A stretch of 54,926 nucleotides of DNA from an uncultured Chloroflexota bacterium (GTDB lineage Bacteria; Chloroflexota; Chloroflexia; Thermomicrobiales; UBA6265). The stretch is from contig CALMZR010000248.1 of NCBI GenBank assembly GCA_937870845.1, forward strand, positions 1 through 54,926. Reading direction: 5' to 3'. A program made the position numbers and the translations under genes. This document shows, in pieces, positions 1 through 54,926 of this stretch. Numbering within the stretch: the stretch's first letter is position 1; every line of letters begins with the position of its first letter. The notes under the pieces were generated by a model, which had not been told where the DNA came from, did not search any database, and saw only the letters and a list, made by a program, of their open reading frames with translations.

Positions 1-46
1 TGGCGCGCATCATAGAGCACGATGCGGTTGTCCGCAAGTGCAGGAC

Positions 47-150
47 GAGGGTGACGGGGTGTCAAGGTGACGGAGTGTCAGGGGTCGACGCACGGCAGCC
101 CCAGTGCCCACCATCCTGTCACCCTAACGCCCCGTCACCCCGTCACCCTC
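47..150. repeat. Repeat family R1 copy 1: inverted arrays of the octamer RGGTGWCR that form a long imperfect hairpin
   Basis: Left arm gagggtgacggggtgtcaaggtgacggagtgtcagggg and right arm cctgtcaccctaacgccccgtcaccccgtcaccctc are reverse-complementary. The stop codon of the flanking minus-strand gene (tca at 143-145) lies inside the last octamer. Confidence 0.75.
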
Positions 151-1123
151 TTTTGAACCGGTGCTCCTCCGGGTCGTTGGTGTCGAACGGGATCGCGGCG
201 ATCTCGTCCCACAGCGTGTCCGGGATTGGGGTGGTCAGGTAGGTCAGGGTGTCGGCGATGCGCTCGGGGCGGCTCATGCCAACGATGGTGGCGGTCAGGC
301 GCGGGTCGCGGGTAGAGAATTGCAGGGCGACGGCGGGGAGTGGGACGCCGTGGCGGTCGGCGACGGCGGCGAACTGGCGGACGCGGTCGATCATCTCGGC
401 GGAGGCTTGCTGGTAGGCATAGCGCGGGTAGGCGTCGGGGCCTTTCACCAGCATGCCGCTGCCGTAGGGGGCGGCGTTGAGGACGGCCATGCCACGCGCG
501 GAGGCGGCCTCGATGAGGGGCTCCGCCGAGCGGTTCAGGAGCGTGTAGCGGTTGTGGTGGATCACCGCGTCGAAGACGCCGGTTTCGATGTACTGGATTT
601 GCAGCGGGATCGGGCCGCCGGCGACGCCAAGGTGACCGATGACGCCTTCGTCGCGAAACCGTTGCAACACTTCCACCGGGCCGCCGGGGGCGAAGGCATC
701 GTCGAAGGTGGTCCACTCCTGGTCGTGGAGGTAAACGATCCCGACGCGGTCGACGCCGAGCAGCTCGAGGGATCGCTCCATGCGGCGCTTGACCGTTTCT
801 CCGGAGTAGTCGTCGTTCTTCGGGTTGCGGCCTTGCTTGGTCTGGAGGACGGCGTTGGCGGGGAGGCCGCCACGCTCGCGCAGCACGAGCCCGACGCGGC
901 GCTCGCTCTCGCCGTCGCCGTAGAGGGCGGCGGTGTCGATGTAGGGGATGGGACTGTCGAGGGCGGCGCGGATGGTGGCGAGGGCGTCCTCCTCCGTCAC
1001 GCCGTAGCCGAAGGCGTCGGGCATATTCCCGATGGGGGCGCAGCCGACGGCGATGGGCGGCACGGAGAGCCCGGTCTGCCCGAACGGCTTGCGGGCGAGC
1101 GGATCGGCGGCGGTTGTGAACAT
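143..1123 (-). CDS. Aldo/keto reductase family oxidoreductase
   Basis: 326-aa ORF whose length and sequence layout look AKR-like (GLSVPPIAVGCAPIG near the N-terminus, then YIDTAALYGDGESERRVG and HLGVAGG). The reading frame is clean. Confidence 0.88.
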   Translation of the reverse strand: MFTTAADPLARKPFGQTGLSVPPIAVGCAPIGNMPDAFGYGVTEEDALATIRAALDSPIPYIDTAALYGDGESERRVGLVLRERGGLPANAVLQTKQGRNPKNDDYSGETVKRRMERSLELLGVDRVGIVYLHDQEWTTFDDAFAPGGPVEVLQRFRDEGVIGHLGVAGGPIPLQIQYIETGVFDAVIHHNRYTLLNRSAEPLIEAASARGMAVLNAAPYGSGMLVKGPDAYPRYAYQQASAEMIDRVRQFAAVADRHGVPLPAVALQFSTRDPRLTATIVGMSRPERIADTLTYLTTPIPDTLWDEIAAIPFDTNDPEEHRFKRG

Positions 1124-1225
1124 GCGTTCCTCCCCTTACGGCGGTAATCGACGGCGCGATGCTATCCGAGCCGCCGCGTCGGGGCAATGGCGCGGCGAGA
1201 TCGGTACACTTGCCACAGCACCCTG

Positions 1226-1308
1226 GCCGGGGTGGTGAAATGGCAGACACGCCAGCCTTAGGAGCTGGTGGCCGCGAGGCCGTGCGGGTTCGAATCCCGC
1301 TCCCGGCA
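1226..1308 (+). tRNA. tRNA-Leu, anticodon TAG
   Basis: Cloverleaf read by eye. Acceptor GCCGGGG/TCCCGGC, anticodon arm CCAGC-CTTAGGA-GCTGG, long variable arm TGGCCGCGAGGCCGT, T arm GCGGG-TTCGAAT-CCCGC, discriminator A. CCA is not encoded. Confidence 0.9.
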
Positions 1309-1404
1309 CCGAGAACCGCACAATGGGACCGCTGCAGTTCCGGAGCCGTCGCGGAGGTCGAGCACGTGGCCCTAGTTCCGGCGCCCTCATCTCCTGGCGC
1401 ATCC

Positions 1405-2919
1405 GTGGTGATCACCCGACGCAGGCTGCTGCGCGCGTCGGGGTTGGCGGCCGCCGGTCTCGCCGCCGCTCCCTGGCGGATCCGCGATGCTGCTGTGGCG
1501 CAGACGGCCACGCCGGTTTCCGCCCCCGATTCGACCGCCTGGGACGATCTTGCGAGGCGGCTGAGCGGACATCTGCTGCGCCCGGATGACGCGATGTACC
1601 CGGCGGCGGCCATCATCAACGCGGCGCGCTACCAGGGCACGCGGCCGGAGGGGATCGCGGTCTGCGCCGCGCCGGAGGATGCGGCGGTCTGCGTCTCGTG
1701 GGCGCGGGAGCATGGCGTGCCGTTCGTGGTGCGCTCCGGCGGGCATTCCTACGCCGGGTTCTCGACATCCGACGGGTTGGTGATCGACGTCAAGGGGATG
1801 CGAGCGGTCGCCGTCGATCCTGCGAACGGCACGGTGACGGTGGCTGGCGGGGCGAACAACGCTGATGTCGGCGATGCGCTGGCGCCATACGGCGTCTACT
1901 TTCCCGGCGGGCGCTGCCCCACGGTCGGCGTTTCCGGGTTGACCCTCGGCGGCGGCTGGGGGTTCAGTTGCCGCCACCTCGGCATGACAAGCGACACCCT
2001 CGTCTCAACAGATCTGGCCGCCGCCAATGGGGAGATCGTCACCGCGTCGGAGCGCGAGAACCCCGATCTCTTCTGGGCGGTGCGCGGGGCCGGGAACGGC
2101 AACTTCGGGGTGCATACCTCGTTCACCTACGAAACCGTTGCGGCGGGCCAGGCGACCGTCTTCAGCCTGACGTGGGCGGGCGGCGACACCGCATCGCTGG
2201 TCGATGCCATCAGCCGCATGCAGGTGAATGGGCCGCGCGAGCTCGGCATGCGGGTCGCAGTGCGCTCACCATCGCGGATGCCGCTGACGACCCCCGCGCC
2301 GCTCGACATCGACTTGATCGGGCTCTACTGGGGTCCGCCGGCGGATATGGACGAATTGCTCGCGCCTGTTGAGCGCATCCAGGCCGCCGATGCCCGGACC
2401 GTGGCCGCCATGGCGTTCCCGGCGGCGCGGGCGTTCCTGGCGGCGACGACGCCGACGGGGACGTACGGCATCAAGACCGGGTTCGTCACGGGGCCGCTGG
2501 CCGCGAAAGGCATCGTGACCATGCTGGAGTGGATCGGGGCAATGCCGGGGTTCCCCTCGCGCGCTCAGGAAAGCACGGCGGGGCTCTATTGCTGGGGCGG
2601 CAAGGTGAACGACCTGGCGCCGGACGCCAACGCATTCGTCCACCGCGGCCCCGATCTCCTCTTCAAGTGCGAGGCGCTGTGGGAGCCGGAAGATGATCCG
2701 GACCTGATCGCCGCCAATCTCGACTGGCTCGAGGGCTACCACGCGGCGATGCAGCCGTACCTCTCCGGCGGGGCGTATCAGAACTTCACCGATCGCGCCC
2801 AGACCGACTGGCAGCACGCTTACTACGGGACGAATTTCGAGCGGCTGGTGGAGATCAAGGGGCGCTGGGATCCGGAAAACGTCTTTCGTTACGGGCAAAG
2901 CATTCCGGTCAGCCGGTAA
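1405..2919 (+). CDS. Secreted FAD-linked oxidase (VAO/PCMH type with a berberine-bridge-enzyme-like C-terminus), Tat signal
   Basis: Twin-arginine signal ITRRRLLRASGLAAAGLAAAP. FAD_binding_4-like RSGGHSYAGFS. C-terminal BBE-like WDPENVFRYGQSI. I place the start at GTG 1405 because the 5' part of ORF 1159..2919 runs through the tRNA-Leu gene. Confidence 0.82.
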   Translation: MVITRRRLLRASGLAAAGLAAAPWRIRDAAVAQTATPVSAPDSTAWDDLARRLSGHLLRPDDAMYPAAAIINAARYQGTRPEGIAVCAAPEDAAVCVSWAREHGVPFVVRSGGHSYAGFSTSDGLVIDVKGMRAVAVDPANGTVTVAGGANNADVGDALAPYGVYFPGGRCPTVGVSGLTLGGGWGFSCRHLGMTSDTLVSTDLAAANGEIVTASERENPDLFWAVRGAGNGNFGVHTSFTYETVAAGQATVFSLTWAGGDTASLVDAISRMQVNGPRELGMRVAVRSPSRMPLTTPAPLDIDLIGLYWGPPADMDELLAPVERIQAADARTVAAMAFPAARAFLAATTPTGTYGIKTGFVTGPLAAKGIVTMLEWIGAMPGFPSRAQESTAGLYCWGGKVNDLAPDANAFVHRGPDLLFKCEALWEPEDDPDLIAANLDWLEGYHAAMQPYLSGGAYQNFTDRAQTDWQHAYYGTNFERLVEIKGRWDPENVFRYGQSIPVSR

Positions 2920-3159
2920 CGTCGCTTCGGCATGTGACTTCGGGAACGCGCCTTGGGCAACGCCCCAACGAGCGATGCGATTTCTGGCTTAACTCCGTAA
3001 CAGGGCTTTCAGCGACTCGTCGATGGATCGAGAGGCTTCTCCCGGCGCTGTAACATCCGGGCGCGTCGCGAAACCGTATATCCACGTGAGCCCCAGCCAG
3101 ATCGGGACCCACGATCCGCGCCCACTCGGTCGCCTGCATGAAGCGCAAGGGGAGCCCCT

Positions 3160-3927
3160 ATGAACCGTCACGTCGTCAGCACCGCTCCGTCCGCGACCGA
3201 GACGCCGCGGGACGATTGGCTTCGCGCCGGAATCCTGGCCGGATTTCTGGCGACGTTCGCCATGACGGTCGTGCTGGTCGCCGCGTACTGGCTGGCCAGG
3301 GCCGTGGGCGACCCCGATGGCGGGGTGTTGCAGCAGTGGAGCTGGGGGCTGGTCAACAATCCGGTGGCGGAGATGACGACCGATTCCGTGGTGCTCGCCA
3401 TCGGCGTAAACCTGGCGATGGGTCTGATCCTGGCCGCCGTCTATGCCCGCTTCGTCGAGCCGCGGCTGGACGGACCGAGCTGGTGGCGGGGGGTGCGGTT
3501 TGCGCTCGTGCCCTGGATCCTGTCGCTGATCGTCTTCTTACCGCTGCTGAGCGGCGGCATGATGGGGATGGGGATTGGAGCCGGTCCGCTGCCGATTCTT
3601 GGCAATCTCATCCTGCATCTGGTCTACGGCGCGGTGCTTGGCCTGGTTTACGCCGAGGCGGCTGAGGATTGGCTCGACGACACCGATGCCGACCGGGCGA
3701 ATGCGGCGGGCGCGGAGCGCGGCGCAGCCTTGGGCGTCGTTATCGGGCTGCTCGTAGGAATCGTCGTCGGTTGGCTTGCCGGCCCAATGTTCGAGGGTCT
3801 GGCCAGCCGCCCCGCGAGCGCCATCGGTCTCGCGTTCATCGGGGCGGCCGTTGGCCTGGGAGTCGGTTCCTTCGCCGGCATGAGCCGGGCGCAGGACGTG
3901 GCGGGCGGCTCGACGGCTCGGCGCTAG
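3160..3927 (+). CDS. Hypothetical integral membrane protein (about 6 hydrophobic segments)
   Basis: ATG preceded by AAGGGGAG. Repeated hydrophobic stretches (ILAGFLATFAMTVVLVAAYWL, VVLAIGVNLAMGLILAAVY, LVPWILSLIVFLPLL and others). I do not recognise a family. Confidence 0.65.
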   Translation: MNRHVVSTAPSATETPRDDWLRAGILAGFLATFAMTVVLVAAYWLARAVGDPDGGVLQQWSWGLVNNPVAEMTTDSVVLAIGVNLAMGLILAAVYARFVEPRLDGPSWWRGVRFALVPWILSLIVFLPLLSGGMMGMGIGAGPLPILGNLILHLVYGAVLGLVYAEAAEDWLDDTDADRANAAGAERGAALGVVIGLLVGIVVGWLAGPMFEGLASRPASAIGLAFIGAAVGLGVGSFAGMSRAQDVAGGSTARR

Positions 3928-3937
3928 CGATCCCGAG

Positions 3938-4252
3938 TCAGGCGCGCGGTGCGTCCGCCTCCGACAGCGATTGAGCCCACGCGATCGCCTCGTCGACCAT
4001 TGTCAGCCACATGGGGAGCGTCGCGATCCGCTCGGGCGACGCTGCCTCCAAATCTCCGTCAAAAATCGTGATGTCGGCCAGCTTGCCGGCCTGAATCGAG
4101 CCGATACGGGCGGCATGATCCGTGCCCGCGACGACGATGCGGTCGCCGGAAGTGGCGACGTCGTCTGCGCGTGGGTTGGCTGGGTCGCCGGTCCACACCT
4201 TGCCGTTCGAGATGACGAGATCGTGCATGCGGTTCTCTTTCGGTGCATCCAT
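3938..4252 (-). pseudogene. Amidohydrolase-family remnant: the N- and C-terminal beta-sandwich pieces are fused and the catalytic barrel is deleted
   Basis: The 104-aa ORF begins like an amidohydrolase N-terminus (DLVISNGKVWTGDP...DRIVVAGTD) and then continues directly into the typical C-terminal motif GSIQAGKLADITIFDGD. The ~350-400 aa metal-binding TIM barrel is absent. Confidence 0.55.
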
Positions 4253-4331
4253 TCCGCCGGGTCGCCGGAGGCGCCATGACAGGCGACAAGGGGGGACTCT
4301 CGGCGTTCGCGGAACGTCCGCCCATGGGGCA

Positions 4332-4473
4332 CGAGATTCCTCCCTGACGGTCTGAATGACACGATAGCGGCACGCCGCGTCGTCCTGTCATGCTGAACGA
4401 AGTGAAGCATCTCGGCGCAACCGCAGCGCGCATGACTGGCGCCGAGATTCTTCGCTGGCAGTCAGAAGGACAC
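4332..4473. repeat. Repeat family R2, three copies (4332-4362 minus, 4385-4417 plus, 4441-4473 minus)
   Basis: Each copy matches the ~32-nt consensus GTGTCATTCCGAGCGAAGCGAGGAATCTCGGC. Examples: ctgtcatgctgaacgaagtgaagcatctcggcg, and the reverse complement of gccgagattcttcgctggcagtcagaaggacac. Confidence 0.7.
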
Positions 4474-4516
4474 AGTCTCGCGGGGATTAGTTGCCGCGAT
4501 TCCGGTCGCCGCGGCG

Positions 4517-5041
4517 TCAGTCCTCGAGCTCAAGCAGAAGGCCGCGGAGATCGAGCGGGTCGAGGGTCATGCGCAGGGAGCCGTCGGCTTCGCGCGGCCA
4601 CTCGTCTCGGGGGCGGTCACGATAGATCTCGATGCCGTTGCCGTCCGGATCGTGGAGGTAGATCGCTTCGCTGACGCCGTGGTCCGAGGCGCCGTCGATC
4701 GGCACGCCGTGGTCGATGAGGCGCTGGAGGGCGCGGGCAAGCTCTTTGCGGTTCGGATAGAGGATAGCGAAGTGGTAGAGGCCGGTCGTGCCGCGTGCCG
4801 GTGGTGGGCCGCCGCGGCTCTCCCAGGTGTTGAGCCCGAGGTGGTGGTGGTAGCCGCCGGCGGCGAGGAAAGCTGCCTGGTCGCCGTAGGTCTCCATCAG
4901 CTCGAAACCGAACGCGTCGCGGTAGAAGGCGATGGCGCGCGGGAGATCGGCCACCTTCAGATGCACGTGGCCGATGCGCGTCTCTGGGTGGATCGCCGGC
5001 GCCGCTGGCGTCGTCTCTGTTGCAGGTGAAACGGTGGACAT
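4517..5041 (-). CDS. VOC (glyoxalase/bleomycin resistance/extradiol dioxygenase) family protein
   Basis: HVHLKVADLPRAIAFYRDAFGFEL ... HHLGLNTWES ... LYHFAILYP ... AIYLHDPDGNGIEIY. AAGGAG lies 7 nt upstream of the ATG and overlaps the end of the preceding gene. Confidence 0.85.
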   Translation of the reverse strand: MSTVSPATETTPAAPAIHPETRIGHVHLKVADLPRAIAFYRDAFGFELMETYGDQAAFLAAGGYHHHLGLNTWESRGGPPPARGTTGLYHFAILYPNRKELARALQRLIDHGVPIDGASDHGVSEAIYLHDPDGNGIEIYRDRPRDEWPREADGSLRMTLDPLDLRGLLLELED

Positions 5042-5046
5042 TGCAT

Positions 5047-6150
5047 TTACTCCTTCTTGTCCCGTCCGATGGGATCGTGGGCCGTGAGCGGCGTGAGGTT
5101 CCGCTCGATGTCGTCGCGGTCAGCTTCGAGCCAAGGCGGCAACTGGAGCCGTCGCCCCAACGCGTCGCTCGGTTCGTCGGCGGTGAAGCTTTGCGTCTCG
5201 GTGGCGATCTCCAGGAGGAGGCCGTCGGGGTCGTGGAAGGCGACGCTGCGAAAGGAGACACGGTCCCGGATGCCGGAGGTGGGCGTGCCCCGCGCATGAA
5301 GATAGTCGCGCCACGCCTCGAGCGCGTCGTCGTCCGGCACGCTGAGGGCGAAGTGATGTGTCAGGCCCGCGCCGGGGCGCGCCGGGCGCATCGTGCCGCG
5401 GGGATAGGCGAAGTAGGTCACGATCGTGCCCGGCGAACCGCTCCCGACGCCGAAGTAGAGATGCGGCGTGGAAGGACTGTCGAAGTTGACGGTGCGCTTG
5501 ACCAGGCGCAGACCGAGCAGGTCGGTGTAGAAGCGCTCGATTTCGACCGCGTCAGAGCCGATGGCGGTGACGTGGTGCATTCGCTTCAGCCTCATTTCCG
5601 GCGTCGGAATCGGAACGGGAGCCGGCCAGCTGTCGGCGGCGATGGCTGCTTCGTCCCGGCCGCCTGCCATCGTCGCGCGTGGAGGCAATTTCACCTCCGT
5701 GCCAAGCGCGTCGGGGGCTTCGTCAACGGTCCAGCCGGGGCCACGGGTGGCGATCTCGAGAATGAGCCCGTCCGGGTCCGTGAAGTAGATGCTTTCGAAG
5801 TACACGCGGTCGTACGGCCCGGTCACCGGCAAGCCCCAGTCGGTGAGCCAGCGCTTCCATTGGCGCAAGGAGTCTCGGTCCTCGGTCTCGAACGCCAGAT
5901 GGTGCATCCCCCCGATGCCCCACTGCCCTCGTTGCGCGTCGTTTCGCTCTACAAGGGTGAGCGCGCCCGGGCCGTAGTCCTCGTCAGCGAAAATCAAATG
6001 GCGGGAGGTCCGCTCGTCGAGGTCGACCGTCTGCTTGACCAGGCGCAAGCCGAGTACGCGGCTGTAGAAATCGACGGCGCGTTGGGCATCGGTCGTCAGG
6101 GCGGTGAGATGATGGATGCCGGTGATGCGGCTCGCCGGAATATCGATCAC
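5047..6150 (-). CDS. Ring-cleaving dioxygenase, two tandem VOC modules (MhqO/MhqE-like)
   Basis: Duplicated pattern I(T/H)H(L/V)TA...FY..(V/L)LGLRLVK(Q/R)TV(D/N)(L/F)D and FTDPDGLILEIAT / FHDPDGLLLEIAT. GTG at 6150 is preceded by AAGGA. The ORF 5' extension up to 6819 is antisense to the next gene. Confidence 0.85.
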   Translation of the reverse strand: MIDIPASRITGIHHLTALTTDAQRAVDFYSRVLGLRLVKQTVDLDERTSRHLIFADEDYGPGALTLVERNDAQRGQWGIGGMHHLAFETEDRDSLRQWKRWLTDWGLPVTGPYDRVYFESIYFTDPDGLILEIATRGPGWTVDEAPDALGTEVKLPPRATMAGGRDEAAIAADSWPAPVPIPTPEMRLKRMHHVTAIGSDAVEIERFYTDLLGLRLVKRTVNFDSPSTPHLYFGVGSGSPGTIVTYFAYPRGTMRPARPGAGLTHHFALSVPDDDALEAWRDYLHARGTPTSGIRDRVSFRSVAFHDPDGLLLEIATETQSFTADEPSDALGRRLQLPPWLEADRDDIERNLTPLTAHDPIGRDKKE

Positions 6151-6222
6151 GCGAGATCCTTTGGAGTGGGCGGCGCCATCGGCCGCCGTGCGGCCTGAAT
6201 AGAGAAACGAAGGAGCAGACTC

Positions 6223-6888
6223 GTGACGCACTCCGGACCCGATCGACACCCGCACGGCGACGGCCGCGTGCTGCACGCTGGCGCGCCGCTCGACGAGGCG
6301 ACGGGGATCATTATCGCGCTTCACGGCCGCGGGGCCGGAGCCGAAGATATCGTCGGCTTGGCGCAGGAGGTCGCTCCATCGGCCGTGGCGATCGTGGCGC
6401 CGGAGGCGGCGGGCAACACCTGGTATCCCTACCGCTTCCTGGAGCCGACCGAGCGCAACGAGCCGTACCTCTCCTCGGCGTTGCGGCGCGTGGGCGAACT
6501 CATCGATGACGTTCAGTCGAGGGGTATTCCCGCGCAGCGGATCGCCCTTCTCGGCTTCTCGCAGGGCGCGTGTCTGGCGTTGGAGTCGGCGGCGCGCCAT
6601 CCGATGCGATACGCGGCCGTTCTGGCCTTCAGCGGCGGATTGATCGGTCCGCCGGGGACGGTCTTCAACTACGAAGGATCGCTCGACAGGACGCCGGTCT
6701 TCATCGGCAGCAGCGACATCGATCCCCACATCCCGAAAGAGCGAGTCGAAGAATCCGCCGTGGCGGTGCGGCGACTGGGGGCGGAGGTCGACGCGCGGCT
6801 GTATCCGGGGATGGGTCACACGGTGAACCGGGACGAGGTGCAGGCGGCCCTGGCAATCTTGAAGAAAGCCTTCGGGGCGGAGGGGTAG
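6223..6888 (+). CDS. Alpha/beta hydrolase, phospholipase/carboxylesterase family (MhqD-like)
   Basis: GTG start after AGGAG. Nucleophile elbow GFSQGA. Typical ALHGRGA and DPHIP motifs. Confidence 0.85.
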   Translation: MTHSGPDRHPHGDGRVLHAGAPLDEATGIIIALHGRGAGAEDIVGLAQEVAPSAVAIVAPEAAGNTWYPYRFLEPTERNEPYLSSALRRVGELIDDVQSRGIPAQRIALLGFSQGACLALESAARHPMRYAAVLAFSGGLIGPPGTVFNYEGSLDRTPVFIGSSDIDPHIPKERVEESAVAVRRLGAEVDARLYPGMGHTVNRDEVQAALAILKKAFGAEG

Positions 6889-6890
6889 TT

Positions 6891-6953
6891 CCTCACACTC
6901 CTCGCGCGCTGCCCCTCACGCCAGACCCCTCGCCCCGCGCGCGGGACGAGAAG
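6891..6953 (-). repeat. Repeat family R3 copy (reverse orientation)
   Basis: The reverse complement reads ctcgtcccgcgcgcggggcgaggggtctggcgtgaggggcag, matching the R3 pattern CCCCTCTCCCCGCGCRCRGGGAGAGGGG-N-GGGGTGAGGG. Confidence 0.6.
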
Positions 6954-6971
6954 CATTTCTCGACGTGTGGC

Positions 6972-7538
6972 CTAGGACTGCTTGACGGCCTCGACGTCGA
7001 TGGTGATCTTGACGTCGTCGCCGACAAGGAAACCGCCAGCCTCGAGGGGGGCGTTCCAGGTCAGGTCGAAGTCCTTTCGGTCAACCTCGGTCTCGGCGGT
7101 CCAGGAGGCGACTTCGGTGCCGAAGGGGGTCTTGCCGCCGCCTTCGTACTCCGCTTCCAAGGTGACGGGGCGAGTGACGCCACGGATGGTCAGGTCGCCG
7201 TGGAGGAGGAATTTGTCGCCGCCCCGCGGGTTGACCGACGTCGAGCGGAAGGTGATAAGCGGGTTGTCGCCGGTTCCGAAGAAGTCGTTGGTGCGCAGAT
7301 GGCCGTCGCGCTGGGCGTCGTTGGTGTCGATGCTGTCGGCCTTGATCTCGACGGTGACCTGACCGTCGGTCAGGCTGTCGCCACGGGTCTCGATGGTCCC
7401 CGAGATGTCGGAGAAGCGGCCGCGGACCTTGGTGAACATGTGGCGGACGGTAAACGACGCGCTCGAGTGGCTGGGGTCGATCGTCCAGACGGTTGTGGCG
7501 CTGGTCCCCGTGCTGGGGGCGGTATCGGTGGTGGTCAT
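6972..7538 (-). CDS. YceI family (polyisoprenoid-binding) protein
   Basis: WTIDPSHSSASFTVRHMFTKVRGRFSD..., LTIRGVTRPVTL and KITIDVEAV are YceI-like. AAGGAGAAGG precedes the ATG. Confidence 0.88.
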   Translation of the reverse strand: MTTTDTAPSTGTSATTVWTIDPSHSSASFTVRHMFTKVRGRFSDISGTIETRGDSLTDGQVTVEIKADSIDTNDAQRDGHLRTNDFFGTGDNPLITFRSTSVNPRGGDKFLLHGDLTIRGVTRPVTLEAEYEGGGKTPFGTEVASWTAETEVDRKDFDLTWNAPLEAGGFLVGDDVKITIDVEAVKQS

Positions 7539-7620
7539 CCCTTCTCCTTGGATGGTGTGAAAAACCCTGCTCGTCGTGCCGTTTCATCCCGCACGACCGG
7601 CGCCACGTCCCCGGTGGCGA

Positions 7621-7680
7621 TGCATACTCTATCGCAGGTGAGTTATCATTGTCAAGTAGCTTACGATAAGTAATTTTCAG
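7621..7680 (+). promoter_or_regulatory. AT-rich divergent control region between yceI-like and hxlR-like genes (candidate promoter/operator)
   Basis: This is the only AT-rich stretch locally: tgcatactctatcgcaggtgagttatcattgtcaagtagcttacgataagtaattttcag. It contains TTGTCA-N16-TAATTT and TTATC...GATAA inverted half-sites. Confidence 0.3.
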
Positions 7681-7697
7681 AAGGGCCGGGACGTGCG

Positions 7698-8084
7698 ATG
7701 ATTGACGATATGGACCGTGACACGGGCGAGGCATGCATGCGCCACTTGACCGCCTTTTGCCCGACCTACCATCGGGCGATCGAGCTGATCGGCCGGCGCT
7801 GGACCGGGGCGATCTTGCGCGCCATGCTGTCGGGCGAGGCGCGCTTCAGCGAGATCGCCGCGGCGGTGCCGGGGTTGAGCGATCGGCTGCTCTCCGAGCG
7901 GCTGAAGGAGCTGGAGGCGGAAGGGATCGTGCGCCGCACGGTGGTTCCGTCGACGCCGGTGCGGGTCGATTATGCGCTGACGGACATGGGGCTCGCCCTC
8001 AACGAGGTGATCGTCGCGGTTTCCCACTGGGCGGAACATTGGCTGGCTCCGACTGACGAACGGGCAAATCTACCGAAAAGGTGA
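7698..8084 (+). CDS. HxlR (DUF24/MarR-like) family transcriptional regulator
   Basis: CPTYHRAIELIGRRWTGAILRAML.GEARFSEI...PGLSDRLLSERLKELEAEGIVRR is the canonical HxlR winged-helix pattern. There are N-terminal Cys residues (EACMRHLTAFC). Confidence 0.9.
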   Translation: MIDDMDRDTGEACMRHLTAFCPTYHRAIELIGRRWTGAILRAMLSGEARFSEIAAAVPGLSDRLLSERLKELEAEGIVRRTVVPSTPVRVDYALTDMGLALNEVIVAVSHWAEHWLAPTDERANLPKR

Positions 8085-8157
8085 TTCCAAATCTGGTTTC
8101 CACTGCTACACTAGGGGCAAGCCGGGGCGGCCGGCGGGGGGATTCGGGAGGGCAGTG

Positions 8158-8436
8158 ATGGACGTCAACAGCAGTTTCGGGATCTTGTCCTGGATCATCT
8201 TCGGCGCACTCGCCGGCTGGGTGGCGAGCATGATCGCCGGCGACAACGCGCGCCAGGGCTGGCTCGGCAACATCATCGTCGGCATCATCGGCGCGTTCCT
8301 GGGCGGCATCATCTTCGGCTTCCTCTTCGGCGGCGGCCAGTTCACCCTGGGCTGGAACATCGGCAGTTTCATCGCCGCCGTTATCGGCGCGATCATCCTG
8401 CTGTTCATCCTGCGCATGTTCCAGGGCCGCACGTAG
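8158..8436 (+). CDS. GlsB/YeaQ/YmgE family stress-response membrane protein
   Basis: ILSWIIFGALAGWVASMIAG...GWLGNIIVGIIGAFLGGIIFG. GGGAGGG lies 5 nt upstream of ATG 8158 (the ORF track starts at GTG 8155). Confidence 0.85.
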   Translation: MDVNSSFGILSWIIFGALAGWVASMIAGDNARQGWLGNIIVGIIGAFLGGIIFGFLFGGGQFTLGWNIGSFIAAVIGAIILLFILRMFQGRT

Positions 8437-8466
8437 CGACGGCCTGACAACTGAAGAGCGCGAGAC

Positions 8467-8495
8467 GCGCCCCGTGGGTAAGACCCACGGGGCGC
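8467..8495 (+). terminator. Putative intrinsic terminator hairpin
   Basis: gcgccccgtggg-taaga-cccacggggcgc gives a perfect 12-bp stem 30 nt after the stop, followed by tcaattgtctg (weak U tract). Confidence 0.5.
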
Positions 8496-8637
8496 TCAAT
8501 TGTCTGAAAATGACCGTTGGTCGGGCGGGTCACTGATACCGGCGACGAGCCAGAGCCGAACGGCGAACACACCGGAACTGTCTGGCGATGACGGCGGTCT
8601 ACGTATCAACCAACCGCCGCTCTTCTCCGGCTGAGGA

Positions 8638-9234
8638 TCAGAAGCCGCACGCCTCCAGCCCGCCGTTCTGGCCGGCGAGGAAGGCGATGGCGCGCTCGGA
8701 TTGGGTGCCGTGGATCGCTTCGTCGAAGGGGACTGCCCACCAGACGTCGCCCGCGGCTTGCGTCAATTGCAGGGCGAGCGTGCCGATGACCGGATTGATC
8801 AGATCCGATTCTGTGGCGTAGGCGATGAACGCGCCGGCGAAGCAGTCGGCCTGCAACTCGTACTCGATGGCGCTGCCCACGCCGGTGTCAGTCTGGATCT
8901 GGATGTGGTGGCCCCACTCGTGGCTGATCAGCGTCAGCAATGCGATCAGGGAATCCGGTCCCACGAATCCGGTGGAGATGGTGATCTCGTTGCTGCTGGG
9001 GCAATAGGCGGCTGGGACGGCGAAACTGTCGAGGAAGCCGCAGAAATCGGTCCCCGGCGCGTCCACCAGCTCCAGCCGCGGTGAGCTATAGGACAACCCT
9101 CGCTCAGCGAAAGCGGCCGCCCACCAGGCGTCCAGCTCGGCGTAGATCAGATCCGAGGTGCTCTGCGCCCGCGCCACACTGGGCGCCAAGAGCGCCAGCA
9201 CAACCGCCAGCGCCAACACGATTCGCCGCGCCAT
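8638..9234 (-). CDS. Secreted neutral zinc metallopeptidase-like protein (YpfJ-like core), paralog 1
   Basis: Signal peptide MARRIVLALAVVLALLAPSVARA. HEWGHH zinc motif followed by ELQADCFAG. GGAGGGG precedes the ATG. Confidence 0.72.
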   Translation of the reverse strand: MARRIVLALAVVLALLAPSVARAQSTSDLIYAELDAWWAAAFAERGLSYSSPRLELVDAPGTDFCGFLDSFAVPAAYCPSSNEITISTGFVGPDSLIALLTLISHEWGHHIQIQTDTGVGSAIEYELQADCFAGAFIAYATESDLINPVIGTLALQLTQAAGDVWWAVPFDEAIHGTQSERAIAFLAGQNGGLEACGF

Positions 9235-9339
9235 CCCGTATCCCCTCCGTTCTTCCCTCGACGGATTGCGACCCTTCCCAGGAGTCGCTTTCAGTCTACG
9301 GGGTGGGGGCGCTGCTGGCTACCGGCTGCGCGCTGTGGG

Positions 9340-9948
9340 CTACCCGCCGAAGCCGCAATCGGTCACGTCGCCGTTCATGCCGGTCATGAAGGCGAGGGCG
9401 CGCTCGGACTTCGTGCCGTGGGCGGGGGCGTCGTGGGGCAGGAAGAACCAGACGTCGCCCGCGGCCTGGGTGAGCTGCATGGCCTGGGTGACGGCGGCGG
9501 GGCTGACGAGGCCGGCGTCGGCGGCGTGGCCCATGTAGGCGCCGGCGAAGCAATCGGCCTGCTGCTCGGCTTCGAGCACGGTGGTCACGCCGGTGTCGGC
9601 CTGCCATTGGATGTGGTGACCCCATTCATGGCTGAGCACCGTCCACCAGAGGATTTCGGCGGAGGGATCGTTCGGGCCCCAGGCGGTGGAGAAATAGACC
9701 GTCAGGTCGGCGGCGCAGTAGGCGCCGGGGCTGACGTACGGGTCGATGGGCCCGCACGAGGTCGACATCGGGCCGTCGATCGACCTCACGCCGGGTGAGG
9801 CATAGCTCAAGCCGGCGTTGGCGAACTGTTGGGCCCAGAAGGCGTCGATGTCGCCGACGACGAGCTCGATCGTGGACTGGGCGGCCGCTGGTGGCGGGGT
9901 CAGCAACGCCAAGACGGCAATCACGACGATGAGAAACCGAATTCGCAT
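9340..9948 (-). CDS. Secreted neutral zinc metallopeptidase-like protein, paralog 2
   Basis: Start at ATG 9948 after GGAGGA. Signal MRIRFLIVVIAVLALLTPPPAAA. It carries the same HEWGHH and QQADCFAG motifs and the same C-terminal DCGF as paralog 1. Confidence 0.72.
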   Translation of the reverse strand: MRIRFLIVVIAVLALLTPPPAAAQSTIELVVGDIDAFWAQQFANAGLSYASPGVRSIDGPMSTSCGPIDPYVSPGAYCAADLTVYFSTAWGPNDPSAEILWWTVLSHEWGHHIQWQADTGVTTVLEAEQQADCFAGAYMGHAADAGLVSPAAVTQAMQLTQAAGDVWFFLPHDAPAHGTKSERALAFMTGMNGDVTDCGFGG

Positions 9949-10121
9949 TCTTACGTGTCCTCCGGCCGCGCCCCGGCGGGCACGGCGCATTCGCGGGCCG
10001 TTGGCGATGATAGGGCATCCCAGAGGTTCTGACCGGCGCCGGTGACGGCCCGTCCGTCCCCATTCGGCAAAGTCCCTTCCCCTGGAACGCGGCGTGCATC
10101 GGTTCATTCCGGGCGCGGGCC

Positions 10122-10139
10122 TATACTCAATGATTGAGT
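10122..10139 (+). promoter_or_regulatory. Candidate -10 box (TATACT) overlapping a perfect palindrome upstream of metH
   Basis: cctatACTCAATgATTGAGTg: TATACT at 10122-10127 and 7-bp inverted arms at 10125-10139, about 35 nt upstream of the metH start. Confidence 0.3.
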
Positions 10140-10172
10140 GCCGAAGCCGAACCTCCCGCGAGGAACCACGCC

Positions 10173-13100
10173 GTGAACGATCGCCCCTCGTACCTCGATC
10201 TCGTCAACGAACGCGTCGTCGTTTTCGACGGCGCCATGGGGACATCCATTCAGAACTATGGACTTGATGAGGTGGGCTACGGCGGGATCGAGGGGTGCAA
10301 CGAGTACCTCGTCCTCCACAACCCTGGCCTGATCGAGGAGATTCACGCCTCGTTTTTCGAGGTCGGCGTCGACGTCATCGAAACTGACACCTTCGGCGGC
10401 AGCAGGCTGAAGCTCGAGGAGTACGGGCTCGGCGAGCGGACGTATGAGATCAACCGGGCGGCGGCCGCGCTGGCGCGGGGCGTCGCCGACCGCTACTCCA
10501 CGCCGGGGCATCCCAGATACGTTGCTGGTTCGATCGGGCCGACGGGGCTGCTGCCCGCGTCCGAGGATCCTCTCCTGGGCAATCACCGCTTCGCTGATGT
10601 CGTGGAGTTGTTCGTCGATCAGGTGCGCGGTCTCGCCGACGGCGGCAGCGACCTGCTCATCGTCGAGACGACGCAGGACATCCTCGAGCTGAAGGCGGCG
10701 ATCCACGCCATCCTGCGCGTGCGGGAGGAGACAGGCGTACGCATCCCTATCCAGGCGCAGGTGACGCTGGACACGAGCGGGCGCATGCTCCTTGGCACCG
10801 ACATCGCCGCCGCGCTCGCCGTGCTCGAGGCGCTGCCAGTCGACGTCGTCGGCCTCAACTGCTCGACGGGGCCGGAGCACATGCGAGAGCCCGCGCGTTA
10901 CCTCGGGGAGCATTCGACGCGGCCGGTATCGGTCATCCCGAACGCGGGGTTGCCGATCAACGTCGACGGTCAGGCGGTCTACCCCCTCGAACCGGACGCC
11001 ATGGCGCGCGATCTGGCGCAGATGGTCGCCGAATTCGGCGTCGGCATCGTGGGCGGGTGCTGCGGCACGACGCCTGAGCATCTGGAGGCGCTGGTCAAGG
11101 CGGTCGGGACACGCCCCGCGAGCCCGCGCCCGGCGAAGCCGCTCCCGTTGACGGCGTCGATGGTGCGCGCGGTCGATCTGCGCCAGGATCCGGCCCCGCT
11201 CATCGTCGGGGAGCGGGTCAACACGCTCGGCTCGCGCAAGGTCAAGCGGCTGGCGCTGGCGGACGATTACGACGGGATGGTGGTCGTCGCCCGCGAGCAG
11301 ACCGAGATCGGCGCGCACGCCCTCGACGTCTGCATGGCGATGACCGAGCGCTCCGACGAGCGGGAGATGCTGCGCACGCTGGTCAAGAAGCTGGCGCTGA
11401 ACATCGAGGCGCCCCTGGTGCTCGACTCCACCGAGGCGGACGTCCTGAAAGACGCGCTGGAGCAGTACCCCGGCCGCGCCATCATCAACTCGATCAACAT
11501 GGAGAACGGCCGGGCCAAAATCGACTCCGTCATGCCCCTGGCGTTGGCCCACGGCGCGGCGGTGGTGGCCATGACCATCGACGAAGAGGGGATGGCCAAA
11601 ACCGCTGAGCGTAAGGCGGAGGCGGCGCGCGCGATCCACGACATCGTCGTCGGCGAGTACGGCCTGGCTCCGGAGGCGCTGATCTTCGACCCGCTGACGT
11701 TCCCCCTCTCGACTGGCGACGAGGAGTTCACCCGCTCCGCGCTGGAGACGCTGGAGGGCATCCGGCGCATCGAGGCGGAGCTGCCGGGGGTGATGACCAT
11801 CCTCGGCATCTCGAACGTCTCGTTCGGGCTCAACCCCGTCGCGCGTAAGATCGTCAACGCCGTCTTCCTCTACCACGCGGTGCAGGCCGGGCTCGACTTG
11901 GCCATCGTCCACCCGTCGCACGTCGTGCCCTTCGCCGAGATCCCGACGGAGGAGCGCGAGCTGGCCGAGGATCTGGTGCTGGCGCGGCGGGACGATGCGC
12001 TGGCGCGGTTGATCGAGCACTTCGAGGGACGCGAGGAAGAGGCGAGCGCCGGCGGGCCGGACCCCACGCTTGGCATGACGCCCGAAGAACGCCTGCACTA
12101 CCAGATCGTGCATCGCCGCAAGGAGGGGATCGAAGAGCAGATCGACCTGGCGGTCGCCAACCGCGATCCGGTCGAGGTGCTCAACGGGGTGCTGCTGCCG
12201 GCGATGAAAGAGGTCGGCGACAAGTTCGGGGCCGGCGAGCTGATCCTGCCGTTCGTGCTGCAATCGGCCGAGGCGATGAAGCGGGCGGTGGCGCGGCTGG
12301 AGACCTATCTCGAACGTCAGGAGGGGGTGACGAAAGGAACCGTGGTACTGGCCACGGTCTACGGCGACGTCCACGACATCGGCAAGAATCTGGTCAACAC
12401 CATCCTCACCAACAACGGCTACACGGTGCATGATCTGGGCAAGCAGGTCCCGGTCAACCGCATCATCGACAAGGCGGTCGAAATCGACGCCACCGCCATC
12501 GGGCTGTCGGCGCTGCTCGTCTCGACCAGTAAACAGATGCCCTTGTGCGTGCAGGAGCTGCACAGAGCTGGGCGCCGCTTCCCGGTGATCATTGGCGGGG
12601 CGGCGATCAACCGCGGGTATGCGCAGCGAACACTCTTCGTGGACGAGGATACGCCATACGGCCCCGGCGTCTTCTACGCCAAGGACGCCTTCGAGGGCTT
12701 GTCGCTGATGGATCGCATCGTCGACCCCGAGGCGCGACATAGGCTTGTGGTGGAGACCACGGCGGAGGCGCGGAAGGCGCTGGAGCGGCCGGGCCGCGAG
12801 GCGTTCAGCGTTCCCCAGGAAGCCAGCGACACCGGCGGTTCGACCGTCAGGCTCGTCGACCCCGGCTCCCCGCCGTTCTGGGGCGCCCGGGAGATGGAGG
12901 AGATTCGGCTCGAGGACGTCTGGCCGCACCTCGATCTGAAGACGCTCTTTCGCCTCCACTGGGGCGCCAAAGGCGTCAAGGACGAGGCGTGGGAGGCGCT
13001 GCAGCGCGATGATTTTCTCCCTCGGTTGGAGCGGATGCAGCGTGACGCCATCGAGCGCGGCTGGCTCAAGCCACGAGTCCGATACGGCTACTTCCCTGCC

Positions 13101-13631
13101 AACCGGGACGGCAACGATCTGGTCGTTTTCAGCCCGGACGAAGAAGAGCGCGAGGTCGCGAGGTTCACGTTCCCGCGGCAGCCGCGTCGGGATCGCTTAT
13201 GCCTGGCCGACTACTTTCTGCCGCTCTCGACGGGCCGGCGGGACGTAGCCGTGTTCCAGATCGTGACCGTCGGCTCGGAGGCGACGGCGCTGACGGAGCG
13301 CTTGCAGGCCAACGGGGACTACAGCGAGAGCTTCTTCTCCCACGGGCTCAGCGTGCAGACGGCCGAGGGACTCGCCGACTACGCGCACGCCCGCATCCGC
13401 ACCGAGCTTGGCGCCGGCCGGGAGCAAGGCAAACGCTATTCCTGGGGCTACCCCGCCTGCCCGGACCTGGGCCAGCACGCGCTGGTTGACCGCCTGCTCG
13501 ACGCGGGCGCGGCCGGCATTCGCATCACCGACGGGTTTCAGTTCGATCCCGAACAGTCGACGGCGGCGCTGGTGGTGCTCCACCCCGACGCGCGGTACTA
13601 CGCGCTGGCGCGCTCCGGGGGTGACGGATGA
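10173..13631 (+). CDS. metH: Cobalamin-dependent methionine synthase
   Basis: Full five-module layout. Hcy-binding domain (VVFDGAMGT, GGCCGTTPEH), pterin-binding domain, B12 cap and B12-binding domain (DVHDIGKNLV), and AdoMet activation domain. GTG 10173 follows GAGGAA (alternative TTG 10134). Confidence 0.95.
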   Translation: MNDRPSYLDLVNERVVVFDGAMGTSIQNYGLDEVGYGGIEGCNEYLVLHNPGLIEEIHASFFEVGVDVIETDTFGGSRLKLEEYGLGERTYEINRAAAALARGVADRYSTPGHPRYVAGSIGPTGLLPASEDPLLGNHRFADVVELFVDQVRGLADGGSDLLIVETTQDILELKAAIHAILRVREETGVRIPIQAQVTLDTSGRMLLGTDIAAALAVLEALPVDVVGLNCSTGPEHMREPARYLGEHSTRPVSVIPNAGLPINVDGQAVYPLEPDAMARDLAQMVAEFGVGIVGGCCGTTPEHLEALVKAVGTRPASPRPAKPLPLTASMVRAVDLRQDPAPLIVGERVNTLGSRKVKRLALADDYDGMVVVAREQTEIGAHALDVCMAMTERSDEREMLRTLVKKLALNIEAPLVLDSTEADVLKDALEQYPGRAIINSINMENGRAKIDSVMPLALAHGAAVVAMTIDEEGMAKTAERKAEAARAIHDIVVGEYGLAPEALIFDPLTFPLSTGDEEFTRSALETLEGIRRIEAELPGVMTILGISNVSFGLNPVARKIVNAVFLYHAVQAGLDLAIVHPSHVVPFAEIPTEERELAEDLVLARRDDALARLIEHFEGREEEASAGGPDPTLGMTPEERLHYQIVHRRKEGIEEQIDLAVANRDPVEVLNGVLLPAMKEVGDKFGAGELILPFVLQSAEAMKRAVARLETYLERQEGVTKGTVVLATVYGDVHDIGKNLVNTILTNNGYTVHDLGKQVPVNRIIDKAVEIDATAIGLSALLVSTSKQMPLCVQELHRAGRRFPVIIGGAAINRGYAQRTLFVDEDTPYGPGVFYAKDAFEGLSLMDRIVDPEARHRLVVETTAEARKALERPGREAFSVPQEASDTGGSTVRLVDPGSPPFWGAREMEEIRLEDVWPHLDLKTLFRLHWGAKGVKDEAWEALQRDDFLPRLERMQRDAIERGWLKPRVRYGYFPANRDGNDLVVFSPDEEEREVARFTFPRQPRRDRLCLADYFLPLSTGRRDVAVFQIVTVGSEATALTERLQANGDYSESFFSHGLSVQTAEGLADYAHARIRTELGAGREQGKRYSWGYPACPDLGQHALVDRLLDAGAAGIRITDGFQFDPEQSTAALVVLHPDARYYALARSGGDG

Positions 13632-13770
13632 CGGATGACGGGTGTCAGGGTGTCCAGGTGACAGGGTGATAGGGTTCTTGGGTGATGGGAGCCGCGGGGA
13701 TGAGTGGTGAGCCCGTCGACGGCCATCTCTCATTACCCGTCACCCTGACACCTCGACACCCTGACACCCC
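13617..13770. repeat. Repeat family R1 copy 2, between convergent genes
   Basis: gggtgtcagggtgtccaggtgacagggtgatagggtt versus the reverse complement of cattacccgtcaccctgacacctcgacaccctgacacccc gives about 30/35 matches. The metH stop (13629-13631) lies inside the left arm, and the stop of the next gene (13773) abuts the right arm. Confidence 0.8.
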
Positions 13771-13772
13771 GT

Positions 13773-14450
13773 TCAGGCAACAGGGGTGGCCAAGGGCGCG
13801 GCGTCAGCGGGAAGCGTGATGGCGCCGAGCAACTCCTCGACGCGAGGAAAATCCTGGTTGAAGGTTTCGGTGATGGTCTGCCAGGTGATCTCTAGTACGG
13901 CGGTTCCGGGGACGAGCGTGCGGCACTCGACGTATTCGACGCCACGAAAAACCGTGCCGTCTTCGAGCGTCAGGGTGAGTCCGAAGAGTTGGGCTTCGCC
14001 CCGCTCGTCCTCCGGGACGGGCAGCGCGCGGCCCGTGAGCGGCACGACCTCGGTGACACCCTGCCGCTCGACGATTTCGGCAGCGGCGTCGGCGAGGCAG
14101 GCGGCGGCGTCGCCGCCAAAGCCCGCGTAGGCTTCGAGATAGACCGTGGAGAGGGGCGTGCCGATCTGGAGGCCATCGTACCCGGCGTCAATAAACTCTG
14201 CCTCCACCGTCCAGTCGGCCGCGTTCCAGGAGACCCCAGCGCCCCAATTGGGGCCGGTCCAGGTCGAGCCGCTCACGCCGGTCGTCGCCCCGCTGGCGGG
14301 CGCAACCTCCTCGGAGGCGACGGGGGTCGCGGGAAGGACGGGCTTCGGCTCCTGCGATTGCGCCCCGGCAAGACCGGCGATGCCGGTTGAGAGCAGCAGA
14401 GCGAGCGTGACGATCGTGAAATGCCGAACTGCGGCAACCGGTGAGCGCAT
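13773..14450 (-). CDS. Hypothetical secreted protein
   Basis: ATG 14450 follows GGAGG at 5 nt. Signal-like MRSPVAAVRHFTIVTLALLLSTGIAGLAGAQS, then a Pro/Thr/Ala linker. I do not recognise a family. Confidence 0.6.
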   Translation of the reverse strand: MRSPVAAVRHFTIVTLALLLSTGIAGLAGAQSQEPKPVLPATPVASEEVAPASGATTGVSGSTWTGPNWGAGVSWNAADWTVEAEFIDAGYDGLQIGTPLSTVYLEAYAGFGGDAAACLADAAAEIVERQGVTEVVPLTGRALPVPEDERGEAQLFGLTLTLEDGTVFRGVEYVECRTLVPGTAVLEITWQTITETFNQDFPRVEELLGAITLPADAAPLATPVA

Positions 14451-14525
14451 GATGCCTCCAGGGACTCGACGGCCGACGGGGTTCATGCTAACAGGTCGTG
14501 AGATCGCGCCCGGCCGGGTTCGGCC

Positions 14526-15710
14526 TTGAGCGAGCGGTTCGATGCGGTTGTGGTTGGCGCCGGACCGGCCGGCAGCGCAGCGGCCGTCACGCTGGCTCGC
14601 TCCGGTTGTCGGGTGCTCCTGCTGGACCGAAGGTCGTTTCCGCGGGACAAGCCGTGTGGCGATCTCATCGGCGTTCGCGCCTTGCGCGCCGCGCTCCGCC
14701 TTGGCGTTTCCGAGACAGACCTCCGGGAATACCCGCGAATTGCCGGAGCGATCGTCACGACCGAAGGCGGCGAACTGGACCTCGCGCCGCGGTCAGGCTG
14801 GGGTCAGCGCCTCCTCTCCGGCTCTGATGCGCGGGTCGTGCCGCGCGTCGTCTTCGACGATCTGCTCGTGCGGTCCGCCGTGCGGGCTGGCGCCACCTTC
14901 CGCCAGGCGACCGTGCGCGACGTGGGCCCGTGGGCATCTGGCGCCCGTGTCGTTTCGGGGCAGGAACGCCACGGTGCGCTTTCGGTGGCGGCGCGCGCGG
15001 TCGTCGTTGCCGGCGGGTACGGTTGCCGCGTCGCGTCCGACGCGGCTCCTGACGATCGGGATGAGTCGCCGGCGCGAGGAATCGCCATGCGGGGGTATTT
15101 TCGCGATGTCGCATGCCCGGCCGATCGCATCGTGTTTTCGTTGGAGCGGTGGCTCCTGCCGGGCTATGGGTGGGTCTTCCCCCTGCCGGGCGGCAGGGCG
15201 AACGTTGGCGTTGGCAGACTGGCTCCGCCGCACGACGAAGGCGGGGAGGAAACGCATCTCCACGAGCTGTGGCAACGTTTCATCGAGGATCCGCGGTCGC
15301 CGACGGCCCAGTGGTGCAGGGACGCCGTACCAGATGGTCGCCCTCGGGCGTGGCCGCTCGATTTGGGCCCGCGTCGGCGCCCGCTAACCGCGGATGGCTT
15401 GCTTGTCGCGGGTGAGGCGGCGGGGCTCGTGGGTCCGCTGACCGGGGCCGGGATCGCATTTGCGTTGGAGTCAGGTGAGCGCGCGGGGTGGGTCATCGCT
15501 TCCGCGCTCGAGTCGGGTGAAGCAACGAAGGACCGGCTCAGCCCGTATGGGCGGGAAACTCGGCGTAGGGCGGCGCCGTGGTTGCGCGCGGAACTGCTTG
15601 CGCAGCGTTTTTTGGCGGATGCTGAGCGCGCGAGGCGCTTCTTTGACGTCGTTCGGCCGCTGCCGCCGACCGGCGCGCTAGGGGCGCGGTTGCTGTTACA
15701 TCTCGGCTGA
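14526..15710 (+). CDS. FAD-dependent oxidoreductase, geranylgeranyl reductase family
   Basis: N-terminal dinucleotide fold FDAVVVGAGPAGSAAAVTLARSGCRVLLLDR with FPRDKPCGD. TTG start. Confidence 0.82.
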   Translation: MSERFDAVVVGAGPAGSAAAVTLARSGCRVLLLDRRSFPRDKPCGDLIGVRALRAALRLGVSETDLREYPRIAGAIVTTEGGELDLAPRSGWGQRLLSGSDARVVPRVVFDDLLVRSAVRAGATFRQATVRDVGPWASGARVVSGQERHGALSVAARAVVVAGGYGCRVASDAAPDDRDESPARGIAMRGYFRDVACPADRIVFSLERWLLPGYGWVFPLPGGRANVGVGRLAPPHDEGGEETHLHELWQRFIEDPRSPTAQWCRDAVPDGRPRAWPLDLGPRRRPLTADGLLVAGEAAGLVGPLTGAGIAFALESGERAGWVIASALESGEATKDRLSPYGRETRRRAAPWLRAELLAQRFLADAERARRFFDVVRPLPPTGALGARLLLHLG

Positions 15711-15733
15711 GGCAAGAAGAACGTTTTATTGAA

Positions 15734-16060
15734 TCAGGCCAGCGCCTCGGCCCAGCCCAGCGCGCGAAAGCCCTCGTCGCGGGCCGCGGAGAAATCGTCC
15801 ATCGCCTCCATGACCAGGCGGCGAACCTGGCCGGAGAAGGGGATGGGCTGCGCGAACGACCAGCGGCGGACGTGCTCGAGACGGTCGCCCGCAAGCCAGC
15901 CGCGGGCCAGCACCCATCGGCCATCCTCGTAGGCGCCGATCAGGACGATCCCTGCTCCGCGCCACATGAAGAGCGGGGCGGCCTCGCGCTGCAGGGCGGG
16001 CGTCGCGGCGTGGTGGGACAAGAACATATGGTCGCTCATGCGGGTCCATTTCGTTCGCAA
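15734..16060 (-). CDS. Hypothetical protein
   Basis: 108-aa ORF with non-degenerate composition in an otherwise unassigned gap. No recognisable motifs or Shine-Dalgarno sequence. Start uncertain (TTG 16060 or ATG 16039). Confidence 0.4.
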   Translation of the reverse strand: MRTKWTRMSDHMFLSHHAATPALQREAAPLFMWRGAGIVLIGAYEDGRWVLARGWLAGDRLEHVRRWSFAQPIPFSGQVRRLVMEAMDDFSAARDEGFRALGWAEALA

Positions 16061-16166
16061 TGTGCAAGCAAGAGGACCGTCTTCGGCCCAGAAATCATGC
16101 TAGAACCAATGGCACGCCGGGTCGTTAGGCGCAGACGCCAAGGGGACTATGTTCAACTTGGGCAGC

Positions 16167-17018
16167 TTATCCCCGCGTCGATTCGGCGGCGAGCCGCGCG
16201 ACGAGGTCGTCATCTTCGCGTTCATCCGCGCTCCAGGGCAGCGCGGAGCGGACGAAGTACTCCCGCCGGAGCTGGCGCTCGATCGCCTCATCCGGGATGT
16301 GCTGCAACGGTCCGCCGTCGCCGGTCTGGGTGACGTGGGCGGCGATGGCGGCGCGTTTGGCCTCCGACCAGGGGGTGATGTCCACGACATGGGTGATGTC
16401 CGCCAACGGCGTGCCTACGGTTTCGCGGGCCTCCGGGGGAAGAAACGCCAGCGGACTCCCCGGCCGATCGAGGATGTCGAGCATTTCCTCGCGGGGAAAT
16501 GTGCCGAAATAGAGCGCCGCGGTTTGCCACGGCTCGGCTGGCTCACCGCTGGCCACCGCGGGATCGGCGGCGAGCGCGACGGCGCGGAGCACGACGTGGT
16601 GCATGTGCAGATGGTCGGGGTGGCCGTACATTCCCTCTGGGCCAAAGGTGATGATGGTCTGGGGCCGCAGCTTGCGGACCGGCGCGACGAGCCTCGTCGC
16701 CGCCTCGTCCACCGTTGTGCGGACAAATGCGTGGGGGTGTTGCGCCTCGGGGGAACCTGGCATTCCGGAATCGCGGTAGCCGAGGAACCGCACGTCCGAG
16801 ACGCCGAGATGGCTCATCGCGTCGCGCAGTTCTTGCTCACGGACTTCGCCAAGGCGTTGTGGATCGTCCAGGCCGGGGATCGAGCTCTCTCCAGCTTCGC
16901 CGCGCGTGGCGCTGATGACCGCGACGGGCACGCCGCGCGCCGCCGCCGCGGCCATGGTCCCGGCGGAGGTGAACGTCTCGTCATCGGGGTGCGGAAAGAT
17001 CGCCAACAAGGGGCCCAT
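16167..17018 (-). CDS. PIG-L/LmbE family N-acetylglucosaminyl deacetylase
   Basis: LLAIFPHPDDETF..., GHPDHLHMHH and AHVTQ are the LmbE zinc-hydrolase signatures. The ATG overlaps the upstream stop (ATGA at 17015-17018 region). Confidence 0.85.
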   Translation of the reverse strand: MGPLLAIFPHPDDETFTSAGTMAAAAARGVPVAVISATRGEAGESSIPGLDDPQRLGEVREQELRDAMSHLGVSDVRFLGYRDSGMPGSPEAQHPHAFVRTTVDEAATRLVAPVRKLRPQTIITFGPEGMYGHPDHLHMHHVVLRAVALAADPAVASGEPAEPWQTAALYFGTFPREEMLDILDRPGSPLAFLPPEARETVGTPLADITHVVDITPWSEAKRAAIAAHVTQTGDGGPLQHIPDEAIERQLRREYFVRSALPWSADEREDDDLVARLAAESTRG

Positions 17019-18547
17019 CAGACAAACTCTCCGGTGGCGACGAGGGCGTTCTCGAGCCGCTCCTGACGGGCTCTGCCGGCGCGGTAGCGGTCGTACGCGG
17101 CGCGGTCGGGCTCGTACGTGGTCGCGTTCACGGCGACATCGGCGGCGGAGTCGAGATTCGGCAGGATTCCCGCCGCCGTCGCCGCCATCAGGGCCGCGCC
17201 GCGGGCGGTCGTCTCGTCGTCGGAGGCGAGCGCGGTGAGCGGTTGGCCGAGGGCGTCGGCGACGATCTGCAGCCACGCCGGCATGCCCAGAATGGCCCCG
17301 CCGCTGACGATGATGCGGTGATCGGCCGCGCAGAGCGGCCCCAAGGAGTCGTAGACCGCCGCCAGCCGATAGGCGACCGATTCCATGCCGGCCCGAATGA
17401 GGTGCTCCGGCCGTGTGGCGATGGTGAGGCCGGCAAGAACGGCGCTGGCGTCGTCGTGCCAGCCCGGGGATCGCTCCCCGGCCAGGAACGGTAGAAGCGT
17501 GAGACCAGTCGAATCGGGGGCCAGCGCGGCCGCCGCCGTGGTCGCGTCGCTGTCGGGGCCGGTTCCGGTGGTGTTCCAGAGCCAGCGAATCAGGTTGCCG
17601 CCGTTGGAAAGCGCGCCGCCGAGTACGGCGCGCTCCCGATCGAGCCGGTACGCCCACAAGCCGGGCGGGATCGCCCATTCCTCGCCGGCCGGGCGAGGCA
17701 GGATCACGCGCTCGGCGGCGGAGGTGCCGACGGTGAGCGCGATGCTGGCAGGCCCGATAGCGCCGCTGCCGACGTTGGCGCACGCGCCGTCGCCGAGGGC
17801 AGGAAACCAGTCCACCGCGGCCAGCGCCGGCCAGCGCGCGGCGAACTCTGGCCGGAGGCGGCCCGGGGGCCCAAGGTCGACCAGAGGAGAGAGACTCGAT
17901 GGGCTGGCGCCGGTCGCGGCGAGCATGTCCGCGTCCCACCCCAGGGCATGCACGTCGAGGAGACCGGTCCCCGAGGCCATGCATACCGTGGCGGCGTCCG
18001 CGTTGTCGCCGCAGAGCCGGCCCAATGCGAATTCCGCAAAGGAGAGCCAGCGCGTCGTGCGAGCCACGGTCTCCGGCGCGGTCTCCCGCAGCCAGCAGAG
18101 CTTCGCTGGCCAGTACGACGAATGCAGACGGCAGCCGGTGCGTTGCCAGACGGCAGCCGGGTCTAGCTCGGCGCGAAGCCGGGAGGCCTGGGCGGCGGAG
18201 CGGGTGTCGGCCCAGTACAGGACGGGGGTCGTCGCTTGCCCGGCGTCGTCGATGCCCATCAGGCTATGCCAGAACGAGGTCGTGCCCACGGCGGCAACGT
18301 CCCTGGCGCGATCACCCAGCCGGGCGACGACCCCGTCGATGGCGCGCACCGTGATGTCGAACAGCGCGGCTGCGCCGAAGGTGGCAGCGCCGACCGCCGT
18401 TGTGTCCAGCGCGTACTTGATCTGCTCTTCGCTGTTGTGAATGTCGCGCCCGGCGCCGTCGTACGCCAGGGCGCGTATGGAGGACGTCCCGGCATCAAGG
18501 GCGATGAGGAGTGGTGCTCGAGCCTCGGCCAGGGGTATGCGCGGCAT
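17018..18547 (-). CDS. FGGY family carbohydrate kinase (gluconokinase/xylulokinase-like)
   Basis: LLIALDAGTSSIRALAYD at the N-terminus. C-terminal IIVSGGAILGMPAWLQIVADALGQPL. GAGGAG precedes ATG 18547. Confidence 0.85.
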   Translation of the reverse strand: MPRIPLAEARAPLLIALDAGTSSIRALAYDGAGRDIHNSEEQIKYALDTTAVGAATFGAAALFDITVRAIDGVVARLGDRARDVAAVGTTSFWHSLMGIDDAGQATTPVLYWADTRSAAQASRLRAELDPAAVWQRTGCRLHSSYWPAKLCWLRETAPETVARTTRWLSFAEFALGRLCGDNADAATVCMASGTGLLDVHALGWDADMLAATGASPSSLSPLVDLGPPGRLRPEFAARWPALAAVDWFPALGDGACANVGSGAIGPASIALTVGTSAAERVILPRPAGEEWAIPPGLWAYRLDRERAVLGGALSNGGNLIRWLWNTTGTGPDSDATTAAAALAPDSTGLTLLPFLAGERSPGWHDDASAVLAGLTIATRPEHLIRAGMESVAYRLAAVYDSLGPLCAADHRIIVSGGAILGMPAWLQIVADALGQPLTALASDDETTARGAALMAATAAGILPNLDSAADVAVNATTYEPDRAAYDRYRAGRARQERLENALVATGEFV

Positions 18548-18678
18548 GGACACTCCTCTAACGGCGACAATGCTCTCGGTCTTGCCCGCGGAGTCTATCA
18601 GGCGTATCCGGTGGCTCGGGCTTGACGGCGCTGAGTAGACTGCGGCCATCTGGCGATTCGGGCGGGGGAGAAGCCGAC

Positions 18679-19092
18679 TTGGAGCTGAGAGACGACGTGC
18701 GCGCATTCCTGGACGAGCCGCGCTTCGGGGTGCTGGGCACGGTGAATGGCGACGGCAGCCCGCAGCAGACGGTGATGTGGTACGTGCTGCGCGGCGGCAC
18801 GGTGATGATGAACACCAGGCGGGGCCGCAAGAAGGACCGCAACCTGCTGCGCGATGCGCGGGCCTCCCTCTGCATCGAAGACGGCTTCCGCTACGTGACG
18901 CTCGACGGAACCATCCGCATGGTCGAGGATCAAGACGTCGCCCAGGCCGATATCGCCGCCCTCGCGCGCCGGTACCATGACGCGGACGAGGCCGAGCGAA
19001 TGGCGCGCGACGTGTTCGCTCCCCAGGAACGAATTTCTTTGCTGCTCAGCTTCGACCGCGTCGACGTCCACGGGTTCGACGGCGAGGAGTGA
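18679..19092 (+). CDS. PPOX-class (pyridoxamine 5'-phosphate oxidase-like) probable F420-dependent oxidoreductase
   Basis: FLDEPRFGVLGTVNGDGSPQQTVMWYVL...NTRRGRKKDRNL is the split-barrel pattern. TTG 18679 follows GGGGGAG (the ORF track start 18622 is an alternative). It sits immediately upstream of cofD. Confidence 0.78.
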   Translation: MELRDDVRAFLDEPRFGVLGTVNGDGSPQQTVMWYVLRGGTVMMNTRRGRKKDRNLLRDARASLCIEDGFRYVTLDGTIRMVEDQDVAQADIAALARRYHDADEAERMARDVFAPQERISLLLSFDRVDVHGFDGEE

Positions 19093-19095
19093 GCG

Positions 19096-20046
19096 GTGAT
19101 CGTCGCGCTCGCGGGCGGCGTCGGGGGAGCCAAGATGGCGCACGGCTTGCAGGCCGCGCTGCCGCCGGGCGCGCTGACGACCATCGTCAACACGGCCGAC
19201 GACTTCGACCTGTACGGATTGCGCATCTGCCCCGATCTCGATACCGTCATGTACACCCTGGCCGGGATTGCCGATCCGGTTAACGGGTGGGGCGTGGCGG
19301 GGGACAGCCGCAACACGCTCGATGCCATCGCCCGGTACGGCGAGCATCCATGGTTCCTCCTGGGCGACCAGGACTTCGCCACCCACATCCTGCGCACCGA
19401 GCGATTGCGAGCTGGAACGCCGCTCTCCGCGGTCACGGCGGAGCTCGCCGCGTCCCTCGGCATACCCGGACGCATCCTGCCCATGACCGACGATCGGGTG
19501 GCTACCTTGATCGATACCCCTTCGGGGCGGCTGGAGTTCCAGGAGTACTTCGTCGCCCGGCGCCAGAGCGACGACGTGCTCGGCGTCGTTTTCGCCGGGA
19601 TCGACGAGGCGACAGCGAACGCCGGTGTCCTCGATGCCATTCGCGATGCCAAGACGATCGTCGTCGCGCCGTCGAATCCGATCGTCAGCGTGGGACCGAT
19701 CCTGGCCACGCCGGGAATCCGCGCGGCGCTGGAGCGGACGGAGGCGCCGATCGTGGCGGTCAGCCCCATCGTCGGCGGGCGGGCGCTCAAAGGGCCGGCG
19801 GCGCAGATGCTGGCCACGCTCGGCCACGAGGTCTCGGCGCTGGGCGTGGCGCGGTTGTATGCCAGTCTGGTGGATGGGATGGTCATCGATGCCGCCGACC
19901 GCGAATTGACCGCGGAGATCGAACGGCTCGGGCCGCGGGTGCTCGTGACGGAAACGGTGATGGGCGACGAAGCGGATCGGAGGCGGTTGGCGGCCGAGGT
20001 GCTCGAGTTCGCCGGCTCGCTTGCCTTGCATCGGATGGCCGTTTAG
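19096..20046 (+). CDS. cofD: 2-phospho-L-lactate transferase (F420 biosynthesis)
   Basis: IVALAGGVGGAKMAHGL, TIVNTADDFDLYGLRICPDLDTVMYTLAG and NPIVSVGPIL are typical of CofD/FbiA. Confidence 0.93.
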   Translation: MIVALAGGVGGAKMAHGLQAALPPGALTTIVNTADDFDLYGLRICPDLDTVMYTLAGIADPVNGWGVAGDSRNTLDAIARYGEHPWFLLGDQDFATHILRTERLRAGTPLSAVTAELAASLGIPGRILPMTDDRVATLIDTPSGRLEFQEYFVARRQSDDVLGVVFAGIDEATANAGVLDAIRDAKTIVVAPSNPIVSVGPILATPGIRAALERTEAPIVAVSPIVGGRALKGPAAQMLATLGHEVSALGVARLYASLVDGMVIDAADRELTAEIERLGPRVLVTETVMGDEADRRRLAAEVLEFAGSLALHRMAV

Positions 20047-20065
20047 GTTGGCGACCCGTGATTCG

Positions 20066-20833
20066 ATGGGCCAAACGCCACGTACCCCGCGTCAAGCAGT
20101 GCAGGCAGCGCTCCCGCCGCAGGCGATCTTCGAGGCTGGCGGTTCGCCAGTGAGCATCCACGCGAGCCGCGAGCAAATCGTCGCGATCGTGCCGATTCGC
20201 TCGTTCCGCAACGGCAAGACGCGCTTGACGCCTGTGTTCGATCGCGAGGCGAGGGAGGCGCTCTTGCGGGCCACGGCAGAGGGCGTCGTTGCCGCCGGGC
20301 GCAACGCCGAATGCGTCGAGACGGTGCTGGTCGTCAGCCCTGATGCCGAGGTTCTGGCGTGGGCAACCCGGATGGGACCGGGCGTGGCCCCCCTGGCTCA
20401 ATCAGGTTCGATGCCGGGTCTCAACGGGGCGATCGCGGCGGGCCGGGAATGGGCGCTTGCCGCAGGGGCGACCGCTATTCTCTCGTTGTTCGCCGACTTG
20501 CCGTTTCTTACCGAGGACGACATACACACCCTTGTCGCGCGCCCCGAGCCGGTCGTCCTCGGCCCAGATCGGCACGGTGAGGGCACGAATGCGTTGCTGC
20601 TCCGGCTTCCCGACAGCGGCGCCGCGTTCCAGTTCGCGTTCGGCGAAGGCAGTCTGAACCGGCACATCGACGAGGCGCGGAGACTCGGGCTTGACGCGGG
20701 GATCGTGCGCGCCCCTGGGCTCGCATTCGACCTCGATACGCCTGGGGATTGGGCCGACTATCTAACGGCGCGGCGCGAGTGGGTCATCGAGGCCGAGCCA
20801 TGTTTGCTGCCGTGTCGGGCGGGCATCGCGTGA
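20066..20833 (+). CDS. cofC: 2-phospho-L-lactate / PEP guanylyltransferase (F420 biosynthesis)
   Basis: IVAIVPIRSFRNGKTRL and the GTNALLL pattern indicate a CofC/FbiD-like protein. Start uncertain (ATG 20066 or GTG 20150). Confidence 0.8.
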   Translation: MGQTPRTPRQAVQAALPPQAIFEAGGSPVSIHASREQIVAIVPIRSFRNGKTRLTPVFDREAREALLRATAEGVVAAGRNAECVETVLVVSPDAEVLAWATRMGPGVAPLAQSGSMPGLNGAIAAGREWALAAGATAILSLFADLPFLTEDDIHTLVARPEPVVLGPDRHGEGTNALLLRLPDSGAAFQFAFGEGSLNRHIDEARRLGLDAGIVRAPGLAFDLDTPGDWADYLTARREWVIEAEPCLLPCRAGIA

Positions 20834-21609
20834 AGGCCGCGGGCGGCGAGGTCCGCATCATCGGCATCGACGGCATCCCCGAGGTGGCCGCGGGCGACGA
20901 CCTGCCTGCGTTGCTCGGCGAGGCCATCGCGGAGTCCGGCGCCGGCCTGCAAGCGGGCGACATCGTGGTCGTCACGCACAAGATCGTCTCCAAAGCCGAG
21001 GGGCGGATCGTCGATCTCACGACGGTCGAGCCGTCGCTGCTGGCGACGCAGTGGGCAAACCGGTGGGGGAAGGATCCGCGCAAGATCGAGGTGGTGCTGC
21101 GGGAGTCGCGGCGCATCGTGCGCATGCACAACGGGCTGATCATCGCCGAGACGGCGCACGGGCTCGTCTGCGCCAACGCGGGGGTGGATGCCTCGAATGC
21201 CGCGCCGGACGCGGTCGTCCTGCTACCAGAAGATCCTGATGGTTCCGCCGCGAAGCTGCGGGAGGCGCTCAGGCGACGGTTCGGGTTCGGCGAGAGCGAT
21301 GCTCCAGCCGTCATCGTCAGCGATTCGTTCGGCCGGCCCTGGCGGCACGGAATCGTCAACGTCGCGATCGGGGTAAGCGGCATGGCTCCGCTGGTCGATT
21401 ACCGCGGTCAGACCGACGCCGCCGGGTACGAGCTGTCGGCATCAATCCTGGCCGTCGCGGACGAGGCCGCCTCCGCCGCCGAGTTGGTAATGCACAAACT
21501 GGCGGGGCGGCCGGTGGCCATCGTTCGAGGATACCTGTCTCCGTTGGCAGGTTCGTCGGGAACCGGAAAAGACCTGATCATGGAGGCGGAGCGGGACCTG
21601 TTTCGGTAA
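20830..21609 (+). CDS. cofE: Coenzyme F420-0:L-glutamate ligase, stand-alone (no C-terminal nitroreductase domain)
   Basis: GDIVVVTHKIVSKAEGR, GLVCANAGVDASN and SDSFGRPWRHGIVNVAIG. The GTG start overlaps the cofC stop (GTGA at 20830-20833). Confidence 0.9.
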   Translation: MKAAGGEVRIIGIDGIPEVAAGDDLPALLGEAIAESGAGLQAGDIVVVTHKIVSKAEGRIVDLTTVEPSLLATQWANRWGKDPRKIEVVLRESRRIVRMHNGLIIAETAHGLVCANAGVDASNAAPDAVVLLPEDPDGSAAKLREALRRRFGFGESDAPAVIVSDSFGRPWRHGIVNVAIGVSGMAPLVDYRGQTDAAGYELSASILAVADEAASAAELVMHKLAGRPVAIVRGYLSPLAGSSGTGKDLIMEAERDLFR

Positions 21610-21646
21610 GATCGCGCGGCATCGCGCGAAGGAGAAAAGCGGGACC

Positions 21647-22642
21647 ATGGGCACGGTGGGCTACGCGGCGTCGATGGAGCAGTTCGCCCCGAGCGACTTG
21701 CTGCGCTACTGCCAGCTGGCGGAGGACCAGGGGTTTGCCGCGGTGATGGCGTCGGACCATTTCAATCCCTGGGTGCCTTCGCAGGGGGAGTCAGGGTTCG
21801 TCTGGTCGTTCATGGGGGCGCTGGGAGCGACGACGAAGCTTCGCTTCGGGCCGGGGGTGACGCCGCCGGGGTATCGCTACCACCCGGCCATCATCGCCCA
21901 GGCGGCGGCGACGCTGGAAGAGATGTATCCCGGCCGCTTCTACCTCGGGCTCGGCGCGGGCGAGGCGCTCAACGAGCACATCGTCGCCCAGTACTGGCCC
22001 GAGGCGCCGATCCGGCTCGAGCGGCTGATGGAGTCGATCGAGATCATCCAGAAGCTCTTCACCGGCAAGAAGATCAAGCACCGGGGCACGCACTTCACCC
22101 TGGAGAGCGCCCGCCTGTGGACGATGCCCGAATCCCCGCCGCCGATCTACGTGGCGACCTCGGGCCCGATCATGGCCTACCGCACCGGGAAGTTCACGGA
22201 TGGGCTGATTACGGTGGGCGCCGCCGACGAGAAGCTGAAAATGCTCCTGGAGCGGTACGAGACGGGAGCGCGCGAGGCGGGCAAAGACCCGGCGACGATG
22301 CCGAAGATGCTGCAGGTGAAAGTCTCGTACGCGCCGACGGTGGAGGAAGCGACCGAGCGGGCGGTGCAGGACTGGCCGAACGGCGGCATGGCCTTCCCCA
22401 AGGGGGACATCCGGGAGCCGGAAGACTTCGAAGCGATGGCCAAGCTCGTCCGCCCGGACAACTACAAGAACCGCGTTCTCATCGCCTCCGACCCGGACGA
22501 GCACGTGGCATACCTGCAGCACTTCATCGATCTCGGCTTCGGCGAGATCTACGTCCACAACGTCGGCCGCGGCCAGGAACCGTTCATCAAGGTTTATGGG
22601 GAGCGGGTGATCCCGAAGCTGCGCTGGCCGGACGGAGGGTGA
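21647..22642 (+). CDS. LLM-class F420-dependent oxidoreductase, glucose-6-phosphate dehydrogenase (Fgd) family
   Basis: GYAASMEQFAPSDLL..., ASDHFNPW and FYLGLGAGEALNEHI. GAAGGAG precedes the ATG. Confidence 0.88.
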   Translation: MGTVGYAASMEQFAPSDLLRYCQLAEDQGFAAVMASDHFNPWVPSQGESGFVWSFMGALGATTKLRFGPGVTPPGYRYHPAIIAQAAATLEEMYPGRFYLGLGAGEALNEHIVAQYWPEAPIRLERLMESIEIIQKLFTGKKIKHRGTHFTLESARLWTMPESPPPIYVATSGPIMAYRTGKFTDGLITVGAADEKLKMLLERYETGAREAGKDPATMPKMLQVKVSYAPTVEEATERAVQDWPNGGMAFPKGDIREPEDFEAMAKLVRPDNYKNRVLIASDPDEHVAYLQHFIDLGFGEIYVHNVGRGQEPFIKVYGERVIPKLRWPDGG

Positions 22643-22715
22643 CAGGGTGACGGGGTGTCCGGGTGTTAGGATCAACCTATTCCCTGACACCCTGACACCT
22701 TGAGACCCTGTCACC
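22635..22715. repeat. Repeat family R1 copy 3
   Basis: gagggtgacagggtgacggggtgtccgggtgttagg ... ccctgacaccctgacaccttgagaccctgtcacc form imperfect inverted arms. The fgd-like stop TGA (22640-22642) lies inside the first octamer. Confidence 0.8.
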
Positions 22716-22720
22716 AATCG

Positions 22721-22731
22721 CCTGCTATACT
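22721..22731 (+). promoter_or_regulatory. Candidate extended -10 promoter (TGcTATACT) for the riboswitch-led operon
   Basis: cctgcTATACTcg places a transcription start about 5-8 nt before riboswitch stem P1 (22743). Confidence 0.4.
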
Positions 22732-22742
22732 CGCCCCGTCAA

Positions 22743-22885
22743 GCCTTCGGGGTTGTGGTGAGGCCGTCGAGTTATGGCGGCCAAGTCCCGACCGGCGGTA
22801 GAGCCCGCGAGCGAGCGCGCGACGTCGCGCAAGCACGATCCGGTGAGATTCCGGAGCCGACGGTACAGTCCGGATGGGAGAAGGC
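22743..22885 (+). promoter_or_regulatory. FMN riboswitch (RFN element) aptamer
   Basis: P1 is gccttc...gaaggc. The conserved RFN blocks are present in order: CTTCGGGG..GGTG..GTCCCGACCGGCGGTAGAGCCCGCGAGCG....ATCCGGTGAGATTCCGGAGCCGACGGTACAGTCCGGATGGGAGAAGG. This closely parallels the Bacillus subtilis ribD leader as I remember it. Confidence 0.87.
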
Positions 22886-22950
22886 GTGCGGGCGGCGGCG
22901 GCCGATGACGGCCCCGGCCGTTCGTGGCGCTTTGCCGAAACGTCGACAAC

Positions 22951-22974
22951 GCCCGGAGGATGATTCCTCCGGGC
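22951..22974 (+). terminator. Candidate riboswitch expression-platform hairpin (terminator or RBS sequestor)
   Basis: gcccggagga-tgat-tcctccgggc gives a perfect 10-bp stem followed by gctcttgtg. It lies between the aptamer and the first ORF start. Confidence 0.45.
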
Positions 22975-23016
22975 GCTCTTGTGCCCGGGGTCGCTTCGTG
23001 CAGCCGGGCGCCGTCG

Positions 23017-23961
23017 ATGGTCGGACTCCTCGTCAATCGAATGTTCTTCGCCGTGGCTGTGCTGTTTGGCGTGGTCAGCGTCACGTTTGCCCTGATGCAC
23101 CTGGCGGGCGATCCGCTGGCGGGGTTGATCCCGCCGGGCGCGCCGCCCGACGTCGAGAACGACATCCGGCGCAGCTACGGTCTCGACCGTCCGGTCCCGG
23201 AGCAGTACCTCGATTTCGCGAGCCGGGCGATGCGCGGGGATTTTGGCGAGTCGTGGCGTCAGGGCCGGCCGGCGCTGGCGGCGGTGCTGGAACGGTTGCC
23301 GGCGACGATGGCCCTGGCGTCCCTGGCGATTGCCCTCGCGATCCTTGTCGGCGGGTTCCTGGGCGTGGCCGCGGCGGCGCGGCCGGGTTCGCCGTGGGAC
23401 GCCGGAGCACGGCTGGCCGCGCTGCTGGGGCAGGCGATACCCGCGTTCTGGCTCGGCACGATGCTGATCCTCGTGTTCGCCGTCGATCTGCGCTGGTTGC
23501 CCGCGTCCGGGCTGCCCGGCCCCGCTGGGGTCATCCTGCCGGCGCTTGCGCTGGCGGCGTACCCGGCCGCGACGCTGATGCGATTGCTGCGGGCATCGAT
23601 GGTGGAGACCCTGGGCGCCGACTACATCCGCACGGCGCGGGCCAAAGGGCTATCTCGACGGCGAATACTGCTTGAACACGCGTTGCGCAACGCCGCGTTG
23701 CCGGCGCTGGCGTTCACCGGGCTGCAGGCCGGGTTCCTCCTCGGCGGGGCGGTTATCGTGGAGGGGGTGTTCGCCTATCCCGGGATCGGCGGCTTGGCGC
23801 TCGATGCCGTTGCGACGCGCGACATCCCGCTGGTGGAAGCGTTCGTCTGGGTGGTGGCGCTCCTCATCCTGGGGGTCAACACGCTGGCTGGCCTGATCGC
23901 GGCGTGGATCGATCCCCGGCTGCGGGAGCGGGCGGCTGCGTTCGGGGGCGCGGCGCCATGA
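23017..23961 (+). CDS. ABC transporter permease, DppB/OppB type
   Basis: N-terminus MVGLLVNRMFFAVAVLFGVVSVTFALMHLAGDP, and the EAA-loop region YIRTARAKGLSRRRILLEHALRNA. Confidence 0.88.
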   Translation: MVGLLVNRMFFAVAVLFGVVSVTFALMHLAGDPLAGLIPPGAPPDVENDIRRSYGLDRPVPEQYLDFASRAMRGDFGESWRQGRPALAAVLERLPATMALASLAIALAILVGGFLGVAAAARPGSPWDAGARLAALLGQAIPAFWLGTMLILVFAVDLRWLPASGLPGPAGVILPALALAAYPAATLMRLLRASMVETLGADYIRTARAKGLSRRRILLEHALRNAALPALAFTGLQAGFLLGGAVIVEGVFAYPGIGGLALDAVATRDIPLVEAFVWVVALLILGVNTLAGLIAAWIDPRLRERAAAFGGAAP

Positions 23962-24863
23962 ACGCGGTCGACTTCGCCGTCCGGCCGACGGCGGCTCAGG
24001 CGTCGCCGACGTCGCTGCCCCGGGCAGCGTTGCTCGGTTGGCCGGATACGGTTCGTTATTCGGGGAGCGCGGCGATTGGTCTGACGCTCCTCGCGGCGCT
24101 GGCGATGCTCGCCCTGATTGGGCCTGCCTGGTGGCCACTGCATCCGGAAACGCAGGACTTGGCGAACCGACTGGCTCCTCCGTGGGGATTCGGCGGCACG
24201 GCCGCCCATCCCCTCGGCACGGATTCGCTCGGCCGGGACACGCTGGCGCGGGTGATCGCCGGGGCGCGGGTCTCCTTGCCGTTGAGCGTCGCGGCGACCG
24301 CGGCCGCCGGTGTGGTTGGAGTAACGCTTGGTGTGCTGGCGGGGTATCGAGGTGGCTGGGTCGATGGGATCGTGTCGTGGCTCTCGGACGTTCAGCTGGC
24401 CATTCCGTTCGTGGTGTTCGCCATCGTCGTCACCGCGACGTTTGGCCATTCCGTCGCCAACATCCTGCTCACCCTCGTCGTCACCGGCTGGGTAGCGTAC
24501 GCACGGGTGATTCGGTTGCAGACGCAAGCGCTGCGGCAGGCAGCGTGGATGGAGGCCGCTCGGGCAATGGGGGCCGGGCCCGTGAGGTTGCTGGGAAGGC
24601 ATCTCCTGCCGAACCTGGCCGCGACCGTGGCGATTCTGGCGACCCAACAAGCGGGGGCGATGATCCTCTATGAGTCATCGCTCAGCTTCCTCGGGCTGGG
24701 TCTTGGCGGCAGCACGGTGACGTGGGGCGGCATGGCCGCGCTGGGGCGGGACGCGGTTTTCACGGCGCCGTGGGCCGCCGCCGTTCCGGGCGCGGTCATC
24801 GCCGCGGCGATGCTGGGGTTCAACCTGACCGGAGACTGGCTGGCGACGCGAGGTCGTCGCTAG
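23958..24863 (+). CDS. ABC transporter permease, DppC/OppC type
   Basis: HPLGTDSLGRDTLARVIAGARVSL and AARAMGAGPVRLLGRHLLPN. The ATG overlaps the upstream stop (ATGA). Confidence 0.88.
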   Translation: MNAVDFAVRPTAAQASPTSLPRAALLGWPDTVRYSGSAAIGLTLLAALAMLALIGPAWWPLHPETQDLANRLAPPWGFGGTAAHPLGTDSLGRDTLARVIAGARVSLPLSVAATAAAGVVGVTLGVLAGYRGGWVDGIVSWLSDVQLAIPFVVFAIVVTATFGHSVANILLTLVVTGWVAYARVIRLQTQALRQAAWMEAARAMGAGPVRLLGRHLLPNLAATVAILATQQAGAMILYESSLSFLGLGLGGSTVTWGGMAALGRDAVFTAPWAAAVPGAVIAAAMLGFNLTGDWLATRGRR

Positions 24864-24903
24864 AGTGGCTGTAGGGCGTCGCGCGACGCCGGAGGTGAGT
24901 TGG

Positions 24904-26523
24904 ATGAAGTATTCCCACGATTGGGAGCCGAGAGTCCTCGCTGGCGCTCGGAATGACACCCTTCGAGAGTGGCAGGATGCCAGGCGAGTGATGTCGCGGC
25001 GGTCGTTGCTGGGAATGGGCGCCGTTGCCGCGACCGGGCTCCTCGTACCCACGGGATTGCCCTCGGCGCGAGCGCTCCCGGCATCTCAGACGGACGCCGC
25101 GGGCGAGCTGACGATCGATCTGGCGGTCGAGCCGCCGACGCTCGACCCGGCGCTGGTGTACGAGGCGGATGGCTGGTCGGTGGTCCACTCGATCTACGAC
25201 GCGCCGGTGCAGCTCGGGCCGGGCGGGGCGCTGCAGATGGTGGCGGCCGAAGCGATGACCCAGGTCGACGACCTGACGTGGGAGATTCGGCTGCGGCCGG
25301 GGATCGCCTTCCACAACGGCGAGCCGCTGGAATCCTCGTCCATCGCCTTCTCCGTGGCTCATATCCTCGATCCGGAGACGGCCTCGCAAGTGGCCGGCTC
25401 GTTCGGCGTGATCGAGGAGGTCGAGGAGGTCGATTCCCTGACCGCGCGGTTGCTTCTCTCCACTCCCGCGCCGTGGCTGCCGTCGCAGATCGCGCCGTGG
25501 CTGGCGCTGCTGCCGCCGGAGTACGCGGGCGACCCCGCCAACGATTTCGCCAACAATCCCGTGGGTACGGGACCCTATCGGTTCGTGCGATGGGATCGCG
25601 GATCGCAAATCGTCCTGGAGCGGAACGAGCAATACCAGGCCAGCGGGGCAAAGGGTGAACCAATCGCGGGGAGCGTCACGGTCCGCTTCGTCGCGGATGG
25701 CACGACGCGCGTGACCGACATTGTCTCCGGCGCCAGTCAGCTCGTGCGATCTGTCCCGTTCGATCAGTTGCAGGTCGTCGCGGAGACTGCCGACGTGATC
25801 GCGCAGCCGATCGCGGGGTGCGCCTTCGTGCGCATTCCGACCGACGTCTCCCCGTTCGATAACCCGGCGGTGAGGCTGGCGATGAACCACGCGGTCGACG
25901 TGGAGGGCATTATCGCCGCGTTGTTTGGCGGCAACGGGGAGCGTTTGGCCAATGTGTTCGTCCCCGGCGGTCTCGGTTACGATGAGTCGCTGGCGCCGCA
26001 CGTGTACGATCCGGAGTTGGCGAGGCAGCTTCTGGCGGAAGCGGGCTTTGCGGATGGATTCAGTACGCGGCTGGCGCACACCACGAGCGACCGGGCCGAT
26101 CTGGCCGCCGCCGTGGCCGGGCAGCTCGCCGCGGTCGGCATCGAGGTGGCGCTGGAGCCGGTGGAGACGGCGACGTTCAATGCCACCTGGAAGGACCCTG
26201 AAGCGGCCCCGCTGCGATTTCTCACGTGGCGGCCGTTGTACGATCCGTTCACGCTGCTCGGCCTCGTCATCTCCAGCTCAGGATTTCTCTCCCGTTACAG
26301 CGATCCGGAGGCGCAAGCGTTGATCGAGGCGGGCGCGGCGGAGACCGATCCCGAGGAGCGGGATCGCCTCTACCGTGAGCTGGGCCAGGTCTTGCACGCA
26401 TCGCCGGCCGGCATCTATTTGTGGAGTTTGACGTCGTTCTACGGACTGTCTCGCGACGTGCAGGGATGGACGCCGCGGCCGGACGACTGGATTCTTCCCC
26501 TGGCCGCGGAGGGAGCATCGTGA
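24904..26523 (+). CDS. ABC transporter substrate-binding protein, family 5 (peptide/nickel type), Tat signal
   Basis: SRRSLLGMGAVAATGLL twin-arginine signal. NPVGTGPYRFVRWDRGSQIVLERNEQY is typical of SBP_bac_5. ATG 24904 follows GGAGGTG (alternative ATG 24991). Confidence 0.85.
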   Translation: MKYSHDWEPRVLAGARNDTLREWQDARRVMSRRSLLGMGAVAATGLLVPTGLPSARALPASQTDAAGELTIDLAVEPPTLDPALVYEADGWSVVHSIYDAPVQLGPGGALQMVAAEAMTQVDDLTWEIRLRPGIAFHNGEPLESSSIAFSVAHILDPETASQVAGSFGVIEEVEEVDSLTARLLLSTPAPWLPSQIAPWLALLPPEYAGDPANDFANNPVGTGPYRFVRWDRGSQIVLERNEQYQASGAKGEPIAGSVTVRFVADGTTRVTDIVSGASQLVRSVPFDQLQVVAETADVIAQPIAGCAFVRIPTDVSPFDNPAVRLAMNHAVDVEGIIAALFGGNGERLANVFVPGGLGYDESLAPHVYDPELARQLLAEAGFADGFSTRLAHTTSDRADLAAAVAGQLAAVGIEVALEPVETATFNATWKDPEAAPLRFLTWRPLYDPFTLLGLVISSSGFLSRYSDPEAQALIEAGAAETDPEERDRLYRELGQVLHASPAGIYLWSLTSFYGLSRDVQGWTPRPDDWILPLAAEGAS

Positions 26524-26561
26524 GCGCAACGACGGAAACCGGGCATCGAGAGTAGGCGGCC

Positions 26562-27668
26562 ATGAGCGAGCGTGGCCCGGAAGTGAGACTGGCCGGGCGC
26601 GGCGTGCGCGGGGACGATTGGGAGTTTGTCCGCGAGCGCCGGGTCGGCCGGTTGGCCACGGCGGATGCGGAAGGGACGCCGTCGGTCGTCCCGGTCGTCT
26701 ACGCGGCGCTCGTCCTCGACGAGGAACCGGTCATCGCCATTGCCATCGACGAAAAGCCGAAGGGCGACCCTTACCGGTTGCGGCGGGTCCGCAACATCCA
26801 GGAGCGCCCAGAGGTCGCCCTCCTCGTCGACGACTACGACGAGGATTGGTCGCGGTTGGCATGGGTGCTGGTGCGCGGCTCGGCGGCGCTTGCCGAGCCG
26901 GGCGACGCTGGGCACGGAGAGGCGATTGCGGGGCTGAGGGAGAAGTACCCGCAGTACGCGAGGATGCGCCTGGAATCGCTGCCGGCGATTCTGATACGGG
27001 GTCTGTCGATGCGCTTCTGGCAAGGCAGCGATGGCGGCGACGCCGCTCCGGAGCGCCCAGGCCGGCAGGAGCTGGCGGCGCTCGTCCGTGGCAGGCGTTC
27101 CGTGCGGGCGTTCGACTCGCGGCCCGTGCCGCGCGACGTCATCGAGGAGTCGATCGCGGCAGCTGGCTGGGCGCCGTCGCCGCATGGGCGGCAGCCGTGG
27201 CGGTTCGTCGTCGTCGAGTCGCAGGAACGTCGCGATGCGCTCGCGGACGCAATGGCCGAGACGTGGCGCGCCCAATTGCGGCTCGACGGTCAGGACCAAT
27301 CCACGGTGGAGGCGCGGCTGGTGAAGAGCAGGGACCGCTTGCACCGGGCGCCGGTCCTGATCGTACCCTGCCTCTATCTGGAAGGGCTCGACGTCTATCC
27401 GGACGGCGACCGGCAGCGAGCGGAGGAGACGATGGCGGTGCAGAGTTTGGGCGCCGCCGTGCAGAATCTGCTGCTGTCGCTGTACGCGGCCGGGGTTGAC
27501 GGCGGGTGGATGTGTGCGCCGCTCTTCTGCCCTGAGGTGGTTCAGGAGGTCCTCGGGCTCGGTCGTGCGCTGAACCCGCATGCATTGATCGCCGTCGGGT
27601 ACGCGGCGGCCGATCCGGTGCGCCGCCCGCGGATGCCGCTGCACGAGTTGATCGTCGATTGGCAGTGA
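26562..27668 (+). CDS. Two-domain fusion: N-terminal PPOX-class split-barrel domain plus C-terminal nitroreductase-fold domain resembling the FbiB C-terminal (dehydro-F420-0 reductase) domain
   Basis: N-terminal domain: RRVGRLATADAEGTPSVVPVVYA...RNIQERPEVALLVDDYDEDWSRLAWVLVRG. C-terminal domain: RRSVRAF, APSPHGRQPWRFVVV, WRAQLRLDG, YPDGDRQRAEETMAVQSLGAAVQNLLL, ALIAVGY. Confidence 0.75.
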   Translation: MSERGPEVRLAGRGVRGDDWEFVRERRVGRLATADAEGTPSVVPVVYAALVLDEEPVIAIAIDEKPKGDPYRLRRVRNIQERPEVALLVDDYDEDWSRLAWVLVRGSAALAEPGDAGHGEAIAGLREKYPQYARMRLESLPAILIRGLSMRFWQGSDGGDAAPERPGRQELAALVRGRRSVRAFDSRPVPRDVIEESIAAAGWAPSPHGRQPWRFVVVESQERRDALADAMAETWRAQLRLDGQDQSTVEARLVKSRDRLHRAPVLIVPCLYLEGLDVYPDGDRQRAEETMAVQSLGAAVQNLLLSLYAAGVDGGWMCAPLFCPEVVQEVLGLGRALNPHALIAVGYAAADPVRRPRMPLHELIVDWQ

Positions 27669-27727
27669 CTGGCGCGGGCCGGGTTCGGAATGCAATCTGG
27701 ACCACGCCCACTGTGCGGTCCAGGAGG

Positions 27728-27815
27728 CTGTCATTCCGATGAAGGAGAACCCTCTGCCTCCATGGGACGATGCTTCCGCTGAGCCGAGATTCGTCGCTTC
27801 GCACGGAATGACAAG
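27728..27815. repeat. Repeat family R2, inverted pair (27728-27758 plus, 27783-27815 minus)
   Basis: ctgtcattccgatgaaggagaaccctctgcc and gccgagattcgtcgcttcgcacggaatgacaag. Together they can form a long hairpin between convergent genes. Confidence 0.7.
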
Positions 27816-27995
27816 AATTCGGCAGGCGGCTCTAACGGGACGTTGTGGGATTCGGCTAGCGCGGCGAGATCGTGGTTCCGGGTGCAATCGGCCTGGACCG
27901 ACGATGGCGCGCCCGCACGCCAGTGCGCCGGTCGCGCCGATGGCCGGCCCCGTGCGAATCGCGGGGCTCCGCAAGCGATCGCCACCTGGTCCGGT

Positions 27996-29324
27996 TCAGA
28001 ACAACCCGAGATAGCGGATCGACACGTAGATCGTCGAAACGACCAGGCTCACCAACGCGAACGGCAATCCGACGCGGGTGAACCCCCAGAAGCCGATATG
28101 GTCGCCCCTGCGGTCAGCGATCCCCACGGCGACGACGTTGGCCGACGCCCCGACCAGCGTGCCGTTTCCACCCAGGCAAGCTCCCAACGCCAGCGACCAC
28201 CAGAGCGGGGTCACCGATGGATGCGCCGCCAGGGCCATATCGTCCAGGCCCGCTAATTCCGGAAAGAGCAGCCGCGACATGGAAAACGTCAGCGGGATAA
28301 GCGTCGCCACCGCCGGGATGTTGTCGACCACCGCCGAGGCGATCCCGGCAAACCAGAGGAGTCCGATGGCGGCCAGCGCCACATTGCCTCCCACCAGCCC
28401 GATCACCGAGCGCGCCACCTGATCCATCAGCCCGACCGCCTCGATGCCGCCCACGACGATGAAGAGCCCGATGAAGAAGAAGATCGTCGACCACTCGACC
28501 TCGGCCAGCACGTCGTGCGGATCGATCCGGCTCAGGAGGAGCAGCGTCACGGCGCCGAAGACGGCGATCGTCCCGGCCTGGTAGTGCAGCACCCCGTGCA
28601 GGAAGAACCCGACAACCGTCAGCGCCAGCACGAGGAGCGAGATGCGCAGCAGCTTCGGGTCGCCGAGGTGGGCGGTGACGTCCGCCTCGACCAGAGCGTG
28701 CTGACTTTCCGGCGTCGGCGTGCCCAGCCGCCCGTTACGCCCGTACGCGAGCCAGAACCCTCCGATCATCATTGGCAGCAGGATCAGCACCAGCGGCCCG
28801 AGGTTCACCAGGAACGCCAGAAAATCGAGTCCAGTCGCTCCGCCGATGAGGATGTTCGGCGGATCGCCGATGAGGGTCGAGGTGCCGCCGATGTTGCTGG
28901 CGATCACCTGCGTGATCAGGAACGGGCGCGGGTCGAGCCCGAGATCGTCGCTGAGCGCGATGGTGACCGGGGCGATGAGCAGGATCGTGGTCACGTTATC
29001 CAGCAGCGCCGACGCCACGGCGGTGAAGAGCGCGAACCCAACCATCATCCGCCACGGGTCGCCGCCCAGCGCCACCGCCGTTCCCCAGGCGGCGAAGCGG
29101 AAAATGCCGGTCTGCCGCAGCACGTTGACGATGATCATCATGCCGACCAGCAGGGCGATGGTGTTGGGGTCGATCGCCCCCAGCGCCGACTCCTGGTTGA
29201 GCACGCCGAAGGCGATCATCGCCGCGCCCCCGGCCAGCGCCACCGTCGTCCGGTTCAGCCGCTCGCTGATGATCACCGCGTACGTGACGACGAAGATGAT
29301 CGTCGCGATCATCAGCTCCGACAT
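27996..29324 (-). CDS. ArsB/NhaD (IT superfamily) anion/cation permease
   Basis: MSELMIATIIFVVTYAVIISERLNRT..., SALLDNVTT and GGTSTLIGDPPNILIG. GGAGGGAGG precedes ATG 29324. Confidence 0.85.
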   Translation of the reverse strand: MSELMIATIIFVVTYAVIISERLNRTTVALAGGAAMIAFGVLNQESALGAIDPNTIALLVGMMIIVNVLRQTGIFRFAAWGTAVALGGDPWRMMVGFALFTAVASALLDNVTTILLIAPVTIALSDDLGLDPRPFLITQVIASNIGGTSTLIGDPPNILIGGATGLDFLAFLVNLGPLVLILLPMMIGGFWLAYGRNGRLGTPTPESQHALVEADVTAHLGDPKLLRISLLVLALTVVGFFLHGVLHYQAGTIAVFGAVTLLLLSRIDPHDVLAEVEWSTIFFFIGLFIVVGGIEAVGLMDQVARSVIGLVGGNVALAAIGLLWFAGIASAVVDNIPAVATLIPLTFSMSRLLFPELAGLDDMALAAHPSVTPLWWSLALGACLGGNGTLVGASANVVAVGIADRRGDHIGFWGFTRVGLPFALVSLVVSTIYVSIRYLGLF

Positions 29325-29501
29325 GCGCCCCTCCCTCCAGGACCGACCCGCATGCAGCAAGAAAGGGACCGCCCATTGGCAGTCCCCCCCGTCAGCCGCG
29401 CGGGTACGGGGTACGCGGCGCCCCCGAAACAGCAACTCTGTCGCGGCGTACAGTCTAACCGGATTGTGCTTCGCGCGCCTCTGGGTCGGCGCCACCCACC
29501 C

Positions 29502-29588
29502 GTGTCATTCCGACGAAGGAAGAACCTCGGCGTCCAGGAACGATCGTCTCGGCACGCCGAGACTCCTCGCTTGCACTCGGAATGACAC
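29502..29588. repeat. Repeat family R2, inverted pair (29502-29532 plus, 29556-29588 minus)
   Basis: gtgtcattccgacgaaggaagaacctcggcg and gccgagactcctcgcttgcactcggaatgacac. Confidence 0.72.
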
Positions 29589-29602
29589 GAGCGCAGCAGC
29601 CG

Positions 29603-31441
29603 TCAGGAAGCGGCCGGAACGACGAACCCCGACGCCACGTCGCTGCGCGACTCCGCCCCCACCTCAGCGTCGGCGCCGTCGGCATTGACCACGATCATGT
29701 TGGCCGAGCCGAAAACGCCCTCGCCAACCACGACGTCGTGCCCGCGTTCCACCAGCGCCTGCACCAGCGCGTCGGGAAATCCCGCCTCCATCTGAAGCTG
29801 ATTCCCTACCTCCCACGGATACGAACCATCCGGAAACGCGGTGCTGACGAAGCGCGGCGCGTCGATCGCTTCCTGAGCGCCCAGGGCGAAATCGACCACG
29901 TTGACGACCTGCTGCATCTGCCCCTGCGGCTGTGTATCGACGCCGGTATTGCCCCCGAGCAGATACGGGCGGCCCAGACGCAACGCCATGTACGGATTCG
30001 AGGTATGCCGCACCTTGGAGCCGGGGGTCAGCTCGTTGGCGTTGCCGTCCTCGACCGAGATCATGCGCATCCGGTTGTTGATGTGGATCCCGGTGTCGCC
30101 AATGAGAAAGAACTGGGCTCCAAGGCTTGTCGTCACCGCCGCCGCGTTGCCGAGGCGATCGACAACGTGGAAGGTCGTCGTGTGCGTCGGGTTCCTCCGG
30201 TCTGCGAGGCCGCCGGCAATCGGCCAGCGCAGCGCCTGGTTCATGTTGATGCGGTCGCGCTGACTGGCGGCGTAGTCGTCGGAGAGGAGCTGCTCGACCG
30301 GGATATCGATCCGATCCGGATCGCCCACGTACCAGTGCCGGTCGGCAAACGCCAGCTTCAGCGCCTCCACCTGCACGTGGACGACGTCCGGATCGTACCG
30401 CTCGAGGCCGGAGAAGTCGTACCCCTTGAGGGTGTTGAGGGCCAGCAGCATCGTGATGCCCTGGCTGTTCGGCGGGTTCTCGTAGACGGTGATCCCGTCG
30501 CGATAGTCGACGGCGATCGCCTCGACGATCTCGGCCTCGAACGACGCGAAATCCTCCAGCGTCAGATAGCCGCCCTCGCGATCGGAGACGGCCACGATCG
30601 CCTCCGCGATCGGACCCCGGTAGTAATAGTCGCGAGCCGCCTGGATGCCTTCGCTTCGCGAACCCTCCGCGCCCTCGTCATAGGCCCTGATCAGCGCCTC
30701 GAACGTGTTTCCCAGTTCTTCCTGGCGGATGACGTCGCCGGCCACGGGCAAAGCCCCCTGCGAGACGTACGTTCGCGCGCTGTCCGGATAGCTGGAGATG
30801 AACTCCGCCTCCCGCCCGAGCCAATACGCCATCTCCGTGCTGACCGGGTAGCCGTCCCGCGCCAGGCGCAGCGCCGGGGCGAGCACCTGCCCCAGATCGA
30901 GCTGGCCGTAGCGGTCGAGCCAGAGCATCCACCCGTCCCACGCGCCAGGCACGATCGATTGGTGCATCCCGATCGCCTCGGCCCGCGCCGCGTAATCCTC
31001 CCGCGTGGCGTCGCTCCCAACCGGCCCCACCCCGTCCAGGCTGGTGACGGCCCCGCGCCCCGCCTCGTAATAAAGCGCCCAGGTCCCGCCCCCCAGGGCG
31101 CTGGAAAAGAACGGCTCCACCACCGTCAGCGCGGCGGCGACGGCGATCGCCGCATCCGCCGCGGTCCCGCCCGCCGCCAGCGCCTCCCGGCCAGCGGCAG
31201 TCGCCAGCTCGTGCGAGGAGACGACTGCCTGGACGTGATCGCCCGGGCCGAGCTCGCCCTGCTGTGCCGCGGCGACGACGGCGCTCGCGGACAGGGGCGC
31301 CCCCACGGCGCCGGCGATCAGCGCGCCTCCTGTAGCGCGGCTGAGGTCCGTCAGGAACTCCCGACGGGATAGACCGTGCATTTCGGTTGACGACGTGCGC
31401 TGGCGCGGGCGTCTCGAAGGAATCTGACGATGCTGCGACAT
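29603..31441 (-). CDS. ggt: Gamma-glutamyltransferase, Tat signal
   Basis: SRREFLTDLSRATGGALIAGAVG signal. GGTAADAAIAV, and the autoprocessing-site region PTHTTTFHVVDRLGNAAAVTTSLG. Start at ATG 31441 after AAGGA (alternative ATG 31381). Confidence 0.88.
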   Translation of the reverse strand: MSQHRQIPSRRPRQRTSSTEMHGLSRREFLTDLSRATGGALIAGAVGAPLSASAVVAAAQQGELGPGDHVQAVVSSHELATAAGREALAAGGTAADAAIAVAAALTVVEPFFSSALGGGTWALYYEAGRGAVTSLDGVGPVGSDATREDYAARAEAIGMHQSIVPGAWDGWMLWLDRYGQLDLGQVLAPALRLARDGYPVSTEMAYWLGREAEFISSYPDSARTYVSQGALPVAGDVIRQEELGNTFEALIRAYDEGAEGSRSEGIQAARDYYYRGPIAEAIVAVSDREGGYLTLEDFASFEAEIVEAIAVDYRDGITVYENPPNSQGITMLLALNTLKGYDFSGLERYDPDVVHVQVEALKLAFADRHWYVGDPDRIDIPVEQLLSDDYAASQRDRINMNQALRWPIAGGLADRRNPTHTTTFHVVDRLGNAAAVTTSLGAQFFLIGDTGIHINNRMRMISVEDGNANELTPGSKVRHTSNPYMALRLGRPYLLGGNTGVDTQPQGQMQQVVNVVDFALGAQEAIDAPRFVSTAFPDGSYPWEVGNQLQMEAGFPDALVQALVERGHDVVVGEGVFGSANMIVVNADGADAEVGAESRSDVASGFVVPAAS

Positions 31442-31485
31442 CTTGGGGTCCTTGCGGTCGCGTACCCCCGCGCCGGCGCTGCCGC

Positions 31486-32691
31486 TCAGCAGCAGGTCGC
31501 CGCGGCGGGCTCGCCGCCGGACGACTGACTGGCGATCGCCGCGGGTACGATCACCTCTTCGATAACTGGGATCGGGCGCTGCTGCTGCTCCGGCGCCACC
31601 GGGTCGGCCCCGGCGAACAACGTCGTGACCACCAGATCGAGCCCCGGCACGACGTAGATCAACTGCCCGCCGTACCCCTGCGCAGAGAACGCCGGCCACC
31701 CCGCCGGCTCCTGGATCCACCAGTGATAGCCGTACGAGCCGTGGCCGATGTTGACGCCACTGAGGTAGCCAACGCCGCTCGATTGCACCTCCGTCGAACG
31801 GTCGACCCACTCCTGGCTGATGATCTGTCTGCCCTCCCAGCGTCCCCCATTCAGGTAGAGAAAGCCGATCTTGGCCATCTCCCGGGTATTGAGATGCAGC
31901 CCGCCGCCGCCGCGGTTCGTGTCGTCCTCCGTCACGACCCAGTACGGCTTCGCGATCCCTAGCGGATCGAAGAGCCGAGGCTGGAGATAGTCGGCCATCG
32001 TCTGCCCGGTCAGCTCTTCGACCACGAAGGCGAGCAGGTTCGAGCAGCCGGAGTCGTACTCGAAGCAGGTCCCGGGGTCGCACTGCATCGGGCGGCGCAG
32101 CATGGCGTCGATGTCGTCCGTTTCGTGCGTGCGGGAAAAGTTGATGCGCCCGTCCCACGCCCAGCCTCCGGTCATCGTCAGCAGTTGCTCGATGGTGACG
32201 TTCCACACCCGTGGATCGGCGTCGGCCGGGATGCGGTAGGGGATCAGCTCGCCGAGCGTCTGGTCCAGGCTGGCGATGACCCCCTCTTGCAAGGCGAAGC
32301 CGACGGCAATGTTGGTGACGCTCTTGCTCACCGACCACGTGTGAGGCCGCTGATCGAGCGAATAGCCGTTGTAATTGCGCTCGAAGACGATGTACCCATC
32401 CTTGACGACGACGATCGACGACAGCAGCGGCGCTTCGGCCCGCAGCCGTTCATCGGCCCAGTCGAGCATCCCGGGGTCAATCCCATGCTGCTCCGGCGGC
32501 GCCGTTTTCCAGCCCGCGGTCGGCCAATAGTCGCGGGTTGCCGATGCCTCTTGCGCCAAGCCCACATTCACGGCTGGAATCGCGGAGATGGTCAAGAGCG
32601 CGGTCAAGGCGACGAACCTGAGGACGTGAGCGAACAAAACGATCGAAGCTCCCCGCGGAAAAACGTGCACGGGATCGAACGACGCCAGCAA
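31486..32691 (-). CDS. Serine hydrolase, beta-lactamase/transpeptidase-like (class C / D-aminopeptidase-like), paralog 1
   Basis: SxxK motif SVSKSVTNIAVG and GYGGQLIYVVPGLDLVV. N-terminal signal/anchor. Confidence 0.82.
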   Translation of the reverse strand: MLASFDPVHVFPRGASIVLFAHVLRFVALTALLTISAIPAVNVGLAQEASATRDYWPTAGWKTAPPEQHGIDPGMLDWADERLRAEAPLLSSIVVVKDGYIVFERNYNGYSLDQRPHTWSVSKSVTNIAVGFALQEGVIASLDQTLGELIPYRIPADADPRVWNVTIEQLLTMTGGWAWDGRINFSRTHETDDIDAMLRRPMQCDPGTCFEYDSGCSNLLAFVVEELTGQTMADYLQPRLFDPLGIAKPYWVVTEDDTNRGGGGLHLNTREMAKIGFLYLNGGRWEGRQIISQEWVDRSTEVQSSGVGYLSGVNIGHGSYGYHWWIQEPAGWPAFSAQGYGGQLIYVVPGLDLVVTTLFAGADPVAPEQQQRPIPVIEEVIVPAAIASQSSGGEPAAATCC

Positions 32692-32753
32692 ATCCTTCCG
32701 CGACTAAAGTCGCAAGAGTGATGCCGTGGGTGAAGGGTGAGGCTGACGGCCAG

Positions 32754-33074
32754 CTACCGTATCGGTCCCCCAAACGGGTCCGGATCGTAGCCCCCACTGA
32801 TCCCCGGATCGGTGTCGGCGCCGAGGCCGCCCGTCTCCACCTGCTCCACCTCCCTGCCGGTCAAGGCGGCGACGATGCTGTCCAGCGTATGGGCCACCGC
32901 GCCTTCGCTCATGCGCATCTGCTGCGCGATCTCCCAGACCGGCGACCCGTTCGCCGCCAGCGTGGCGATGTGCCGCTCCTCCGGCGGCAATGTCAGGATG
33001 AACTCGTGCGCCTGCTGCAACAGGCGCATCGTCTCGCGCGCGTCGTCGCTAAGTCCCGGCAGCTCCTCATCCAC
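32754..33074 (-). CDS. Small helix-turn-helix protein (sigma-70 region 4 / LuxR-type HTH only) with an acidic Gly/Asp tail
   Basis: LPPEERHIATLAANGSPVWEIAQQMRMSEGAVAHTLDSIVAAL. GTG start after AAGGGGA. Confidence 0.65.
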   Translation of the reverse strand: MDEELPGLSDDARETMRLLQQAHEFILTLPPEERHIATLAANGSPVWEIAQQMRMSEGAVAHTLDSIVAALTGREVEQVETGGLGADTDPGISGGYDPDPFGGPIR

Positions 33075-33111
33075 GGCCCCATCCCCTTATTAAAACGTCA
33101 CGTCTCCTCTC

Positions 33112-34218
33112 TCAGTCCGGAACGCACGACGCCGCGATCGACTCGATGAGGTACCGCGGAGTCTTCAGCTCCCCCGGATTCGGCAGCCGATCGACGGCCG
33201 CGACTACCACCAGATCGAGCGCGGGCACGACGAAGATGTGCTGTCCGCCGTACCCGAGCGCGAAGTACGCCGGATACCCGGTGTTGGTCGCCGTCACCCA
33301 CCACTGGTAGCCATACCCGGCCCAGGCCCCGGTCGAATCGCCCGCGCTCTGCCACGTGGTGGCGGCCGCGGCGTACTCCGGCGCCATGAGCCGCTCGCCA
33401 TCCCACGCCCCGTGGCGCAGGTAGAGGTAGCCGAGCTTGAGCATGTCGCGCGCCGTCAGCTCCAGCCCCGAGCCGGCGCTGACCTCGCCCTGTGGCGATC
33501 GCATCCACCTGCCAGGGACAATGCCGAGCGGGTCGAACAACGCCTCCTGCGCGTACGCTTCTAGCGGCATCCCCGCCGCCTTGGCCACCATCACCCCCAG
33601 GACGTGCGAGCCGCCCGTGTTGTAGACGTAGGTCTGGCCGGGGACGCCGACCACGGGCAAGCCGAGCGTCATCCCGACCCAGTCGGGCGCCGCCAGCAAT
33701 CGCTGCCAGTCCCCGTAGGCGTCCCACTGCAAGCCGCTCGTCATCGTCAGCAACTGCCAGAGGGTGACGTCGGCCACGCGCGGGTCCGCTCCCTCCGGGA
33801 TGCGCTCGGGAATGATCTCGCCGACCGTGGCGTGGATGCTGGCGAACAACCCCTGCTCCCGCGCCGTGCCGACAAGCGTGCCGGTGACGCTCTTGGTGAC
33901 GGAGCGGATGTTGATCGGTTTCTCCGCGTCCTGCCCGCCGTAGTACCGCTCGAAGACGATCGCCCCATGCCGCGCCGCCAGCAACGCGGACAGCGCCGGG
34001 ACCTCGCCCAGCGCCCGCGCATCGACCGCCTCCAGACCGAGCGGATCGACGCCGTGATTCGCCGCGTCGTCGATGCTCCACCGACTCGTCGGCCAGGCGG
34101 ACGGCGCCGCCTCCTGCGCTGCCGTTCTCGCACCGCTCAGCAGGCCGATCGCCGCGCCCGCGGCGCCGGCCAGCAGCGGTCTCCGCGAGCCTCGCCCCAC
34201 CGTCATCCCCCTCCTCAT
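33112..34218 (-). CDS. Serine hydrolase, beta-lactamase/transpeptidase-like, paralog 2, Tat signal
   Basis: SRRPLLAGAAGAAIGLL signal. SVTKSVTGTLVG (SxxK) and GYGGQHIFVVPALDLVV. The ATG overlaps the upstream stop (ATGA at 34215-34218). Confidence 0.82.
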   Translation of the reverse strand: MRRGMTVGRGSRRPLLAGAAGAAIGLLSGARTAAQEAAPSAWPTSRWSIDDAANHGVDPLGLEAVDARALGEVPALSALLAARHGAIVFERYYGGQDAEKPINIRSVTKSVTGTLVGTAREQGLFASIHATVGEIIPERIPEGADPRVADVTLWQLLTMTSGLQWDAYGDWQRLLAAPDWVGMTLGLPVVGVPGQTYVYNTGGSHVLGVMVAKAAGMPLEAYAQEALFDPLGIVPGRWMRSPQGEVSAGSGLELTARDMLKLGYLYLRHGAWDGERLMAPEYAAAATTWQSAGDSTGAWAGYGYQWWVTATNTGYPAYFALGYGGQHIFVVPALDLVVVAAVDRLPNPGELKTPRYLIESIAASCVPD

Positions 34219-35219
34219 CGCACCAGGAAGCCTCCTGCGGTCTGATCCTCTGGGTCCGCAATAAATTGGTGCAGCCCCGTCATGAACCCGCGGCCGGCGA
34301 TCTCCGTTTCGACGGCCGCGTACGAACCGACCGTCGTCTCCTTCAATACACGGCCAGTAAACGTGGTTCCGATCACACTTTCGTGTACGTAAGGTTGCCC
34401 GAGCGGGATGCGCCCATCCGCGAAGAGGCACGCCAGCTTGGCCGACGTCCCGGTGCCGCACGGCGACCGGTCTACCGCCCCCTCCGCATAGATGGTGATG
34501 TTCCGCCCATCCCCCCCTTCAGTCCGCGGCGGCTCGGAAACGATCGTGCCGTAGATGCCGCGCAGCTCCGGCTCCTCCGGGTGGACCACCTCGTGCTCTC
34601 GCTCGACCGCCCGCTTGATCTCCATGCCCAGGTGCGTCAGCAGCGCGGCGTGCTCCGGCAGGACTTCCACTTCAAGTTCCGATGCGTCGACAAGAACGTA
34701 GAACGCCCCGCCGAAGGCGATGCTGGCCCGAACGGGTCCCCTGCTCGTGGCCACCTCCACATCGTGCGCGAATCGAAACGACGGGACATTGCGAAACGCG
34801 ACGGACGTCACCCGCTCCCCCTCGACCGTCGCACAGGCGCGAATGAGCCCGGCCGGCGAGTCGTAAACCACCTCCGTCTGTGGCCCACGTCTCGGAAGCA
34901 TGCCCGTTTCCAGCAGCACGGTCGTCAGCGCGATGACCCCATGCCCGCACATCGTCGAATACCCCTCATTCGTGAGAAAGAGGACCCCGAAATCGGCCCC
35001 CGGCGTCACCGGCGGGGTGAGGATCGCGCCGTACATGTCGGCGTGGCCGCGCGGCTCGAAGAGCAGCGTCCGCCGCAGGTGGTCGTAATGCTCGGCCATG
35101 AACCGCCGGCGCTCCAGAATCGACGCGCCGGGCAACGGCGGCACGCCCGCGGTGATGATGCGCAGCGGCTCCCCCGCCGCATGCGCGTCGATCGTCGAGA
35201 TGATCCGGTCAAGACGCAT
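34215..35219 (-). CDS. Proline racemase family protein (Cys/Cys type: proline racemase or 4-hydroxyproline 2-epimerase)
   Basis: IDAHAAGEPLRIIT, EPRGHADMYG, the first catalytic Cys in STMCGHG and the second in SPCGTGTSA. Confidence 0.87.
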   Translation of the reverse strand: MRLDRIISTIDAHAAGEPLRIITAGVPPLPGASILERRRFMAEHYDHLRRTLLFEPRGHADMYGAILTPPVTPGADFGVLFLTNEGYSTMCGHGVIALTTVLLETGMLPRRGPQTEVVYDSPAGLIRACATVEGERVTSVAFRNVPSFRFAHDVEVATSRGPVRASIAFGGAFYVLVDASELEVEVLPEHAALLTHLGMEIKRAVEREHEVVHPEEPELRGIYGTIVSEPPRTEGGDGRNITIYAEGAVDRSPCGTGTSAKLACLFADGRIPLGQPYVHESVIGTTFTGRVLKETTVGSYAAVETEIAGRGFMTGLHQFIADPEDQTAGGFLVR

Positions 35220-35259
35220 GCCGCCCCCCAATCCCGGCTTTGCGGCCGCGGGCTCCGCC

Positions 35260-35265
35260 TATACT
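35260..35265 (+). promoter_or_regulatory. Candidate -10 box (TATACT) upstream of recQ
   Basis: gcctatactgt lies 40 nt upstream of the GTG start. The same hexamer occurs upstream of metH and the riboswitch. Confidence 0.3.
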
Positions 35266-35304
35266 GTACCCCGGTCGTAGGTTCATCTTCCCCGGAGACT
35301 GCGC

Positions 35305-38300
35305 GTGCCACCTTCGCTAGACACGGCCCCCGAGCGCCGGGGAGCCCCGTTGCCGCCCATCGCCGAACCCCACGTCGCTCCCGACGAGATCGCGGCGCTG
35401 CCCGCTGATCTGCGCATGCGCTACGCCGCCTGGCTTCGCGTCACCAGCCAGCACGGCGCCGCCCGCCGCGTCCTCGACATCATCGAGGAAGACTTCGGCG
35501 AAACCGCAACCCTTCTTGACGAGCGCGCCGCACTGGCCCTCGCCGCCGGCGACGCCGCCGCCGTCCGCACCACCTTCGAGCGCCGCTTGGCCAATCGCCC
35601 TGCCCCAAGCGCCCGCGCCGCCTTCGCCCGCGCCCTGCTGGAGCTGGGCGAGATGGAGGACGCCGCATCAATCGTCGCGGAACTCACGGCCAACCACGGC
35701 GAACTCGCCACGGTGCGGTCGCTCGCCGCCGACCTCGCCCTCCTCCAGGGCGACCTCGCCACCGCGCACGACCACGCTTCCGCGCAGCTCAGCGAAGACG
35801 AAACCCGAATCGCCCCGCGCCTCGTCCTGGCACGCATCGCCCTCCTCGGCGGCGACATCGAGGAAGCACGTGCACTCCTCGATCGGGCTCTCACCGAATC
35901 TGATGCGCTCACCGCGGCCCAGGCCGCGTCTGCCGCCGCCTTGGCCGATTTCCTGGGGCAGTCGGCACGCGCCCAGAGCCTGCGCATGCGGTACGCGCGA
36001 CTCGAGGCGCAGCGAGCTGCCGCCCTCGCGGCGGAAATCGCCGAGGCCCTCGGGCGAGACATCGACTACGGTCCCAACGGCCGGAGCGAGGACACGCCGC
36101 CGCTCTCACCCGCGGCGCCGACAAATGAGACGGTCGCATCGCCCGTACACCTCGCTCCTGAACCCGACCCCGCGTCCGCGACACCCATCACCGACGACGA
36201 GCCGATCGCCGACGACCGCGTCCTGGACACCCTGCGCGACGTCTTCGGCCATGACGCTTTGCGGCCAGGACAGGCGGCCGTCATCAACCGCGTGCTGGCC
36301 GGCCGCGATACGCTCGCCATCCTCCCCACGGGCGCCGGCAAGTCGCTGACCTTCCAGCTCGCCTCGCTCCTTCTCCCCGGCACGACCCTCGTCCTCTCCC
36401 CCCTCATCGCCCTGATGAAAGACCAGGTCGAGGCCATGCCTCCCGCATTGCGCGAGCGCACCGTCCTTATCAACAGCACCCTCTCCCCGACCGAGCAACA
36501 ACACGCGGTGGAAACAATCGCCGCCGGCGCGGCCAAACTCGTCTACGCCGCCCCGGAGCGCCTGCGCCAGCACACCTTCCTCCGCGCCCTGCGCGACGGC
36601 GGCGTCTCCCTCGTCGTCGTCGACGAGGCCCACTGCATCAGCCTCTGGGGCCACGACTTCCGCCCCGACTACCTGACCATCCCCGCCGCCCTGCCCGAGC
36701 TGGGCGACCCCTCCCTGCTGGCCGTCACCGCCACCGCCACCCCGCGCATCGCCGCCGGCATCGCCGCCGGCTTCGGCCGCGAGCTCGACCGTGTCCGCAC
36801 CAGCGTCTTCCGCCCCAATCTTTACTACGAGGTCCACCGCCTGCCGAACCGCGAAGACAAGATCAAGAAGATCATCGCGGTTTGCCAGGAGGAAAAGGGC
36901 GCCGGCATCGTCTACGTCTCCTCGCGCAAGGACGCCGAGGCCATCGCCGCCCTCTTGCGCGACCGCGGCGTCGGCGCCATCCCCTACCACGCCGGCCTCG
37001 ACCCCGAGACCCGCGCCGCCAACCAGGAGCGGTTCATGGCTGGTCAGGCCCGCGTCGTCGTGGCCACCGTCGCTTTCGGCATGGGTGTCGACAAGCGCGA
37101 CGTCCGCTTCATCGTCCACCTCAACCCGCCCCGCTCCCTCGAAGCCTACGCTCAGGAGTCCGGCCGCGCCGGCCGCGACGGCCTCCCCGCCCGCTGCGTC
37201 CTGCTGATCGCCCCCGCCGATCAGGCCAGCCTCAACCGCCTCGCCCGCCGCGACGAGCAGGACATCGACACGCTCCGCCGCCTCTATATGGCCGTCAAGC
37301 AAGCCGCCCGCGGCCGCTGGGCCATCGTCGACCCCAACGCCCTGCTCCCCCCGCCCTCCCACGACGACGACCCCGACGACGACCCCGACCCCCGCATCGG
37401 CCTCGGCCTCCTCGACCAGGCCCGCCTCCTCCGTCGCCACCCCGACGCGCCGGTCACGTACACGCTGCAACGCGTCGATCCGACCGAAGCCGGCAGCGCC
37501 GTCGACCCGCAGTTCGCCGAATTGGCGACCTGGTCGGGTCTGGACGAGCGCGGATCGACAACTATCCGCACCGCCGACGCCTGCGACCGCCTCGACCTCT
37601 CCCCAATCGACCTGGGACGTCTGCTCGCAAGCCAGCCCGGTCTCACCGTTCGCGAAGGCCCCCGCCTCGTCTGCCTAGAGCTCCTCCCCGCCGGCACGGA
37701 CGCCGGAGCCCGCCTGAACGACATCCTCGCCCGCGCCCGTCGCGAAGCCAAAGCCCGCATCCAGCAGGTCATTACCTACGCCACCGGCACGCGCTGTCGC
37801 CACGCGGCGCTCGCGAGTCACCTGGGTGAATCGCTGAACCCCTGCGGCGACGCCTGCGACGTCTGCCTCGACGCTGTTGCTCCCACTCAGCGCGCGCACA
37901 CCACCACAGCCGAAGGCGCAACCACCGCCCGCACCCGCCTCACCCCCGCCGATGCCCTCGCCGTCCTGAATGCGGTGCGCACCCTCCCCTACGGCATGGG
38001 CAAGACCGGCCTGGCCCGTCTCCTCCTCGGCTCCGTGGAGAGCCGCGTCCGCCCCGACCGCTCCCCCGCCTTCGGCGCCCTCTCCGCCTTCAAGAAAGGC
38101 AAGATCGAAGCCCTCATCGACCGCCTCGTCGACGACGGCCTCCTCCTCCGCGACCTCGACCACGAGTACAAGCTCATCCACCTCACCGACCGAGGCGCCG
38201 CCGCTGCGCTCGACGACCTCGCGGATTATGACGAGGAAATCGCCCGCCCCCGCCCCGCGTCATCAGCATCGACGGCAGACGACGACATCGCCCTATCCCC

Positions 38301-38541
38301 CGACGACGAAGAACTCCTGGCCCGGCTCCAGGACTGGCGCCGCGACCGCGCCTCCCGCGACGCCGTTCCTCCCTACGTCGTCGCTCACAACGCCACCCTG
38401 GCCGAAATCGCCCTCCACCACCCCACCTCCCTCGAAGCCCTCACCCGCATCAAAGGCTTCGGCCCGACCCGCGCCGAAAAATACGGCCCCGAGCTCCTCA
38501 CCATCCTCGGCATGACCGCAACGACCGAGCCTCCCGAATAG
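35305..38541 (+). CDS. recQ: RecQ family ATP-dependent DNA helicase with a ~300-aa Ala/Leu-rich (TPR-like) N-terminal extension
   Basis: Helicase motifs LRPGQ, PTGAGKSLTFQ, VVDEAHCISLWGHDFRPDY and AFGMGVDKRDVRFIVH. Zn-binding Cys cluster CRH...CGDACDVC. C-terminal HRDC domain (VPPYVVAHNATLAEIA...IKGFGPTRAEKYG). Confidence 0.9.
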   Translation: MPPSLDTAPERRGAPLPPIAEPHVAPDEIAALPADLRMRYAAWLRVTSQHGAARRVLDIIEEDFGETATLLDERAALALAAGDAAAVRTTFERRLANRPAPSARAAFARALLELGEMEDAASIVAELTANHGELATVRSLAADLALLQGDLATAHDHASAQLSEDETRIAPRLVLARIALLGGDIEEARALLDRALTESDALTAAQAASAAALADFLGQSARAQSLRMRYARLEAQRAAALAAEIAEALGRDIDYGPNGRSEDTPPLSPAAPTNETVASPVHLAPEPDPASATPITDDEPIADDRVLDTLRDVFGHDALRPGQAAVINRVLAGRDTLAILPTGAGKSLTFQLASLLLPGTTLVLSPLIALMKDQVEAMPPALRERTVLINSTLSPTEQQHAVETIAAGAAKLVYAAPERLRQHTFLRALRDGGVSLVVVDEAHCISLWGHDFRPDYLTIPAALPELGDPSLLAVTATATPRIAAGIAAGFGRELDRVRTSVFRPNLYYEVHRLPNREDKIKKIIAVCQEEKGAGIVYVSSRKDAEAIAALLRDRGVGAIPYHAGLDPETRAANQERFMAGQARVVVATVAFGMGVDKRDVRFIVHLNPPRSLEAYAQESGRAGRDGLPARCVLLIAPADQASLNRLARRDEQDIDTLRRLYMAVKQAARGRWAIVDPNALLPPPSHDDDPDDDPDPRIGLGLLDQARLLRRHPDAPVTYTLQRVDPTEAGSAVDPQFAELATWSGLDERGSTTIRTADACDRLDLSPIDLGRLLASQPGLTVREGPRLVCLELLPAGTDAGARLNDILARARREAKARIQQVITYATGTRCRHAALASHLGESLNPCGDACDVCLDAVAPTQRAHTTTAEGATTARTRLTPADALAVLNAVRTLPYGMGKTGLARLLLGSVESRVRPDRSPAFGALSAFKKGKIEALIDRLVDDGLLLRDLDHEYKLIHLTDRGAAAALDDLADYDEEIARPRPASSASTADDDIALSPDDEELLARLQDWRRDRASRDAVPPYVVAHNATLAEIALHHPTSLEALTRIKGFGPTRAEKYGPELLTILGMTATTEPPE

Positions 38542-38600
38542 CCCCGCGTCCCCAGATCGCCGTCCCCGAAACCGGCGCCCCGATCTCGGCATCCCCCAAG

Positions 38601-38633
38601 GTGTCATTCCGAGCGAAGCGAGGAATCTCGGCC
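38601..38633 (+). repeat. Repeat family R2, single copy (near-consensus)
   Basis: gtgtcattccgagcgaagcgaggaatctcggcc. Confidence 0.7.
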
Positions 38634-38720
38634 CCAGACGACGACGCTCCTTGACCAGCAGGACCCCTCCATCATCTGCACGGCAAGACGCACCCCCGAC
38701 GAAGCGGCCGCGAACCCCTG

Positions 38721-38729
38721 TGCTAAACT
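38721..38729 (+). promoter_or_regulatory. Candidate extended -10 promoter (TGcTAAACT) for tRNA-Sec
   Basis: tgctaaact ends 12 nt before the predicted tRNA 5' end. Confidence 0.4.
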
Positions 38730-38741
38730 CCTCGCCGCCTC

Positions 38742-38836
38742 GGGGGCGGATGGGGCCCGGTGGCCTCCCCAGTCTTCAAAACTGTGCGAGTGGGGGCATT
38801 CCCCTCACTGGTGGGTTCGACTCCCATGCGCCCTCG
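38742..38836 (+). tRNA. selC: tRNA-Sec (selenocysteine), anticodon TCA
   Basis: 95 nt. Anticodon loop CTTCAAA (TCA at 38776-38778). 6-bp D stem ggggcc/ggcctc with a 4-nt loop cggt. Long variable arm agtggggg/cccctcact. T arm gtggg-ttcgact-cccat. 7-8 bp acceptor stem, discriminator G. The layout parallels E. coli selC. Confidence 0.82.
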
Positions 38837-38951
38837 CCCTGGACTCCGTTGCCGTGGCGCGGCGCCCGAGGATATCGTTGCGGCGCAGCATCTGGCCTTC
38901 GCTAGAGAAGAACGCGCAGGAACAAACCCGATCGCCGGACGCGTCGCTCTT

Positions 38952-39206
38952 TTGCAGATCACCAGGACGGCCGAAGAGAAGTTCGCGGCGCGTCGCATAA
39001 GTCGAGATCAGGTCGCCGCGGTGCCCGAAGGCCGCACAGTGTTAGCTAGGAACCGCAAAGGGCGCGCCGCCTCACACCTCTTGATCGGTCGCGACTCCCA
39101 AGGCCGCTGCCTGGCCATCCCCGTCAATCCCACGGATGATCCATCCGTGTAGCGAGTCATTACCGCCTGGTATTGCAAGCCGAGCAAGGTCGCCAAGCTG
39201 CGGTAG
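38952..39206 (+). pseudogene. Small toxin-like gene (DUF4258-like pattern) interrupted by an in-frame TAG
   Basis: LQITRTAEEKFAARRISRDQV...GRCLAIPVNPTDDPSV[TAG 39150-39152]RVITAWYCKPSKVAKLR then TAG. The downstream piece continues the family-typical C-terminus (xVITxYxxSKxxKxx). No good start codon or Shine-Dalgarno sequence. Confidence 0.45.
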
Positions 39207-39217
39207 AGGAGCACCCC

Positions 39218-39493
39218 ATGTCCAAACCCATCCGCTACGAGTCAATCCAGGACCCGCTCGACGAAGAAGAACGCGAACTCATGGACCCCGAGACGTGGGA
39301 TTGGGACTCCGCTGAGGCACTCCCCCCGATGCCGGACGTGAAGATCGAGTTGCCGATTGCGTTCACGCGCGACGAGTACCTCACCATCGGTCGCGCCGCC
39401 GATGCTGAGGGCATGACCACGCACGCATTCATCGCCCAAGTTGCGCTCGCCGTTGCCCAAGCCCTAGAGCCGCGCAGCCAGTCTGCCGCCTGA
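39218..39493 (+). CDS. Antitoxin-like small acidic protein (C-terminal RHH/BrnA-like segment)
   Basis: GAGGAG precedes ATG 39218, which is 12 nt after the toxin-like frame ends. Acidic N-terminal half (DPLDEEERELMDPETWDWD), then IELPIAFTRDEYLTIGRAADAEGMTTHAFIAQVAL. Confidence 0.55.
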   Translation: MSKPIRYESIQDPLDEEERELMDPETWDWDSAEALPPMPDVKIELPIAFTRDEYLTIGRAADAEGMTTHAFIAQVALAVAQALEPRSQSAA

Positions 39494-39748
39494 GCCGCAC
39501 GTCCGGCGAGCTGCCTGACCGAAGGTTGGAACCGCCTCCGCCCACTACGCAACCGGAACCCGGCGACCGGGACGCTCTACGCGGACGGTAGGCCGAACGT
39601 AGGGCCGCTCGTTTCGCCCCGTCAATCACGCCCATCGTCCGCTTTGGCCCCTGTACAGGCGTGTTAACAGCCCGGTAATGCTCACCGCATAGGCTCGCAG
39701 AGGCATCGCGGCAGAGACGGCTCACCCCATTCGGAGAAAGGGACTGAC

Positions 39749-40201
39749 ATGGAAAGCACCTCGTTCGACCACATCATCGCCCGCCTGCAAGCGGACGCCT
39801 CGCGCCGCCGGCTGCTGGCCGGCCTGCTCGGGACGGCGACGGCGATGCTAACCGGCGCCGCCGTCACCGACGCCAGGAAGCAAAAGAGCAAGGGCCGCAG
39901 ACCCAACAACGGCGGTGGCGCCGTGACCGCGAAAGTCCACATCTGTCACCGCAACCGACGTGGCGCCGGCTTCAGCCTGATCGCCGTCGCCAGGTCGGCC
40001 GTGCCGGCCCACCGGCGCCGCGGGGACATCATCTGCCCCGTGCCTCCCGAGTGCTTCGTCATCACCGGCTGCAGTGGCCATGGGAACAGCGTGTGCGCCA
40101 TCGAGCCCGACGAGGGAGCGCCCTGCAACGACTTCTACCCCGCCGCGGGCGTCTGCAACGCCGAAGGCCAGTGCACGGAGCTGCCCATCACCTCCGGCTG
40201 A
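39749..40201 (+). CDS. Small Tat-signal Cys-rich secreted protein
   Basis: GGAGAAAGGG precedes the ATG. SRRRLLAGLLGTATAMLTGAAV twin-arginine signal. The mature part has 9 Cys, including VHICHRN...AVPAHRRRGD and CFVITGCSGHGNSVCAIEPDEGAPCND...GVCNAEGQC. Confidence 0.68.
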   Translation: MESTSFDHIIARLQADASRRRLLAGLLGTATAMLTGAAVTDARKQKSKGRRPNNGGGAVTAKVHICHRNRRGAGFSLIAVARSAVPAHRRRGDIICPVPPECFVITGCSGHGNSVCAIEPDEGAPCNDFYPAAGVCNAEGQCTELPITSG

Positions 40202-40525
40202 TCGCTGTCTGCGCCCGACGCTCACCGCCGGACCCGGGCGCTCTCACAGACCGTCCGGCGGCAAGCCGATGTGCCTCTCTGCCCCTCGCACATGCCTTAG
40301 CGCCCCGGTCGCCATGGCCGGGGCGCCCCTGCGGGAGACCGTCGAGACGGGAGACGCGGACTTCGCCCGTTGCGCCGCGTTCAGTTTTCCGCCCGGCTCC
40401 GAGTACGCCAGGCCCGCCCTGACGTTGCGGGCTAGCGCTTGCACCGGTACGGAGTCAGTCTGCAAAGTCCGCGTCGAAGCGGTCTGTCAAGTCGATGCAT
40501 GCTCCAACGCGGGCGTCAATACTCA

Positions 40526-40583
40526 GCGAGTGGGCATGCTCCCCCATTACAGCTGAGTTTGACTCCCGCGCCTCCTCGCCACC
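40526..40583 (+). repeat. Degenerate duplicate of the 3' half of tRNA-Sec (candidate att remnant)
   Basis: gcgagtgggcatgctcccccattacagctgagtttgactcccgcgcctcctcgccacc compared with tRNA 38786-38839 gcgagtgggggcattcccctcactggtgggttcgactcccatgcgccctcgccc. Shared blocks are gcgagtggg, cat, tcccc, gactccc, gcgcc and ctcgcc. Confidence 0.4.
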
Positions 40584-41053
40584 CCAAAACCTGTGTACGT
40601 CTACCCAATTTCGCGATAACCCGTCAACACGTGTCCCATTTTGCCCCGCCAAACGTGTCTCTATAGGTAGAGGAGGGAACACACACCCGGCGGCGGAAGC
40701 GTCGACCCCGCCGCCCCCCCTCCCTCCCCAGGCCGACGCCCCGGCCCGGGTGCATCTTGTGGGGAAGTCCGCCAACCGGCGCGCGGCCCGATCAGCCGGC
40801 GCCGGGCGGCAGCCCCGACCCGTCATCCCGTGTTCCAGATTCCGTATCCCGTGTTCCGTGTTCCGGATTCGTCGACACACCCCGAGGACCGCGCCCCGGC
40901 CGGCGCGTGCCGGGCGGCGATCCGCCGCGCACCCGCCCCCCGCGTGCATCACCAAGCGCCGCATCCCCCGAACCGACCCAGGGCGTTGGGCGACGGCGGG
41001 AGCGCGGGGGGACCCACGGCGTCGCCGCCGGACCCCGGCCGCAGCGCGCCACC

Positions 41054-41102
41054 AAAGCCCCCTCTCCCCGCGCACAGGGAGAGGGGGGTGGGGGGTGAGG
41101 GC
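41054..41102 (+). repeat. Repeat family R3 copy
   Basis: aaagccccctctccccgcgcacagggagaggggggtggggggtgagggc (hairpin ccctctcc/ggagaggg plus a G-rich tail). Confidence 0.7.
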
Positions 41103-41162
41103 ACACCGCCCTCACTCCGTCCCACCCCTCCGTGGCCAAGCTGCGCCCAACACCCGAAGCCG

Positions 41163-41190
41163 ATAGCCCATAGCCCATAGCCCATAGCCC
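41163..41190. repeat. Tandem heptamer microsatellite (ATAGCCC)x4
   Basis: atagcccatagcccatagcccatagccc, four perfect copies. Confidence 0.9.
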
Positions 41191-41210
41191 GTTGCCCCGC
41201 CCCCCAAGAT

Positions 41211-41245
41211 CTTCGGCATCTTTGGCATCTTTGGCATCTTCGCCC
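41211..41245. repeat. Tandem nonamer repeat (CTTYGGCAT)x3 plus a partial copy
   Basis: cttcggcat ctttggcat ctttggcat cttcgccc. Confidence 0.85.
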
Positions 41246-41270
41246 GTTCAAGCCGCTATCCGGGCAGCGA

Positions 41271-41332
41271 AAAACCCCTCTCCCCGCGCGCGGGGCCGGG
41301 AACCACCTGGGCGGCGGTTTGGGGTGAGGGGC
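41271..41332 (+). repeat. Repeat family R3 copy (variant)
   Basis: aaaacccctctccccgcgcgcggggccgggaaccacctgggcggcggtttggggtgaggggc. Confidence 0.6.
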
Positions 41333-41347
41333 GGTGGCCGCCGACGC

Positions 41348-42616
41348 TCACCCGTCCCGATCCCCCATCCCGTACCGGATCGCCGCGTCCACAAAGATCC
41401 GCGGCGCCTGCTGCAACGCCAGCAGGCTCACCCACTCGTTCGGCCCATGCGCCAGCGGCAGCAACCCCGGCCCAAACGCCGCCAGCGTCGGAATCCCCCC
41501 CTGCCCGTGGAACGGCCACGCATCCGTCGCCCCCGGAAACGCTGCCAGCGGCGGCGCCTCCCCCAGCACGTCGGCCGCCGCGCGCTCAACGGCCCGCACC
41601 ATCGGATCGTCGGGCAAGACTTCCGTCGGCGCCATCCAGGCCAGATTGGGGTTGAACTCCCAATCGATCGTCGCGCCCGGAACCAGCGCCCGTATCCGTT
41701 CCAGCGCCGCCTCCACATCCTCCGCCAGCGCCTCCTGCGTCATCCCCGGCGTCGTCCGAATATCGCACCAGAACTCCGCGTGCCCAGGCAGCACGCCATA
41801 GCCCACGCCGCCCAGCGCCTTCACCCCGAGGTTTATCGTGGGTCCGCTCGGGCAAAGCGGATGCTCCGGATAGCGCAATCGCAGCTCGCGCCGAAACGCC
41901 ACCAGCACGTTCGCCATCGCCTCCACCGCGTTGACCGTCGGCATCTGATCGGAGATCGACGAGTGCGTCTGCGTCCCCCCGACGACCACCCGGAACCCGC
42001 AAAATCCGCGCGAGATGACCCGAATCGCCTCCCAGTCCTCGTGGACCCCCGCCGGCTCGCCCAGCAGAATCGCGTCCGCCTCGATCGCGTTCGTGCGCAC
42101 CAGATACGAAGCGCCGAAGTGGCTCCCGTACTCCTCGTCGGCGGTGAAGATCAGGCTCAACGACCCCGCGGCCCGATCCGCCACCCTGGCAAACGCCGCC
42201 CCCGCCAGCACCATCGCCGCGCAGGATCCCTTCATGTCGGTAGAACCGAGCCCGTAGAGGCGATCCCCCTCGATCGTCGGCGCGAACGGATCGGTTCGCC
42301 ACTCTGCGGCCGCTTCCCCCACCGGCTTCGTATCGAGATGCCCGCACAGCGCCAGATGCGGCCCCGGCCGCGCCCCATCGATGCGCACGATGAGATTCGG
42401 CCGATGCGGCTGCTCCGCCAGCACACGCGCCGCCGGCAACCCGTAGTGCGCCACCGCCCGCTCGATCACCGCCGCCGGAGCCGTCTCGTCCCCCGGCAGA
42501 TTCGGGCTCGGCGCGGCCACGAGCGCCGACGTGAGGGCGATCACCTCCCCCTCGCGCTCAGCCAGAAACCGGTCGGCCTCGACCAGCATGGCCCGCGTCG
42601 GATCGATCTCGCCCAT
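41348..42616 (-). CDS. M20 family metallopeptidase (ArgE/DapE/ACY1/CPG2-like deacylase)
   Basis: LALCGHLDTKPVG, LYGLGSTDMKG, FTADEEYGS and PGATDAW. Confidence 0.85.
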   Translation of the reverse strand: MGEIDPTRAMLVEADRFLAEREGEVIALTSALVAAPSPNLPGDETAPAAVIERAVAHYGLPAARVLAEQPHRPNLIVRIDGARPGPHLALCGHLDTKPVGEAAAEWRTDPFAPTIEGDRLYGLGSTDMKGSCAAMVLAGAAFARVADRAAGSLSLIFTADEEYGSHFGASYLVRTNAIEADAILLGEPAGVHEDWEAIRVISRGFCGFRVVVGGTQTHSSISDQMPTVNAVEAMANVLVAFRRELRLRYPEHPLCPSGPTINLGVKALGGVGYGVLPGHAEFWCDIRTTPGMTQEALAEDVEAALERIRALVPGATIDWEFNPNLAWMAPTEVLPDDPMVRAVERAAADVLGEAPPLAAFPGATDAWPFHGQGGIPTLAAFGPGLLPLAHGPNEWVSLLALQQAPRIFVDAAIRYGMGDRDG

Positions 42617-42618
42617 CT

Positions 42619-43767
42619 CTAATCCGCCAGCAACGCCGCCGACTGCGGGTTGAACACCACCGTCAGCGTCTCGCCCATCGGGTGCTCCCCCTCCCCCACC
42701 GCCCGATTCTGCCGATGCACCGCCAACTCCTGCCCGCCCGGCAGCCGCAGCACATACTGCGTGTACGTCCCGACGTAGATGATCTCCTCCAGCCGCCCGC
42801 TGAGCCGGTCCCAGCCGGGGATCTCCGACCCAGGCAAGTCGGCCATCAGGGAGATCTTCTCCGGCCGCACGGCCAGCGTCATCGTTCCCTGCGCCGGAAC
42901 GCCCTCCGGCGGTCGGGCGCGCAGCGGTCCCGATCCCGGCAGATCGACCTCCACCGCAGCCCCGTCCGACCCGATCACCTCGACCTCGAGAAAATTCGTC
43001 TGCCCGATGAAGTCGGCCACGAACCGCGTCCGCGGCCGTTCGTAGATATCCCCCGGCGTGCCCAGTTGCAGGATGCGCCCCTCGTTCATGACCGCGATGC
43101 GGTCGGACATGGTGAGCGCTTCTTCCTGGTCGTGGGTGACGTAGACGAACGTCGCCCCCACCTCCCGGTTGAGCTGCTTCAATTCGAGCTGCATCGTCTT
43201 GCGCAGCTTCAAATCGAGCGCGCCCAACGGCTCATCCAACAGCAGCACCGCCGGCCGGTTGACCAGCGCCCGCGCCAGCGCCACCCGCTGCTGCTGCCCG
43301 CCCGATAGCTCCGCCGGCTTGCGGTTCTCCACGTGCGGCAGCCGCACCATATCCAGCGCCTCGGCCACCCGCCGCTGCCGCTCCGGCTTCGGCACGCCCG
43401 TCATCTCCAATCCGTAGCTGACGTTCTGGCCGACCGTCATGTGCGGGAAAAGCGCGTAGTTCTGAAACACCGTATTGACCGGCCTCCGGTACGGCGGCCG
43501 ATCCCCCATCGCCTCCCCCTCGATGACGATCTCCCCCGCCGAGGGCAGCTCGAACCCGCCGATCATGCGCAGCGTTGTCGTCTTGCCACAGCCGGAAGGC
43601 CCCAGCAGCGTCAGAAACTCCCCTTGCCGCACCTCCAGCGAGATGCCGCTCACCGCGGGGACCTGGCCGAAGAACTTGCTCACGTCCCGCAGCTCGATGC
43701 TCGGCGTCCCCCCGAACCGGCCCGCGTCGGCCCTCACCGGCGTCTCGGTCATCAGCGCCTGCGCCAT
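42619..43767 (-). CDS. ABC transporter ATP-binding protein, PotA (spermidine/putrescine) type
   Basis: Walker A GPSGCGKTT, signature LSGGQQQRVALARAL, Walker B LLLDEPLGALD. C-terminal regulatory (TOBE-like) domain. Confidence 0.9.
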   Translation of the reverse strand: MAQALMTETPVRADAGRFGGTPSIELRDVSKFFGQVPAVSGISLEVRQGEFLTLLGPSGCGKTTTLRMIGGFELPSAGEIVIEGEAMGDRPPYRRPVNTVFQNYALFPHMTVGQNVSYGLEMTGVPKPERQRRVAEALDMVRLPHVENRKPAELSGGQQQRVALARALVNRPAVLLLDEPLGALDLKLRKTMQLELKQLNREVGATFVYVTHDQEEALTMSDRIAVMNEGRILQLGTPGDIYERPRTRFVADFIGQTNFLEVEVIGSDGAAVEVDLPGSGPLRARPPEGVPAQGTMTLAVRPEKISLMADLPGSEIPGWDRLSGRLEEIIYVGTYTQYVLRLPGGQELAVHRQNRAVGEGEHPMGETLTVVFNPQSAALLAD

Positions 43768-43805
43768 CGCTGTACCCCTTGTCCGCCCCTTACCCCCGGT
43801 GAAGG

Positions 43806-43847
43806 CCCCGCTCCCATCGCGAAGGGAGAGGGGCTGAGGTGAGGGCC
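43806..43847 (+). repeat. Repeat family R3 copy, inside an operon (intercistronic)
   Basis: ccccgctcccatcgcgaagggagaggggctgaggtgagggcc. Confidence 0.6.
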
Positions 43848-43850
43848 CGT

Positions 43851-44702
43851 TTATCCTCCAAGCGTCGCCTGCTTGGACAATCGATTCGAAACCAGCACCG
43901 CCGCCAGCGACACCAGCACGATCACCGTCGCCGTGGCGTTGATCTCCGGCGACAGCCCGATCCGCAACCGCCCCCAGATCAGCAACGGCAGCGTCGGCTC
44001 CCGCCCCTGCAGGAAGAACGAGACGATCACCTCGTCGAACGACAAGGTGAACGCCAGCACGGCCCCCGCCAGGATCGCCGGCCGGATCAGCGGAAACGTC
44101 ACCCGCCAGAACGTGCGCCACGGCGGCGCCCCCAGATCGGCCGAGGCCTCCGAAATGTTGCGCGGCAACTGCCCCAGCCGCGCCACCACCGTGTTCAGCA
44201 CCAGCGCGATGCAGAACGTCGTGTGCCCGATGATCAGCGTCCACCGCGACATCGGCCACGTCAGCACGCTGAAAAACGACAGCATCGCCACCCCGGTGAC
44301 GATGCCCGGCAACGTGATCGGCAGCACCACCGCGAAGCGCAGCGCCGCCTTCCCCGGAAACTCGTACCGGTCGATGGCCAGCGCCGCCAGCGTGCCCAGC
44401 ACCACCGCGATCGACGCCGAGACGACGCCGATGATCACCGAGAGCTGCAGCGCCTCGTGGATCTCCTTGTCCCGCGACAGCTCGCGGTACCAGTCGAGCG
44501 TCCACCCCTCGATCGGCCAGACGGCGATCTCCGCAGCGCTGAACGAGTAGACGACCACGACCACCAGTGGCAGATACAGAAACAGAAAGACCAGCAGCGA
44601 AACAAGCGCCAGCGCCCGGTCCCCCGCGCCAGACCGGCCAAGCAGGCCCCTCCGCGCGGGCCGCGGGCGCCCGTCGACCGAAACGGGCAGGGCGCTGCTC
44701 AC
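43851..44702 (-). CDS. ABC transporter permease, PotC-like
   Basis: Six hydrophobic segments. EAA region EASADLGAPPWRTFWRVTFPLIRP. The GTG start overlaps the upstream stop (GTGA). Confidence 0.87.
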   Translation of the reverse strand: MSSALPVSVDGRPRPARRGLLGRSGAGDRALALVSLLVFLFLYLPLVVVVVYSFSAAEIAVWPIEGWTLDWYRELSRDKEIHEALQLSVIIGVVSASIAVVLGTLAALAIDRYEFPGKAALRFAVVLPITLPGIVTGVAMLSFFSVLTWPMSRWTLIIGHTTFCIALVLNTVVARLGQLPRNISEASADLGAPPWRTFWRVTFPLIRPAILAGAVLAFTLSFDEVIVSFFLQGREPTLPLLIWGRLRIGLSPEINATATVIVLVSLAAVLVSNRLSKQATLGG

Positions 44703-45601
44703 GCCGCGGTCCTCCCCAACGCGCCGAACCGATTGGCGACGGCGATGAACAGCGAGACGAGAACGAGAATCGGCACGACCAGCGTCGCCCCCAGCGGCCA
44801 GTTGTTCGACATCCCGAAGTTATCCGCCACCAGCCGCCCGATCATCTGGTCCCCCGGCCCGCCCAGCAGCGTCGGCGTGATGTAGTCCCCCAGCGTCAGG
44901 CTGAACACGCTCAGGCTCCCCGCCAGAATCCCCGGCAGCGACAGCGGCAGGATGACCGAGCGAAACGTCCGCCAGGGATTGGCCCCCAGGTCGGACGCGG
45001 CCTCGATGAAGCTGTTCGGCAGCCGGTCCAGCACGGTAAACAGCGGCAAGATCATGAACGGCAACCACACCTGACTGAAGGTGAGAAACATCGCCGTCTT
45101 GGAGTAGAGGAACGCCGTTGCCGGCTGGTCGATGACTCCAACGGTCAGCAGAAACGAGTTGAGGATGCCGTTCGTCCCCAGGATCGTCTTCCAGGCGAAG
45201 ACCCGAATCAGGTACGAGCTCCACAGCGGAAAGATGACCAGCAACAGCAGCAGCTCGCGATGCTTCGTCACCCGCTTGGCCAAGAAGTACGCCAGCGGAA
45301 AGGCTAAACACAGATCGGCCAGCGTCACCACCGCCGCCATCGCTGCTGTCCGCCCCAGCACCCGCAAATAGAGATCGTTCGTCAACAGCGTCCGAAAGTT
45401 CTCGAGGGTAAACGTCCGCTGGATCGTCAGGTAGTCGACCGACCAGAACGCGTGGACGAGCAGGATGACCAGCGGCACGAGGTAAAAGAAAACCATCCAC
45501 CCCAGCGGCCCCGGCAGCAGCAGCCACAACCCGCCCGGCCTCCGCTCCGAGCGAGCCGCCGCGATGGTCTGCTCACTGGTTGGCGCGGCAATCGAGGCCA
45601 T
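44699..45601 (-). CDS. ABC transporter permease, PotB-like
   Basis: EAASDLGANPWRTFRSVILPLSLPG. Start at ATG 45601 (alternative GTG 45652). Confidence 0.85.
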   Translation of the reverse strand: MASIAAPTSEQTIAAARSERRPGGLWLLLPGPLGWMVFFYLVPLVILLVHAFWSVDYLTIQRTFTLENFRTLLTNDLYLRVLGRTAAMAAVVTLADLCLAFPLAYFLAKRVTKHRELLLLLVIFPLWSSYLIRVFAWKTILGTNGILNSFLLTVGVIDQPATAFLYSKTAMFLTFSQVWLPFMILPLFTVLDRLPNSFIEAASDLGANPWRTFRSVILPLSLPGILAGSLSVFSLTLGDYITPTLLGGPGDQMIGRLVADNFGMSNNWPLGATLVVPILVLVSLFIAVANRFGALGRTAA

Positions 45602-45708
45602 CGATAATCCCGTTCCCCGTGAGGCCCGCGATGATACCCCGATCCCGGCCACGTCGTGTCACACGGTATCCGGATTGGCGCCCCGGCTGTCCCGGTCTCC
45701 GACCGAGC

Positions 45709-45762
45709 AAAGCCCCCCTCTCCTCTGCGCACAGGGAGAGGGGGGGTAGGGGGGTGAGGGCC
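45709..45762 (+). repeat. Repeat family R3 copy
   Basis: aaagcccccctctcctctgcgcacagggagagggggggtaggggggtgagggcc. Confidence 0.7.
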
Positions 45763-45772
45763 AGCCGCGCCC

Positions 45773-46930
45773 CTACCCCGCCGTGACCTCCTGCCAGATC
45801 GCCAGCCACTGGTCGTAGTTCGGCACGTTGCGCCACATCAGGATGCTGTCGTACCCCTCCTCGATGTTGTCCATCAGCAGCGCCTCGCGCAGCTCCGGCT
45901 CGAGCCCCTCGATGACCGTGCGGTTGGTGATGGCGTACCCGTTGTTGTTGAGCACCCCCATCTGGCCGTCGGGACCGATCATGTAGTCCATCCACTTGTA
46001 GGCCAGATCGACGTTCTGGGCGCCGCTGGTGATCATCCAGGAGTCGGACCAGCCGGTCACGCCCTCTTCCGGGATCACCTCGGCCACCGGCACGCCCTGC
46101 TCCTTCAGCCCCAGCCCGACGTACGGCCAGGCGTCGGAGATGATCACCTCGCCGCTGGCGTAGAGCTGCTTCAGCTCGTCGCCGAGGTTCCAGTAGGTGC
46201 GGATCAGCGGCCGCTGCTGCACGAGGAGGTCGCGCACCTGCGCCAGTTGTTCCTCATCGAGGACGTACGGATCCTCCGGCGTCGGGTCGAGCAGCAGCGC
46301 GTACTGGGCGATCTGGATCGGCGCGTTCCAGGTCGAGATCTTGCCGGCGTACTGCTCATCCAGCAGAGCGCGCCAGGAGGTCGGCTCCTCCGTCACCTCC
46401 TCGGTGTTGTAGAGCATCAGCGTCGGGCCCCAGGCGAAGTTGGCCCCGTACAGCTCGCCGTCCTTGGTGATGTACTCCGGCATTTGGAACTGCTCGTACA
46501 GGTCGTCGTAGTTCGTCAGCCGGCTCGGAGCGATCGGCTGCACCAACCCAGCGTCGATCAGCCGCTGCGAGACGTCATTCGACGCCGAGACGAGGTCGAA
46601 GTTCGAGCCGCCGCCGGCTTGCAAGCGGCCAAACGCGTCGTCCGACGACGACATCGGCGTGGCGTTGATGGTCGCGTCGTTCTCTTCCTCGAACTTGGCG
46701 GCGAAGGAGGGATCGGCGTACCCCTCCCAGATGACCATCGTCAGCTCGTTCGACTGCGCCCGCGCCGGCTCTTCGCCGAGCAGCGTGCCCAGCGCCGTCG
46801 TCATCCCCAGCGCGCCGAAAAGCTTGCCCAGGTCGCGGCGGCTGATCTCGCCCGAGCGGACCCCCGCCATCACCGCGGCTGGCTCCATGGCCATCAGTCG
46901 ATCGATCGTTTGATCGGATTCCTGCGTCAT
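45773..46930 (-). CDS. ABC transporter substrate-binding protein, PotD/PotF-like, Tat signal
   Basis: GAGGAG precedes ATG 46930. ISRRDLGKLFGALGMTTALGTLL signal. ELTMVIWEGYADPSF... is typical of polyamine-type SBPs. Confidence 0.82.
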   Translation of the reverse strand: MTQESDQTIDRLMAMEPAAVMAGVRSGEISRRDLGKLFGALGMTTALGTLLGEEPARAQSNELTMVIWEGYADPSFAAKFEEENDATINATPMSSSDDAFGRLQAGGGSNFDLVSASNDVSQRLIDAGLVQPIAPSRLTNYDDLYEQFQMPEYITKDGELYGANFAWGPTLMLYNTEEVTEEPTSWRALLDEQYAGKISTWNAPIQIAQYALLLDPTPEDPYVLDEEQLAQVRDLLVQQRPLIRTYWNLGDELKQLYASGEVIISDAWPYVGLGLKEQGVPVAEVIPEEGVTGWSDSWMITSGAQNVDLAYKWMDYMIGPDGQMGVLNNNGYAITNRTVIEGLEPELREALLMDNIEEGYDSILMWRNVPNYDQWLAIWQEVTAG

Positions 46931-47135
46931 TCCCGCGCTCCTCTCATCCACGAGCCATCGCGCGGCTCGCCATCGAGCCGCGACCGCGCCGGCGCCCACC
47001 CCGATCGAGGGCAGCCCACCGAGCCGTTTATGAAACCGCGCGCACGGTAGCGCCTGCACGCCGCGGAGTCAAGATGTTTTGACTCTCTCGCCGCGGCAGC
47101 CTCGCAAGAGCTCCAGAGGTGCGATTGATGGGGCG

Positions 47136-48035
47136 CTACCCCCGCAGAATCGGCCGCGTCAGGCAGGTCGGCCCGCCCGCGCGATTGTGGGAAATCTCGT
47201 CGCCCGTGTACGAAAGCACCGTGCAACCCACCGATTCCAGCCGGCCACGCGTGATGGGACTCCCCTCGCAAACCAGCACCCGCATCGGGGCCAGCGCCAG
47301 CACGTTGCACCCGTGCCGGTCGAACTCCTCGTCGGGAACCTCGACGAACGACCACCCGCGCCGCCCAAGCTCCTCGACGAACGGCACGGACATCAGCGGC
47401 AGGTAGACGACGGCCAGCCGCTCGGCCACGGGGCTGATGAACGACATCAGGTGCAGGCACTCCCCCGGCCCCCGCCAGTGCGGCAGATCGACGGTGTAAA
47501 CCTCGATGCCGCCCGGCTCCAGGATGCCCCGGAGTTGCCGGATGCCCTCGTCGTTCGTGCGGTAGCCGCGGCCCACGGCGAGCGTCCGCTCATCCAGCCA
47601 GAGCGTATCGCCCCCGTCGACCGTCCCCGGCGCTTCGATCCGCCCGATGATGGGAACATTCATCGCCTCGTACGAGCCCTCGGCAAGCGCCACCTCCGGC
47701 AACCGCAGTTCCTTCCCAAGCCGCAGCAACACCGCTCCGGCGTCAGTCATCATCGACGGGTCGTACGCGAAGATGGCGTCGAGCAGCCCGGCCTGATCGG
47801 GACCATCCTCGACCACCTCGACGCCCGCGTCTCGCAAGAGCGCCCGAAACGCCTCATGCTCTCGCAAGGCTCGGTCGTGATCCACGCGGTTGGGGTAGCC
47901 AAACGCGGTGTGTTCGCTTCTTGTCGCCGGCGCCGCGGGCCGACGCACGAGCACGCGCCGCAGCGGCGCCGTCATGCTCTGGCCGCCCCAGGCCCGGTCC
48001 ATGGCAACGGCGTCGGTCTCCGCGAGCAAAGTCAT
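47136..48035 (-). CDS. Amidinotransferase-fold hydrolase (dimethylarginine dimethylaminohydrolase / arginine deiminase-like)
   Basis: GTVDGGDTLWL, AVGRGYRTN, HLMSFISP and a C-terminal catalytic-Cys context GGPTCLTRP. GAGGAGGG precedes the ATG. Confidence 0.82.
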   Translation of the reverse strand: MTLLAETDAVAMDRAWGGQSMTAPLRRVLVRRPAAPATRSEHTAFGYPNRVDHDRALREHEAFRALLRDAGVEVVEDGPDQAGLLDAIFAYDPSMMTDAGAVLLRLGKELRLPEVALAEGSYEAMNVPIIGRIEAPGTVDGGDTLWLDERTLAVGRGYRTNDEGIRQLRGILEPGGIEVYTVDLPHWRGPGECLHLMSFISPVAERLAVVYLPLMSVPFVEELGRRGWSFVEVPDEEFDRHGCNVLALAPMRVLVCEGSPITRGRLESVGCTVLSYTGDEISHNRAGGPTCLTRPILRG

Positions 48036-48140
48036 GGCGAACCGCCCTCCTCGAGCGAACCCGGTAAGTCCGGGCCGCGCCTATCCTTCTGACGACACAT
48101 TGAAGCACGGACGGGCAGTTGGCAAAGGGGCATCGGGCAG

Positions 48141-49393
48141 TGGCGCGCATCGCGGTCTTCGATCCATTCTCCGGCGCAAGCGGCGACATGATCCTCGGCT
48201 CGCTCCTGGATGCTGGCCTCGACCTGGGAGTGATCGAGAATGCAATCGCTCGCCTTGGCCTGGAAGGCGTCACACTCTCCGCTGAGTCGGATCGGCGCGG
48301 GGCGATCCCGGGCACGACAGTGCGCATCCGGGCTCCCGCGGAGCAACCCTCGCGCGATTGGCGCTCAATCCGGGCGCTCCTGGCCAATTGCTCTCTGGAC
48401 GAGTCCGTCCGAGAAGCGGCTCTCGCCGTCTTCTCCACGCTCGCCCAGTCCGAAGCCCAGGCGCACGGCGAGCCGGTCGACCGCGTGCATTTCCACGAGG
48501 TCGGCGCCGTCGACGCCATCGTCGATATCGTCGGCGCCTGCGTCGGCCTGCACCAACTCGGCGTGGACCGGGTCGTCTCCCATCCGGTGGCCGTCGGCTC
48601 GGGCTGGGCGCGCTCGTCGCACGGCTTGCTCCCCGTTCCGGCTCCGGCGACGGCCAACATCCTGACACGCTACGCGATCCCGACCCGCCCCGCTCCGGCC
48701 GGCCACGCCGGCCCGGGCGAGTTACTGACGCCAACTGGAGCGGCCATCCTGGGAACCCTGGCGACGTGGACCGTCCCGTCCTTTACACCCCAGGTCGTCG
48801 CCTACGGATTCGGCAGCCGCGAGCTGCCCTGGCCCAACGCCCTCCGCCTCTGGATCGGCGAATCGCTGGACCAGCCGGAAGCCGGTGCCGAGGACGAGCT
48901 ACTTCTCGAAACGAACATCGACGACATGAACCCCCAGTTCTTCGAACCCCTTTCCGAGCGCCTCTTCGCCGCCGGAGCGCTCGACGTCTGGCTGACCCCG
49001 GTCACCATGAAGAAGGGCCGGCCGGCGACCGTCGTCTCGGCCATCGTCCCGGCTGAGCGACGAGAAGAAGTCGAGCACGTCCTCTTCGTTGAGAGCACCA
49101 CGCTCGGCGTCCGCGCCACGGCAATTTCGCGCACCCGCGCTGCGCGCCGCTTCGAGGTCGTCGCGACCCGCTGGGGGGACGTCCGGCTCAAGCTGCGCGG
49201 CTGGAACGGCCGGGTTCTCGCGGCCATGCCGGAATACGAGGACTGCCTGCTCCTGAGCCGGGAGCGTGGCGTGCCGATCGCCGAGATTTGGGACGAGGCG
49301 AAACGGTTGGGGGACGTCTTTGTCGGTCGGCGTTGGCCCGGAGGGGCGACCTCATCCGCCTCTGCCGTCACCGAAACCGAACCCAGGCAATAA
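48141..49393 (+). CDS. larC: Nickel-pincer cofactor biosynthesis protein LarC (nickel insertion, DUF111)
   Basis: IAVFDPFSGASGDMILGSLLDAG, HFHEVGAVDAIVDIVG, ETNIDDMNPQ and VTMKKGRPA. GTG 48141 (alternative TTG 48119). Confidence 0.88.
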
Positions 49394-49916
49394 GCACCGG
49401 CAGCACGGCGAAGAGCAGGTCCGGGACCGGACGAAGATTGAGGGCGCGTTGCGCGGCCGGCCCAAATTCGCTCAGGGCCGCGAGCTCGACGCCGAGCCGC
49501 TGCGCCAGAATGACCCGGCTCAGGACAATCCCGAACAGCACGATCACGATGGCGATGGCCTGCAAGTCCGACCCGCGCGGCTTGCGCAGAAACCTCACCA
49601 TCATCTCCACCGTGCCGAAGCCGAGCAAGAGCGCCCAGTAGAAACCCCACGCCGGGTAGAATCCCCAACCGATTCCGGCCAGGGCCGCAACCACCAGTCC
49701 CGCCCCGGCGGCGACAACCGTCTGCGTCGGATTGGCGGCGACAGATGAGCGTGTTCCGGCGCAATCGGGGCACCGCATCCCGACCGGCGTGCGCACCCCA
49801 CAGCGCGGGCAGATCGGCTTGCCGCACCGCGAGCAACGCAGCCGCGTCTCCACGTCCGGATGATCGGCGCACGGGACAGGTCCGGCGCCGACGAAAGCCT
49901 GGGATACGTCCGTCAT
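49368..49916 (-). CDS. Membrane protein with an N-terminal Cys-rich zinc-ribbon (B-box-like) domain
   Basis: CADHPDVETRLRCSRCGKPICPRCGV...GMRCPDC followed by four hydrophobic segments. The 3' end overlaps the larC 3' end by 26 nt (convergent). Confidence 0.7.
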   Translation of the reverse strand: MTDVSQAFVGAGPVPCADHPDVETRLRCSRCGKPICPRCGVRTPVGMRCPDCAGTRSSVAANPTQTVVAAGAGLVVAALAGIGWGFYPAWGFYWALLLGFGTVEMMVRFLRKPRGSDLQAIAIVIVLFGIVLSRVILAQRLGVELAALSEFGPAAQRALNLRPVPDLLFAVLPVLIAWVRFR

Positions 49917-49934
49917 CGCGACGGCTCCACGCGG

Positions 49935-52073
49935 CTAGTTGAAGCCACCGCCACCGCCGCCACCCCCGCCGCCACCGCCGCCGAATCCACCGCCCCCAAA
50001 CCCGCCTCCGCCGAAGCTGGAGCCGCCGCTCCAGCCGCGGCCGCCTCCGCCGCTGCTCCAGCTCCCGGACGAGAACGCCTCGCCCGCCGAGTTGAACAGG
50101 TCGAACAGCGAACCCGACGAGGACTGAAGAGAGCGGCCGGCCTGGTCGCTGAAGTCCTGCAAGTCGGGAATGCTCCAGCCTCCGCCGCCGGGAACCGCTC
50201 CCCCGCCGCCGGGCGCGCCCGAGCCGCCCGACCCGGACCCCGACCCGCCCCAGCCGCCTGGAATGATGACGGTGCCGCCGTATGGGCCGTACCACGGTCT
50301 CGGGTAGGGATAGCGGCCCACGGGCCCTGGATACGGCGCGTCTTCGTCCCCGTACCAATCCGGGGCCGCCGTCGGCACGCGTGAGAACTTGTCGACCCAC
50401 GATGTTTCCAGCCCGAAGGCGATGGCGTAAGGCAGGTAGCGGTCGAACAGCCCCTGCGCCTCGTCGAGCTTCTCGTACCGCTCGATCGACTCCAGGTAAT
50501 TGCGGAAGGCCCGCCACTTCGCCGCGGCCTCGGCCCCGGCGCGGGTTTTCTGCGGCATGTAGCGGGAGATCGCCACCAGAATGAGACCGATCCCGAATAG
50601 GGCAGCGATCGGAACCCAGATCGCCGGGGCGATGCCCGCCAGCGAGCCGACGGCCACGCACCCGCCGATGACGGCCAGGATCGCCACGCCCATCCCGATC
50701 GACTTCCAACGCGAGCGCGTCCGCTCCGGCGAATGCGCAAAGTACCCCCGCGTCACCAGCTCGTCGTAGAGGTGGCGCTGAATCTCCGGCTGAGCGGCGG
50801 CGACGCGCCCCTTGACCTCCGACAGCTTCACCTGCTCCCCGGGCTTGATCTGGGTTCCAAACAGCGCCTCCAGCAATTCCCGTTCGAAGAGGGCAGCGCC
50901 CTCGCCTGTGGTGTTGGCCTTTAGCGTGAAGTCGCCCCCCCGGTTGAGGATGCCCTTCCCCTCCACCCGATCGATGCGCAGCACGCCGCGATGCCCAAGA
51001 TCGACCAACGTCGCCACGACGTCCCGTTGATCGACTTGCTCGTCCATTAGCGCGCCGATCACGCCGGGAGGCAGGTCGTCCGGCGGGTCCGGCAGAAACG
51101 CGGCGACCGGCCCCGCTTCCGGATCGCGCCCCCGCGTCCACCACGCCCCCAAGGCCGCTACGCTGCCTCCAACCGCCACCAGCAGCCCCAGCCCGAGAAA
51201 AACAAGCGAAAGTTGCGCCCCCCGCGCCTCCTGTTCGGCAAGCTCCTGCTCGCGACGGTCGCTGGCCGCCTGCCACGACGGCGCCTCCGCCGCCACCAGC
51301 CGCTCGAAGCGCAGCCCCGCCTCCAGCGAGTCCCCCTCCCCCAGGTCGCGCGCTGTCCACGTCCAGGTCTGGCCGTCCTGCGTGTGGTCGTCCGGATCGC
51401 CGCTGTGCGTCCCCTGGACGAACGTTCCCTCCGGATCGACCGGTCGCGGCAGCACGAAGCGCAACGTCGCCTCGTTCACCGGCGCATTGTCGGTAATCTC
51501 CCGGTCCACGCCGATCCAGGAGATCTGCTGAGCAGGGCCGGGAAACGAGGTTTCCCCCTCCTCGTACACACGCAGCGCCCCGTAGGCGTCGAGCTCCACC
51601 TGAAACGTTCGCTCTCGCGACGTAGTCGGGGGAAAACTCCATTCGACGCGGAGCTCCGGGCCCACTTGGCGGAAGGTGTAGGTGTTTGGCACATTGCTGG
51701 AGAACTGTCCCGGCGGCACGTACTGATACGGCTGCACCCCGCCGCCCTGAACCTCGCCCACACGGACGTTGTCGAAAGCTTCGATCCGCCCCAGCGGAAT
51801 CTCGCGGAAGCCGGTGCGAAACGGCCCCCCGCGGAAATCAATACGGTCGCGCTCGGTGACGTGGAACGACCCGTCCTGTCGCAGCTCGACCGTGACGTCG
51901 ATCTCGTCCCAGATGACCGACCGCCCACTTTGCGCCTGAACGGACGACACCAGTATGCCGCCTGGCGGCATCACCGAGGCGCCCATCACGAGCAGCAAGA
52001 CCACGCCGAGGATGGGCAATATCCGCCGCGCCGCGCCTAGTGCAATTCCCGAGGAACTCGATAGCTCGATCAT
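49935..52073 (-). CDS. DUF2207 family membrane protein with a poly-Gly C-terminal tail
   Basis: N-terminal signal, then IWDEIDVTVELRQDGSFHVTERDRIDFRGGPF (DUF2207-like), internal TM segments, and the tail GGGGRGWSGGSSFGGGGFGGGGFGGGGGGGGGGGGGFN. Confidence 0.8.
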   Translation of the reverse strand: MIELSSSSGIALGAARRILPILGVVLLLVMGASVMPPGGILVSSVQAQSGRSVIWDEIDVTVELRQDGSFHVTERDRIDFRGGPFRTGFREIPLGRIEAFDNVRVGEVQGGGVQPYQYVPPGQFSSNVPNTYTFRQVGPELRVEWSFPPTTSRERTFQVELDAYGALRVYEEGETSFPGPAQQISWIGVDREITDNAPVNEATLRFVLPRPVDPEGTFVQGTHSGDPDDHTQDGQTWTWTARDLGEGDSLEAGLRFERLVAAEAPSWQAASDRREQELAEQEARGAQLSLVFLGLGLLVAVGGSVAALGAWWTRGRDPEAGPVAAFLPDPPDDLPPGVIGALMDEQVDQRDVVATLVDLGHRGVLRIDRVEGKGILNRGGDFTLKANTTGEGAALFERELLEALFGTQIKPGEQVKLSEVKGRVAAAQPEIQRHLYDELVTRGYFAHSPERTRSRWKSIGMGVAILAVIGGCVAVGSLAGIAPAIWVPIAALFGIGLILVAISRYMPQKTRAGAEAAAKWRAFRNYLESIERYEKLDEAQGLFDRYLPYAIAFGLETSWVDKFSRVPTAAPDWYGDEDAPYPGPVGRYPYPRPWYGPYGGTVIIPGGWGGSGSGSGGSGAPGGGGAVPGGGGWSIPDLQDFSDQAGRSLQSSSGSLFDLFNSAGEAFSSGSWSSGGGGRGWSGGSSFGGGGFGGGGFGGGGGGGGGGGGGFN

Positions 52074-52148
52074 TCGTGCGAGGATACGGTACGCGCCGCA
52101 TCCCTCACCACTGCCGGTCAGCCCGGCGCGAAGTGCTACGCTTTTCCT

Positions 52149-52631
52149 ATGGCTACCGAGACTCGCATTCCGCAGTCGACGCGCGGCGGCAGAACCGGCG
52201 CGTACTCGCCGCAGGACGCCATCGCCGCCATGATCGATCGCGGCTACCGCATGACCGCACCGCGCCGCGCCATCATCGCCGCCGCGTTGCGCCAGGAGCG
52301 CCCCTTCACCGCGGAGCAGCTCGTCGCCGACGCCGCGACCAACGCCGGTGAAAGCGGCCGCTCCACCGTCTATCGCACCCTGGAGATCCTGGCCTCACTT
52401 GGCGTCCTCTCGCGCATCCTCGATGCCTCCGGCCGCCCCGTGTACGTCGCCGGCGCCCCCATCCACCGCCACCACCTCGTCTGCGCCGGATGCGGCACGG
52501 CGATCCCCTTCAACGCCTGCCCCGTCGGCGACCTCGCCGCGACATTGGCCCGCGAGAACGATTTCGAGGTCCACGGGCACCTCCTGGAGATTTTCGGCGC
52601 CTGCGGCGCCTGCCGCGCCGCCGCCCGCTAG
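52149..52631 (+). CDS. Fur family transcriptional regulator (Zur-like by context)
   Basis: RMTAPRRAIIAAAL...FTAEQL, STVYRTLEILASLGVL, HHHLVCAGCG and a C-terminal CGAC. Confidence 0.85.
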   Translation: MATETRIPQSTRGGRTGAYSPQDAIAAMIDRGYRMTAPRRAIIAAALRQERPFTAEQLVADAATNAGESGRSTVYRTLEILASLGVLSRILDASGRPVYVAGAPIHRHHLVCAGCGTAIPFNACPVGDLAATLARENDFEVHGHLLEIFGACGACRAAAR

Positions 52632-52654
52632 GCGCCAACGCGGCGGCCCACCCT

Positions 52655-52688
52655 CGTCTCATTCCGAGCGAAGCGAGGAGTCTCGACC
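52655..52688 (+). repeat. Repeat family R2, single copy
   Basis: cgtctcattccgagcgaagcgaggagtctcgacc. Confidence 0.7.
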
Positions 52689-52746
52689 GCGCATCGCGGC
52701 GTTGCCTAGAGGACCAAACTCCCACCTTGCTGACAATTGACACATC

Positions 52747-52776
52747 ATCTCATGTGAAGTTTGATACCCACGGGTC
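52747..52776 (+). promoter_or_regulatory. Candidate promoter with an embedded inverted repeat upstream of the metal ABC genes
   Basis: TTGACA-N18-TTGATA, with CACAT-N6-ATGTG between the boxes, in a locally AT-rich stretch 60 nt upstream of the ATPase start. Confidence 0.3.
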
Positions 52777-52836
52777 CCGGCGCCTCGCGGCCCACGCATC
52801 GATTGCCAGCGTCTGCACGCTGCACACGAGGGAACC

Positions 52837-53670
52837 GTGGACGTCAACATCGCTCCATCCACCCGCCCACGCGCAAGCACGGGAGTTCACCCGTCGCCCG
52901 ACAGCGCGGCGCGCTTCGCCGCCAGCCGCTCCCCGCGCCTCGAGACCGAGCATCTAAGCGTCCACTTCGAAGACCGCTCGGCGCTTGACGACGTCACACT
53001 CCGCTTCTTTCCGGGCGAGACGACATCCCTGGTCGGTCCCAATGGCGCGGGCAAGAGCACGCTCCTGAAGTGTCTCGCGGGCATACTCCCCCCGACACAC
53101 GGGGCGGTGCGGCTCGACGGGGAGCCCGTGCGCAGACCGAGTCCGCGGGTGACCTACGTGCCCCAACGTTCGGATGTCGACTGGCGCTTCCCGATCAGCG
53201 TGCTCGACGTGGCGCTGATGGGCCGAGCGCTCGGCGCCAGCCGGCTCTGGCCGGTTCCCCACCGCGACCGCCGCGCCGCGCTTACCGCCCTCGGCGCAGT
53301 CGGCATGCAGAGCTTCGCGTCGGTTCAGATCGGCGCCCTGTCCGGCGGTCAGCAACAGCGCGTCTTCCTCGCCCGCGCCATCCTCCAGGAGGCCGATGTC
53401 TTTCTGCTCGACGAGCCCTTCTCGGGCGTCGATGCCCCGACCCAATCGCTGGTCCTGGAGATCCTGGCCGGTCTGCGCCAGCAGGGGAAGACGATCGTCT
53501 TCGCCACCCACGACCTGGCCATGGCGCAAGAATCCGCCGACGCGTGCGTGCTGCTCAATCGCCGGGTCGTCGCCTCCGGGCCGCCCGCGGCCGTTCTCAC
53601 CATTGCAAACCTACAGGCGACCTTTGGCGGCGCGGCACTCACTCCCGGCATGCTCGCGATGGGCCGCTAA
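52837..53670 (+). CDS. Metal (Zn/Mn) ABC transporter ATP-binding protein, ZnuC/MntB-like
   Basis: Walker A GPNGAGKSTLLK, signature LSGGQQQRVFLARA, Walker B FLLDEPFSGVD. GTG start after GAGGGA. Confidence 0.87.
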   Translation: MDVNIAPSTRPRASTGVHPSPDSAARFAASRSPRLETEHLSVHFEDRSALDDVTLRFFPGETTSLVGPNGAGKSTLLKCLAGILPPTHGAVRLDGEPVRRPSPRVTYVPQRSDVDWRFPISVLDVALMGRALGASRLWPVPHRDRRAALTALGAVGMQSFASVQIGALSGGQQQRVFLARAILQEADVFLLDEPFSGVDAPTQSLVLEILAGLRQQGKTIVFATHDLAMAQESADACVLLNRRVVASGPPAAVLTIANLQATFGGAALTPGMLAMGR

Positions 53671-53675
53671 CGGCC

Positions 53676-54593
53676 ATGCTCTCGACGCTAACCGAACCTC
53701 TTGCTCATGCCTTCATGCAAAATGCCTTCGCCGCCATCGTGCTGGTCGGCGTCATCTGCGGCGTGATGGGCGTCTTCGTCACCTTGCGTGGCCTGGCCTT
53801 CATGGGCGACGCCATCGCGCACGCCGTCTTCCCCGGCGTCGTCATCTCCTACGTCGTCGGCGGCAACTTCCTCGTCGGGGCCATCGTCGCCGCGTCCATC
53901 GTCTCGCTCGCCATCGGCGTCGTCACCCAGAGCGGCCTGGTCCGCAACGACACCGCCATCGGCGTCTTCTTCGTCGGCGCCTTCGCCCTCGGCGTGGCGA
54001 TCATCTCGACCCAGCAGTCGTACGCCCGCGACGTCACCAACCTCCTCTTCGGCTCCATTCTCGGCGTGTCGCGGGACGACCTGGCGCTGACGGCTGTGGT
54101 CGGTCTTGGGGTCTTGGCCGTCCTCTGGCTTGTGCGACGCGAAGTCGTCACGATCTCCTTCGACCGCACCTACGCCCAGTCGCGCGGATTGAATCTCTGG
54201 GGCTGGGATCAGCTCTTCCTCCTGCTTCTGGCCCTGACGATCGTCATCTCCTTGCAGACCGTCGGCAACATCCTCGTCCTGGCCATGCTCGTCACCCCGG
54301 CCGCAACCGCCCGGCTCCTCACCGTCCGCCTCGTCCCGATGATCGTCGTCTCCGCCGCCATCGGCGCGTGTTCCGGCATCGTCGGGCTCTCTCTTTCCTA
54401 CTACCGCGGCGTCTCCTCCGGAGCCAGCATCGTGCTGGCGGCCACGGCCATCTTCATCGCCGTCTTCCTCTTCGCCCCACGCACCGGGGCCATCACCGCC
54501 CGCGTGGCCCGCCGCCTCCACTTCGGCCACCCGGAGCGGGATCAATGCGCGGAGGATCAACCGGCCGCCGAGGCCCGCGGACGGTGGGCCTGA
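53676..54593 (+). CDS. Metal ABC transporter permease, ZnuB/MntC (ABC-3) family
   Basis: FMQNAFAAIVLVGVICGVMGVFVTLRGLAFMGDAIAHAVFPGVV is the characteristic ABC-3 N-terminus. Confidence 0.87.
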   Translation: MLSTLTEPLAHAFMQNAFAAIVLVGVICGVMGVFVTLRGLAFMGDAIAHAVFPGVVISYVVGGNFLVGAIVAASIVSLAIGVVTQSGLVRNDTAIGVFFVGAFALGVAIISTQQSYARDVTNLLFGSILGVSRDDLALTAVVGLGVLAVLWLVRREVVTISFDRTYAQSRGLNLWGWDQLFLLLLALTIVISLQTVGNILVLAMLVTPAATARLLTVRLVPMIVVSAAIGACSGIVGLSLSYYRGVSSGASIVLAATAIFIAVFLFAPRTGAITARVARRLHFGHPERDQCAEDQPAAEARGRWA

Positions 54594-54611
54594 ACGAACA
54601 GGAGAGCAGCC

Positions 54612-54926
54612 ATGAGCGACAGCGCCGTTTCAATTCGCCGTCTCAACCCGGAGAAAATGCCGAAGCCGTACGGCTACTCCCAGGTCGTCGACGTCCGCGG
54701 CGGGCGAACCGTCTACGTCTCCGGCCAGGTTCCGCTGGATGAGCGCAACGAGCTCGTGGGCGCCGGCGACTTCGCAGCGCAAGCTCGCCAAACGTTCGAA
54801 AACGTGCGCCGCGCCCTGGACGCCGTCGGCCTCACCTTCGCCGATGTCGTCAAGGTGCAGCTGTACCTCACCGACATGGGCAAAATGCTCGCACTGCGCG
54901 ACGTGCGCGACGAATTCCGCCCAGCC
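54612..54926 (+). CDS. RidA/YjgF/UK114 family protein (partial, runs off the window end)
   Basis: AGGAGAG precedes the ATG. The frame is open to the last base. PKPYGYSQVVDVRGGRTVYVSGQVPLD...FADVVKVQLYLTDM. Confidence 0.78.
   Translation, partial: MSDSAVSIRRLNPEKMPKPYGYSQVVDVRGGRTVYVSGQVPLDERNELVGAGDFAAQARQTFENVRRALDAVGLTFADVVKVQLYLTDMGKMLALRDVRDEFRPA

Follow-up and report, generated by a model that had tools for sequence, protein, structure and literature searches.

The stretch of DNA analysed, hereafter the window, is a contig of 54,926 nucleotides from an uncultured Chloroflexota bacterium of the Thermomicrobiales. Near its middle an FMN riboswitch precedes genes for two Dpp/Opp-type ABC permeases, a family-5 substrate-binding protein (SBP) and an FbiE-like protein, and a run of F420 genes lies directly upstream. 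The features that bear on the argument are as follows.

18679-19092 (+): PPOX gene, first of the upstream F420 genes
19096-20046 (+): CofD gene
20066-20833 (+): CofC gene
20800-21609 (+): CofE gene
21647-22642 (+): Fgd orthologue (LLM; match to 9hav, 524.7 bits)
22682-22713 (+): tandem repeats of 8-nt period, CCCTGACA-like, about four copies, in the -35 region
22723-22731 (+): extended -10 element TGcTATACT
22739-22889 (+): FMN riboswitch aptamer (RF00050; Rfam score and alignment) with a clade-specific extended P2 hairpin
22743-22752 (+): P1 5' strand and J1/2, GCCUUCGGGG, proposed antiterminator partner (duplex scoring)
22889-22924 (+): hairpin 1, GC-rich, directly 3' of the aptamer, conserved in position in the folds of all leaders
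22950-22983 (+): predicted terminator hairpin with degraded U-tail CUCUUGUG (fold and orthologous hairpins)
23017-23961 (+): DppB/NikB-like ABC permease, 314 aa (Pfam; public-record gene call)
23958-24863 (+): DppC/NikC-like ABC permease, 301 aa (Pfam BPD_transp_1 and OppC_N)
24904-26523 (+): family-5 (SBP_bac_5) binding protein with Tat-type signal (Pfam, 232.6 bits)
26562-27668 (+): FbiE-like fusion of an N-terminal PPOX/FDOR domain (TIGR03668) and a C-terminal nitroreductase domain (family models; PDB match)
within 42619-43842 (-): MalK/PotA-like ABC ATPase (ABC_tran and TOBE_2), inside its own complete operon
52765-53670: ABC_tran-only ATPase, not DppD/F-like

Results

The leader and its predicted switch

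The F420 genes (18679-22642, + strand) form a transcription unit separate from the transporter operon, for which an independent sigma-70-type promoter would produce a leader in which an intrinsic terminator lies 3' of a canonical FMN aptamer. The promoter-like box recognised ahead of the aptamer in an earlier, sequence-only reading of this DNA is conserved in position in orthologous leaders: the spacing between the aptamer and a -10 hexamer of the form TAnnnT is the same in nearly all of the 36, and TTGACG is found about 17 nt upstream of the hexamer in most. In the window a -35-like TTGAGA (22700-22705) falls inside the 8-nt tandem repeats, inverted copies of which are present at 22636-22651. 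At the same place the closest relatives carry 8-nt repeats of other sequence, and in more distant loci the -35 box is simply TTGACG. We infer that transcription starts at about the first aptamer base.

The aptamer, previously placed at 22743-22885, matches the full RF00050 model (1-138) at 22739-22889 (+) with 83.9 bits against a gathering threshold of 66.2 (E 1.1e-17), and the orthologous leaders tested score 72-92 bits, above gathering in all but one (L026). An alignment of 31 sequences has no variation in the junction core and compensatory changes in 14 of the 38 predicted pairs. Aptamer variants that reject FMN have adenosines in place of junction guanosines (PMC6298564); G-to-A changes were looked for at these conserved positions and none was found, every guanosine being kept. 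Since the core is canonical, FMN is the predicted ligand.

A perfect 10-bp hairpin had also been noticed 3' of the aptamer. It is a perfect GC stem of 11 bp (22950-22975; dG -23.9 kcal/mol) followed by the tail CUCUUGUG. What had been missed is its orthology to canonical intrinsic terminators, which is apparent from the orthologous leaders, where the hairpins are followed by U-rich tails of the UUUUUUGU type; 34/36 leaders satisfy a lenient terminator rule and 26/36 a strict one. The U-tail in the window itself is weak, and it is because the orthologous hairpins carry a U-tract that this hairpin, too, is predicted to be an intrinsic terminator.

In 18 of 31 leaders the best upstream partner of the terminator 5' arm is the P1 5' strand with J1/2 (-14 to -19.5 kcal/mol). 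An 8-bp pairing of 22744-22751 with 22952-22959 is possible in the window, where it was paired by hand and not computed, and the top-scoring partner of the arm there is 22884-22895, not the P1 5' strand. A terminator arm able to pair with the P1 5' strand indicates an OFF switch, its direction being read from the predicted pairing. According to this model, plentiful FMN would lock P1 and J1/2, allowing the terminator to form and halting transcription ahead of the genes; at low FMN, the P1 5' strand and J1/2 would instead pair with the terminator 5' arm and permit read-through.

Permeases and binding protein

The read-through transcript would comprise four genes, encoding the two permeases, a Tat-exported family-5 SBP and an FbiE-type reductase. 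The first permease matches BPD_transp_1 (117.8 bits) and BPD_transp_1_N, and its start codon is conserved in position in most leaders examined; the second starts within the stop of the first (ATGA at 23958-23961). Both retain the loop motifs for ATPase coupling (TARAKGLS... and EAARAMGAG..., identified by eye in the translations). The SBP carries the twin-arginine motif SRRSLLG, whose RR pair is kept by almost all orthologues, and the true start of the protein may lie near 24991. Pfam and the sequence itself thus agree with the initial description of ATGA-coupled DppB- and DppC-like permeases with a Tat-signal family-5 SBP.

The AlphaFold2 model of the SBP (pLDDT 88.6) resembles GsiB/YliB, GbpA, DppA and NikA with TM-scores of 0.7-0.8. 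The nearest solved structures are only 19-26% identical and bind diverse ligands, and since no solved family-5 binder comes closer, the SBP does not cluster tightly with characterised peptide or nickel binders. The family-5 fold is common to peptide, nickel and opine binders, and the permeases score best against nickel and peptide permease models, though all below cut-off. Such similarities would suit an unrelated substrate (a peptide, an opine-like compound or a metal chelate), with the riboswitch serving mainly fbiE and the transporter genes sharing its transcript. We regard this as improbable: no NCBIfam equivalog model reaches its cut-off for any transporter component, identity to characterised binders is at most 26%, and the riboswitch is consistently associated with the transporter genes, as described below.

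Conservation across related loci

About 50 genomes of uncultured Thermomicrobiales share this conserved arrangement. For 36 related loci, which come from MAGs of Thermomicrobiales or other Chloroflexota, the upstream DNA is included; all 36 keep the order riboswitch-permease-permease-SBP, down to an SBP identity of about 42%, and the riboswitch always lies directly ahead of a permease gene. In a midpoint-rooted NJ tree the SBP family forms one group, separate from two outgroups that lack the riboswitch; one of these, from Chelativorans (L054), has a normal permease-permease-ATPase-ATPase-SBP operon. A derived sub-branch has stand-alone operons with the riboswitch and two binding proteins; FbiE is absent, only transporter genes lie downstream of the switch, and no F420 genes were found within 10 kb. 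The riboswitch is retained in these operons, and the transporter itself is therefore a target of the switch, which argues against a switch kept mainly for fbiE.

Only two ABC ATPases are encoded in the window and neither is DppD/F-like, so the absence of a DppD or DppF gene from the operon and its surroundings, remarked on from the outset, holds for all 54.9 kb; nor does an ABC ATPase gene adjoin the operon in any related locus examined. This absence, together with fragmented genes at one locus (L062), could be taken to mean that the permeases and SBP are a decaying, non-functional remnant, an explanation to which we give very little credence. RibXY of the same phylum is likewise without an ATPase gene (PMC3766115), so the absence is not unprecedented there. 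Down to about 42% SBP identity the reading frames remain intact and start codons, coupling loops and the Tat motif are conserved; the regulatory RNA covaries, duplications of the SBP gene are found in more than one branch, and databases hold more than 1000 homologues. On these grounds the pattern across the family is read as purifying selection, not decay. The importer would draw on shared DppD/F-type ATPases whose genes lie elsewhere in the genome.

The FbiE-like gene and the F420 genes

The sequence-only reading ended the operon at 26523 and so cut off its last gene, which begins 38 nt past the SBP stop. The C-terminal domain of the product resembles that of FbiB, its best PDB match being the M. 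tuberculosis FbiB C-terminal domain (4xom, 113.6 bits), and the protein is a predicted FMN-dependent dehydro-F420-0 reductase of the FbiE type. No gene is more tightly linked to the transporter: fbiE follows the SBP in 46 loci (median gap about 15 nt, with some 4-nt overlaps), the link is present in each of the two main SBP branches, and it is reciprocal, reverse look-ups from FbiE homologues landing downstream of the same transporter.

The operon's position directly after F420 biosynthesis genes, also pointed out earlier, recurs elsewhere. CofD-CofC-CofE-Fgd lie directly upstream in about 15 loci, and in most lineages F420 genes surround or adjoin the operon. The Fgd orthologue matches 9hav, which is taken to be T. 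roseum Fgd because its 54 chains fit PMC12750041. Neither the window nor any of the F420 clusters examined showed a gene for Fo synthase, so that the transporter sits where a supply of Fo would fit.

Discussion

These features probably mark an undescribed flavin (or deazaflavin) uptake system. The candidate Dpp/Opp-type system that had been proposed gains from the pairing of riboswitch and transporter at every locus with upstream DNA and from the covariation of the aptamer. With moderate confidence we favour an FMN-repressed flavin importer whose likeliest substrate, judged from its regulation, is riboflavin, with ATPases encoded elsewhere and FbiE co-expressed. The binding-protein-dependent importer would bring in the flavin and, being FMN-repressed, would act as a salvage route turned on at low FMN, and co-expression of FbiE would tie F420 maturation to flavin status. 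FbiE is itself predicted to depend on FMN, so that FMN repression is not an obvious logic for a pure riboflavin-salvage operon, and the F420 genes around the operon in most lineages point equally well to a deazaflavin substrate.

The transporter may accordingly import Fo, the F420 head group, or F420, supplying CofD, CofC, CofE and FbiE; the FMN riboswitch would in that case link both the uptake and the maturation of deazaflavins to flavin status and, at low FMN, spare the shared precursor 5-amino-6-ribitylamino-uracil for riboflavin synthesis, with which an OFF switch is compatible. The reciprocal fbiE linkage, the upstream CofD-CofC-CofE-Fgd genes and the lack of an Fo synthase in the clusters examined are all in keeping with such salvage. 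In addition, the best NCBIfam match of the SBP and several of its top hits in the PDB bind gamma-glutamyl compounds (GsiB/YliB, GbpA/HbpA), and the F420 tail is gamma-glutamyl. However, the match to the GsiB model, with 147 bits where the cut-off is 594, is weak and may reflect subfamily ancestry only, the Fo synthase may be elsewhere in these genomes, T. roseum making abundant F420 in culture (PMC8498797), and the aptamer is a canonical FMN binder and no variant. Furthermore, riboswitch and transporter persist in the derived sub-branch, where no F420 gene lies within 10 kb, and the transporters listed behind FMN riboswitches to date are known or proposed riboflavin importers (PMC4418817, PMC6298564). 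Deazaflavin salvage is a less probable but serious alternative, and we return to the flavin importer in comparing the operon with known systems.

Surveys of FMN regulons and riboflavin transporters from 2013 and 2015 and a gene-association summary from 2019 (PMC3766115, PMC4418817, PMC6298564) list no Dpp/Opp-type system, in agreement with the transporter types named in the sequence-only reading, and no earlier report of one was found in the searchable literature. Among the transporters that they do list, RibXY, ImpX, RfnT and RibZ rescued a riboflavin auxotroph (PMC4418817, PMC6298564). The variant FMN riboswitches of C. difficile norM/emrB are likewise FMN-type aptamers ahead of transporter genes; they differ in having G-to-A changes at the guanosines that contact the ribityl and phosphate groups, reject FMN, and are predicted ON switches controlling efflux pumps (PMC6298564), whereas here the core is canonical and a predicted OFF-type terminator precedes an importer.

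RfuABCD of spirochaetes is also a binding-protein-dependent ABC riboflavin importer, and its Spirochaeta smaragdinae homologue has an FMN riboswitch (PMC4418817); its BMP-family binding protein (COG1744), fused double ATPase and BPD_transp_2-type permeases are, however, unrelated to the components described here. With the PepT-family importers DppABCDF, GsiABCD and NikABCDE the operon shares two homologous permeases and a family-5 SBP, in the same gene order as the Chelativorans outgroup operon. It differs from them in its FMN riboswitch control, in the absence of DppD/DppF genes, in NCBIfam equivalog scores far below cut-offs and in its distance from solved SBPs.

RibXY(Z) of the same phylum (Chloroflexus aurantiacus Caur_0816-0817, Sphaerobacter Sthe_1453) is likewise an ABC importer that uses a binding protein and is controlled by an FMN riboswitch, and its operon, too, is usually without an ATPase gene (PMC3766115, PMC4418817). 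RibXY(Z) is ThiXYZ-related, with one TauC-type permease and a ThiY-type binding protein, whereas the present operon has two Dpp/Opp-type permeases (BPD_transp_1 with BPD_transp_1_N or OppC_N), a family-5 SBP and, inside the transporter operon, a predicted F420-maturation enzyme. That enzyme shares its nitroreductase fold with the mycobacterial FbiB C-terminal domain (4xom, TIGR03553, PRK13294), with scores below NCBIfam cut-offs, and its homologues are named 'FbiB-like' in the sources. Like that domain and the stand-alone T. roseum FbiE, it is found in or next to cofC/cofD/cofE clusters; in contrast to the stand-alone protein it usually carries a PPOX/FDOR domain fused to its N-terminus, and it differs from both in that the predicted enzyme shares an FMN-riboswitch-controlled transcript with a transporter.

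The operon and its FMN aptamer

Upstream of a Dpp-type importer that lacks ATPase genes and, usually, of fbiE stands a canonical FMN aptamer, served by its own promoter and followed by a platform of the terminator type. In the window the aptamer occupies 22739-22889 on the plus strand and leads four genes:

23017-23961, plus strand: DppB/NikB-like permease (Pfam BPD_transp_1 and BPD_transp_1_N)
23958-24863, plus strand: DppC/NikC-like permease (Pfam OppC_N and BPD_transp_1), its ATG overlapping the upstream TGA (ATGA, 23958-23961)
24904-26523, plus strand: SBP_bac_5 binding protein (Pfam, 232.6 bits) with the twin-arginine signal SRRSLLG
26562-27668, plus strand: FbiE-like gene, 368 aa, 38 nt past the stop of the binding-protein gene

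The sequence-only reading had described ATGA-coupled DppB- and DppC-like permeases and a family-5 binding protein (SBP) with a Tat signal, and the expected domains, overlap and signal were all found; its account of the operon was correct for these three genes and missed the fourth. The RFN aptamer that it had placed upstream is equally secure, a whole-window Rfam scan giving 83.9 bits on RF00050 against a gathering threshold of 66.2 (E = 1.1e-17, model positions 1-138), as the sole FMN riboswitch match of the window. Orthologous aptamers score 72.5-92.5 bits on the same model, and the divergent leaders tested with Rfam all lie above gathering except that of the related locus L026. Across a 31-sequence alignment, 14 of the 38 pairs predicted by RNAalifold show compensatory changes in which both sides are altered and the pair is kept; covariation is seen in P2, P3 and P4, and the junction motifs show little or no variation. 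P2 carries a covarying, clade-specific extension of about 25 nt (22764-22788), and is enlarged by another 15-20 nt, together with P3, in three related loci (L037 5673-5852, L040 7046-7225 and L041 7558-7728). The genome of L041 has two vitamin-sensing leaders side by side, a TPP riboswitch (6084-6192, 58 bits, gathering 54.3) preceding the FMN riboswitch operon by about 1.4 kb.

The ligand-contacting nucleotides of the aptamer, in 3F2Q numbering, are A48, A85 and A99, which stack or pair with the ligand, and G10, G11, G32, G62 and G84, which bind its ribityl and phosphate moieties; in rare FMN-type variants that reject FMN, ribityl- and phosphate-contacting guanosines are changed to adenosines (PMC6298564). 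No G-to-A replacement at the conserved junction guanosines was found in the 31-sequence alignment, the positions being those described in PMC6298564 and not a one-to-one mapping to 3F2Q. With these guanosines intact a variant riboswitch of altered specificity is ruled out, and, since the changes of the FMN-rejecting variants are absent, FMN is the ligand expected from the sequence.

Promoter and terminator

The promoter-like box noted ahead of the aptamer, TGcTATACT, is present at 22723-22731. Its -10 hexamer is kept at constant spacing upstream of the aptamer in nearly all orthologous leaders, most of which also have TTGACG about 17 nt further upstream, and this conservation indicates that the operon has a transcript separate from that of the upstream cof genes. 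Tandem repeats of 8-nt period fill the -35 box region of the riboswitch promoter in the window (22636-22715) and in loci L002 (48-89), L007 (7656-7695) and L046 (7547-7626). The window unit is CCCTGACA-like, in about four copies, and inverted copies upstream give rise to an imperfect inverted repeat of 33 nt; in the closest relatives this position is taken by other 8-nt units, CTTGCCGT (about five copies) and CGACTnnC (about nine copies), and more distant loci have plain TTGACG instead. The repeats may serve as an array of operators, as a promoter liable to slippage or as the terminator of the upstream gene.

On the 3' side of the aptamer a GC hairpin is followed by a second, strong hairpin, and the latter, in most orthologues, by UUUUUUGU-type tails. 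An energy-based search recovered a hairpin with a U-rich tail in 34 of 36 leaders, and 26 of the 36 passed a strict rule. The second hairpin in the window has a perfect stem (22950-22975, dG -23.9 kcal/mol), as the sequence-only reading had reported, with a length of 11 bp rather than 10. Its tail is degraded (CUCUUGUG), which explains why a consensus terminator scan of this region of the window returned no match. The 5' strand of P1 with J1/2 (AGCCUUCGGGG, invariant) is the best partner of the terminator 5' arm in 18 of 31 leaders, with pairing energies of -14 to -19.5 kcal/mol. This strand would be contested between FMN binding and the antiterminator, as expected of an OFF switch. By hand pairing an 8-bp version can be drawn in the window, where a different partner of the 5' arm scores slightly better, and it is for this reason that we infer the OFF direction from the family and not from the window alone.

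Related loci and the missing ATPases

Database relatives of the SBP number more than 1000, every named one coming from Thermomicrobiales, Chloroflexia or Chloroflexota metagenome-assembled genomes. A scan of one genome per species with the SBP gave 54 loci, onto which the window proteins and aptamer were mapped. In 36 of the 36 loci that include upstream DNA the FMN aptamer is followed by permease B, permease C and the SBP, in that order, so that among these loci the aptamer and the SBP_bac_5 operon, whose co-occurrence had been proposed as a check, are always found together. In a midpoint-rooted neighbour-joining tree the SBPs form one riboswitch-linked family, apart from two outgroups without a riboswitch (L052 and the Chelativorans locus L054). 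A large branch, which includes the window, has one SBP and FbiE; another has two SBPs and FbiE; a derived branch consists of stand-alone operons with two SBPs, and its two loci with annotated flanks have no F420 genes within 10 kb. Since this last branch keeps the riboswitch in the absence of F420 genes, the invariant pairing is that of riboswitch and transporter, and the distribution of FbiE across the tree describes a link that is ancient and widespread and not universal. Tandem paralogous family-5 SBPs occur in L037, L040, L041, L044, L047, L048/L060 and L061; duplication in more than one branch suggests that one permease pair may serve two related substrates, such as a flavin and a deazaflavin.

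A six-frame motif scan combined with Pfam found only two ABC ATPases in the 54.9-kb window:

42.6-47.1 kb, minus strand: separate, complete operon that includes a MalK/PotA-like ATPase with a TOBE domain; not of the DppD/F type
52.8-53.7 kb: ABC_tran-only ATPase; not of the DppD/F type

There is accordingly no DppD/DppF-type ATPase gene in the operon or in the 55-kb window, as first noted, and no ABC ATPase gene adjoins the operon in any of the Thermomicrobiales loci examined. The Chelativorans outgroup, at 29% identity, has the layout permease-permease-ATPase-ATPase-SBP and no riboswitch. Tandem ATPase matches lie 5-9 kb downstream of the operon in L005, L013 and L019; those of L005, the one locus of the three that was scanned, are ruled out as partners, belonging to a sugar-type CUT2 transporter (Peripla_BP_4, fused ATPase, BPD_transp_2). 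L062 has a fragmented SBP gene and, near it, a fragmented ATPase gene (1103-3505 and 8551-9864); the breaks may reflect either frameshift errors of the assembly or real gene decay. By eye, the translations of both permeases retain the cytoplasmic coupling-loop motifs, and the permeases should therefore still dock ABC ATPases.

No NCBIfam equivalog of a Dpp, Opp, Nik, Gsi or Cnt component was reached at its cut-off, the scores falling below it for Opp2B (285 vs 350), Opp2C (219 vs 300), GsiB (147 vs 594) and NikA (100 vs 393). An AlphaFold2 model of the SBP built from a 57-sequence alignment (41-78% identity) had a pLDDT of 88.6; one built from 17 close orthologues reached 59.7 and was discarded. 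Foldseek matched the model to family-5 SBPs of the PDB with probability 1.00, the neighbours being binders of glutathione, opines, sialic acid, nickel chelates and peptides at TM-scores of 0.7-0.8 and only 19-26% identity, and a PDB sequence-profile search agrees. Tight clustering with characterised peptide or nickel binders, which had been named as counter-evidence to a new uptake system, is thus not seen at these identities, and the modelled fold, whose PDB neighbours are generic family-5 SBPs, gives no hint of the ligand.

FbiE and the F420 genes

The N-terminal half of the 26562-27668 product is a TIGR03668-type PPOX/FDOR domain (142 bits, above cut-off). Its nitroreductase-fold domain scores 178.8 bits on TIGR03553 (cut-off 249.55) and 181.7 on PRK13294 (cut-off 304), and its best PDB match is the C-terminal domain of Mycobacterium tuberculosis FbiB (4xom, 113.6 bits), well ahead of BluB and other nitroreductases. 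In mycobacteria this FbiB domain reduces dehydro-F420-0 with FMNH2, and the stand-alone homologue of Thermomicrobium roseum is FbiE (PMC8498797), whose activity was reported by Braga et al. (2020), as cited in that review. Given these domains and the known role of FbiB and FbiE, the last gene of the riboswitch-controlled operon very probably encodes an FMN-dependent F420-maturation enzyme.

FbiE is the next gene after the SBP in 46 loci, at a median gap of about 15 nt and with some pairs overlapping by 4 nt. In some eight or nine loci (L012, L015, L017, L027, L033, L035, L043, L055 and L063) the gene encodes the nitroreductase alone, about 210 aa long, and in the remaining loci that have it a PPOX/FDOR fusion of about 355 aa; a reverse look-up from FbiE homologues returned the same transporter. 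As the sequence-only reading held, the operon lies directly after F420 genes: a PPOX protein, CofD, CofC, CofE and a luciferase-like protein are encoded upstream of the riboswitch, the separate PPOX gene (18679-19092) heading the cluster. The luciferase-like protein matches PDB 9hav at 524.7 bits, an entry whose set of 54 chains agrees with how PMC12750041 describes T. roseum Fgd. CofD-CofC-CofE-Fgd stands directly upstream of the riboswitch in about 15 loci and is absent there in others. Neither Fo synthase nor rib genes were found in the window, nor among the genes that separate F420 cluster and riboswitch in L006, L012, L030 and L031, which encode a LuxR-TPR regulator, an AMP-binding enzyme, a beta-lactamase-fold protein, a DinB protein and unknowns.

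Immediately after the operon (27996-31471, minus strand) lie genes for a CitMHS/ArsB-type anion transporter and a gamma-glutamyltranspeptidase. The latter is not conserved in more distant loci with annotated flanks (L001, L060, L061 and L063), and for that reason a connection with the gamma-glutamyl tail of F420 is no more than speculation. A selenocysteine tRNA at 38742-38835 (RF01852, 66.5 bits) implies selenoprotein use in this Thermomicrobiales genome.

Discussion

The gene content and the invariant riboswitch-transporter pairing back the initial proposal of a candidate flavin or deazaflavin uptake system of the Dpp/Opp type under an FMN riboswitch. According to the model we favour, FMN would turn the operon off, the importer would take up a flavin, and ATPases encoded elsewhere would power it, for which the ATPase-less RibXY operons of the same phylum are a precedent (PMC3766115). 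By analogy the substrate is most likely riboflavin (or FMN/FAD), because transporters hitherto tied to FMN riboswitches are known or proposed riboflavin importers (PMC4418817, PMC6298564) and because riboswitch and transporter remain together even where there are no F420 genes. The close, probably ancestral link of the transporter to FbiE, its presence inside F420 clusters that have no Fo synthase gene, and the competition of Fo and riboflavin synthesis for one precursor point in another direction, to a module for Fo/F420 salvage and maturation under FMN control, in which scarce FMN would lead to Fo/F420 import and more FbiE and so spare the shared precursor of riboflavin. We regard this second account, the main rival, as less likely than the first; if true, it would provide the first identified Fo/F420 importer and the first flavin-sensing riboswitch governing the supply of a deazaflavin cofactor. 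That FMN should repress an FMN-dependent enzyme is poorly explained by the riboflavin and the Fo/F420 models alike. To our knowledge no importer for Fo or F420 has been described, and we know of no regulation that ties F420 biosynthesis to flavin status. In a review of F420 the words 'uptake' and 'riboswitch' do not occur and a transporter is mentioned only as a possible exporter (PMC8498797).

If riboflavin is the substrate, the ligand range of family-5 SBPs would extend to flavins. An FMN-dependent F420-maturation enzyme would here be wired into the FMN regulon across a whole order of abundant soil Chloroflexota, and the lack of ATPase genes would make the operon a clean case for ATPase sharing among PepT-family importers.

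Bacterial riboflavin importers have been discovered mainly through transporters linked to FMN riboswitches. Surveys list RibU (ECF), RibM/PnuX, ImpX, RibN, RfnT, RibXY, RfuABCD, RibZ and RibV and no Dpp/Opp-type system (PMC3766115, PMC4418817, PMC6298564), in agreement with the sequence-only reading, and our literature search, which included full texts and covered sources other than Braga et al. (2020) on the T. roseum cluster, found no such system under an FMN riboswitch. A 2015 survey counted 72 bacteria that lack both the riboflavin pathway and any known transporter, and 720 species, T. roseum among them, that have the pathway but no known transporter (PMC4418817), from which new transporter families are to be expected. 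The system seems to occur only in uncultured Thermomicrobiales lineages, and this would account for its having gone unnoticed: in cultured Sphaerobacter the FMN riboswitches stand in front of ribYX and the rib operon only, and T. roseum is listed with the riboflavin pathway and no known transporter (PMC4418817). The known riboflavin transporters belong to COG3601, COG3201, COG0697, the TauC/ThiY-like group, COG1744/3845/4605/1079 and MFS-type families (PMC4418817, PMC6298564), and the components of this operon, two BPD_transp_1 permeases and an SBP_bac_5 protein, are set apart from all of these by their domain-family descriptions. We read the operon as an FMN-riboswitch-controlled vitamin importer from a different transporter family, wired to F420 maturation, which would add a structurally unrelated, Dpp/Opp-type family to the riboflavin importers.

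What the first reader, a model, noticed from the sequence alone, without database searches (positions are those of the whole stretch)
26562..27668. PPOX-domain::FbiB-C-terminal-like nitroreductase fusion; the FbiB function appears split and rewired
What the sequence shows:
- cofE in this window (20830-21609) is a stand-alone ligase without the nitroreductase-fold domain that mycobacterial FbiB carries.
- A domain with the FbiB C-terminal sequence pattern (RRSVRAF, PSPHGRQPWRF, WR.QL..DG, YPDGDRQRAEETMAVQSLGAAVQNLLL) is instead fused to an N-terminal PPOX-class split-barrel domain.
- This fusion gene is the last gene of the FMN-riboswitch-led operon, 38 nt after the SBP gene.

What established knowledge adds: the FbiB C-terminal domain is reported to use FMNH2 to reduce dehydro-F420-0.

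Inference: putting this step under FMN sensing, and pairing it with a second flavin/deazaflavin-binding fold, is a domain architecture and regulatory logic I do not recognise as described.
Basis: partly seen in the sequence, partly recalled or inferred. Interest (0 to 1): 0.72.

Follow-up and report, generated by a model that had tools for sequence, protein, structure and literature searches.

The report
F420-maturing reductase fused to deazaflavin-binding domain
This gene joins the enzyme module predicted to finish making the redox cofactor F420 to a second F420-binding domain of unknown function and sits behind an FMN-sensing RNA switch; the enzyme step itself is already known, but the fusion and the switch are conserved and I found no description of them.

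Summary
ORF 26562-27668 (+) encodes a 368-aa two-domain protein. Residues ~20-155 are a TIGR03668/FDOR-B2 split-barrel domain whose closest structure is F420-bound MSMEG_6526. Residues ~171-368 are an FbiB-C-terminal/"FbiE"-type nitroreductase domain. A flexible linker joins them.

It is not a frameshift artefact: both halves are in one frame in 80 of 80 related genomes (Thermomicrobiales, Chloroflexia, Ktedonobacterales, Thermobaculum, Rubrobacter).

Splitting FbiB into CofE plus a separate reductase is already known for Chloroflexi (T. roseum FbiE, Braga 2020 as cited in a 2021 review). I found no description of two other features:
- The fusion to FDOR-B2, a family of unknown function.
- Control by an FMN riboswitch. 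In the window's clade an FMN riboswitch with a conserved terminator, two permeases and a binding protein lie directly upstream of the fusion gene. Riboswitches were found in 16 fusion-type sources: 14 by Rfam (window plus 13 of 13 scanned loci) and 2 by motif only. The same logic recurs elsewhere with a RibXY-type transporter and an unfused FbiE.

Most likely function: dehydro-F420-0 reductase. The N-domain may feed F420H2 electrons to FMN, but this is inference only.

Verdict: a new variant of a known kind, of moderate interest.

The parts
18622..19092 (+). PPOX-class F420-dependent oxidoreductase of the TIGR03618 (Rv1155) family; first gene of the F420 cluster
   Evidence: TIGR03618 97.6 bits against a 79.05 cutoff. 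It is conserved ahead of cofD in related loci.
19096..20046 (+). cofD (2-phospho-L-lactate transferase / FbiA type)
   Evidence: TIGR01819 320 bits against a 257 cutoff.
20021..20833 (+). cofC (guanylyltransferase / FbiD type). The HMM match begins at residue 55, so the true start is probably further downstream.
   Evidence: TIGR03552 145.5 bits against a 105 cutoff, residues 55-249.
20830..21609 (+). cofE, a stand-alone F420-0:gamma-glutamyl ligase with no NTR domain
   Evidence: TIGR01916 258 bits. It matches the FbiB model NF009810 only over positions 9-243 of 449.
21647..22642 (+). Luciferase-like F420-dependent oxidoreductase of the Fgd-related family TIGR03557. It is very highly conserved. 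In relatives that lack the transporter cassette it lies directly upstream of the fusion gene.
   Evidence: TIGR03557 312 bits against a 210 cutoff. It is 92-95% identical in L001, L002 and L027, where neighbouring genes are 58-89% identical.
22739..22889 (+). FMN riboswitch aptamer (RF00050)
   Evidence: 83.9 bits against a gathering score of 66.2, full model 1-138. Orthologous aptamers are found in 13 of 13 Rfam-scanned related loci and by motif in L020 and L027.
22950..22983 (+). Riboswitch expression platform: GC-rich hairpin CGCCCGGAGG-atgatt-CCTCCGGGCG followed by CTCTTGTG, read as an intrinsic terminator
   Evidence: The hairpin is conserved with compensatory stem changes and is followed by TTTTTGTG-type tails in most of the 17 sources inspected, including L085. 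It is not evident in L009 and L077, and the tail is weak in L008. The window's own T-tract is weak, and the simple terminator scan did not call it.
23017..23961 (+). ABC permease of the Opp/Nik 'B' type. The ORF opens at 22924, but the start is more likely the ATG at 23017, after the terminator.
   Evidence: BPD_transp_1 117.8 bits. NF045470 285 bits, below its cutoff. HMM alignments start at residue 32, and the N-terminus MVGLLVNR is conserved in relatives.
23904..24863 (+). ABC permease of the Opp/Nik 'C' type
   Evidence: BPD_transp_1 and OppC_N. NF045474 218.8 bits, below its cutoff.
24865..26523 (+). Family-5 solute-binding protein (SBP_bac_5). Its ligand is unknown; a flavin is inferred from the riboswitch.
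   Evidence: PF00496 232.6 bits. No equivalog model reaches its cutoff.
26562..27668 (+). The fusion gene: FDOR-B2 (TIGR03668)::FbiE-type dehydro-F420-0 reductase, 368 aa
   Evidence: More than 100 clusters share the same two Pfam domains. 80 of 80 loci are in frame.
26622..27026 (+). N-terminal split beta-barrel domain (residues ~21-155), FDOR-B2 / Rv0121c / MSMEG_6526 family
   Evidence: TIGR03668 142 bits, above its cutoff. phmmer E 2e-15 to 4ZKY and 5JV4. Foldseek TM 0.84 to F420-bound 5JV4. 16 family-specific near-invariant residues are shared with stand-alone members.
27030..27071 (+). Interdomain linker (residues 157-170), predicted disordered
   Evidence: pLDDT below 50. The length of the linker region varies from 14 to 43 residues among 81 homologs.
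27072..27665 (+). C-terminal nitroreductase-fold domain (residues 171-368), FbiB-C / FbiE type
   Evidence: TIGR03553 178.8 bits. phmmer E 9e-32 to 4XOM. Foldseek TM 0.85-0.89. It is 59.6% identical to the T. roseum stand-alone NTR next to cofD-cofC. P207 and M291 (Mtb P289 and M372) are invariant.

Best explanation
The gene encodes the dehydro-F420-0 reductase (FbiE function) of this Thermomicrobiales-like bacterium, carried on a two-domain protein.

**C-terminal domain.** The nitroreductase-fold domain binds FMN. As FMNH2, it reduces the enolpyruvyl tail of dehydro-F420-0 made by the CofC/CofD enzymes encoded 5-7 kb upstream. This gives F420-0, which the stand-alone CofE then glutamylates. 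The step is assigned by homology and gene context; it has not been assayed.

**N-terminal domain.** This is an intact FDOR-B2 (TIGR03668/Rv0121c/MSMEG_6526) F420-binding split barrel, tethered by a flexible linker. Its most likely role is to take a hydride from reduced deazaflavin and pass it to FMN, regenerating FMNH2 for the reductase domain. The reduced deazaflavin could be F420H2 or reduced dehydro-F420, and may be supplied by the conserved neighbouring Fgd-like LLM enzyme. This role is inference only, at roughly 0.3 on its own.

**Regulation.** In this lineage the gene is the last cistron of a unit made of an FMN riboswitch with an intrinsic terminator, two ABC permeases, a solute-binding protein and the fusion gene. 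It is therefore transcribed together with a presumed flavin importer when FMN is scarce and shut off when FMN is plentiful. Co-transcription is inferred from the 38-nt gap and the lack of an intervening terminator. The physiological rationale is not established. One possibility is that the cell compensates for poor FMN loading of an FMN-dependent step.
For: **Identity of the C-domain**
- The best HMM is FbiB-C, at 178.8 bits against 68 bits for BluB.
- The methylene-pocket residues named by Bashiri 2019 (P289 and M372) are invariant in 81 of 81 fusion proteins and in the T. roseum NTR.
- The domain is 59.6% identical to the T. roseum NTR that sits in cofD-cofC-DMT-NTR. T. roseum is reported to use an independent FbiB-C homolog.
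- That T. roseum protein scores lower on TIGR03553 (163 bits) than the window domain does.
- In distant relatives the fusion gene directly follows cofE-LLM in the cof operon, usually with overlapping or short gaps.
- Unfused homologs sit in cofD-cofC-(cofE)-NTR operons.

**Identity and integrity of the N-domain**
- TIGR03668 scores above its cutoff.
- Foldseek gives TM 0.84 to F420-bound MSMEG_6526.
- There are 22 near-invariant positions, of which 16 are shared with stand-alone family members.

**Fusion is real:** 80 of 80 loci are in frame.

**Regulation**
- Rfam finds the riboswitch in the window and in 13 of 13 scanned loci of this type. A motif scan adds L020 and L027.
- The terminator hairpin is conserved with compensatory changes in most of them.
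- The unit also occurs away from the cof genes, in L007, L014 and L022.
- There is an independent recurrence with a RibXY-type transporter and an unfused FbiE in L085.

**Need for an FMN reductant:** the published FbiB assay had to supply FMNH2 using E. coli Fre.
Against: - No enzymatic data exist for any fused member.
- The C-domain is below the curated TIGR03553 cutoff (178.8 against 249.55).
- Mtb R337, the proposed carboxylate contact, is K here and varies among homologs (K, G, N, R).
- I could not read Braga et al. 2020. I therefore could not confirm that WP_012643075.1 is the protein they assayed, or that they did not mention the fusion.
- The electron-relay role has no direct support. 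pTM 0.53 gives no defined interdomain geometry.
- T. roseum keeps its TIGR03668 gene far from its F420 genes.
- Many Chloroflexota use an unfused FbiE, so the N-domain is dispensable for the reaction in cis.
- An FMN-OFF switch on an FMN-dependent enzyme is counter-intuitive.
- The window's terminator T-tract is weak (CTCTTGTG) and no promoter was called.
Confidence: 0.7

Rival explanations
1. The reductase assignment is right, but the N-domain is not a redox partner. It acts as a deazaflavin-binding 'handle' that captures dehydro-F420-0 or holds the product. This would be substrate channelling or hand-off to CofE, playing the role that fusion to CofE plays in actinobacterial FbiB.
For: - MSMEG_6526 crystallises with F420 bound yet shows only weak activity on tested substrates and has no known function.
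- The flexible linker fits a tethered binding module.
- In Actinobacteria the same reductase is fused to a different partner, CofE. This suggests that fusion serves proximity in the pathway.
Against: - The family keeps a set of near-invariant polar residues (D63, K65, K67, R75, Y92, Y129, Y132), which is typical of a catalytic or cofactor site.
- Other FDOR-B families are hydride transferases.
- Nothing distinguishes binding from catalysis computationally.
Confidence: 0.2
2. The NTR domain's main job in this clade is flavin handling rather than F420 maturation. It would act as a flavin reductase or flavin-modifying enzyme on imported riboflavin or FMN. That would explain why it rides with flavin importers behind FMN riboswitches.
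For: - Two non-homologous riboswitch-controlled transporters precede fused or unfused NTR genes: the Opp type in the window and 15 loci, and the RibXY type in L085.
- T. roseum has a DMT transporter immediately upstream of its NTR.
- The unit can sit away from the cof genes, as in L007, L014 and L022.
- The domain is below the FbiB-C equivalog cutoff.
Against: - In an unbootstrapped NJ tree, fused and unfused members fall together in one clade with a long stem. Members of this group are embedded in cofD/cofC/cofE operons in other lineages.
- The dehydro-F420 methylene-pocket residues P and M are invariant.
- In the window the cof genes are only 5 kb upstream, in the same orientation.
- BluB and generic flavin or nitro-reductase models score far lower.
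Confidence: 0.07
3. The two domains are functionally unrelated. An F420H2-dependent reductase for some other substrate became fused to FbiE by chance, and the fusion is retained only because both depend on the same cofactor pool.
For: - FDOR and LLHT genes of unknown role are commonly found next to F420 biosynthetic genes (Fig. 10 legend).
- Stand-alone TIGR03668 genes in T. roseum, Haladaptatus and Streptomyces are not next to F420 genes.
Against: - The fusion is kept intact in 80 of 80 sampled genomes across at least two phyla, with strong constraint on both halves.
- Always the same FDOR subfamily (B2) is fused, although these genomes encode other PPOX-class proteins, such as the TIGR03618 gene at 18622.
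Confidence: 0.08
4. Artefact: two adjacent genes were merged by a sequencing or assembly frameshift.
For: None found.
Against: - The reading frame is continuous in the window.
- It is continuous in 80 of 80 independent assemblies.
- More than 100 protein clusters of 350-411 aa carry both Pfam domains.
Confidence: 0.01

Closest known systems
FbiE, the stand-alone dehydro-F420-0 reductase of Thermomicrobium roseum (Braga et al. 2020, as summarised in PMC8498797). Candidate protein: WP_012643075.1.
   Same: - Same NTR-fold module, 59.6% identical over residues 186-368.
- Both fall in the same clade of the NJ tree.
- Same invariant pocket residues.
- Both are linked to cofD/cofC, and both belong to organisms with a stand-alone CofE.
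   Different: - The T. roseum protein is 225 aa with no PPOX domain. Its TIGR03668 homolog is a separate gene about 560 kb away on the megaplasmid.
- There is no FMN riboswitch in the T. roseum cluster.
- Its upstream transporter is of the DMT type, not an ABC transporter.
FbiB of Mycobacterium tuberculosis (Rv3262), C-terminal domain; PDB 4XOM, 4XOO, 4XOQ
   Same: - Closest solved structure: E 9e-32, 36% identity, TM 0.85-0.89, rmsd about 2.5 A.
- The RRSVR and PxPH motifs and residues P289 and M372 are conserved.
- Same inferred FMNH2-dependent reduction of dehydro-F420-0.
   Different: - In FbiB the fusion partner is the CofE ligase; here it is an FDOR-B2 split barrel, and CofE is a separate gene.
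- R337 is K here.
- The window domain scores below the FbiB-C equivalog cutoff.
MSMEG_6526 / Rv0121c family (FDOR-B2, TIGR03668); PDB 4ZKY and 5JV4
   Same: - The N-domain passes the family HMM cutoff.
- It is 35% identical with TM 0.84 to the F420-bound structure.
- It shares 16 near-invariant family residues.
   Different: - The known members are stand-alone proteins of about 140 aa with unknown physiological substrate.
- Here the domain is covalently linked to an F420-biosynthetic enzyme.
FMN-riboswitch-controlled RibXY riboflavin importer operons of Chloroflexi (PMC3766115, PMC4418817)
   Same: - An FMN riboswitch precedes an ABC importer that lacks an ATPase gene.
- In L085 a RibXY-type pair is followed by an unfused FbiE.
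   Different: - The window's transporter is of the Opp/Nik type: SBP_bac_5 plus two permeases. It is not homologous to RibXY and is not among the riboflavin transporters listed in those surveys.
- Neither survey reports an NTR or F420 gene in the FMN regulon.

Membership tests
FbiE / FbiB C-terminal domain (dehydro-F420-0 reductase, NTR superfamily) | Nitroreductase fold with the FMN-binding motif | tested here: met
   PF00881 119 bits over the full 167-position model. Foldseek TM 0.85-0.89 to FMN-bound and F420-bound 4XOO and 4XOQ. R178 and R182 of the RRSVR motif are invariant.
FbiE / FbiB C-terminal domain (dehydro-F420-0 reductase, NTR superfamily) | Scores better to FbiB-C than to BluB or generic NfsA/NfsB models | tested here: met
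   TIGR03553 178.8 bits, against BluB 68.2, NfsA-type 30.5 and NfsB-type 27.7-27.8 bits.
FbiE / FbiB C-terminal domain (dehydro-F420-0 reductase, NTR superfamily) | Reaches the curated TIGR03553 equivalog-domain cutoff (249.55 bits) | tested here: not met
   178.8 bits. The model appears tuned to actinobacterial FbiB. The T. roseum stand-alone NTR scores 163.4 bits, and other cof-operon NTRs score 146-149 bits.
FbiE / FbiB C-terminal domain (dehydro-F420-0 reductase, NTR superfamily) | Substrate-pocket residues of Mtb FbiB: P289 and M372 (methylene pocket) and R337 (carboxylate contact) | tested here: inconclusive
   P289 maps to P207 and M372 to M291; both are invariant in 81 of 81 fusions. 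R337 maps to K255 in the window, varies among homologs (K 47, G 17, N 7, R 3, I 2) and is G in the T. roseum NTR.
FbiE / FbiB C-terminal domain (dehydro-F420-0 reductase, NTR superfamily) | Genomic association with cofC/cofD/cofE | tested here: met
   In the window the cof genes lie at 19096-21609, on the same strand. In type-B loci the fusion directly follows cofE-LLM. Unfused homologs sit in cofD-cofC-(cofE)-NTR operons.
FbiE / FbiB C-terminal domain (dehydro-F420-0 reductase, NTR superfamily) | Catalyses FMNH2-dependent reduction of dehydro-F420-0 | not testable with these tools
   This needs an enzyme assay with LC-MS detection.
FbiB (bifunctional CofE::NTR protein of Actinobacteria) | N-terminal F420:gamma-glutamyl ligase (CofE) domain on the same polypeptide | tested here: not met
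   The N-terminal half is PNPOx/TIGR03668, not PF01996. NF009810 matches only its positions 257-447. CofE is a separate gene at 20830-21609.
TIGR03668 / FDOR-B2 (Rv0121c, MSMEG_6526) F420-dependent PPOX-class family | Family HMM above the curated cutoff | tested here: met
   142 bits against a 119.15 cutoff, residues 22-147 on model positions 8-134 of 141.
TIGR03668 / FDOR-B2 (Rv0121c, MSMEG_6526) F420-dependent PPOX-class family | Split beta-barrel fold matching the F420-bound structure, with the family-specific conserved residues | tested here: met
   Foldseek TM 0.84 and rmsd 2.5 A to 5JV4 and 4ZKY. 16 near-invariant residues are shared with four stand-alone members and mostly absent from the TIGR03618 outgroup.
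TIGR03668 / FDOR-B2 (Rv0121c, MSMEG_6526) F420-dependent PPOX-class family | Binds F420 rather than FMN | not testable with these tools
   Inferred only from family membership and the F420-bound homolog structure.
FMN riboswitch (RF00050) regulon | Aptamer above the Rfam gathering score, upstream and on the same strand | tested here: met
   83.9 bits against 66.2, at 22739-22889.
FMN riboswitch (RF00050) regulon | Expression platform able to control the downstream genes | tested here: met
   A terminator hairpin with a T-tract is conserved with compensatory changes in most of the 17 sources inspected; it is not evident in L009 and L077. The window's own T-tract is weak (CTCTTGTG), and the generic scan did not call it.
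FMN riboswitch (RF00050) regulon | The fusion gene is on the riboswitch-controlled transcript | not testable with these tools
   This is inferred from three things: the 38-nt SBP-fusion gap, the absence of a predicted terminator or promoter in between, and mostly short or overlapping gaps in relatives.
BluB (5,6-dimethylbenzimidazole synthase) | TIGR02476 equivalog cutoff (150 bits) | tested here: not met
   68.2 bits. phmmer to BluB structure 2ISJ gives only E 1.5e-8, against 9e-32 for FbiB-C.

The most novel reading that the evidence does not exclude
The FDOR-B2 family is conserved in Mycobacterium tuberculosis and most F420 producers as Rv0121c/MSMEG_6526/TIGR03668, and its function is unknown. 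It may be the missing physiological partner of the dehydro-F420-0 reductase. As an F420H2:FMN (or reduced-dehydro-F420:FMN) oxidoreductase it would supply the FMNH2 that FbiB-C/FbiE needs. F420 maturation would then be self-priming, and this fusion would be the Rosetta stone for an orphan mycobacterial enzyme. In addition, Thermomicrobiales may have repeatedly placed this last F420 step and a flavin importer under one FMN riboswitch. That would couple deazaflavin maturation to flavin status. The window's Opp-type cassette would then be a new family of flavin importers.
Probability: 0.25. Interest if true: 0.75.

Novelty: new variant of a known kind. Interest (0 to 1): 0.5.

Why it matters
- **Electron source.** F420 is needed for activation of the antitubercular prodrugs pretomanid and delamanid and is wanted for biocatalysis. 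The published FbiB-C assay had to use E. coli Fre to make FMNH2, and I found no native reductant described. A conserved fusion of the reductase to an F420-binding FDOR-B2 domain gives a concrete, cheap-to-test hypothesis for that reductant.
- **Orphan family.** The same hypothesis would assign a function to the orphan Rv0121c/MSMEG_6526 family.
- **Production.** If the fused enzyme runs on F420H2 without an external flavin reductase, it could simplify heterologous F420 production.
- **Regulation.** The riboswitch linkage adds an F420-biosynthetic gene, and a candidate new flavin ABC importer, to the FMN regulon.
- **If the relay idea fails.** The finding is then an ordinary lineage-specific domain fusion of a known enzyme.

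Tried and rejected
- **Primary paper.** Braga et al. 2020 (PMC7267189) is not held. Searches for the T. roseum accession or locus tag, 'FbiE', 'TIGR03668', 'Rv0121c' with F420 and fusion-related terms found no description of the fusion. This is absence from the held library only.
- **Stand-alone TIGR03668 contexts.** The gene neighbourhoods in T. roseum, Haladaptatus and Streptomyces are uninformative; none is next to F420 genes.
- **Promoter and terminator scan.** The scan of 18000-28200 called no promoter and missed the riboswitch terminator. A TATACT box about 7 nt before the aptamer start is only my reading of the sequence.
- **Trees.** NJ trees without bootstrap place the T. roseum NTR inside the fusion clade and its PPOX among the fused N-domains. 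They cannot decide between fission and repeated fusion.
- **Structure model.** The AF2 monomer gives no usable interdomain geometry (pTM 0.53), so it cannot test the relay model.
- **ATPase search.** No ABC ATPase genes were found among the neighbouring genes checked.
- **Rejected readings.** BluB and generic nitroreductase are rejected on scores. Frameshift artefact is rejected.
Full report
**1. Observation**

The ORF at 26562-27668 (+) is real.

- Pfam finds PNPOx_N at residues 21-129 and Nitroreductase at 175-347.
- NCBIfam places the N-half in TIGR03668, the 'Rv0121 family PPOX class F420-dependent oxidoreductase'. It scores 142 bits, above the 119.15 cutoff.
- The C-half scores best on TIGR03553 (FbiB C-terminal domain), at 178.8 bits over model positions 4-192 of 194. 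This is below the 249.55 cutoff.
- BluB scores 68 bits and the NfsA/NfsB-type models about 30 bits or less.
- cofE (20830-21609) is a stand-alone ligase. cofD, cofC, a TIGR03618 PPOX gene and an Fgd-family LLM gene complete a cluster on the same strand.
- An FMN riboswitch (RF00050, 83.9 bits) lies at 22739-22889. Two Opp/Nik-type permeases, an SBP_bac_5 protein and, 38 nt later, the fusion gene follow it.

The C-domain is FbiB-C-like rather than BluB-like or NfsA/B-like. The two halves are in one frame with no stop in 80 of 80 related genomes.

**2. What the two domains are**

By sequence, the closest solved structure to residues 167-364 is the M. tuberculosis FbiB C-terminal domain (4XOM/4XOO/4XOQ, E 9e-32). 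The closest to residues 30-154 is MSMEG_6526 (4ZKY/5JV4, E about 2e-15).

An AlphaFold2 model has mean pLDDT 83.
- It shows two confident domains, at residues 17-155 and 171-368.
- A low-confidence linker at 157-170 joins them.
- pTM is 0.53, so the relative orientation of the domains is undefined.

Foldseek confirms both assignments. FbiB-C gives TM 0.85-0.89 and rmsd about 2.5 A. F420-bound MSMEG_6526 gives TM 0.84.

MSMEG_6526 is classed as FDOR-B2, 'enzyme of unknown function', in the 2021 FEMS review.

The N-domain is not a decayed relic.
- It has 22 positions that are at least 95% conserved across 81 fusion proteins.
- Sixteen of these are shared with stand-alone TIGR03668 proteins from T. 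roseum, Haladaptatus, Streptomyces and M. smegmatis.

In the C-domain, the two residues that Bashiri et al. 2019 describe as the pocket for the enolpyruvyl methylene (P289 and M372) are invariant in all 81 fusions. The proposed carboxylate contact R337 is K in the window and varies among homologs.

**3. What is already known**

[quoted passage not shown] 2020)'. It also states that actinobacterial FbiB arose by fusion of cofE with fbiE. The 'split' of FbiB into CofE plus a separate reductase is therefore the published state for Chloroflexi and is not new. I could not read Braga et al. 2020 itself.

On the T. roseum megaplasmid I found the arrangement cofD-cofC-DMT transporter-'nitroreductase family protein' (WP_012643075.1, 225 aa).
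- This NTR is 59.6% identical to window residues 186-368 and has no PPOX domain.
- It is presumably the characterised FbiE, but I could not verify the accession.
- It scores 163 bits on TIGR03553, lower than the window domain. Missing the cutoff therefore does not separate the window domain from this FbiE candidate.

T. roseum also has a separate TIGR03668 gene. It is 48.5% identical to the window's N-domain and lies elsewhere on the megaplasmid, in an uninformative context.

**4. How widespread the fusion is**

- More than 100 clusters (at 90% identity) of 326-411 aa are at least 69% identical to the query. Nearly all carry PF01243 plus PF00881. A few shorter ones of 326-328 aa show only PF00881 and may reflect start-site calls.
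- Sources label them variously as 'TIGR03668 family PPOX class...', 'nitroreductase', or, wrongly, 'F420-0:L-glutamate ligase'.
- In species-representative genomes, at least 575 stretches encode a relative. The best 80 all match across both domains. They come from Thermomicrobiales, Sphaerobacteraceae, 'Chloroflexia', Ktedonobacterales, Thermobaculum and Rubrobacter, including cultured R. marinus.
- Unfused FbiE-type NTRs of 205-235 aa are also common in Thermomicrobium, Sphaerobacter, Nitrolancea and Ktedonobacteraceae. They are interleaved with fused forms at similar identity.
- In an NJ tree the fused C-domains, the T. roseum NTR and two short representatives form one clade with a long stem. 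That clade is separate from FbiB proteins of 450-480 aa and from other NTRs of about 200 aa.
- The N-domain tree groups the fused domains with the T. roseum and Haladaptatus stand-alone proteins.
- The trees have no support values, so they cannot decide between fission and repeated fusion.

**5. Gene context**

tblastn synteny across the 80 loci shows two main arrangements.

- *Type B* (Chloroflexia, Ktedonobacterales, one Rubrobacter): PPOX(TIGR03618)-cofD-cofC-...-cofE-LLM-fusion.
  - The fusion start usually overlaps the LLM stop or lies within about 30 nt of it.
  - No FMN riboswitch is present in 9 of 9 loci scanned.
- *Type A* (the window and its closer relatives): a cassette of FMN riboswitch-permease-permease-SBP sits directly upstream of the fusion gene.
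  - Where the flank is long enough, the cof-LLM genes are often immediately upstream (L001, L002, L003, L016, L021, L027).
  - In L007, L014 and L022 no cof gene lies within 10 kb. The riboswitch-transporter-fusion unit therefore also travels on its own.
  - Rfam finds the riboswitch in 13 of 13 type-A loci scanned that reach far enough upstream. A calibrated motif scan adds L020 and L027, and finds none in other loci.

The expression platform is a GC-rich hairpin followed by a T-tract. It shows compensatory stem changes between loci, which marks it as an intrinsic terminator. It is conserved in most of the 17 sources inspected. In the window it is CGCCCGGAGG...CCTCCGGGCG at 22950-22975, followed by CTCTTGTG.

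Control is therefore transcriptional and should cover all downstream cistrons, including the fusion gene. This also moves the likely permease start to the ATG at 23017.

**6. An independent recurrence**

An unfused FbiE homolog (P0386) lies in an operon of FMN riboswitch (92 bits)-SsuC-like permease-SsuA/NMT1-like binding protein-NTR. That transporter pair is of the RibXY type. RibXY is a known FMN-riboswitch-controlled riboflavin importer of Chloroflexi that lacks an ATPase gene. It is not homologous to the window's Opp-type cassette.

With the DMT transporter between cofC and the NTR in T. roseum, three different transporter families are found immediately upstream of this reductase, and two of them sit behind FMN riboswitches. 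This argues that the linkage is selected and is not an accident of insertion.

Neither of the two FMN-regulon surveys I read mentions a nitroreductase or an F420 gene.

**7. Mechanism**

*Shown by homology and context.* The C-domain is an FbiE-type, FMN-dependent dehydro-F420-0 reductase. It acts after CofC/CofD and alongside a stand-alone CofE.

*Inferred.* The N-domain binds F420. The published FbiB-C assay needed an exogenous flavin reductase (E. coli Fre) to make FMNH2, and I found no native reductant described. The simplest role for a tethered F420H2-dependent hydride transferase is therefore to reduce FMN for the neighbouring domain.
- From general knowledge, F420H2 (about -340 mV) can reduce FMN (about -200 mV) exergonically.
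- The deazaflavin ring of dehydro-F420 is itself redox-active, so no bootstrapping paradox arises.
- The highly conserved Fgd-family LLM gene next to the fusion in type-B loci could supply the reduced deazaflavin.

I give this relay idea about 0.3. A non-redox substrate-capture role is the main alternative.

*Riboswitch logic.* The switch turns transcription off when FMN is high. Its purpose here is not explained. Compensation for poor FMN loading of an FMN-dependent step, or co-ordination of flavin uptake with deazaflavin maturation, are guesses.

**8. Verdict**

- The enzyme step and the CofE/FbiE split are known.
- The FDOR-B2::FbiE architecture is abundant in databases, but I found no discussion of it in the literature I could search.
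- FMN-riboswitch control of an F420-biosynthetic gene also appears undescribed there.

This is a new variant of a known kind, of moderate interest. The main value is a testable functional lead for the orphan Rv0121c/MSMEG_6526 family.

Noticed in passing
window 22739-26523 (+): An FMN-riboswitch-controlled ABC importer of the Opp/Nik type: two BPD_transp_1 permeases and an SBP_bac_5 protein, with no ATPase gene. It is conserved with its riboswitch in 15 related loci. This transporter family is not among the riboflavin transporters listed in the 2015 survey (RibU, RibM, RibN, RfuABCD, ImpX, RfnT, RibXY, RibZ, RibV). It may be a new flavin, or FO, importer.
   Followed up: partly
L085 3681-6684 (ENA ERZ27280359 k141_1254430): FMN riboswitch, then a RibXY-type permease and binding protein, then an unfused FbiE-type nitroreductase. 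This is an independent instance of the riboswitch-transporter-reductase arrangement, using a non-homologous transporter.
   Followed up: partly
window 21647-22642 (+): The luciferase-like (TIGR03557, Fgd-family) gene is much more conserved than its neighbours: 92-95% amino-acid identity to L001, L002 and L027, against 58-89% for the flanking genes. In relatives without the transporter cassette it lies directly before the fusion gene. It also scores 351 bits on the 'flavin_revert' FMN-dependent model TIGR03885, below that model's cutoff.
   Followed up: partly
window 29603-32338 (-); also L087 10055-11758, L090 7345-9052, L091 7370-9076: A gamma-glutamyltranspeptidase gene recurs on the opposite strand close to fused or unfused FbiE genes in several Thermomicrobiales contigs. 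F420 carries a gamma-glutamyl tail, so a link is conceivable. It may equally be plain synteny.
   Followed up: no
L081 10912-11868 (T. roseum NC_011961.1 787933-788889): A DMT/EamA-family transporter gene sits between cofC and the stand-alone NTR in T. roseum, overlapping the cofC stop. From my own knowledge, the riboflavin transporter RibN is also of the DMT/EamA type. This is a third transporter family next to FbiE. No riboswitch is present there.
   Followed up: partly
window 18622-19092 (+): A second PPOX-class gene, of the TIGR03618 (Rv1155) family, heads the cofD-cofC-cofE cluster. It is conserved in that position across type-A and type-B loci. In L088 a gene of the same family follows cofC.
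   Followed up: partly
window 22924-23017 and 20021-20183: Two mechanical ORF starts are probably too far upstream. The permease ORF opens at 22924, inside the riboswitch expression platform, and its likely start is the ATG at 23017. The cofC ORF opens at 20021, overlapping cofD, but its HMM match begins at residue 55.
   Followed up: partly
window 38742-38835 (+): A selenocysteine tRNA (RF01852, 66.5 bits), which implies selenoprotein synthesis in this organism. An ordinary tRNA lies at 1226-1308.
   Followed up: no
window 22701-22738 (+): The 97-nt spacer between the LLM stop and the aptamer contains repeated CCTGACAC motifs and a TATACT box about 7 nt before the aptamer start. This may be the cassette's own promoter. 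The consensus scan did not call it.
   Followed up: no
L077 2849-2957 and L021 20341-20484: Other riboswitches lie near the fusion locus in relatives: a TPP riboswitch about 1.4 kb upstream of the FMN riboswitch in L077, and a cobalamin riboswitch downstream in L021.
   Followed up: no
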